NCBI GenBank assembly: GCA_017640665.1
Contig: JAEPQE010000001.1
Location: forward strand, 481,262 to 513,261
Length of the DNA: 32,000 nt
Origin: Balneolaceae bacterium
GTDB taxonomy: Bacteria; Bacteroidota; Rhodothermia; Balneolales; Balneolaceae
Reading direction: 5' to 3'
The notes below the pieces were generated by a model, which saw only the letters and a program-made list of their open reading frames with translations, did not search any database and was not told where the DNA came from. Both the position numbers and the translations under genes were made by a program. Shown one piece after another: positions 1 through 32,000 of this stretch. The number at the start of each line of letters is the position of its first letter. The first letter of the stretch is position 1.

Positions 1-2
1 TG

Positions 3-3000
3 GACGAAATCTCTTATAAGGCCAGCAGCACAATGATGAATGCCGCATTCTTTGGGCAATTAATTATTCTCATTGTATTTACTCCCATTCTTTTTCTTGA
101 AGGAGTGGAAGGAAAAATGTTTCGCCCAATGGCCTTTACCTTTGGATTTGCAGTACTGGGTGCCATTATTCTTTGCTTGACCTATGTACCTATGATCTCG
201 GCAGTAGTTATGCGGCCATCAAATAACACATCAAATTGGTTTGTAAGAATTGAAGGTGCTCTAGACCGATTCAGCAATAAGATTATAGAACAAATCCAAA
301 GAGTTTACCGTCCGGTAATTATACAATCTCTGAACAGAAAAGCATTGGTTATTGGGCTGGCAGTGATCCTTTTCGCTGCTGCTATTTTTACTTTTACGAG
401 AATGGGTGGAGAATTCATTCCACAACTTGATGAAGGCGATATTACAATGCAAGCTCTGATAAGACCAGGGAGCGGTCTTACCGAATCGATTGAAGTATCT
501 AAAAAAATTGAGAAAATACTTCTTGATGAGTTCCCGGAAGTAGAAACCGTTACTGCTCGTATTGGTGTGGCAGATATCCCAACAGATCCAATGCCCTTTG
601 ATATTGCTGATATGTATGTCATTCTAAATAAAGACAAAGACAGCTGGGTTTCGGCTGCTTCTAAAGATGAGCTTATCGATAAAATTAAAGCTACCCTTGA
701 CGAATCTCTCGTCGGGGTGAACCTGGTATTTACTCAACCCGTTGAACTTCGGTTTAATGAGCTACTGGAAGGCGTGAGAGAGGATATTGCGGTAAAACTG
801 TATGGGGAAGATTTAGAAATACTTTCCCAAAAAGTGAATGAAATGGCTTCGATCATTCAAACGGTTCCCGGCGTTGGGGATGTTAGCCCCGAAAGAATAG
901 CCGGGCTGCCTCAGATGACGGTTCAATATAATCGTGATAAAGTAGCACAATACGGTCTTACTATTGAAAAACTAAACGAATACATTAGTACTGCTTTTGC
1001 CGGGGGTGTTGCCGGAGTTGTGTTTGAAGGGGAAAAACGGTTCGATCTAGTGGTTCGTTTTGATGAAACGTTCAGAACCGGAATTGAAGATCTTCAAAAC
1101 CTATACATCGACCTTGAGAATGGCACACAGGTTCCTATCAAAGAAGTTGCTGATATAAGTTACCAGCCTGGACCAATGCAGATATCTCGGGACAATACGT
1201 TCCGCAGAACCTATGTTGGTGTAAATGCCCGTGGTCGTGATGTGGAGTCTTTGGTTTCTGAAATTCAGGACAGGCTTGATGCCGAACTCTCCTTACCTCC
1301 GGGATATTATATCACCTATGGTGGAGAATTCGAAAATCTGCAACGGGCAAAAAGTCGGCTTGGCATTGTAGTACCTATTGCACTCTTTCTGATCTTTGTA
1401 CTGCTTTATTTTGCACTCAACTCTTTCGCACAATCGGTCATGATCTATCTGGCCATTCCACTGGCGGCAATCGGAGGAGTTTTCTTTCTGGAGCTGAGAG
1501 GAATGTCGTTCAGTATCTCTGCCGGAGTTGGGTTCATTGTACTTTTTGGAGTAGCCGTGCTTAACGGGCTTGTGCTTATTAGCAGGTTTAATTCATTAAA
1601 AGAAGAAGGGGTTGCTGACTTGAAAGAACGAATTTTGGCAGGTACGCAAGAGCGATTAAGACCTATTTTACTTACAGCAACAGCTGCCATCATGGGCTTT
1701 ACTCCAATGGCTTTTTCAGCATCAGCCGGAGCCGAAGTACAACGCCCGTTAGCAACGGTAGTAATTGGTGGGCTTATTTCCGCTACGCTACTTTCACTAG
1801 TTGTACTACCCGTTCTTTATGCCATTGAAGAAAAATGGCAGGAGAAACGGCGGAATAGAAAAGCAGTAACTGTAAGTTCTATGTTACTGATTTTAGGTAG
1901 TTCCTTTTTATTATCTGGAAATCTGCAAGCTCAAGAGTTAAATACTCGAAGTTTAATACCATTAACCGTCGAACAAGCCGTTAGTAAGGCGCTGGAAAAC
2001 TATCCGGCCATCAAAGCTGCGGAACTTAGTATTGAAAGCGAACGAGCCCTAAAAAAATCAGCTTGGGACTTTGGAGATACCGGGATTTTTACTGGAAAAG
2101 AAGAAGTAGGAAATGGCTCTGATGGAATTAATACAAGGTTCGGAATTTCTCAGGAATTTGACCTATTTCGGATTCCATCTAGGATAAACTTACAAAGAGC
2201 TAAGCAGCAATTGGCTGAGGACAATCTGGAACTTGCCAAAGCTCAAATCCAGCTACAGGTTCAACGAAGCTGGGCGGAGGTATATACAGCTCTGCAAAAA
2301 TTTGAGTTGCTGGATAAGCTATATGCTCAATACTCAGAGATTACAAGAGCCGCAGAACTACGTTTGGAAACAGAAGCGAGTTCAAAACTGGAATATTTGT
2401 CCTTAGTTAACCAAGCCAATGATCTGAAGATCCAGACCGACCAAGCACGACAAGATTATCGCGCTGCAATGTCAGTATTTAATCAATGGTTTGGAGGAGA
2501 CTCACTCTACACAACGGAAGCGCTGAGCAGAGAGCTGCTTGATATACCAGTAGACCAATTCAATAGTTCTAGTACACACCCTTTGTTGATGAAAGCAGAG
2601 CAAAATATCGAGGTTTCAGAAGCAGAATCGAAGAGCACTAAAAGTGCCTTTCTACCTCGTCTTGAAGCAAGTTATTCTGCACAAGAAATTTCCGGTCAAA
2701 CAGGATTTTATAGCTATGAAGTTGGTATCCGGGTTCCATTATTTTTTTGGTCACAACTTGGAAAAACTCAATCGTCGCAGATTCAAACTAAGATTACGCG
2801 AAATCAATTTGAAGAAGCTGAAAGAACTTTTTGGAGTATGTACTCTCAGGCAAAAGAGAATTATATCAAATGGAATAACTCTTGGACCTATTACAAGCAA
2901 GAGGCATTACCTCTGGCAGAGGAACAACAAAGTGCAGCTATTACCGCATACCAAGAAGGAGCCGTCGATTATATCATGTTTTTGCAGAATCTAAGAGACG

Positions 3001-3095
3001 CTCTCAATATTGAACTAAAAGCCTGGGATGCCTTCGGTGACTTATTGGATAGTCGCTATATCCTTCAATACTACTCACAATCATCAAGAAATTAA
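3..3095 (+). CDS. czcA: CusA/CzcA-family heavy-metal RND efflux permease (5'-partial, last ~615 aa) fused in frame to a TolC/CzcC-like outer membrane factor (~385 aa)
   Basis: The frame is open from the window edge: codons DEISYKASST precede the ATG at 33 with no stop. It carries RND-type TM and porter segments (FGQLIILIVFTPILFLEGVEGKMFRPMA; AGAEVQRPLATVVIGGLISATLLSLVVLPVLY). After EKRRNRK there is a signal-peptide-like stretch (MLLILGSSFLLSGNLQA/QE, ATG at 1881). This is followed by OMF-like coiled-coil and beta repeats (LTVEQAVSKALENYPAIKAAEL...). No stop codon separates the two parts. Confidence 0.9.
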   Translation, partial: DEISYKASSTMMNAAFFGQLIILIVFTPILFLEGVEGKMFRPMAFTFGFAVLGAIILCLTYVPMISAVVMRPSNNTSNWFVRIEGALDRFSNKIIEQIQRVYRPVIIQSLNRKALVIGLAVILFAAAIFTFTRMGGEFIPQLDEGDITMQALIRPGSGLTESIEVSKKIEKILLDEFPEVETVTARIGVADIPTDPMPFDIADMYVILNKDKDSWVSAASKDELIDKIKATLDESLVGVNLVFTQPVELRFNELLEGVREDIAVKLYGEDLEILSQKVNEMASIIQTVPGVGDVSPERIAGLPQMTVQYNRDKVAQYGLTIEKLNEYISTAFAGGVAGVVFEGEKRFDLVVRFDETFRTGIEDLQNLYIDLENGTQVPIKEVADISYQPGPMQISRDNTFRRTYVGVNARGRDVESLVSEIQDRLDAELSLPPGYYITYGGEFENLQRAKSRLGIVVPIALFLIFVLLYFALNSFAQSVMIYLAIPLAAIGGVFFLELRGMSFSISAGVGFIVLFGVAVLNGLVLISRFNSLKEEGVADLKERILAGTQERLRPILLTATAAIMGFTPMAFSASAGAEVQRPLATVVIGGLISATLLSLVVLPVLYAIEEKWQEKRRNRKAVTVSSMLLILGSSFLLSGNLQAQELNTRSLIPLTVEQAVSKALENYPAIKAAELSIESERALKKSAWDFGDTGIFTGKEEVGNGSDGINTRFGISQEFDLFRIPSRINLQRAKQQLAEDNLELAKAQIQLQVQRSWAEVYTALQKFELLDKLYAQYSEITRAAELRLETEASSKLEYLSLVNQANDLKIQTDQARQDYRAAMSVFNQWFGGDSLYTTEALSRELLDIPVDQFNSSSTHPLLMKAEQNIEVSEAESKSTKSAFLPRLEASYSAQEISGQTGFYSYEVGIRVPLFFWSQLGKTQSSQIQTKITRNQFEEAERTFWSMYSQAKENYIKWNNSWTYYKQEALPLAEEQQSAAITAYQEGAVDYIMFLQNLRDALNIELKAWDAFGDLLDSRYILQYYSQSSRN

Positions 3096-3114
3096 TTAAT
3101 CAGGAATAATCATT

Positions 3115-4317
3115 ATGAAAACAGAGCACATTTATTTATCACTTTTTAGCGTGTTTTTTTTAATTACAGCGGCGTGTGCACAAGGAGAATTAGAAGAGCA
3201 TACAGATATACCATTCGAACATACCTCTGAGGTAGTAAGCGAGGAAGAATCCACTGTTCATCTTTCAGAATTAAAGTTTAATGCACTGGGAATTAAATTA
3301 GATACCCTTCGAAAAAGATCATTATCAAATACAGTAAGAGTAAATGGACAACTCGAGGTTCCTCCTCAACACGAAGCGACCGTAACTTCGGTATTAGGAG
3401 CCAACATAGTTTCGATTGAGGTAATTGAAGGTGATTTCGTAACCAAGAACCAGATAGTAGCCTACCTCTCTCACCCTAATCTTATTCAGGTACAAACGGA
3501 ATATGTACGCAGTTGGAGACAGATGAATTATTTAGAAAGAGAATACCAACGGCAAAAAAGATTATACGACGAAGAAATAGGGTCTGGGCAGCAGTTCCAA
3601 CAAACAGAAGCCGAATATGAAGCCACTCGAGCTGAAGTGAAGGGGTCTGAAGCTCGTTTAAGGCAGTTAAATTTGAATGCTGAGGAAGTTCGGAGTGGTA
3701 CGATCTATGAAAGAATCCCTGTTGTATCTCCTATCGAAGGATATGTTGAAGATGTAGGAATTCAGATCGGACAATATGTAGACCCGCAGGCTACCTTATT
3801 TGAGATAATAAACGTTGAGCATATACATGCCGATTTTATGGTTTATGAAAAAGATGTGCGTCAATTAAAAAAAGGACAACAAATTTTGTTTACTGTAGAG
3901 TCGGGATATGATGAAGAACTAGTAGCTAGTATTTATTCAATTGGAAAAAAGTTTGAACAAGAACCGAAAGCGGTTCATGTACATGCCGAAATTGATGATC
4001 CTCAAGAATATCTGATTCCCGGAATGTATATCAGGGGGAGTATTCAAACTTCCTCAGAAAAAGTATGGGCGATTCCAGAAGATGCGATAGTAACTGAAGA
4101 TGGTAAATCGTTGATGTTTTTAGCTGAAAAGGAAATAGAAAATGGGGAGGTAGAGTGGAAATTTATCCCTCTGGAAATTAGCACTGGAATACAGGAAGGA
4201 AACTGGGTGGAAGTTAAATTGTTTGAGCCACTTCCGGAAAATGCGCAGGTGGTAATGAATAATGCCTATTACCTAATCTCTGAAATGAAAAAAAGCGAAA
4301 CAGGACATGATGATTAA
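3115..4317 (+). CDS. Efflux RND periplasmic adaptor subunit (CzcB/HlyD membrane-fusion protein family), probable lipoprotein
   Basis: 400-aa ORF starting 19 nt after the pump gene. It has an N-terminal signal with Cys (FFLITAAC), a coiled-coil hairpin region (YQRQKRLYDEEIGSGQQFQQTEAEYEATRAEVKGSEARLRQL) and barrel-sandwich/beta-barrel segments typical of MFPs. It sits next to the RND pump. Confidence 0.9.
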   Translation: MKTEHIYLSLFSVFFLITAACAQGELEEHTDIPFEHTSEVVSEEESTVHLSELKFNALGIKLDTLRKRSLSNTVRVNGQLEVPPQHEATVTSVLGANIVSIEVIEGDFVTKNQIVAYLSHPNLIQVQTEYVRSWRQMNYLEREYQRQKRLYDEEIGSGQQFQQTEAEYEATRAEVKGSEARLRQLNLNAEEVRSGTIYERIPVVSPIEGYVEDVGIQIGQYVDPQATLFEIINVEHIHADFMVYEKDVRQLKKGQQILFTVESGYDEELVASIYSIGKKFEQEPKAVHVHAEIDDPQEYLIPGMYIRGSIQTSSEKVWAIPEDAIVTEDGKSLMFLAEKEIENGEVEWKFIPLEISTGIQEGNWVEVKLFEPLPENAQVVMNNAYYLISEMKKSETGHDD

Positions 4318-4326
4318 TAGTACTAA

Positions 4327-4896
4327 ATGAAAAATCAAGAATACTTTCACATAAAAAACATGGTATGTAGCCACTGTGCGGAGGTTTTGGAAGAAAAACT
4401 TTCCGCGGCAGATTTTGCAGTGAAGCATATTGAATTGGGTGAACTCACTCTTAACGAACCTATCTCTGATGAGGAATACCGAAGGCTGATTAAAATAGTT
4501 CAAAAAAATGGATTCGAGATCATCAATGATCAGGGAAGTAAGACGGTAGAACAAATCAAACAACTTATCATACAGTTAGTACGAACCAATAAGGAGCTTT
4601 CAGGAAAGCTTTCAGACTATCTTGCTAAAAGTTTGAGTAAGGACTACCAATATCTTAGCCGTTTGTTCTCAAATGTTGAAGGGAAATCCATTGAACGATA
4701 CTACATTCTTCAGAAGATTGAGCGGGCAAAAGAACTCATTGTATATGGTGAGCTTAACCTGACAGAGATTGCCTATGAATTAGGCTACAGCAGTCAGCAG
4801 CATTTTTCCCGTCAGTTCAAAGCTGAAACCGGACTATCCCCGTCTCATTTTAAGGAAATAAAGGAAAATAAAAGGGTGTCGATTGATCAGATATAA
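4327..4896 (+). CDS. AraC-family transcriptional regulator with N-terminal heavy-metal-associated (HMA, CxxC) domain
   Basis: The N-terminal ~70 aa has the M-x-C-x-x-C motif (NMVCSHCAEVLEEKL) in a ferredoxin-like pattern. The C-terminus is an AraC HTH (LTEIAYELGYSSQQHFSRQFKAETGLSPSHFKE). The gene starts 9 nt after the adaptor stop and ends 80 nt before the ATPase. Confidence 0.85.
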   Translation: MKNQEYFHIKNMVCSHCAEVLEEKLSAADFAVKHIELGELTLNEPISDEEYRRLIKIVQKNGFEIINDQGSKTVEQIKQLIIQLVRTNKELSGKLSDYLAKSLSKDYQYLSRLFSNVEGKSIERYYILQKIERAKELIVYGELNLTEIAYELGYSSQQHFSRQFKAETGLSPSHFKEIKENKRVSIDQI

Positions 4897-4976
4897 CAAA
4901 ATACTACACGAGAATTACATAAATCTGCAATCTAATGGAGAGTTATAACGCTATTATGAAATAAAAAAGGAATCCC

Positions 4977-6923
4977 ATGATAGCATTTATAAAAAAGTAC
5001 AAAGAAGCGATTATCAGTGCAGTTACACTTGTAGCTGCATTGATTGTAGAATATGTAGTTTCATTCGAGGGCAGCCATTATGTATATCTCTCACTGTATG
5101 GTATTTCCTACATAGCTGTTGGAGGACCAGTCTGGATCAAAGCGATTAAATTCATTCGAAGCGGAACTCTTTTTAGTGAATTCTTTCTGATGGGAATTGC
5201 AACTGTTGGTGCATTTGCATTGGGAGAATATGCTGAAGGAGTTGCGGTAATGCTTTTTTACATGGTTGGAGAATATGCCCAGCATGGAGCTGTGCATAAA
5301 GCCAGGAACTCAATAAAAAAACTCATTGATCAACAACCTGATATAGCTATCGTGGAACGACATGGAGAATCGGTTGAGGTACACCCTTCAAAGATTCAAA
5401 TAGGAGAAGTAATTATAGTGAAACCGGGAGGAAAGGTACCATTAGATGGTATATTATTAAGCAAAAAAGCTTCGGTTAATGCCGCAGCTCTTACAGGAGA
5501 ATCGAAGCCGGTTCAGCGGTATGAAGGAGAAGAAGTCTGGGCAGGATCAATTAATGAGACGGTTCCAATTAAAATGGAGGTGATAAGCAGTTATAAAGAT
5601 TCTAAACTGGCAAATATCCTGAATATGGTTCAGGAGGCTACCCAAAGGAAAGCACCAACACAACGGTTCATGACTAAATTTGCAAGAGTCTACACTCCTG
5701 TTGTTGTATGGCTCGCAGTAGCGTTGACCTTTCTTCCATACTTCTTTGTTGATGAGTATGTATTTCAGGACTGGTTTTATAAAGCGCTTATTTTTCTGGT
5801 GGTTTCATGTCCGTGTGGATTGGTAATATCCATTCCATTAGGGTATTTCGGAGGTATAGGAGCAGCTTCACAGAATGGAATTCTTCTGAAAGGGTCAGAT
5901 TATCTGGATCAGCTCAGAAAAATGAAAACCCTGTTTATGGATAAAACAGGCACCCTGACCGAAGGCACTTTTGAAGTAAGACAAGTCATAGCGCATAATG
6001 GACTAAGTGAAGATGAAATTATAGCATATGCTGCCTCCCTAGAGAAACACTCCACACATCCTATTGGTAAAGCAATTCTTGAATTTAAGAATGGCAAGGA
6101 ATTGTATGAAAGCGAACAGCAAGAAGAAATTTCAGGAAAGGGATTAAAGGGTTTGGTTGCTCAGAGACGGGTATTGGTGGGTAATCAGGAATTATTCAAG
6201 AGTAACCAGGTTGCTATTCAATCCATCGACTATTCAAACCCTGATACATTGGTTCATGTAGCGGTGGATGGGGAGCATGAAGGTACCATAATTATCGCGG
6301 ATAAGATCAAAGAAGATAGCAGACATGCTATTTCACTGCTCCGGGCAAAAGGGGTAGAACGATTAGTTATGTTATCAGGAGATAATGAACAGGTTGCAAC
6401 TTCTGTAGGAAAGCAACTTAATCTGGACGAGACTTATGGAGGATTACTCCCGGATGAAAAATATAAATATCTGGAACAGGCTCTGGGGAAAGGAAAAGTT
6501 GTGGGATTTGTAGGAGATGGAGTAAATGATGCTCCAGTCATTACCTTAGCTGATGTGGGTATTGCAATGGGTGGGATTGGTTCAGATGCTACGGTAGAAA
6601 CAGCTGATGTGGTTATCCAGACTGACCAACCTTCAAAAATTCCATTGGCAATAGATATAGCAACGTTTACCCACCGGATCGTTTGGCAAAACATAGCTCT
6701 TGCGATGGGAATCAAGATTCTTGTAATGTCTATGGCGGCATTTGGTATCGCAACTATGTGGGAGGCTATTTTTGCAGATGTGGGGGTAGCATTGATCGCA
6801 ATCGGGAATGCCATTCGTATTCAAAGAAGGTTTTCAGATAATCAGTCTATCTTTTCTTTCTTTAAACCCTCTGATAAACAAAATAAAACTGAGTCATATT
6901 CTCACTTGTGTGAGACCTGTTAA
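4977..6923 (+). CDS. Heavy-metal translocating P1B-type ATPase, Zn/Cd/Pb-type signature, no N-terminal HMA domain
   Basis: Motifs present: TGES (LTGESKP), CPC in TM6 (SCPCGLVISIP), DKTGTLT and GDGVNDAP. It also has a TM7 Lys (GIK) and TM8 D-x-G (FADVGVALIAIGNAIR), typical of ZntA/CadA-like pumps. The protein begins directly with TM helices. Confidence 0.93.
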   Translation: MIAFIKKYKEAIISAVTLVAALIVEYVVSFEGSHYVYLSLYGISYIAVGGPVWIKAIKFIRSGTLFSEFFLMGIATVGAFALGEYAEGVAVMLFYMVGEYAQHGAVHKARNSIKKLIDQQPDIAIVERHGESVEVHPSKIQIGEVIIVKPGGKVPLDGILLSKKASVNAAALTGESKPVQRYEGEEVWAGSINETVPIKMEVISSYKDSKLANILNMVQEATQRKAPTQRFMTKFARVYTPVVVWLAVALTFLPYFFVDEYVFQDWFYKALIFLVVSCPCGLVISIPLGYFGGIGAASQNGILLKGSDYLDQLRKMKTLFMDKTGTLTEGTFEVRQVIAHNGLSEDEIIAYAASLEKHSTHPIGKAILEFKNGKELYESEQQEEISGKGLKGLVAQRRVLVGNQELFKSNQVAIQSIDYSNPDTLVHVAVDGEHEGTIIIADKIKEDSRHAISLLRAKGVERLVMLSGDNEQVATSVGKQLNLDETYGGLLPDEKYKYLEQALGKGKVVGFVGDGVNDAPVITLADVGIAMGGIGSDATVETADVVIQTDQPSKIPLAIDIATFTHRIVWQNIALAMGIKILVMSMAAFGIATMWEAIFADVGVALIAIGNAIRIQRRFSDNQSIFSFFKPSDKQNKTESYSHLCETC

Positions 6924-6953
6924 AAGACGTTTTGTTTTAGCGGAAATAAAAAA

Positions 6954-6975
6954 GCCCTCGGAAAGAGGGCTTTTT
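6954..6975. terminator. Rho-independent terminator hairpin (bidirectional: A-run upstream, T-run downstream)
   Basis: GCCCTC (6954-6959) - GGAAA loop - GAGGGC (6965-6970), followed by TTTTT and preceded by AAAAAA. It lies 30 nt after the ATPase stop and directly 3' of the minus-strand tRNA-Met fragment. Confidence 0.7.
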
Positions 6976-6979
6976 GTAG

Positions 6980-7027
6980 TGACGGGGACAGGATTACAAC
7001 CTGCGACCTTCGGGTTATGATCCCCGA
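6980..7027 (-). other. tRNA-Met(CAU)-like 3' fragment (anticodon arm to 3' acceptor strand), att-site-like remnant and not a functional tRNA
   Basis: The minus strand reads tcggg-gatcataa-cccga-aggtc-gcagg-ttgtaat-cctgt-ccccgtc-a. It closely parallels the E. coli tRNA-fMet 3' part (TCGGG-CTCATAA-CCCGA-AGGTC-...). The loop has 8 nt, the T loop is atypical, and no D arm or 5' acceptor strand lies upstream. The integrase stop codon is 2 nt away. Confidence 0.65.
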
Positions 7028-7029
7028 TA

Positions 7030-8355
7030 TCACTCCGAAAACAACATCTCATCGTAGGCATCAATAACTTGATCCTCAAAAGATTCTAAATATCCTTGAG
7101 TAACTTGTTCTGTACTATGACCTAATGCTTCTTGTATGGCACTTGTCGGCACACCCTTTCTCTTTGATCTGGTAGCATAAGTATGACGTGCACTATAAAA
7201 AGTAATATCCGGTGCACCGATCTTTTTCCCAATTCTTCCCAATGTCCGATTGAGCGTATTTCTCTTTTCCTTTATCACTTCATAGTAATCCGCTTCTTCT
7301 ATTTCATCTGACAGAATTGGAAAGACAAAATCACCCGATTGGGCTTCTTTCAGATCAATATGCTTGGCAATGATCTCTAACAACTTTGGGTGAATGGCTA
7401 TACTGTATCGTTTTCCAGTTTTTTGCCTTTGATAGGTGAGACGGGATAAATCATTATTCAGATCAGATACTTTAAGCAAAGCCATATCCATCCAGTTCAT
7501 CCCTCTCAAATAATAAGAAGTCAGGAACAGATCTCTAGCTCTTTCTTCAGCTACATTTCCTTTTAAGTCAATTTCTAGCAGCGCTTCAAAACTACTATCG
7601 CTTAACGCTTTTCGATCCGGAGAGCCTTTTTTAATGGTGTATTCACTAAACGGGTAATGCTTTTTGTGAACCAACCCTTCTTTGATTGCATCATTGTATC
7701 GGGCACGTAGAGTGCGAAGATATACACCTAACCCTCCGTAACTATTCCCATCAGCAAGATGTTCGGCTTCCAGTCGTTTCAAAAAAGCATAATTGATCTG
7801 CTCAAATCGAAGCGTTTTGCCATTATGAAAAGATTTCAGCTTATATAGCAAATCTTCATGGGATTTTGCGTAGCCATTTCTTCCGGCTTTCCTGAATTGC
7901 TTAATACTGGAAGTTAGGTATTCAAACACATCTTTAGATTGACTTCCGCTCTTTACGCTTTTGCCTGTCGCGAGTTCAACGGGATGTCCTTGTGCAAGAT
8001 CATCTATGGCATTAACGACATCATCATTCTCTGCTTTTAGTCCCCACTTCAGAAATTGTCCGATTTCTTTAATATCCAGGTCAAACAGAATTCCCCGGTC
8101 GAGCAGGGCGGTACTTGCATCGTTAAGTTTGGATAATTGCTTACCAATGAGGTTGTTGAACCTGGTTGTATTCTCTACGACTTTTGAACTTGATTTGAGC
8201 CTTTGATTTTTAGCATCCCATTCCTTTTCTGGCAGATGCAAACCAAGCGGTATATAAGTCTGTTTTCCATTGACGGTAATCCTTACGTTGATCGGGTAGG
8301 TACCATCCTTCTTCTTTCTATTTTTGAGTAATACAATCTTTGATGTGAAACCCAT
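7030..8355 (-). CDS. int: Tyrosine-type site-specific integrase/recombinase with N-terminal arm-binding/SAM-like domains
   Basis: 441-aa ORF with an ATG start. C-terminal catalytic signature: ...FYSARHTYATRSKRKGVPTSAIQEALGHSTEQVTQGYL (H-x-x-R, G-H, Y). The N-terminus (KKDGTYPINVRITVNGKQTYIPLG) resembles the arm-type DNA-binding domain of Bacteroidota integrases. Confidence 0.95.
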   Translation of the reverse strand: MGFTSKIVLLKNRKKKDGTYPINVRITVNGKQTYIPLGLHLPEKEWDAKNQRLKSSSKVVENTTRFNNLIGKQLSKLNDASTALLDRGILFDLDIKEIGQFLKWGLKAENDDVVNAIDDLAQGHPVELATGKSVKSGSQSKDVFEYLTSSIKQFRKAGRNGYAKSHEDLLYKLKSFHNGKTLRFEQINYAFLKRLEAEHLADGNSYGGLGVYLRTLRARYNDAIKEGLVHKKHYPFSEYTIKKGSPDRKALSDSSFEALLEIDLKGNVAEERARDLFLTSYYLRGMNWMDMALLKVSDLNNDLSRLTYQRQKTGKRYSIAIHPKLLEIIAKHIDLKEAQSGDFVFPILSDEIEEADYYEVIKEKRNTLNRTLGRIGKKIGAPDITFYSARHTYATRSKRKGVPTSAIQEALGHSTEQVTQGYLESFEDQVIDAYDEMLFSE

Positions 8356-8494
8356 ATATGGTGGAATTGAAAATTAATATATAATTAATATAAAATATAT
8401 GGGTTTTTATGGTTTGATCCGATTCTTAAAAAGAAAAATAGTGCTTTTATTTGCCTAAAAAAGCATTTTTAATACTATCTGAAACCATACTTAA

Positions 8495-8541
8495 CCTGAC
8501 TACGAATCAGGCGGTTAGAAGTTCGAATCTTCTCGGGTGTA
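8495..8541 (+). other. tRNA-Arg(ACG) 3' fragment (anticodon arm through discriminator), att-site-like and lacking the 5' third
   Basis: cctga-ctacgaa-tcagg-cggtt-agaag-ttcgaat-cttct-cgggtgt-a. The anticodon stem-loop (ACG), the canonical TTCGAAT T loop and the 7-nt 3' acceptor strand are all perfect. The required 5' strand (acacccg) and D arm are absent from the ~30 nt upstream (aatactatctgaaaccatacttaa). Confidence 0.75.
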
Positions 8542-8551
8542 CACCTACATA

Positions 8552-8591
8552 ATAAGCCTCTCGGAATTTTCACAGCCGGGGGGCTTATTTT
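8552..8591 (+). terminator. Rho-independent terminator downstream of the tRNA-Arg fragment
   Basis: A 13-bp stem (8552-8564 pairs with 8576-8588, including two G-U pairs) with an 11-nt loop, followed by TTT(G). Confidence 0.6.
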
Positions 8592-8703
8592 GTTCTAATC
8601 TCACTTTGAAAGAAGTCCTAAATCCTGAGTTCTTATATGAAAAATCAAGAACTTGAGGTAATGCTAAATATTACTTCCAGGCTTTTTACATTCAAAAGAA
8701 ACA

Positions 8704-9819
8704 TCATTCAATCTCTTCTTCAGGCTTATTTTGTTGAAATAGTTCCGCTACCATTTGTGCCTCAGCGCGGAGTTTTTTGCCCATAGAATTACCAATGAGT
8801 ACCACTGCAATCTCATCATCCGGAAACATATATATGGTTGACCTTCCACCTGGCCCAGCACCATTAGAAACAGCAGATCGTAACCCATTTATGGTATTTG
8901 CCCCAATACCTAAATGCGCGGTATAAATCATAGATCCATCATCGGGTTTTGCCTGTTCTAATGAGAATTGATAAGTCCTTTCACTAAAAAGACTTTTCTC
9001 CATATATGCCAGAAGTACTTTCGCAACTGCCTCAGCAGAGGCGTTATAACCACCACCTCCAAATTTGCAGCTATTATTTACCAATCTGGTGATTGAAACC
9101 TTTCCATCTTCTACATCATAAAAAGTAGAAATATTATCTCTATTCAAACCATCCTTGTTGTCCAGGAAAATTCGTTTGGCATTACTCGGATTAAAAAGCT
9201 TCTCTTGCATTAACTGTGTAAAAGGCTTGCCGCCTGCCTTTTCTAATACTGCGCTTAAAAGTACATACCCATAACTAGTATACTCCACCTTTTCACCTGG
9301 GTTAAACAGCAAGGGGTCATTTATGAAAACGTCAAGAGCTTCCATAGGGCTTCGGCATTCGTCCTGGCTTATAGCATTCCATTCATCCCAACCATTGTAG
9401 TGTCTAATACCTGATAGATGTGCGAGTAAATCTTTGGGGGTGATTTGATGGAGATGTTCAGGAAGTTCTGGTATTACCTTTGCTATCGATTGTTCTAAGT
9501 CTAATTTTCCTTCATCTACCAACTTCATTGCTAATATACCTGCCAATGTTTTTGTAATGCTGTATATCCTGAATAAAGTTTCAGAATCCGGTTTCTGCTT
9601 ATTTTCAATATTCTTGAAACCAAACCCTTCTGCTAAAATAATCTCTCCTTTGTAAGCGATCGCTGCACTTAACCCAACGTATTCATTACTTTCAATTAGT
9701 GATTGAAGTATTGTTCTTGCTTTGTCCAATTTTTCCTGGCGTTGGGCTTGAGCCTCTCCAAAAGTACATAAAAAGAATAATGCTAGTAGAGCCTTGACAG
9801 ACAATCGATATGAAGTCAT
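8704..9819 (-). CDS. Serine hydrolase, beta-lactamase/transpeptidase-like (class C/esterase family), secreted
   Basis: Signal peptide (ALLALFFLCTFGEAQA) and an S-x-x-K motif in the usual context (FRIYSITKTLAGILAMKLVDEGKL). The ~370-aa length is typical of the family. Confidence 0.85.
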   Translation of the reverse strand: MTSYRLSVKALLALFFLCTFGEAQAQRQEKLDKARTILQSLIESNEYVGLSAAIAYKGEIILAEGFGFKNIENKQKPDSETLFRIYSITKTLAGILAMKLVDEGKLDLEQSIAKVIPELPEHLHQITPKDLLAHLSGIRHYNGWDEWNAISQDECRSPMEALDVFINDPLLFNPGEKVEYTSYGYVLLSAVLEKAGGKPFTQLMQEKLFNPSNAKRIFLDNKDGLNRDNISTFYDVEDGKVSITRLVNNSCKFGGGGYNASAEAVAKVLLAYMEKSLFSERTYQFSLEQAKPDDGSMIYTAHLGIGANTINGLRSAVSNGAGPGGRSTIYMFPDDEIAVVLIGNSMGKKLRAEAQMVAELFQQNKPEEEIE

Positions 9820-9844
9820 TTAGTCATAATTATTTAAAAATTTA

Positions 9845-10747
9845 TTATTCCGTTATCTTCAGGTAACTAATATTGGTACTCACACCATTTTGAAAGGTCA
9901 CATAAATCCTTCCTGTCTCGGTTGAATAAGCTACTCCGGTAGGGTTTACAAAATTCATTTTTTCTCCTCCAATAATTTCAAATTCTCCACTTACTTTATG
10001 CACCCGATATATGTAACCATCCACATGATGGGCTACATATAAATACTTGTTATCAAGATCTAAATAACCCAGGTTGTAATTAATGTAATTTACCCTGCCT
10101 GGAAGTGTTGCTAGCAATTCCATCTGTATACCAGGAGTGATTTTTATTATTTCACTCTTAAACATATTCGTCGCATACAGATTATTCTCGGAATCAAATT
10201 TAATGGCAGTGGGCCAGTCTAAAAGGCCTTTAGATACATAAATACTCTTTTGGTACTCGGTAGAGTCCGAGTTTGGTGTCATCTTAGAAATCGTAAAAGA
10301 TTGGTTTTCTGTTACAAACAAGTTTCCATCACTGTCAAACGCTAACCCGGAAGGCCCTTGTAAGTTTACTGCAATGGTGTCGATTCTGGTTCCATCAACG
10401 CGGATTATAAATCCTGAATCATAGTTTGTTGCATATATAATATCATTCGATTCATCATAGGCGACAGAACCCAGATTAGTATGCCCATCAATTATAGTTT
10501 CAACTTGATTGCCTGAGTCGAATTTTCTGATTTTATCCCCATCATAATCACTTGAGTAAATCACCTCGTTTGAAGCAATATCAATATCATCTCCACTATC
10601 TGTGATTGAATAGTTTGTAAGTGTTGCTTCGACTGTATCAATTACTTCCACATTAGGTTCTTCGGGGGATGGGGTGATTGGATCTGAGCTTTCGCTACAC
10701 GAAAGAAAAATGAACACCACATAAATAGATTTGATTATATAAGACAT
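9845..10747 (-). CDS. Beta-propeller lipoprotein (NHL/SGL-like repeats)
   Basis: Lipobox (VFIFLSC). Repeated blade motifs: SVAYDESNDIIYATN, GLAFDSDGNLFVTE, AIKFDSENNLYATN, GVAYSTETGRIYVT. It ends 25 nt before the hydrolase gene. Confidence 0.7.
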   Translation of the reverse strand: MSYIIKSIYVVFIFLSCSESSDPITPSPEEPNVEVIDTVEATLTNYSITDSGDDIDIASNEVIYSSDYDGDKIRKFDSGNQVETIIDGHTNLGSVAYDESNDIIYATNYDSGFIIRVDGTRIDTIAVNLQGPSGLAFDSDGNLFVTENQSFTISKMTPNSDSTEYQKSIYVSKGLLDWPTAIKFDSENNLYATNMFKSEIIKITPGIQMELLATLPGRVNYINYNLGYLDLDNKYLYVAHHVDGYIYRVHKVSGEFEIIGGEKMNFVNPTGVAYSTETGRIYVTFQNGVSTNISYLKITE

Positions 10748-10853
10748 TGCCGATTTCTTGTTTGAATTACCGAGGCAATATATCTTATCCGAAATGATAC
10801 TTGTTGACGCAACATGTCGCGTTTTAAGTATTAGTACTACCTTACCTATTCAA

Positions 10854-11987
10854 TTATTTCTTTAAGAAACGTTCTTTATACTCTTTTGGTAAGCATTTTA
10901 CTTCTTTTTTGAATGCCCTGTAAAATGCAGATTTTGATTTGAAGCCTACTTCTTCAGATATAGCTTCTACTGTTAAGTAATCATACTCTCGGTCTTTTAA
11001 GTATTCTTTCGCCTTACTAATTCGATAACTGTTAATAAACTCGGAAAAACTTTGCTGCTCTATCGTATTGATTGATTGAGACAGATAGGTAGTGTTTATA
11101 TTTGTCTCTTCTGATAAATCGTTTAAACTGAAGCCTTTCTTTTGATATAGTTTTTTTTGCTCTATGGTATTTTTAGCGAGGTGATAAAAACTCTCCATCT
11201 TTTCTTCGCCTATTATTGAACCCGTATTTTTACTGCCTTTATTCTTTATAAAACCAACCCTGTTAAGTTCTACACTCTTAACGATCATGTAGCATAAAAG
11301 AATCAAAACGACTGAGTCGAAAACAATAATCAAGGCCCAGTCTATTAATGGCACCTCTATTACCTTATACAAATATATCGATATTGTATTATTAGCTAAA
11401 CGGAAAAGAAAGTATAGCAGAGACACCACTACTAAAATCAGAAACATTTCTTTCTCTTTTTTTCCTGAAGCCCTTAATTGCTGTACAGAGAAATAATTAA
11501 TGGGTATCAAAAACAGAATAGGAACTGCAATCTGACGGACTAATATATGCCAATGATTCCACTGATTTATCGGAGGTGTATATTCGTTTTGAAAGATATT
11601 TCTCAGCCAATCAATCTTTATTTCTACTGGTATATTGGTAATGCTATATAATGAGAATAACGAATCTGCTAATACCGGTAAAATTATAAGTATGTACCAC
11701 CACTTAAGCGTTTTATACCTCAAATAAATTACTTGGATTAAAAGTAATGGATATACTAATAATTGAAAGACCCGCCCAAAACCAAACATTTCCGGAAGTT
11801 TCAGGATTAACTCACTGTAAAAACTTATTGCATAGAATAACTCAATGCTTACTAACAAAACAACTAAAGGAATCAGGTAGTCAGACCAGTTCTTGATTCC
11901 TTTTCTCAGCAACAAAAATGCTGAGAAAAAGACTCCTAATCCAAGACTCATTAAGCCTATAATGATGATGAGGTCAATCCTGTTCAT
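10854..11987 (-). CDS. Membrane-embedded AraC-family transcriptional regulator (N-terminal polytopic TM domain + C-terminal HTH)
   Basis: About 250 aa of hydrophobic helices, then an AraC HTH (LSEETNINTTYLSQSINT... EAISEEVGFKSKSAFYRAFKKEVKCLPKEY). It shares a KWW...LP motif with the paralog at 16246-17367. Confidence 0.85.
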   Translation of the reverse strand: MNRIDLIIIIGLMSLGLGVFFSAFLLLRKGIKNWSDYLIPLVVLLVSIELFYAISFYSELILKLPEMFGFGRVFQLLVYPLLLIQVIYLRYKTLKWWYILIILPVLADSLFSLYSITNIPVEIKIDWLRNIFQNEYTPPINQWNHWHILVRQIAVPILFLIPINYFSVQQLRASGKKEKEMFLILVVVSLLYFLFRLANNTISIYLYKVIEVPLIDWALIIVFDSVVLILLCYMIVKSVELNRVGFIKNKGSKNTGSIIGEEKMESFYHLAKNTIEQKKLYQKKGFSLNDLSEETNINTTYLSQSINTIEQQSFSEFINSYRISKAKEYLKDREYDYLTVEAISEEVGFKSKSAFYRAFKKEVKCLPKEYKERFLKK

Positions 11988-12420
11988 TAATCAAATTATT
12001 TATAACTAAGGCATCAATGTAAAGCCTTTTACTCAGTTTTAAGTCACAGTATCGTTTAAGGCTTCAAAACCAAAAAGAAGGTATCCCTCTAAATAAAAAA
12101 CTGGGGAAAATCTTACTAAATCTTTTTCGGATTTAAAGGACTTTTTATTCATTTCCCCTTTCAATTATTATGAAGACGTATTTCCCTCAGTGAATGTATC
12201 AATTCTTCGATTCTCAAGATTTGAGGTATTCTTCCACTGAAAATATCTGCGTTTATTTGCATAGCTATAACGCCATTAATCTCTGGAAGGTATTTGATAA
12301 ACTTACCACACCTTTTGTGAAATTCAGGGTAAATAAAATTTATCAGCTGAGTTGTTAAGTTTTGTATTTAGTACCAACTCATATTAGCCGATTTTCCTTA
12401 TACTCATCAAAAAGCAAACT

Positions 12421-13041
12421 ATGTATACTCCCTCCTCTTTTAAAGAAGAAAGCCCTGACGTTCTTTTTGAACTGATTGAAAAGTATAATTTTGGGATTTT
12501 ATTTAGTCAGCACAGCGATAATCCGGAAGCTACTCACCTGCCTTTTCTGGTGGATAAAAACCGTGGCGAACGCGGAACCTTAGTTGCACATTTCGCACGA
12601 GCTAATAAACACTGGAACAATCTGAATGAGACAAAAGAGGTGTTGGCAGTATTCCAGGGACCACATACCTACATCACTCCTTCCTGGTATAAAAATAGAG
12701 ATACAGTTCCCACTTGGAACTATGCAACGGTGCATGTTTACGGGAAGCCTAAAGTAATCCATGAATTGGATGAATTACGGAAAATGGTAACCCGCCTCAC
12801 TCATTTCCATGAAAGCCAGGTAGATTCGAATTGGTCACTGGAAGAGTCTGAGAAGAGCTTTGATATCAACTTGAAAGGTATTACCGGACTGGAAATTGAA
12901 ATCACCCGAATGGAAGGGAAGTTTAAGTTCAATCAGAATAAGAAGAAGGAAGATCAGCAAGGCGTGATTGAAAATCTGGAAAACCTCGGTGAAGAAGAGG
13001 TGAGTTCGATTATGAAAGAGAATTTAAAAGGAAAACCCTAA
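12421..13041 (+). CDS. paiB: FMN-binding negative transcriptional regulator, PaiB family
   Basis: Collinear by eye with B. subtilis PaiB: MYxPxxF..., THLPFL, GPHxYIxPSWY...VPTWNY..VHVYG, GKFKFNQNK...DQQGVI. Confidence 0.88.
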   Translation: MYTPSSFKEESPDVLFELIEKYNFGILFSQHSDNPEATHLPFLVDKNRGERGTLVAHFARANKHWNNLNETKEVLAVFQGPHTYITPSWYKNRDTVPTWNYATVHVYGKPKVIHELDELRKMVTRLTHFHESQVDSNWSLEESEKSFDINLKGITGLEIEITRMEGKFKFNQNKKKEDQQGVIENLENLGEEEVSSIMKENLKGKP

Positions 13042-13159
13042 AAGGTGATTTTGATCCAATAAGTTAAATCAAATTATCAGGCTTTATTATTATCGGGTAA
13101 GTATTGAAGAAATTTTGCTAAAAATTATGCATAATGGCGGTTAGATAATTATCCGGTAC

Positions 13160-13942
13160 ATGAAAATAATAAATCAACAAATTGGGACAATCTGTGTTGT
13201 ACTACTTCTAAGCGTAAGTATTAAGGCTCAACATGAAGAATCATATAGCCGTTTTTCTCAATGGTTAATACATGATCCGCTTTCTGTTTCCAATAATTTT
13301 GACAATGAATTTATTTCTCAATTTACCTTCGTCACTCTGGCAGTAGCCGGCATTTCCATTATAGATGAACACAGTAGTAGTTATTTTCGAGAAGAATACA
13401 ATGACTCCAGGTTTTTAAGTTTTACCGACAACTTTGGGGCTGTTAAATATATGGCCCCGGTTTCAGCGGCTATTTTTGGCACTTCTTTGCTTACCCGAAA
13501 TACTAAATTCCAGGATGCGGCTTTCACCTCTTTCCAATCGGTTTTAAATACTGCTATAACCACAAATATTTCTAAATTTATTTTTGCCCGTTCCAGACCT
13601 TATGAAAATGATGGCGCGTATGACTTTGACTTTTTTCATCCCGGTGAGACTTCCTTTCCTTCAGGACATTCATCCACTGCTTTTGCGCTTTTCACCCCGT
13701 GGGTTGTTTACTATCCGGGACTTATTACGTATTCACTAATGGCGATACCAACAGGAACACTTTTAGCCCGTATTGCTAAAGGAAAGCATTGGGCTAGTGA
13801 TGTAACCGCAGGGGCATTAATTGGCGCTTACTGGGGATATTACCTCTCCAAAAAACATCTGGGAAAGAACGAACCTGGAATTGAATTCCAGCCTTTTGTT
13901 AAAAGAAACGAAGTTGGTTTTTCATTAAAAGCTTCTTTTTGA
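13160..13942 (+). CDS. PAP2-superfamily phosphatase, secreted or membrane-associated
   Basis: All three PAP2 motifs are present: K-x6-RP (KFIFARSRP), PSGH (FPSGHSS) and R-x5-H-x3-D (ARIAKGKHWASD). It also has an N-terminal signal. Confidence 0.85.
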   Translation: MKIINQQIGTICVVLLLSVSIKAQHEESYSRFSQWLIHDPLSVSNNFDNEFISQFTFVTLAVAGISIIDEHSSSYFREEYNDSRFLSFTDNFGAVKYMAPVSAAIFGTSLLTRNTKFQDAAFTSFQSVLNTAITTNISKFIFARSRPYENDGAYDFDFFHPGETSFPSGHSSTAFALFTPWVVYYPGLITYSLMAIPTGTLLARIAKGKHWASDVTAGALIGAYWGYYLSKKHLGKNEPGIEFQPFVKRNEVGFSLKASF

Positions 13943-13988
13943 TGCTTTTCAAATTTAACTAAAGGTTTAAGGGTAATCTCTCGATTTA

Positions 13989-14729
13989 TTAAGGTTCCGA
14001 TTCGATTGTCCGCGATTTGTCCGAATATCCTTTTTTCCTAACCATCTTAAATATCCCCAGCACCATCAGAGACCAGATTGCTATGATCACCTCCAGTACC
14101 AAAATGTAGGCTGGCCATGGAGGTAAGATACTGAAGAAAGTAGTGCCGGGTGGCTTGCCCATCAGATAGAAATAGTTGCTACCCAGGATCAGATTCAATA
14201 CATAAATGATGAGTGCCACAATATTCAGCCACAGTATGGTTCGGCCTACATCTCTTAATTCAATTTCCCACTTCCACTCTATTGCGGGGTATAATGCTAA
14301 TAGGACCAATCCCAGATGTACCATCCAGTATCGAATTGCATCATAATGAAAGAGTGAATATTCTACGGAGGGAGTGAGATTTGCTTGTGAAACTCCAAGC
14401 ACAATCCAGAAGAAAACCGTCGCCCAAATAACTCGGCTTTTGGTTATGTACACTACTATCATTATAAAGGGAAGGAAATTACACATGTGCAATGGAATGT
14501 CTTTGGTGACATCAAATGTACCTGTATAATGATTTAAAGGGATTTTGACCAGCTGGGCAATAGTAAGCGCTAGAGCAATAAAAAGTAATGCCTTTCGCTG
14601 GTTTTTTTCGGGACGGTTTTTCATGAAGCGGAAAAACCATAGTGCAAAAAATAGAAACCCGAAAAGTAACAGAAAATGTTCTGCTGAATAAGAGGCGAAG
14701 TTGTTATTGGTCCCGAAAAATGAATTCAA
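13989..14729 (-). CDS. Integral membrane protein, possibly YwaF/TIGR02206 family
   Basis: 246 aa with ~7 predicted TM helices. The N-terminal FxxYSAEHF pattern resembles that family as I remember it. The start at 14729 is TTG, and the only ATG is 35 codons in and would remove TM1. The start and the family assignment are both uncertain. Confidence 0.6.
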   Translation of the reverse strand: MNSFFGTNNNFASYSAEHFLLLFGFLFFALWFFRFMKNRPEKNQRKALLFIALALTIAQLVKIPLNHYTGTFDVTKDIPLHMCNFLPFIMIVVYITKSRVIWATVFFWIVLGVSQANLTPSVEYSLFHYDAIRYWMVHLGLVLLALYPAIEWKWEIELRDVGRTILWLNIVALIIYVLNLILGSNYFYLMGKPPGTTFFSILPPWPAYILVLEVIIAIWSLMVLGIFKMVRKKGYSDKSRTIESEP

Positions 14730-14876
14730 TATAGATAGACTAATTTATCAGAATAACTGAAAATCTTGCTATAAATAAAAGAAGCTTATTCTATCAACCT
14801 ATCATATCTACTTATACCATATCATAACCTCAAGTAAGAGTATTCTTGAATAAGGAGTGAATTGAAAAAATAGTAC

Positions 14877-15239
14877 TCAGTTTATTCCCATTCCAAAAAC
14901 AATCATATTTCCGTATGGATCCTTCACTTCAAAATCTCTCATTTTATACTCATGATTTATCGGCTTTGTAATATGAACTATCTTATTCGAGGAAAGTTCT
15001 TCATATACAGCGTCCACATCAAAACAAAAAACATAAATCACTCTTGGTTCAATTTTTTCTGCTTCTGATCGAATAAAGTGAATGGACACCGCCTCTTCCC
15101 GATTGGTTACAATGTAGTCTACGGGTTCTCCCCATTTAAATATGATATCGAAACCAAGTTTCTCCATATACCAGTTGGCGGCAATTTCTGGATCATATAC
15201 CGGAAATTGTGCGGCAAAATGTGATAACTTCTTTTTCAT
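14877..15239 (-). CDS. VOC (glyoxalase/bleomycin-resistance/dioxygenase) family protein
   Basis: 120 aa with the pattern FPVYDPEIAANWYMEKLGF...HF....FEVKDPYGNMIVFG, typical of bleomycin-binding or glyoxalase-fold proteins. Confidence 0.8.
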   Translation of the reverse strand: MKKKLSHFAAQFPVYDPEIAANWYMEKLGFDIIFKWGEPVDYIVTNREEAVSIHFIRSEAEKIEPRVIYVFCFDVDAVYEELSSNKIVHITKPINHEYKMRDFEVKDPYGNMIVFGMGIN

Positions 15240-15256
15240 AGTAACCTCTTATGTTT

Positions 15257-16147
15257 TCAATTTTTTGAAAGCCAGCCCCAGGTTGGAAATCCATCGTACG
15301 CCGGGTGATCTGTTAGTCTGGTTTTATTGCTTCCGTCTGCATTCATGATATAAATATCGTGATTATTATCGGTGTTTTGATCTCTAAATTTCCAAACGAT
15401 TTGGGTACCATCCGGAGACCAGCCTAATTCTCCATCTTCTGCATCGTTATCTGTGAGTTTGACGATATCACTCCCATCTGGTTTCATGGTATATATTTCT
15501 AAATCAGCACCATCTCTTTTTGAAGCAAAGGCAATTCGATCTCCACTTGGTGACCATTCCGCATATCTGTCCAGACTGTCACTTTGAGTGATTCGGACCT
15601 GATTGCTTCCATCACGATTCATTATATATAATTCTGGATTTCCATCACGGTTTGAGCGGAACAAAATTTTCTCACTGTCAGGAGACCATCTTGGCTGAGT
15701 GTTTCCCTCGTCATCGAAAGTGAGCTGTGTTTCTTCTGAGCCGTCTGCGTTAACTGTGAAAATCTGGGTTGTTTCACCAACCTCCAGATGATAGCTCAGA
15801 TATTTTCCATTGGGTGAACTATGCATTAAAACGGTAGGGTGCAGTCCTGGTAAGTGCGGGGCACTATCTCCGGTTTTGATATTCAAGCGATGTCGCATCA
15901 CCTCCTGCTCTCCTATCGTTTTAATGTAGAGGATTTCATCTTCTCCAAACCAAACAGGATGATAACTCCAGGTGGTATCATCAGTAAGCTTGGTAATCTT
16001 TTGTGTTAAAGGATTTAATTGGTAAATATTGAATGCAACACTATCTCTGGTTGAATGAAAAATAATTGTCGATTCCTGAGACTTATTTTGTTTTGCAGAG
16101 CAAGCTGTTAACAACAGTAAAATGAAAAGAGTACTGTATTTGATCAT
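15257..16147 (-). CDS. PD40/TolB-like beta-propeller lipoprotein
   Basis: Lipobox (LLLLTAC). Repeated PD40 motifs: PRWSPDSEKILFRSNRDGNPELYIMNRDGSN, AEWSPSGDRIAFASKRDGADLEIYTMKPDGSD, LGWSPDGTQIVW...DIYIMNADGSN. Confidence 0.8.
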   Translation of the reverse strand: MIKYSTLFILLLLTACSAKQNKSQESTIIFHSTRDSVAFNIYQLNPLTQKITKLTDDTTWSYHPVWFGEDEILYIKTIGEQEVMRHRLNIKTGDSAPHLPGLHPTVLMHSSPNGKYLSYHLEVGETTQIFTVNADGSEETQLTFDDEGNTQPRWSPDSEKILFRSNRDGNPELYIMNRDGSNQVRITQSDSLDRYAEWSPSGDRIAFASKRDGADLEIYTMKPDGSDIVKLTDNDAEDGELGWSPDGTQIVWKFRDQNTDNNHDIYIMNADGSNKTRLTDHPAYDGFPTWGWLSKN

Positions 16148-16245
16148 CGAACTAAGTTTATTTGAGTTTCATTAACATACAGGTAGATACTCATCTTCGT
16201 TTCTAAACATGTATGAAACACTCTCTCAGTTTATAAAATGAGAGA

Positions 16246-17367
16246 TCAAGAGTTCTTCTGAACCAGGTATTGCTTTGGAGTTAGCCCGGTTTGTTGCTTA
16301 AATACTCTATAGAATGAGGCGCTACTGTTAAACCCGCAATCCCTGGCAATGGCTTCAATAGTAAGATTTTTGAATTGGGGATCAGGCAACCTTTTCTTGA
16401 CTTCTTTTACCCGGTATTCATTCACAAATTCAAAGAAATTCTTGCCTGCCATGTTGTTGATGATAAAAGAAAGGCGGTGCGAGGGAATACCTATTTCGTC
16501 GGCAAGTTCGCCAATCTTTAATCCGGGGTTTAAATAAGGTTCGTGCTTTTTCATGTACTCTAATACGATGGTACCTTCTGGTTCAATGCCACCCTCCTTA
16601 TCGAAAATAGCTTCCATTCCTTCTTGTTCGATAGGGGTAACAAAAAAGGTCTCAGGATTTAAAATTGCAGCAAAACCTAATATCTGAACGAAAAGTGTTA
16701 GGAAAAGATAAGTTGCGTAATCAAACCTTATAAAGGTTTCGTAATCGTCCAACAAAAAGAGGTGGAACACGACAGTCAATGCCCAGAAAATAAGGAATCC
16801 ACCAATCAACGAAACTACCCAGCGATGTTGATAGAGATGAGTGTTGGAATACTGTTCCCCTACTTTATCGAAGTAGAGTTTGAAGCGAACCAAAGCGTAG
16901 AGACCATATAGGAATTGAACGCCAACATAGATGAAAAAGAACACATCTGCCTGGTTCCAGTAATTAGTGTAATAATCGATCAGGAACTGAACTTTGCTGC
17001 TCCCTTCCATCCAATAAAACGGAAAAGCGAGCCAGGTTGCCAGAATCATCGGCAGGAGATGGATCGTATCCCACCATTTTACTGAGGCGTTCTTATTGAT
17101 AGAAAACTTTTGAAAGAAATAGAGTCCCGGACCAATCAAAAACCAGAATGGATAGCTTACCCAAATCAGATGAGGATATTCTTTGAACCATTCGAAATAT
17201 TCAAACAAAAAGTTACCGGATTGAATGGCTACCAGGATCAGAATAATGCCAATAATTATCCGCTGTCTGTAGTTCCCTTTTTTATTGAAGAAAAGAATAG
17301 GAGCAAGAATGGTACACTGAACCGTGCCCCAGGTAATTAAAATCGTCCAGATGTTTTGGGATATCAT
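16246..17367 (-). CDS. Membrane-embedded AraC-family transcriptional regulator (paralog of 10854-11987)
   Basis: About 240 aa of TM helices, then an AraC HTH (IGELADEIGIPSHRLSFIINN... EAIARDCGFNSSASFYRVFKQQTGLTPKQY). It starts 34 nt after the motB-like stop on the same strand. Confidence 0.85.
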   Translation of the reverse strand: MISQNIWTILITWGTVQCTILAPILFFNKKGNYRQRIIIGIILILVAIQSGNFLFEYFEWFKEYPHLIWVSYPFWFLIGPGLYFFQKFSINKNASVKWWDTIHLLPMILATWLAFPFYWMEGSSKVQFLIDYYTNYWNQADVFFFIYVGVQFLYGLYALVRFKLYFDKVGEQYSNTHLYQHRWVVSLIGGFLIFWALTVVFHLFLLDDYETFIRFDYATYLFLTLFVQILGFAAILNPETFFVTPIEQEGMEAIFDKEGGIEPEGTIVLEYMKKHEPYLNPGLKIGELADEIGIPSHRLSFIINNMAGKNFFEFVNEYRVKEVKKRLPDPQFKNLTIEAIARDCGFNSSASFYRVFKQQTGLTPKQYLVQKNS

Positions 17368-17401
17368 AGCTCAATAATAGCGATTCTATGAAACTGTATC
17401 G

Positions 17402-18094
17402 CTATAGATTACTCAACTGGTAATAAATCCTGACTACAATTCGTCGGTTTAGTGCTCTGTTCTCTACGATATCATTTCCTTGTCCATCAACATGTGGTAC
17501 TACCGGCTTTGTATCAGCATAACCGGATGCTTTTAAGCGCTCTCCTTCAATTCCTTCTTCTATGAAGTATTTTACTACTCCTGATGCACGCGCTACCGAA
17601 AGCTCCCAGTTGGATGGGAATACAGGTGTGTTAATTGGTACATTATCGGTGTGCCCTTCCACATCCACATTGAATTTATAGAAATCCAACGCATTCATTG
17701 CCTGAGTTACCTTGTCTATAATCTGCTCTCCGGTAGGCAGAAGGTCTGCTTCTCCGGAACCATAAAAGGAACTACTGTTGAAGAACAGCTTAATCCCATC
17801 CCTATCAAGGGTAATATCTACCAGTCCCTGCTGTTTTTCTACCACAAGAAGAGAATCCAGATCTTGTTTAACCTCAGCAAGCGGAGTTCTTACATTTTCT
17901 TCTTTACTGATCTCGGACCTTAAACCTTGCTTCATCTGCTCCCATAGATTTAGATCCACATAAGAAACTGCGATTAGCATCGCGAAGAAAGCGAGTAACA
18001 GGGTGATCATATCACTATAGGTAAGCAACCATTCCTGATCTTCTGAATGATCTTCCTGATCTCTTAGTGTTGATACATTTTTACGTGACAGCAT
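17402..18094 (-). CDS. motB: MotB/OmpA-family stator subunit (TM with conserved Asp + peptidoglycan-binding OmpA-like domain)
   Basis: WLLTYSDMITLLLAFFAMLIAV carries the MotB plug/TM signature with Asp28. C-terminal OmpA-like motifs: VEGHTDNVPI, NWELSVARASGVVKYF, NRALNRRIVV. Confidence 0.9.
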   Translation of the reverse strand: MLSRKNVSTLRDQEDHSEDQEWLLTYSDMITLLLAFFAMLIAVSYVDLNLWEQMKQGLRSEISKEENVRTPLAEVKQDLDSLLVVEKQQGLVDITLDRDGIKLFFNSSSFYGSGEADLLPTGEQIIDKVTQAMNALDFYKFNVDVEGHTDNVPINTPVFPSNWELSVARASGVVKYFIEEGIEGERLKASGYADTKPVVPHVDGQGNDIVENRALNRRIVVRIYYQLSNL

Positions 18095-18105
18095 AAGAAT
18101 TCTGG

Positions 18106-18924
18106 TTAATCGTCATTCTTATTCTCTTTGAAGTCTCTTTGCAAGTACGTACTCAACTTATCCTGAATGTAAAATGATGACTTCTTATCGTTAATCATCA
18201 GAATACCTTCCAAAATAAAATATTCCCTGAATTTATTAAGCTGAGCTACGTTTTTAAGCTTTTCAGCAACGGGATAGAAAATAAAACGTGCTAAAGAAAT
18301 TCCATATAAAGTGGTAATTAAGGCGGCTGCCAGGCCTGGCCCCATTCCGGAGGGATTCTCCAGTTGACCAAGCATTACAATCAGTCCAAAAAGTGTCCCA
18401 AACATCCCGAAAGAAGGCGCAGCTCCCCCCATTGCACGAAGTACATCCACCACAACCAGTTTTCTGAAATATTGCTCTTCTACATGGTTAGCACCGAAAT
18501 CATGAATGTCTTCAGAAGAATAATTCGTACTGAGTAAAGAGAACAAATACCCGGAAACTTCCGTCGAGTATTCGCTTTCTAACTTGGTTAAAGCATTCAC
18601 CCGATCCCCTTTAATCTGGTCGTTCCATTCAAGAATTTTTTCTAAATCCTGAGATAAAGTTTTAGCTGAGCTTTTCGATTGGCTGAAAATCAGAAAAATG
18701 CTTGAAAATGCCTTACCTACGTAACGTGGCTGATAGGTTATAAAAACGGCATTTAGCACACCCCCTAGTACAATAAATAAACTGGGAAGGTTTAAGAATC
18801 TGTAATCTGATAAAGCAGGTATTGAATTGATTATTGCTGTAGCGCCGGTGATCTCTGTGATTCCAAACACCAAAATCCCAACACTAAAAATTACCCCTAA
18901 AAAATTTGTTATTGAAAGCCTCAT
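18106..18924 (-). CDS. motA: MotA/PomA-type stator proton-channel subunit (MotA/TolQ/ExbB superfamily)
   Basis: 272 aa with MotA-type topology: 2 TM, a ~100-aa cytoplasmic loop, 2 TM, and a ~50-aa tail. The conserved core is AAPSFGMFGTLFGLIVMLG...GPGLAAALITTLYGISLARFIFYPVAEKL, followed by EGILMI. Confidence 0.9.
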   Translation of the reverse strand: MRLSITNFLGVIFSVGILVFGITEITGATAIINSIPALSDYRFLNLPSLFIVLGGVLNAVFITYQPRYVGKAFSSIFLIFSQSKSSAKTLSQDLEKILEWNDQIKGDRVNALTKLESEYSTEVSGYLFSLLSTNYSSEDIHDFGANHVEEQYFRKLVVVDVLRAMGGAAPSFGMFGTLFGLIVMLGQLENPSGMGPGLAAALITTLYGISLARFIFYPVAEKLKNVAQLNKFREYFILEGILMINDKKSSFYIQDKLSTYLQRDFKENKNDD

Positions 18925-18925
18925 A

Positions 18926-19543
18926 TTAGTTTTCCTGCCCTCTTATCTCTTCAATTAAGGTTTCTAGTTCCGGAATACTCGGTACCGGAATATTTGGATC
19001 CATTTGCACTGCCCGCGTCCAGTTCGCTTGTGCGGCTGTTATATTTTCAAGCATGAAAAAGATGGTTCCTTTTAATGCGTAAGCATCTGCCGTTTCCTGT
19101 ATTTCAATGGTTTTGTCTACTTCTTCTAAAGCCTGGCGATATTCTCCCAGATAAAATAAATCCTGCGCTTTCCGATAACTGGATAATAAGCTTTGAATAT
19201 CTATTGCCCGGTTTTTAATTAAGGTGGAATCTTTAACCATGATAGAATCTTTTTCGGCGGGAGTCATCCCAGAAAGATCCAAGTAAAATTCATCTTGTGA
19301 AGGATCTAACTGAATTTGAATATTGGAACTACCATTTTTATAATTTACTGTTACTGATTCGCTTCTGGGCTGATTTCCAGTGGCACCTGTATTTGTATTG
19401 GATACTGTTTCCAGTTGCTGAGGAACCTCATTTGCAGACTCTCCCTGTATATTTTCTGATGATTTACAACCAATCAACAGTAACACTAGTGAAAGAATCA
19501 GAGACCCGGTAAATCTAGAAGCGAATGACACCCTGTATTCCAT
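18926..19543 (-). CDS. TPR-repeat lipoprotein
   Basis: Lipobox (LLLIGC). C-terminal TPR-like helices (AQDLFYLGEYRQALEEVDKTIEIQETADAYALKGTIFFMLENITAAQANWTRAVQMDPN). The ORF-track start at 19549 is TTG; the first ATG is at 19543. Either start overlaps the upstream gene by 29-35 nt. Confidence 0.75.
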   Translation of the reverse strand: MEYRVSFASRFTGSLILSLVLLLIGCKSSENIQGESANEVPQQLETVSNTNTGATGNQPRSESVTVNYKNGSSNIQIQLDPSQDEFYLDLSGMTPAEKDSIMVKDSTLIKNRAIDIQSLLSSYRKAQDLFYLGEYRQALEEVDKTIEIQETADAYALKGTIFFMLENITAAQANWTRAVQMDPNIPVPSIPELETLIEEIRGQEN

Positions 19544-20603
19544 ATCCAATCTTGTTATAGGTTATTTTTTGATTGTTTTCCAGTGTTAAGGTTTCTCCCG
19601 AAAGTATGATACTACTGTAGACAGAGAGCCCTAAATTTTCACTTAAATTCAGTACAAGTCCCGGGCGCACTGAAAACATTTCACCTGACTCTTTACCAAG
19701 AGGTGTTTGAACATTCCCATTCAGATATAGCATAATTCTATACAAATTCAGGTCTTCCTTAACAGGAGTAATAGCCTGATAATAGGAGACTCCAAACTCT
19801 AATAAGGTTAAACTAAACTCATTTGCTTCGCGCGCATTTAGACTATGGAGTCCAGCCGTAAAACCTATATAAGCACTGTTCTCACTGTTTAGTGGCTGGC
19901 GATAGGTAAAAGTAGCATGTAAATCTACAACAATGTCTTTGAGTGAACTATCAGTCCCTGCACCGGTAGTATCAGGAATGAAAATAGAGTCTCCGGTTCG
20001 GGCGCCTACACCGAATTTAACCACTAACGTTTTTCCCTTATCAACTTCAATTTCCGGTTCCTTCTGATTTGAAATAAAGCTTTTGGTCCAAACTACCTCT
20101 CTGGAAACCGGATTCATCATACGGATTGCAATAACTAGTCCTTCGGGGACTCTTCTTTGTAAGCTAAGTTCAACCAAACCCTGAACACCGTATTTGCTGG
20201 TAATTTCATTTAATAGCTCAGGAGATACATCAGCTAATGAACGTCCTCTTACATTCAGTATCTGGAGTGTACTGTCGCTCCCCACAATCTTCATTTTGTC
20301 GTTAGGCTCAAGTTCGGGTGGGGAAAGAATCGTTAATCCCGCATACTGACGAAATGCATATTCTACTTCTGACCGGATGTACTCTACTTCTTCCGTAGAA
20401 AAGCGAAAAGAACTATAGTTGATCTTATAAACAGCAATCCTTCGAATATTTACCGGAATATCGTTGAGCTCACTATTCATCTGCCCGATAATCTGATCCA
20501 TAAGATAAGGATCACCACTTTCATGAGATTGTGCTAAACCACTTTGAATTACAATAACGCTTAAAAAGCAGCTGAATAACACCGAGTATAATACCCTTTT
20601 CAT
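19515..20603 (-). CDS. Secreted protein with an N-terminal alpha/beta domain and a beta-barrel-like C-terminal half; probable outer-membrane protein
   Basis: Signal peptide (SVIVIQSGLAQS). The N-terminal half resembles the CsgG/LpoB/FlgO-type pattern by eye (IRRIAVYKINY... GVQGLVELSL...GLVIAIRMMNPVSREVVWTKSF). The C-terminal half has alternating-hydrophobic strands and ends in ...GIQGVIRF, an OMP-type terminal aromatic. Confidence 0.6.
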   Translation of the reverse strand: MKRVLYSVLFSCFLSVIVIQSGLAQSHESGDPYLMDQIIGQMNSELNDIPVNIRRIAVYKINYSSFRFSTEEVEYIRSEVEYAFRQYAGLTILSPPELEPNDKMKIVGSDSTLQILNVRGRSLADVSPELLNEITSKYGVQGLVELSLQRRVPEGLVIAIRMMNPVSREVVWTKSFISNQKEPEIEVDKGKTLVVKFGVGARTGDSIFIPDTTGAGTDSSLKDIVVDLHATFTYRQPLNSENSAYIGFTAGLHSLNAREANEFSLTLLEFGVSYYQAITPVKEDLNLYRIMLYLNGNVQTPLGKESGEMFSVRPGLVLNLSENLGLSVYSSIILSGETLTLENNQKITYNKIGYGIQGVIRF

Positions 20604-20606
20604 CGA

Positions 20607-22430
20607 TCAGGCCTCAGTTTTCATTTTTCTTCTAACTGCATAAAGCATAGTCTTCTGTGCATCTTCAATATCCCTTGCCGGTGCTTCCGATGGATTATCA
20701 ATTTCAGAAAGTATCAACTGCTGCTCACGTTTTGGACGAACACGAAGCACTTTTTCACGAACTGCAGCCGGAGCTGTTCTTAATGCAAGGATGATGGTCT
20801 CGGTAGGTATTTCTTCTAGTGCAGACTGTACAAACTCATCTTTAACTTTTGGAAGGTCATCGAAGCCAATAAAGAATTTCCTGATCTTTTTGGCCAGATT
20901 TAAGTCCTGTTCCGCTATGGAGCGTACATAATCATCCTGCTCTGAAAGAGGTAATGTCTCTATGGTTGTCAGAATGGTATCCACACCATCAGCGGCTACA
21001 TACTTCATATCAGAAACTGAAAGCGCCTTGTTTGAAAAATGAGCTGCAACCTTCTTGTATACCGAAATAGGGATGTTATTAATCTTACCCATTTTAAGAA
21101 GAATGGAAATCCGTTTTTGATCATCCATTTTCTGTAAAATCACTCCAGCACGCTCTCCTGCAACTTGTGCTAGTAAAATAGAAACCATTTCATCAGACTC
21201 TTCTTTCATTAAATGTAGAAGTTGCTGATCCGTAAGTTGATAAATAAAATCAAAAAGATTCGACCCTGAATCCGGCGAGCTTTTTGAAGCTTTAATTTGT
21301 TGGATGCTTCTTCTGAAAGACCGTGCTTCCTCAATTCGCTCATCCAAAGGAATCGGATCTGTGTTTGCTATACCAAAGCGAATCGTTTCGTACGTCTCTG
21401 CATTCAAATATGGTTCAAGCACATTTAACAGCTTCTCATCCACGCTTACAAAACTTCTTACCGCCCTGATAACCCCTTGCTCTTCATCGCTTGCAATCCA
21501 TTGGTGAACTAAGTCTGAAACAACTTTAGGAGTGCTAATACAGGTATTTGTTAAATAGGTCTTATCCTCCTCGAACAAAGCAAGGGTTTTTGCATCAGGC
21601 CCACTACTTTCTTTTTTGCCAGATTCATTTGCTCCCTGATTTGCCATCCCTTCAAACATTGGATATGGGTATGGTAGTGTTTCCTCTTTCTTTGGCTTCC
21701 TCAGGAATGCAAATAGCATCGCGATCAGAAATAATGCAGCCAAAGCAGCTATCACATACATAAGATGTTGAGGGTTATTCCAATCAATCCCTAAAAACAT
21801 ATTTTCTTCTGGTTGTTGAGCAATTTCCTGTGGTACAATTTGTTCTGTCTGAGGCTCTTCTATTTGGGATACAGGTCTTCTTGCATCTTGCTCGATAGCA
21901 CGGGCACTTCTCGGAAAAACCTTCCTCTCCACAGATACTATATCTCCCCTGAACCGGTCTGCATTAGAAATGAGTGTAGCTGCTTCTTCAACAAATTCGA
22001 CATCTTCCTCGCTATAAGAAGTATCTACAAGCACCTTAATATTGAGACGGGTTAATCGAAACCGGGTATCAAAACCCGAAGCTTTCAGGCTATCGCGCTG
22101 AGGCTGAGTACTCGTTCTTAAATTTGGAGGAATAAATGGCAGTCCGGGAAGGTTTTCTAGTTTGATAGGTTCTTCACCTTCTACAACTTCGTAACCCCTG
22201 GCCACCAGAACGCGATCTAAGGTCGCTTTTACATCAACAATGTAGGTACCTGATTTGTAGTAATCAGATAGAGCATTGTCTAATACTACCTCATAGTATT
22301 GTTCATACTTCGTTGCCTCTTCCTGAATATCGGGAGCAACCGATTGTCCGGGCAGAGTTTGTGCATGCGCGACTACTCCGTAGATAGCGATCAAAATGGT
22401 GAGCAGCCATTTTTTAGTTATCTCAACCAT
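20607..22430 (-). CDS. FliF-like/FliG-like fusion: signal or TM1, ~200-aa periplasmic domain with a ring-building-motif-like end, TM, and a full FliG-like (N/M/C) cytoplasmic module
   Basis: aa 1-23 are hydrophobic (LLTILIAIYGVVAHA/Q). aa 125-172, RLTRLNIKVLVDTSYSEEDVEFVEEAATLISNADRFRGDIVSVERKVFP, resemble the last RBM of FliF/SctJ. The TM spans aa 223-243 (LMYVIAALAALFLIAMLFAFL). A FliG_M-like segment is MKEESDEMVSILLAQVAGERAGVILQKMDDQKRISILLKMGKI. A FliG_C-like segment is FIGFDDLPKVKDEFVQSALEEIPTETIILALRTAPAAVREKVLRVRPKREQQLILSEI...DIEDAQKTMLYAVRR. Confidence 0.8.
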   Translation of the reverse strand: MVEITKKWLLTILIAIYGVVAHAQTLPGQSVAPDIQEEATKYEQYYEVVLDNALSDYYKSGTYIVDVKATLDRVLVARGYEVVEGEEPIKLENLPGLPFIPPNLRTSTQPQRDSLKASGFDTRFRLTRLNIKVLVDTSYSEEDVEFVEEAATLISNADRFRGDIVSVERKVFPRSARAIEQDARRPVSQIEEPQTEQIVPQEIAQQPEENMFLGIDWNNPQHLMYVIAALAALFLIAMLFAFLRKPKKEETLPYPYPMFEGMANQGANESGKKESSGPDAKTLALFEEDKTYLTNTCISTPKVVSDLVHQWIASDEEQGVIRAVRSFVSVDEKLLNVLEPYLNAETYETIRFGIANTDPIPLDERIEEARSFRRSIQQIKASKSSPDSGSNLFDFIYQLTDQQLLHLMKEESDEMVSILLAQVAGERAGVILQKMDDQKRISILLKMGKINNIPISVYKKVAAHFSNKALSVSDMKYVAADGVDTILTTIETLPLSEQDDYVRSIAEQDLNLAKKIRKFFIGFDDLPKVKDEFVQSALEEIPTETIILALRTAPAAVREKVLRVRPKREQQLILSEIDNPSEAPARDIEDAQKTMLYAVRRKMKTEA

Positions 22431-22431
22431 G

Positions 22432-22492
22432 TTCGAACCCCTGTCGAGTGTTATTTTAGCCTGTTTTGTAGATAATTATACTTTCGAACCCC
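22432..22492 (-). promoter_or_regulatory. Two direct copies of GGGGTTCGAA (minus-strand sense) in the leader of the FliG-like operon, one embedded in a small hairpin next to a TATAAT
   Basis: Plus-strand ttcgaacccc occurs at 22432-22441 (abutting the ATG at 22430) and at 22483-22492. The second copy forms the loop and stem of the hairpin atactt-tcgaacccc-aagtat (22478-22498). The minus strand reads ...GGGGTTCGAAAGTATAATT... Confidence 0.35.
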
Positions 22493-22677
22493 AAGTATGC
22501 GGAAATTTTTCAAGTTTTCCACATAATTAATAAAAAAAGTACATAATTCTAACACCCTTATCTTCCTGTTATAAACCTTTAATAATGAGCGTTAATATAC
22601 TTAGAAGACTATTTACAGGTTTATTGATCTAAAACTTATCCACATTTTAATATAGATTCAGTAAAGAAATCTAATCC

Positions 22678-25044
22678 CTACCTGCTAACAATTTCGAATT
22701 TATGCTCCAGTCGCTCTCCGTATTCATCTACAAGAGTTAATCTATACTTGCCTGGTTCTGGAGAAATAGAAATTTGATGGAAATGATTGGTCTCCCCTAA
22801 AAACTGATCGTTAAGATGCCAATATACTTTCGTATCCGGTTGCCTATGTGCAACTTCAAATACCGCTTTTCCGGAGTTACCATCTAATTCCATCGGCACA
22901 TAAATGCTCGATGCTCTGAATGGGTAAATAAGCTTCATCGATAAGTCCTGCTGCTCACATCCAACAGCTACCGGTGGAAGGTTTTTATATTCAGGATGAG
23001 ATTTTCGGTAATACCACTCCTGATCAGCTGGTAAAACAAACCACTTTTTGGTCTTTAGTTGTGAAACCTCAGTACACGCACTATTTACACGGTGAGTTTC
23101 CAAATTATTTACGTGTACTAACTTATGATACGGACAAATCTTCGCTTTCAAGCCCGATTTGGGAACTGAGACCGTATCAACTTTTTCACAATATTGCCCA
23201 GCACGATGACCACTAAGTGCGCACACTTCAGTTTTTTCCAATTCATAAACAGGTTCGTTAAACCAACTGGTTTCCGGAAGTGAATTAAAGACATCAAATA
23301 GAACCGGACCTGCCGTTTTAATCCCAGTCAGATTGGGTCTTCCCTCTCCATCTGCATTACCTACCCATACACCTACAACATATTCGGGAGTAACTCCTAC
23401 CGCCCATCCGTCTCTGTGACCATAGCTTGTTCCGGTTTTCCAGGCTACTTTCCGGGCATTATCAAACCTCCTCCAAAAAGATTCTTCTTCCGGTCGCACA
23501 ACTTCTTTCATTGCTTCGAAAGTACTCCAGACCGCACCACTACTTAGTTGAAACCCTAACTCAGCGATATTCGAATTCTCAAAATCAATACTCTTGAATA
23601 GGTTGGATTCCTTCGGGTTACCGGCATCATATTCATTCAATTGATAAGCAAGAGAAGCATAGGTTGACGTTATTTCAATTAGTGAAGCCTCGGCACCGCC
23701 CAGAATGAGTGTAAGCCCGTAGTGTTCCGGAGCTTTGGTGATGGTGCTCAATCCAAACTCATTGAGGTAATGATGGAACTTCGGAACACTAAACTCCTGA
23801 AGCATATATACCGCAGGTACATTCAGTGATCTTGCAAGTGCCTCTGAAGCCGGTACTGCTCCTGAATAGGTTCTTGTGAAGTTTTTTGGAGAATACTCTG
23901 AAAACCGTGAAGGAACATCTGGCACGAGTGTATTAGGTAACAACTCGCCTTGGTTCAGTTTTAGCGAATACAAAAGTGGTTTAAGAATACTACCAGTGCT
24001 TCTCGGAGCGACTACTACATCTACCTGATTGCTGTGCTCACTCCCGGAATTCGTATTTCCAACATAGGTGATTATGGACTGAGATTTAACATCCAGAACA
24101 ACCACCCCCATGTTATATATTCCATTCGCCTTTAGTTGCTGGTGGTGATATTCAACAATACCATTCACTCGCTGCTGGATTTTTTGATCGATTCCTGATT
24201 GGACTTTCTTTCCGGATTGTTCTCCTGAATAGAACCGCGCAAGATAATGGCGAGCGGCATTCGGTAATTTATGTGGCTTTTTAGGTAGTGGCTCAAGAAC
24301 TGCAAGTTCAAAGGTTAATGAGTCTATCTTCCCTTGTTGGTAGAGTCTTTCCAACAGGCGGTCACGTTTGGCTTTAAGAACGTCTCTGTTTCGGCCAGGA
24401 TGGATAAGCGCCGGACTATTGGGAAGTATTGCAAGCATGGTGGCTTCTGCCCAGGAAAGACTTTCCGGACTTCTTCCAAAATATCTCCAGGATGCGGCTT
24501 CAAGGCCAACAACATTACCGCCAAAAGGTGCATGAGCAGCATATAGACTCATGATCTCTTCTTTTGAATAGGAAAGCTCAAGTCGGGTAGCCTGAATCAT
24601 CTCTTTGAGTTTTTCCAAGACCGTTCTATCCGGGTTTTGTTTGGCCAGTCTGATGACTTGCATGGTAAGCGTACTTGCCCCACTAATAACTTCGCCAGCT
24701 TCAAAGTTTTGAACAACAGCTCGGCCTATCGCTACCGGATCTATTCCAGGGTGGCGATAAAAGTTATTATCCTCAAACTCTATAATTGCTGTTTTGAACT
24801 TTTCAGGAATCTCTTTTGATACCGGAAACCTCCACTGATGATCGTCAGCAATTTTAGCCCCCAGTAATTCTCCATGTTTATCTTCCAGCACAGTACTGTA
24901 GCTGGAGTTGAATAACGGGTATGGAAGGGAGTGATAGTAAACCATTAGTAGTAACAAAGTAAAAGCCATATAAAACCCTCCTCTCAACCTCCTCCAATGG
25001 AGGAAAGGCTTTTTCCCTGGCTTGTTTTCTTTTCTGGTATGCAT
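22678..25044 (-). CDS. pbpC: Penicillin-binding protein 1C (bifunctional glycosyltransferase/transpeptidase)
   Basis: GT51 motif EDNNFYRHPG, transpeptidase motifs STGSILKP (SxxK) and WKTGTS (KTG), and the C-terminal PbpC-type domain. It starts 28 nt after the alpha-2-macroglobulin stop. Confidence 0.95.
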   Translation of the reverse strand: MHTRKENKPGKKPFLHWRRLRGGFYMAFTLLLLMVYYHSLPYPLFNSSYSTVLEDKHGELLGAKIADDHQWRFPVSKEIPEKFKTAIIEFEDNNFYRHPGIDPVAIGRAVVQNFEAGEVISGASTLTMQVIRLAKQNPDRTVLEKLKEMIQATRLELSYSKEEIMSLYAAHAPFGGNVVGLEAASWRYFGRSPESLSWAEATMLAILPNSPALIHPGRNRDVLKAKRDRLLERLYQQGKIDSLTFELAVLEPLPKKPHKLPNAARHYLARFYSGEQSGKKVQSGIDQKIQQRVNGIVEYHHQQLKANGIYNMGVVVLDVKSQSIITYVGNTNSGSEHSNQVDVVVAPRSTGSILKPLLYSLKLNQGELLPNTLVPDVPSRFSEYSPKNFTRTYSGAVPASEALARSLNVPAVYMLQEFSVPKFHHYLNEFGLSTITKAPEHYGLTLILGGAEASLIEITSTYASLAYQLNEYDAGNPKESNLFKSIDFENSNIAELGFQLSSGAVWSTFEAMKEVVRPEEESFWRRFDNARKVAWKTGTSYGHRDGWAVGVTPEYVVGVWVGNADGEGRPNLTGIKTAGPVLFDVFNSLPETSWFNEPVYELEKTEVCALSGHRAGQYCEKVDTVSVPKSGLKAKICPYHKLVHVNNLETHRVNSACTEVSQLKTKKWFVLPADQEWYYRKSHPEYKNLPPVAVGCEQQDLSMKLIYPFRASSIYVPMELDGNSGKAVFEVAHRQPDTKVYWHLNDQFLGETNHFHQISISPEPGKYRLTLVDEYGERLEHKFEIVSR

Positions 25045-25072
25045 TCTTAAATCATTACTCTTACATCTTCAA

Positions 25073-28000
25073 TTACTTTGGTGCCATCACCTTCACCCAT
25101 GTTCCGGGAGTTCTTGCGCTTATCGACTCATCATACATAGCCTCGGTGCTTATTGCAGGCAGATAGAACTCACCCAAATAACTGGCATTTAATTGAATTC
25201 TGAATACCTTTGTCGCTGTGCTTTTTAAATCAAAATAGGTATACACCCGATCGTCGCGAATATCCTGATAATCAAAACTGGAGGTAGGCTCGCTGAATGA
25301 TTCTCCATCCATACGTGTATTTCGAATTTCCCATCCGGAAGGAAAAATCTGAGTTAACGCCATTTCTGCATAATCGCCACGTAGTCCGGGATTTCTTATA
25401 GAAACTTCTGCTACGAAATCAGTTCCCTGTTCAATTTCGTTTGGGTTGATCTCATCCCCATCCAAATCAATAAAACGAATTTTCTGAACAAGGCTGTTTG
25501 AAGATGATACATTGTCTCCAATCAAAGGTGTCCCTTCCAGAATCAACCGAGCGAAAAGAGTGCCCTCAGATTTGTTCTCCAGCTCCAGTTCGTTTTCTGA
25601 ATATTCATCCATATTTAACGGAATTTGGGTAACAAAAGCAGAAGTCCTTATTGACCCCTCCCTGTCTCCATTTAAAATAAAGGAAGCGATCATTTCTCCA
25701 GACGTATTAAACCGATCCAGAAATTTGGAGATCGCAATTAACGAGTAAGCAGCGGTTTGTGTACTCAACCAACGTTTAGAGCTTAGCTGTACCGAAATAT
25801 CTCTGGCTAGTACCGTTGCTTCTTCCCTTCGGTTCATCAAAGAAAGTGTTTCTAAGATCATCGCCTTATCTCTTAGCGAAGAGCCAAAATTACCTGAAAG
25901 TTCTTTGTAATCAGGAACTGAAGTTGTAGCCCCTTCCAAAATCTTGTTTGCTGCTTCTGTTTGACCAATTAATACATAGGCAGCCGCCAACCTCCATTTC
26001 GCCTGAACGGTTAAATCATCTCGTTCCCTAAAACGATTCATTGCACCAAGCTCGGGAGTATTCGCCAAGGCAAGAGTGTATAACCTGTAAGCCTGGGTTA
26101 AATCCGATCTTCTGTAATCAGATTCAGTCCAGTTGCGGGCATGAGACTGCTGAAAACGATTGATACTTCTCATTAGATTTGGGGGAACGTAATATCCAAG
26201 CTTTTGCGCTTCCAGCAAAAAATGATAGCCATAGCTTGTCGCCCATGAATTTGCGTTTTCATATCCAGGCCAATAGCCGAGCCCGCCACTGGGAGTTAAG
26301 AAGCGGCTGAGTCGTGTAATCGCGCCTTCAATATTATTCTCTACTCTGGATTGCTGCTCATCGCTGATATCCATCACATCCGATATAAATAATTGCGGGA
26401 ATGCCGAAGAAGTTGTCTGCTCGATGCATCCATGCGGGTAACGAAGCAAATAATCCAGTCTTCTTCCAAAATCAATGGGTGGAATTCTGGAAACTTCCAA
26501 CATAGCCGTGTTGGTCCCAATCATTCCCTGCGGATCAAAATTGAGCGACCAGGTTTCACTTTCGTCCAAAACTTCTTCTTTGATGTCAACGAAAGGAGTG
26601 TTGGGATTTCGAACGGCGATTTCGATTTCGTGGTATGCCGTTTCTTGGCCACTTCGCACTTCAACCCGAACGGTACCCACCCCGATTTCGGACTTCGTTT
26701 TAAGAGTAAAATTAACCAACTGATCCCCGGGCTCGTCAAATCGAATGGTGCTGGAAGCCTCTCCCTGAATCTCAAAAATATCGCTTGCTTCCAGTAGAAC
26801 ACTTACATTCCTAACATCTTCTTTCATTGCAAACACACTTACCGGAAGATGCACCGTTTCGGAGGGACCAAGCACTCTGGGCAGGGTAGTGAGTACCATT
26901 ACAGGTTTTCGAACGGGAGTTGTTTTCTCAACCTGACCATAAGCTCCGTCTTGACCTGCAATCACCATGGTTCGTACCGAGCCTATATAATTAGGAATAG
27001 AAATAGTGTGCTGATTGGTTTCGCCAGGTCTGAGATAATACGGACCTTTGAACCTAACCATAGGCTTGAATCGGTTTGCCTCATTTAGCGGATCAAGTTC
27101 CTGCTCCGAACCGTCTCCCCCAACGGATAAAATTCTGGAGATATTCCCGGAGAAACTGCCGGTCACAAACTCGTACATGTCCCATGTTTTCACCCCCAAA
27201 GCTTCGCGAGCATAAAAAACATCGTGAGGTTCAGGTGTTTTGAAATTGGTCAGATCAAGCAAACCTTCGTCGACCATGGCAATGGTATAAGTCATCGCCC
27301 TTCCATCTGATTCGCTGATATTAATCGTAGTATTTGTTTCCGGTTTAAATTCTACCGCTGTTTCTATCTGGGGATTCAACCTTGTAAACGAATCTTCAAT
27401 GGTTATTGGAATAACCCCGTACATCCTGATCGGTAAATCGTTTTCTTTTTGGGCATGTTGCTGCACGTGCATCACATGAGCATAAATGGTAGGACTCATC
27501 GAGGCATCTGCAAAGAAACTGAATGTCGTCTCATCTTTCTGGCCATCAATCCAGGTTGATTTCAAAATTTTTGATCCGGTTTCGAGGCTCACCAATATTT
27601 TACTTCCTTCACTACTCGGAATATTCAGTGTTACTTCTTCATCTACATTGTACGTTTCTTTGTCTGAGCTGAAGGTAAGTCGGGCCGGACTTACCGAAGT
27701 ACCCCTGCCTCTCCACCAACTGAAATACACAATTTGACTAGCTGAATGCCTGCCTTTTGGATCAACGATCCGAACGAGATATCTACCCCCATCTTCTCCT
27801 TGTGGCAGTCTTAGATTGAGCTCGTTGGTCCCATCAGATCGTGTAGTTATTTCTCCATCAAGAACTTTCCGAACTTCTCTGCGCTCAAAAAAACTGCTGA
27901 TATTTTCACGGCCTCGTTCCCACCACCAACGCCATCCAATTCGATAGACTTCGTATTCCAGTTCTTTAAATCCAACCGGGTTTCCTTCTTCATCTACCGA

Positions 28001-30598
28001 GGCTACTTCGAAGGTATGGGCTTCCCTGCGGGACAACCAATTACCGTAACTGTTCTCATCTGTTACGGGAGCTTTAATTCCTACCAATGTCTTAAAAGGA
28101 TAATAGAACGTACTTGCTCTGCCCACACTAAAGCTTCCTGAGGGCTCAAAAACCCGTAAATTCAGGTTTACTCTGAATCGCGCCGGACCTTGATCGATCG
28201 CACCAAACTGATATTCAAACTCCCTCTCTCCTGAAGCACTCAAGGCGCCTTCGAAAATCTGCTCCGGAGTCGAGGAAAACGAAACACTTTCATCGTTAAA
28301 ACTGAATCCCCGAAAATCATCGAACACAGGTTCTGAACTTGTTAAACTCATTTCAACATCAGCTTTCAGGTTTTTGGCTATAGCTCCGTGCAACCATTGT
28401 GAACTTAATTTCGCTTCAAGGCTACGGGTTCTGGCAGTTACTTTTTCATCCTCAAAGTCAACCTCTACTTTTAATCGATTTGGTTTAACCGATTCTATCT
28501 TCAACGTTTTGTTAAATGAAAGTGCCCCTACCCGAGCGGTTAACCGCCAGTTTCCGGTAGGAGCCTGTTTTTCGGTTTGTCCCCGATACACATAAAATCC
28601 GTTCAGTGAAGCCGTGTATGTTTCCCTGTCAACAAGTTGCCCGGAAGGGTCACGAAGTTCAAAAGTAACCGGATGATCTTCAGGTAATGTTTCATTCTCG
28701 TCCTCAAGAATTAATGATACAAATAAGGTATCACCGGGTCGCCAAACACCGCGTTCCCCATACAAAAATCCTTTCACACCTTGCTGTACTGTTGCTCCTG
28801 AAACATCGAAATCAGTTACAGAAAGAGAAGTGCCGTCATCTAATCTTAGATAACCTTTTTGATTGTCTAGCTCAGCAACTGCGTAGTATGGAGTTCGATC
28901 GGCCTTAAGGGTTGCTTTGCCTTCTGCATCGGTTTGAGATTCGGCTATTTTCTGCTGCTGAAAATCAAATATAGAAACCAAAACTCCCGTTTTAGGTTGG
29001 GCCGAAATCAAATCAGTAACAAAAAAATGTAACTGATCATCCTGTCCCTTTTTTGCAATCAATCCAAGATCAGAAGCCAACACGTTCCTGCTCACTCTTC
29101 GGTTTGCCATATAATAAGAGACTGCGCATGGGTTATCCCGATCCCTCCAATTGTAATTTCTGGGATAGTAGTACGAACTGAAGCTATTCCAATACGCCTC
29201 CTCCTCTTCCGCACTCAACTCCCAGCTTCGATTAGTAATCTGTTCGGAAATAATTGTATTTCCTGCTTCACAGGGATATACTGCCTGATGTGCTCTGAAC
29301 CCAATTTCAACCATATAAATAGCTCCGGGTTTTGGTTTAATCAACTTAGAGAGATCCAATGCGTAATTATTCCAGGCCCCGGGATCCAGATTCCCCAGAG
29401 ATGAAAGTGGAATCACGCCACCAAAAACTGGGCGACCAACTTTTCGGATGTTCCACTGATTAATGCCAGATAGATTCTGCTCTTGCAGAAACTGCCCCAC
29501 ATTACTTTCAAAAATCCGGGTCACCTGAACATCAACCGCACCCAGGCTAACTGCTTTAAACGGCAACAGTAAATCTTCTGACCTCGGGATAATAACTCCC
29601 TTTCCCAGCAAGGCAACTTCGGGTTTAGGTTGTGAGAACCGGACTTCACGCCGATGCGTAATGCCCAGTCTTGTCCCTGAAGCACTTCGTATTGCCTCGT
29701 TTATCACAAGTACTTCAGGAGTGCTTCTTCGGGCTCGTGGATTAATGGTGAGCTTGTTCTCATTCACAATAAAATTGAGTTCTACTGGTCTTTCAAGCGT
29801 AATAAGCCCATTCAAATTTTGAGAAACATCCAGAGGATCAGAAAAAGTAAGCTCTATTCTTGGGTTTTGATCTCGAAAAACTCGGGTTTCCAGAAGCTCA
29901 AAAGCCCCTTGCTCAAGCACTTCAATTATCTTTTCCCCTTTTGATGAAGCCATGATCGGAGTTCCATTCCATTGAACAACCACTTCTGAAGCACTCTGCT
30001 TTCGGGTGATCCCAGAGATCTGGAACTGATGTTCTTTTTGTGAGTTATTTTGAGACCATGAAACAGATAGTGCATCCCCATCCTGTACAGCTTTTACGGT
30101 TCGTTTCATATTATCCAACGCTGCCCTATCAGCGGTATAAGCAACTCCCTTCACTACCTGATCGTTTTTGTTTCCCGGCAATGGTTCAATCCCTGAAAAC
30201 TCAATTTCTATATCTTGTTTAATCGTCGAAAAACTGAAAACAAACGTTTGCTTTTCCTCAGGAAGCTCCAACACTTTTCCTAAATTAACCCTTGTCGTGT
30301 ATTCCGTATCGTTTTTTAATGGGGATGAAGGTTTAAACACAACAGTACGGTCATTCACCCACTGAGCCTCTCCTTTTATGGATGGGGTAAACTCGAGTAA
30401 CTCATTTGTGATTTTATCTGATACATCTTTTGAAAAAGAAACCGCTACATCATCAAATCTACTTATCTCTCCTGAAGTATATCCTGAGATATATTCTTCG
30501 AAATCGACCGGTACCGAGAATCCGTTTCTTTCTGGTTTAGCACAGGATATGATTACAATTAACAACAATAGAAACAGAGAATGACTAGTGCGGAGCAT
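25073..30598 (-). CDS. yfhM: Bacterial alpha-2-macroglobulin family lipoprotein (YfhM/ECAM-like) with an intact thioester
   Basis: 1841 aa with a lipobox (VIISC) and the thioester motif RYPHGCIEQTTSSAFPQ. It has a long series of MG-like beta-sandwich segments and sits in the canonical pairing with pbpC. Confidence 0.95.
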   Translation of the reverse strand: MLRTSHSLFLLLLIVIISCAKPERNGFSVPVDFEEYISGYTSGEISRFDDVAVSFSKDVSDKITNELLEFTPSIKGEAQWVNDRTVVFKPSSPLKNDTEYTTRVNLGKVLELPEEKQTFVFSFSTIKQDIEIEFSGIEPLPGNKNDQVVKGVAYTADRAALDNMKRTVKAVQDGDALSVSWSQNNSQKEHQFQISGITRKQSASEVVVQWNGTPIMASSKGEKIIEVLEQGAFELLETRVFRDQNPRIELTFSDPLDVSQNLNGLITLERPVELNFIVNENKLTINPRARRSTPEVLVINEAIRSASGTRLGITHRREVRFSQPKPEVALLGKGVIIPRSEDLLLPFKAVSLGAVDVQVTRIFESNVGQFLQEQNLSGINQWNIRKVGRPVFGGVIPLSSLGNLDPGAWNNYALDLSKLIKPKPGAIYMVEIGFRAHQAVYPCEAGNTIISEQITNRSWELSAEEEEAYWNSFSSYYYPRNYNWRDRDNPCAVSYYMANRRVSRNVLASDLGLIAKKGQDDQLHFFVTDLISAQPKTGVLVSIFDFQQQKIAESQTDAEGKATLKADRTPYYAVAELDNQKGYLRLDDGTSLSVTDFDVSGATVQQGVKGFLYGERGVWRPGDTLFVSLILEDENETLPEDHPVTFELRDPSGQLVDRETYTASLNGFYVYRGQTEKQAPTGNWRLTARVGALSFNKTLKIESVKPNRLKVEVDFEDEKVTARTRSLEAKLSSQWLHGAIAKNLKADVEMSLTSSEPVFDDFRGFSFNDESVSFSSTPEQIFEGALSASGEREFEYQFGAIDQGPARFRVNLNLRVFEPSGSFSVGRASTFYYPFKTLVGIKAPVTDENSYGNWLSRREAHTFEVASVDEEGNPVGFKELEYEVYRIGWRWWWERGRENISSFFERREVRKVLDGEITTRSDGTNELNLRLPQGEDGGRYLVRIVDPKGRHSASQIVYFSWWRGRGTSVSPARLTFSSDKETYNVDEEVTLNIPSSEGSKILVSLETGSKILKSTWIDGQKDETTFSFFADASMSPTIYAHVMHVQQHAQKENDLPIRMYGVIPITIEDSFTRLNPQIETAVEFKPETNTTINISESDGRAMTYTIAMVDEGLLDLTNFKTPEPHDVFYAREALGVKTWDMYEFVTGSFSGNISRILSVGGDGSEQELDPLNEANRFKPMVRFKGPYYLRPGETNQHTISIPNYIGSVRTMVIAGQDGAYGQVEKTTPVRKPVMVLTTLPRVLGPSETVHLPVSVFAMKEDVRNVSVLLEASDIFEIQGEASSTIRFDEPGDQLVNFTLKTKSEIGVGTVRVEVRSGQETAYHEIEIAVRNPNTPFVDIKEEVLDESETWSLNFDPQGMIGTNTAMLEVSRIPPIDFGRRLDYLLRYPHGCIEQTTSSAFPQLFISDVMDISDEQQSRVENNIEGAITRLSRFLTPSGGLGYWPGYENANSWATSYGYHFLLEAQKLGYYVPPNLMRSINRFQQSHARNWTESDYRRSDLTQAYRLYTLALANTPELGAMNRFRERDDLTVQAKWRLAAAYVLIGQTEAANKILEGATTSVPDYKELSGNFGSSLRDKAMILETLSLMNRREEATVLARDISVQLSSKRWLSTQTAAYSLIAISKFLDRFNTSGEMIASFILNGDREGSIRTSAFVTQIPLNMDEYSENELELENKSEGTLFARLILEGTPLIGDNVSSSNSLVQKIRFIDLDGDEINPNEIEQGTDFVAEVSIRNPGLRGDYAEMALTQIFPSGWEIRNTRMDGESFSEPTSSFDYQDIRDDRVYTYFDLKSTATKVFRIQLNASYLGEFYLPAISTEAMYDESISARTPGTWVKVMAPK

Positions 30599-30651
30599 TT
30601 TTTAAACCGTTTAGAATTAAGAATGTTAGGGTGTAAAATTCCGTACCACAG

Positions 30652-30694
30652 TTTTTATAAAAAGTTCGCGCTTCGCAAGAATTTTTTATAAAAA
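30652..30694. repeat. Twin 12-bp perfect palindromes TTTTTATAAAAA spaced 31 bp centre to centre, between the sigma factor and the alpha-2-macroglobulin gene
   Basis: Copies lie at 30652-30663 and 30683-30694. Each is self-complementary. They flank the GC-rich spacer gttcgcgcttcgcaagaat. Confidence 0.4.
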
Positions 30695-30788
30695 CCCTAA
30701 AATCAAGCCCTCACACCGTCTTCCAGGCTGAGGTTTACGTAGGTGAGATTTACTGATTAACGTAGGACTGAGAAAAGAAAGGCTTTTT

Positions 30789-32000
30789 CTAGTTGTGGCG
30801 GATGTTCATAGTATCGCATTCCATTATTTTCTTTTCTATGAACTGCTTATCCGGCTCTTTTAAGGTTAAATCCAAAGCTACCTGGTAATACGATTTTGCT
30901 ATTTCATATCTTTCCAGTTGCCTGTTTATATCCGCAATGGCTGCAAACAGTAAAGGTCTTTTTATAGCGTCTGATTTCTTTTCAAGTTCTTTCAACAACT
31001 CCAGACCTTGTTCAAAACCCTTTACTCTGCTGAATGCAATTGCATGATTCAGCCGAACCATCGTAGAATCATCTATTTCCAAAAGTTTTTCATAGCAAAA
31101 CAGGATAGTATCCCAGTCTGTTTCTTCAAAGGTAGCTGCTGAACAATGAACCGAAGCAATGGCAGACTCCAAATGATATCTGCTTAGTTCGCTGCTACTT
31201 CGGGATTTTTTAAGAAAATTAAACCCAACACCGATAAGCTCTTTATCCCACTTAGAACGATCCTGCTCAGCAATTTCTATTAGTTCCCCTACTCCGTTTA
31301 GTCGTGATGGAAATCGTGCCATGGTTAAATACATTAAAGAAAGAAGAGCATAAATTTTACCTTCATCAACTTCCGGAATTTCCAGAAGCAGCAGCGTTAG
31401 CCGGATAGATTCATAACACAGCTCTTCATCAATAATCACTTTACTTCTTGTCGTTTTATAGCCCTCGTTAAATATCAGATAAAGGATAGTAAACACCGTT
31501 TCCATCCGGTCGGATATCTCGGAAAGAAAGGGAATACCAATTTGCTCGTTCTGTTCTTTAAGTTTATTTCGGGCTCTGAAAATCCCCTTTTTTACTGCTG
31601 AGGGACTCATCAGCAATGCGTTGGCTATCTCCTTATCTCCAAATCCGGAAAGCACCTTTAGTGTGAGCATAATCTGTGCTTTGGCTTTTAAATCCGGATG
31701 GCAACACGCAAATAGTACTCTAAGTTGGCTATCCTTTATTTCATGATCCAGAAAGAGTTCGTCTATCGTTTCTTCGGCTTGCTCGTAATGGATTTTCTCG
31801 TTCTTTTCAGCGTGTCTCTTTTTACGATTCAGTTCGTTGATGATTTTATTCTTTGCCACTAACATCAACCATGCTTCAGGGTTCTCAGGGCTCCCTTTTA
31901 TACCCCAAATTTTTATAGCCGATAGAAATGTCTCCTGAATAATATCCTCAATGAGTTCGGTATTCTGAAAACCAAAGATTCGGGTTAAAATAGCAGACAT
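30789..32000 (-). CDS. ECF-type RNA polymerase sigma factor with a long C-terminal TPR-like extension (ECF42-like), 5'-partial at the window edge
   Basis: Region 2 (EDIIQETFLSAIKIWGIKGSPENPEAWLMLVAKNKIINELNRKK), region 4 (LTLKVLSGFGDKEIANALLMSPSAVKKGIFRARNKL), then ~240 aa of helical repeats. Sigma region 2 normally starts ~20-25 aa earlier, so the ATG at 32000 is probably internal. Confidence 0.85.
   Translation of the reverse strand: MSAILTRIFGFQNTELIEDIIQETFLSAIKIWGIKGSPENPEAWLMLVAKNKIINELNRKKRHAEKNEKIHYEQAEETIDELFLDHEIKDSQLRVLFACCHPDLKAKAQIMLTLKVLSGFGDKEIANALLMSPSAVKKGIFRARNKLKEQNEQIGIPFLSEISDRMETVFTILYLIFNEGYKTTRSKVIIDEELCYESIRLTLLLLEIPEVDEGKIYALLSLMYLTMARFPSRLNGVGELIEIAEQDRSKWDKELIGVGFNFLKKSRSSSELSRYHLESAIASVHCSAATFEETDWDTILFCYEKLLEIDDSTMVRLNHAIAFSRVKGFEQGLELLKELEKKSDAIKRPLLFAAIADINRQLERYEIAKSYYQVALDLTLKEPDKQFIEKKIMECDTMNIRHN

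Follow-up and report, generated by a model that had tools for sequence, protein, structure and literature searches.

The 607-aa product of an open reading frame at positions 20607..22430 very likely joins the C-terminal third of FliF (the RBM3/beta-collar, TM2 and the FliG-binding tail) to a complete FliG in a natural fusion. The gene was identified in a 32,000-nucleotide stretch of DNA from a Balneolaceae bacterium (the window). It lies on the minus strand, as do all of the features described below. The fusion protein is 100% identical to a 'hypothetical protein' of a Balneolaceae MAG. Its gene heads a conserved operon that also encodes a MotA/MotB-type stator, a TPR lipoprotein and a probable outer-membrane protein. 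The operon, which was absent from the first-pass annotation of the window, is what lifts the fusion beyond a curiosity.

Domain architecture of the fusion protein

Hydropathy analysis of the fusion protein showed exactly two hydrophobic segments, at aa ~8-26 and aa 223-243. The first belongs to a probable signal peptide (aa 1-23, …VAHA|Q; 22362..22430) for which cleavage is inferred. As this segment ends in an A-x-A|Q junction in nearly all members of the fusion family, the mature protein is likely to be single-pass, unlike the two-pass FliF. The periplasmic region measures ~200 aa in all and comprises an RBM3/beta-collar-like domain of 162 aa (aa 24-185; 21876..22361), identified by AlphaFold and Foldseek, and an acidic, proline-rich linker of low conservation and variable length that ends in FLGIDWN (aa 186-222; 21765..21875). 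The second segment is a transmembrane helix equivalent to FliF TM2 by hydropathy and profile alignment (aa 223-243; 21702..21764). It has a mean Kyte-Doolittle value of 2.7 and is followed by RKPKK, consistent with the positive-inside rule. A variable, poorly conserved cytoplasmic linker (aa 244-298; 21537..21701) corresponds, in the profile alignment, to the low-complexity stretch of FliF between TM2 and the C-terminal helix. The first-pass annotation had described a 607-aa frame with a signal or TM1 segment, a periplasmic part, a transmembrane helix at aa 223-243 and a cytoplasmic part. This description held, with the refinement that TM1 is probably a cleaved signal peptide.

The periplasmic domain (aa 24-185) was modelled using AlphaFold without templates, from a 70-sequence alignment obtained by a representative search. 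A model of aa 24-222 built from only 26 Balneolaceae sequences had reached a pLDDT of 42, and the deeper alignment solved this. The resulting model (pLDDT 86.5, pTM 0.68) comprises, in order, a helix, a long hairpin, a loop, a second long hairpin, a helix and a strand. In a Foldseek search of the PDB, the best 18 matches were all FliF S-ring/RBM3-collar structures (E = 1.4e-7 to 1.2e-5, probability 1.00, TM 0.51/0.56). Weaker matches included SpoIIIAG (5wc3), PrgK (2y9j) and EscJ (1yj7), with E = 2e-3 to 3e-2; SpoIIIAG ranked behind Ohr/OsmC-type proteins.

A broad-family profile was required to reach FliF at the sequence level. It matched Salmonella FliF 404-560 (E = 5e-5) and Vibrio FliF (E = 2.7e-3), with the match spanning the last RBM3 elements, TM2 and the FliG-binding C-terminus. 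An N-domain profile restricted to Balneolaceae was insufficient and found nothing relevant among the PDB sequences (best match enolase, E = 1.4). Pfam YscJ_FliF_C (PF08345) was matched by 27 of the 79 family members (best E = 7.1e-8, 33.5 bits against a cutoff of 23.8); the fusion protein itself had no match to this model at E <= 0.1. RBM1/RBM2, the SctJ-homology region (Pfam YscJ_FliF), had no match in the fusion protein. The fold match, the family profile and the presence of YscJ_FliF_C in relatives together make the FliF identity of the N-terminal half very likely.

The most conserved motif of the family is an RGD sequence that precedes the last RBM3 strand (aa 161-163; 21942..21950). R161, G162, D163, F172 and P173 are invariant or nearly so (D163 invariant, R161 and G162 at least 90%). 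The family profile aligns the segment to Salmonella FliF 'KRGDTLNVVNSPF', and the motif itself aligns to 'KRGDTLNV' in Salmonella FliF and 'GRGDLLNV' in Vibrio FliF. A second motif, PGLP (aa 95-98; 22137..22148), is near-invariant in 70-79 sequences that are 20-40% identical. It sits between the two long hairpins, in a lower-confidence loop of the model (model residues 61-90). The motif may form a partner-binding tip, a role that is only inferred.

The equivalent of the FliG-binding helix at the FliF C-terminus was located by profile alignment at aa 299-317 (STPKVVSDLVHQWIASDEE; 21480..21536). The consensus 'gnPkkvaqvlksWieedee' aligns to the end of Salmonella FliF (DNDPRVVALVIRQWMSNDHE, to residue 560) and to Vibrio 'ANEPELAAQVVKNWMND'. 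The alignment of the tail covers the last 36 residues of Salmonella FliF, including the conserved P…W motif, and W311 is near-invariant in the family.

The FliG half follows. The FliG_N-like domain (aa 318-390; 21261..21479) rests on family profile alignments: positions 313-375 of the profile align to FliG_N of an engineered Vibrio FliF-FliG fusion (620-682), and from position 314 the profile aligns as one stretch to residues 12-325 of the full-length Aquifex FliG. Against the engineered Vibrio fusion 8z4d, the profile aligns as three colinear stretches. The fusion protein alone had no Pfam FliG_N match at the expected position; a Fibrobacterales family member has one at aa 316-376 (E = 0.0023). 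The FliG_M domain (aa 391-490; 20961..21260) is matched by Pfam FliG_M at aa 402-474 (E = 1.6e-7; score 31.9 bits, cutoff 25). It no longer carries the EHPQR motif that binds FliM: EHPQ…R of T. maritima aligns to E411-S-D-E…K446, and the family consensus at this position is 'E-s-d-g'. The FliG_C domain (aa 491-607; 20610..20960) is matched by Pfam FliG_C at aa 504-604 (E = 5.2e-20; score 72 bits, cutoff 23.3), and the family profile matches 1lkv with E = 2.4e-41. The fusion protein and T. maritima FliG align over 210 residues without a gap. The TIGR00207 equivalog model for FliG scored 82 bits, far below its cutoff of 226.7, over model positions 107-319 only. The identities of these domains and their colinearity with FliF and FliG are shown.

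The torque helix was located by FliG alignment at aa 566-578 (PKREQQLILSEID; 20697..20735). In Salmonella numbering, D288 corresponds to S575, D289 to E576, R281 to R568 and K264 to R551. R568 (E. coli R281) is arginine in 79 and lysine in 7 of the 87 family members, and E576 (D289) is glutamate in 38 of the 87. The torque helix keeps its key arginine and only half of its acidic pair.

The first-pass annotation had proposed this natural fusion without database searches, and its main claims held for both halves through the structure match, the family profile and Pfam. The claim of a full FliG held, with FliG_N recovered via the family profile and FliG_M and FliG_C by direct Pfam matches, as did the alignment of FliG_C to T. 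maritima. The altered acidic pair (SEID) was confirmed, and the alignment of charged residues that it had suggested gave the substitutions above. The RBM motif noted at the end of the periplasmic part (RGD-x-V-x-V...F) is real, although its identity is corrected to RBM3 and the beta-collar rather than a SctJ-like RBM1/2. 'At most one or two RBMs' also held, as there is a single RBM. Chance does not account for any of these sequence features. Of the outcomes that it had named as refuting, MgtE_N-like repeats with no FliG_C did not occur, and structure prediction of the periplasmic domain (without oligomer prediction) gave the RBM3/collar fold and not an unrelated one.

The five-gene block and its conservation

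The five genes are contiguous, with the fusion gene first and gaps or overlaps of 1-35 nt. The second gene (19515..20603) starts 3 nt past the fusion gene and encodes a secreted 362-aa protein that is probably a beta-barrel of the outer membrane, preceded by a periplasmic domain at the N-terminus. All orthologues have a signal peptide with the A|Q junction and finish in an aromatic residue (…RF), and a weak Pfam OMP_b-brl match was found in 4 of 16; there was no other match among Pfam or PDB sequences. The gene is syntenic in Balneolaceae and in a Fibrobacterales locus. In the Calditrichota locus L048 and in locus L050, a gene of similar size occupies the position, but homology has not been established. 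The outer-membrane protein is not universal, and four-gene versions of the block are found in more distant members.

The third gene is a 207-aa ORF (18926..19549, with a probable ATG at 19543) that encodes a lipoprotein with the lipobox LLIGC. It matches Pfam TPR_1/TPR_2 and has two TPRs at aa ~117-192, and the lipobox cysteine is conserved in Balneolaceae. By BLASTP, every Balneolaceae locus that is covered by sufficient sequence contains a homologue, as does one further locus (L042). In loci L044 and L045, the best matches were large upstream TPR-bearing ORFs, and the small downstream proteins are thus only presumed orthologues. A match was also found to the TPR gene of locus L046, which adjoins a short variant of the fusion that lacks FliG and consists of LysM, RBM3-like and transmembrane segments.

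The last two genes encode the stator. The A subunit (272 aa; 18106..18924; Pfam MotA_ExbB) is of the MotA/PomA type, with NCBIfam MotP/PomA/MotA matches at E = 1e-33 to 1e-26 versus ~1e-3 for TolQ/ExbB, and it matches Vibrio PomA with E = 1.6e-22. The residue K/R105 (PomA R88, MotA R90) is invariant, and E116 and E118 are present in 39 and 37 of 44 orthologues, respectively. As the NCBIfam equivalog cutoffs were not met (114 versus 394 bits), the stator is regarded as a divergent member of the MotAB/PomAB group. The B subunit (230 aa; 17402..18094) is MotB-type by Pfam (MotB_plug and OmpA) and NCBIfam (MotD/MotS/MotB). It carries the plug, an OmpA-like peptidoglycan-binding domain and Asp28, the channel aspartate, within 'LLTYSDMITLL'.

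A scan of the operon for promoters and terminators gave no useful signal; promoter-like sites were rarer than in shuffled sequences. A Zorya or other defence system was considered and rejected: PADLOC found neither ZorA nor any other defence component, only a generic similarity of MotB to ZorB. A link to the upstream alpha-2-macroglobulin/PBP1C genes or to the downstream AraC and TolB-like genes was likewise rejected, as the synteny was present only in the closest relatives.

The conservation of the operon and the purifying selection on the fusion are shown. The block is syntenic with intact frames in all 40 Balneolaceae loci with enough sequence, and the flanks vary. The same block was found in Fibrobacterales, Calditrichota and metagenome contigs, one of 1.36 Mb. 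The full fusion architecture is kept in ~85 clusters at 50% identity, and among sequences only 17-38% identical from several phyla. Relative to the nearest orthologue, the dN/dS of the fusion was 0.033 overall, with values of 0.006-0.010 in the FliF-tail and FliG parts and the highest value, 0.11, in the periplasmic linker (aa 186-222). Carriers of the block include Gracilimonas tropica DSM 19535 and Balneola sp. EhC07.

Proposed function and alternative readings

No flagellar genes other than the block itself were found in the window or within ±7-10 kb of the inspected loci, and across ~47 loci from at least three phyla no flagellar gene lay beside the block. G. tropica is listed as non-motile (PMC5167729) and is reported to lack KEGG flagellar-assembly genes (PMC9909488); Balneola vulgaris, a Balneolaceae species, is reported to be flagellated (PMC5167729). 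A non-flagellar role of the block is likely, although this rests on two papers and local gene context and not on whole-genome scans. To our knowledge, no FliG or FliF ring has been described outside of the flagellum. In the flagellum, FliF self-assembles into a ring of about 33-34 subunits, RBM1 and RBM2 of FliF help to build the M-ring and house the export gate, and the FliG domains serve in ring building and torque reception.

On balance, and by a narrow margin, we favour the interpretation of the block as a self-contained rotor-stator module that is driven by ions and coupled to the outer envelope. After cleavage of the signal peptide, the periplasmic RBM3 domains would assemble into an S-ring-like ring above the inner membrane, and the fused FliG domains would form a ring beneath it. 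MotA5B2-type stators, encoded downstream past two genes, would anchor to the peptidoglycan via MotB and be powered by ion flow through the channel residue Asp28. They would push on the FliG torque helix via conserved charge pairs, MotA K105 with FliG E576 and MotA E116 and E118 with FliG R568. The predicted machine has no FliM/FliN switch, export gate, rod, hook or filament. Its output would be taken in the periplasm, with the TPR lipoprotein and, in most lineages, the outer-membrane barrel as likely partners, possibly contacted at the near-invariant PGLP tip of the collar. A stripped-down core of flagellar ancestry would thus energise some process of the outer envelope, both in Balneolaceae and elsewhere in the FCB group (Fibrobacterota-Chlorobiota-Bacteroidota).

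The conserved interface residues are shown. That a ring forms and rotates is inferred, as are the periplasmic partners and the physiological output, and the roles of the TPR lipoprotein and outer-membrane protein are drawn from synteny only. Against the mechanism, there is neither an experiment nor an oligomer prediction for the ring or its rotation, RBM1/RBM2 are absent, and the acidic pair is half kept. A bolder reading, slightly less likely than not, is a free-standing, ion-driven rotary machine made only of a FliF S-ring, FliG and MotAB, which spins in non-flagellated bacteria with no export gate, rod or filament and passes torque to an outer-membrane complex. If true, it would be the first case in which FliG/FliF act as a rotor outside the flagellum. 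The machine would then derive by reduction from the flagellar motor or, with lower probability, survive as a relative of the pre-flagellar motor.

The alternative that survives best, though unlikely, is a non-rotary transducer resembling TonB/TolA. In this case, a rotating MotA pentamer would tug on a membrane-anchored protein, with the fused FliG serving merely as its cytoplasmic handle, and an RBM3 monomer or small oligomer would relay the pull or a conformational signal to the TPR lipoprotein and barrel for Tol-Pal-like envelope maintenance or transport in lineages without canonical Tol-Pal. In its favour, the arrangement of the operon (5:2 motor, TPR protein, outer-membrane protein) is similar to that of Tol-Pal/CpoB and of TPR-tolQ-tolR-transducer operons, and Bacteroidetes are reported to have no identifiable tol-pal loci (PMC12204202). 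Furthermore, the short variant shows that the RBM3-like domain and the TPR protein can work without FliG, and the torque-helix acidic pair is only partly kept. However, the periplasmic domain specifically matches the ring-building RBM3/collar of FliF, with the ring former SpoIIIAG among the next matches, all three FliG domains are kept under very strong purifying selection, and the stator is of the MotA/PomA and not the TolQ/ExbB type.

It is very unlikely that the fusion replaces separate FliF and FliG proteins as the MS-ring/C-ring part of a real, reduced flagellum whose other genes lie elsewhere. Engineered FliF-FliG fusions are functional and ring-forming in Salmonella and Vibrio (PMC6079021, PMC10941966; PDB 8z4d), and the stator is of the flagellar type. 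However, RBM1/RBM2, the inner ring around the export gate in FliF, are missing, the FliM-binding motif is lost, the conserved neighbours at the ~47 loci are an outer-membrane protein and a TPR lipoprotein and never a flagellar gene, and the carrier G. tropica is non-motile and reportedly without flagellar assembly genes. A decaying, functionless remnant of a lost flagellar system can be all but excluded by the dN/dS (0.03 overall, ~0.01 in FliG), the five intact frames in 40/40 Balneolaceae loci and an architecture kept at 17-38% identity across several phyla, even though a flagellated Balneolaceae ancestor with gradual gene loss has been suggested (PMC9909488) and 'half motors' are common in non-motile genomes (PMC12199754).

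The operon holds the flagellar rotor-stator core and nothing else flagellar, conserved and strongly selected, in cultivable and reportedly non-motile bacteria. It could be tested whether a FliF-RBM3/FliG ring assembles and turns alone, with what minimal stoichiometry, and which envelope processes a flagellar-type motor is able to drive; the natural fusion offers a simple single-polypeptide rotor for structural work. The genes are now annotated as 'FliG' or 'hypothetical', and genome-based motility predictors should not score them as evidence of a flagellum.

Comparison with known systems

The fusion shares with flagellar FliF and FliG, and with their engineered fusions (8z4d/8z4g; Salmonella FliFFliG rings), the order RBM3, TM2, FliG-binding helix, FliG_N, FliG_M and FliG_C. 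The RGD motif, the W-containing C-terminal helix and the torque-helix arginine are conserved, and the partner is a MotA/PomA-type stator with conserved charged loop residues. In contrast to flagellar FliF, the periplasmic region has no RBM1/RBM2 (~200 aa) and the N-terminal segment resembles a cleaved signal peptide; in contrast to flagellar FliG, EHPQR is absent and the score is far below the TIGR00207 cutoff. Unlike in flagellar systems, no genes for FliM/FliN, the export apparatus, rod, hook or filament are nearby, and the fusion is natural, linked to a TPR lipoprotein in every case and to an outer-membrane protein in most.

The SpoIIIAG and SctJ/PrgK/EscJ rings share the RBM-type ring-building fold with an inserted beta-hairpin region; unlike the fusion protein, they have no FliG fusion and no stator pairing, and the PDB profile search found no sequence-profile link between them and the periplasmic domain. 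The TolQR-TolA-Pal/CpoB, ExbBD-TonB, GldLM, AglRQS and ZorAB systems share an ion-driven motor of the MotA/MotB family beside envelope proteins, and the presumed delivery of inner-membrane energy to the outer envelope. The block differs from these 5:2 motors in its MotA/PomA-group stator, in the FliG/FliF nature of the driven partner and in the absence of a PADLOC ZorA match.

In the open-access literature searched, the protein family of the block was undescribed, and only engineered fusions and a chlamydial fusion were found. The latter, from Chlamydiaceae (Bergeron 2016, PeerJ, PMC4768692), is the only natural FliF-FliG fusion described in that literature, and its architecture is different. 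It measures ~330 aa, with RBM2 and one further RBM but without a SpoIIIAG-like RBM3. Its FliG part is a FliG_M-like region only, and a torque helix is therefore missing. The protein is believed to act together with the injectisome, and no MotAB link is mentioned in the relevant passages. Both proteins are single natural polypeptides in which a truncated periplasmic part of FliF is joined through a transmembrane helix to FliG-like sequence in the cytoplasm, and both come from hosts regarded as non-flagellated. The Balneolaceae protein represents the complementary case, with RBM3 only, a full FliG and a stator of its own.

Domain composition of the fusion protein

The fusion gene (20607-22430, minus strand) encodes a protein of 607 amino acids. 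A Kyte-Doolittle scan identified only two hydrophobic segments: residues ~8-26, ending in …VAHA|Q, and residues 223-243, with a mean hydropathy of up to 2.7 and RKPKK directly after. The layout inferred from this sequence is thus an exported N-terminus, ~200 periplasmic residues, one membrane helix and ~360 cytoplasmic residues, which agrees with the FliF-like topology proposed in the first-pass annotation. The signal peptide region occupies 22362-22430 (minus strand), and …A-x-A|Q was present at the end of the first segment in nearly all family members (~85 N-termini). In Bacteroidota, cleavage by signal peptidase I typically leaves Gln at the N-terminus (the 'Q-rule'); the Gln observed here agrees with this rule and hints at pyroglutamate N-termini. 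Given the conserved site and the Q-rule, the mature protein is probably single-pass, although cleavage is inferred from sequence alone.

A complete FliG, with a FliF tail ahead of it, makes up the cytoplasmic part. Pfam matched FliG_M at residues 402-474 (E = 1.6e-7) and FliG_C at residues 504-604 (E = 5.2e-20), and TIGR00207 (FliG) scored 82 bits over model positions 107-319, far under its cutoff of 226.7. A family profile of 79 members, 20-80% identical to the window protein, matched T. maritima FliG_MC (E = 2.4e-41), and its positions 314-602 aligned in a single stretch with residues 12-325 of full-length Aquifex FliG, the FliG_N 'KAA-LL-L' region included. FliG_C was found by Pfam in all 79 members, FliG_M in 78, FliG_N in 68 and YscJ_FliF_C in 27 (best E = 7.1e-8); in a Calditrichota member, the last of these covered residues 115-174, in the periplasmic domain, and scored over the gathering threshold. 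The earlier claim of a full FliG therefore held, FliG_M and FliG_C being supported by Pfam and FliG_N by the family profile and other members.

The same profile aligned with the engineered Vibrio FliF-FliG fusion (8z4d) in three colinear stretches (FliF 435-594, FliG_N 620-682 and FliG_MC 723-932), with Salmonella FliF residues 404-560 (E = 5e-5) and with Vibrio FliF (E = 2.7e-3). When the profile was limited to residues 100-335 of the window protein, FliF was still the top PDB match (E = 0.0082). In this alignment, the family 'dedveFi…DesRGDrvnv…FP' corresponded to FliF 'ADQMKQIEDLTREAMGFSDKRGDTLNVVNSPF', the membrane helix to FliF TM2, and 'gnPkkvaqvlksWieedee' (window STPKVVSDLVHQWIASDEE, residues 299-317) to the extreme FliF C-terminus (DNDPRVVALVIRQWMSNDHE-560). 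The extreme C-terminal segment of FliF binds FliG_N. The protein is a single polypeptide of the form FliF-RBM3/TM2/tail::FliG.

A gap-free alignment with FliG of Salmonella and T. maritima mapped the torque-helix residues K264 to R551, R281 to R568, D288 to S575 and D289 to E576, confirming the earlier remark that the acidic pair is altered to SEID. The R281 equivalent was R or K in 86/87 family members. The EHPQR FliM-binding motif is ESDE…K in the fusion protein.

The periplasmic domain and its FliG-less variants

Balneolaceae sequences alone gave no usable AlphaFold model of the periplasmic domain (pLDDT 42), and a Balneolaceae-only profile of it had no PDB sequence match. An N-domain profile search of 1.84 billion representatives returned 125 clusters, and a model built from 70 diverse sequences reached a pLDDT of 86.5 and a pTM of 0.68, with the order helix, long hairpin, loop, long hairpin, helix, strand. 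Vibrio and Salmonella FliF structures covering the S-ring/RBM3-collar made up all of the top 18 Foldseek matches in the PDB (E = 1.4e-7 to 1.2e-5, probability 1.00, TM about 0.5); their high rmsd probably arises from the angle of the long hairpins. The next matches were Ohr/OsmC-type proteins, SpoIIIAG, PrgK and EscJ (E = 1e-3 to 3e-2). Because the 18 best matches were all of this type, the domain was assigned as RBM3 plus collar, with RBM1 and RBM2 absent, the fold being that predicted by the model. The periplasmic part has a single ring-building motif, within the limit of one or two set in the first-pass annotation. Nearly invariant residues were Y57, P95-G-L-P98, F146, R161-G-D163 and F172-P173, and in the model P95-G-L-P98 sits in the loop between the two hairpins.

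FliG-less short variants of 250-385 residues were also observed, in the proteins P0165 (locus L046, 733-1656), P0196 (L052, 824-1762) and P0236 (L051, 431-1588), and in about 20 other representative clusters. These comprise an N-terminal membrane segment, LysM, an RBM3-like domain as in the fusion and a C-terminal TM helix; hardly any of the protein is cytoplasmic. In two of three inspected loci, the next gene encodes a small TPR protein resembling the one in the operon; the contigs were too short to show whether MotAB is near.

Operon partners, distribution and genomic context

Four genes follow downstream of the fusion in the same orientation, neighbours being separated or overlapping by 1-35 nt. 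The first encodes a 362-residue probable outer-membrane protein with a signal peptide, Gln immediately following the predicted cleavage site and an aromatic residue at the C-terminus; weak OMP_b-brl matches were obtained for 4/16 orthologues, and no PDB relative was found. The TPR lipoprotein contains two TPRs, and its lipobox Cys is conserved. Its mechanical ORF (18926-19549, minus strand) has a TTG start and reaches 35 nt into the upstream gene; orthologues begin at a Met two codons later, the ATG at 19543.

The operon's MotA matched NCBIfam MotP/PomA/MotA models at E = 1e-33 to 1e-26, versus about 1e-3 for TolQ/ExbB, and Vibrio PomA at E = 1.6e-22. The position of PomA R88 (E. coli R90) was K or R in all 44 orthologues, and the acidic residues E116 and E118 were kept in 39/44 and 37/44. 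MotB has a plug, 'LLTYSDM' with Asp28, and an OmpA-like domain. PADLOC did not find ZorA. The pair is a dedicated flagellar-type stator, with interface charges conserved both on MotA and on the FliG part of the fusion protein.

A scan with one genome per species identified 41 loci labelled Balneolaceae, Balneola or Gracilimonas, a few being just 'Rhodothermia', 'Bacteroidota' or 'bacterium'; the isolates Gracilimonas tropica DSM 19535 and Balneola sp. EhC07 are among them. Accessions of carrier genomes include NZ_AQXG01 for the former isolate, NZ_LXYG01 for the latter, OZ244932.1 and CP051242.1. The five genes were in order at 40/40 loci with enough sequence, with fusion-protein identity down to 48%. 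Among the 125 representative clusters, about 85 had the full architecture and shared 17-38% identity with the window protein, named sources including Fibrobacterales, Fibrobacteraceae and Calditrichota MAGs. The block also occurs on a Fibrobacterales contig, a Calditrichota contig and a 1.36-Mb contig. More distant members have the order fusion, small protein of 155-160 residues, MotA, MotB. Upstream of these a large or barrel-like protein is encoded, and cargo genes of the type IX secretion system (T9SS) lie close by; the small protein holds the place of the TPR lipoprotein by position only, homology not being established. The fusion is obligatorily linked to the TPR lipoprotein and usually to the outer-membrane protein. 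No flagellar genes were found in the window or among the called genes of the inspected distant loci.

In one distant subfamily (loci L045, 1-11937, and L049, 1-11710), fusion-TPR-MotA-MotB is preceded by a conserved set encoding several small proteins, a DUF4402 protein and a ~1000-residue protein with Ig-like/CarboxypepD_reg and TPR matches. The L049 MotB (501 residues) carries a SPOR domain. These features suggest that, within this subfamily, the system is tied to a surface structure or to the septum.

The alpha-2-macroglobulin, PBP1C, AraC and TolB-like flanks are shared with the closest relatives only. At 22678-30598 (minus strand), the gene for a bacterial alpha-2-macroglobulin (1841 residues, MG/bait/TED domains) immediately precedes that for a PBP1C-type penicillin-binding protein (788 residues); the two are a known co-occurring pair, syntenic with the operon only in those relatives. 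A TolB-like beta-propeller protein (15257-16147, minus strand), encoded two genes further downstream than MotB and not accompanied by a Tol-Pal operon, matched TIGR02800 at E = 1e-40, under cutoff; its synteny does not extend beyond the nearest relative. PMC12204202 discusses a TolB-like protein of Balneolaceae. A Bacteroidota-type tyrosine integrase (Arm-DNA-bind_5 and Phage_integrase) adjoins a serine beta-lactamase-family protein, an NHL-repeat protein and an AraC regulator (7030-11987, minus strand). This group may mark the boundary of an integrated element; across the whole window, no tRNA genes were found. An ORF at 1-3095 (plus strand) runs past the left edge, with no stop in the translation from base 3. 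In this one frame an RND permease of the AcrB/CusA type, present as its C-terminal half, is joined to a domain of the outer-membrane efflux protein type (OEP/TolC-like). Such a fusion of pump and outer-membrane factor would be unusual. Next come genes for a CusB/HlyD-type adaptor, an AraC regulator and a P-type ATPase.

Proposed role, alternatives and known systems

G. tropica motility is given as 'None' and B. vulgaris as flagellated (PMC5167729), and KEGG flagellar-assembly genes are reported as present in Aliifodinibius and lacking in Balneola, G. tropica DSM 19535 and some further genera (PMC9909488). Because of these reports and the loss of EHPQR, a non-flagellar role is favoured, but is not proven for this MAG; the inference rests on the literature, the degenerate EHPQR and local context, not on whole-genome scans. 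In the proposed mechanism, the RBM3 domains would form an S-ring-like ring with a FliG ring beneath, which MotA5B2 units would rotate by ion flow. Switching would be absent, since FliM/FliN are inferred to be absent. Either the TPR lipoprotein or the outer-membrane protein may receive the output on the periplasmic side, perhaps at the PGLP tip.

The main rival, a non-rotary Tol/Ton-like transducer, is considered unlikely. In its favour, the FliG-less variants (LysM, RBM3-like, TM) adjoin the same TPR gene, and tol-pal loci are reportedly lacking in Bacteroidetes.

Relative to the nearest orthologue (dS = 0.54), dN/dS was 0.039 for the RBM3 domain, 0.006 for the FliF tail and FliG_N, 0.010 for FliG_MC and 0.06-0.11 for the periplasmic and cytoplasmic linkers. 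The gene is thus under strong constraint, and a decaying relic was rejected, dN/dS being 0.033 for the whole fusion gene.

Published engineered FliF-FliG fusions work and form rings (PDB 8z4d). The chlamydial protein (PMC4768692) is the sole natural FliF-FliG fusion found described in the literature searched; a stator is not mentioned in the relevant passages. The present family, publicly annotated as 'hypothetical protein', 'FliG C-terminal domain-containing protein' or 'FliG', was not found described in the full-text literature searched. The chlamydial fusion keeps RBM2 and one further RBM, without RBM3, and has a FliG_M-like region only, whereas the architecture of the window fusion is its complement. 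The parts, flagellar rotor and stator, are known, and there is a substantial chance that the whole system is a new kind of machine.
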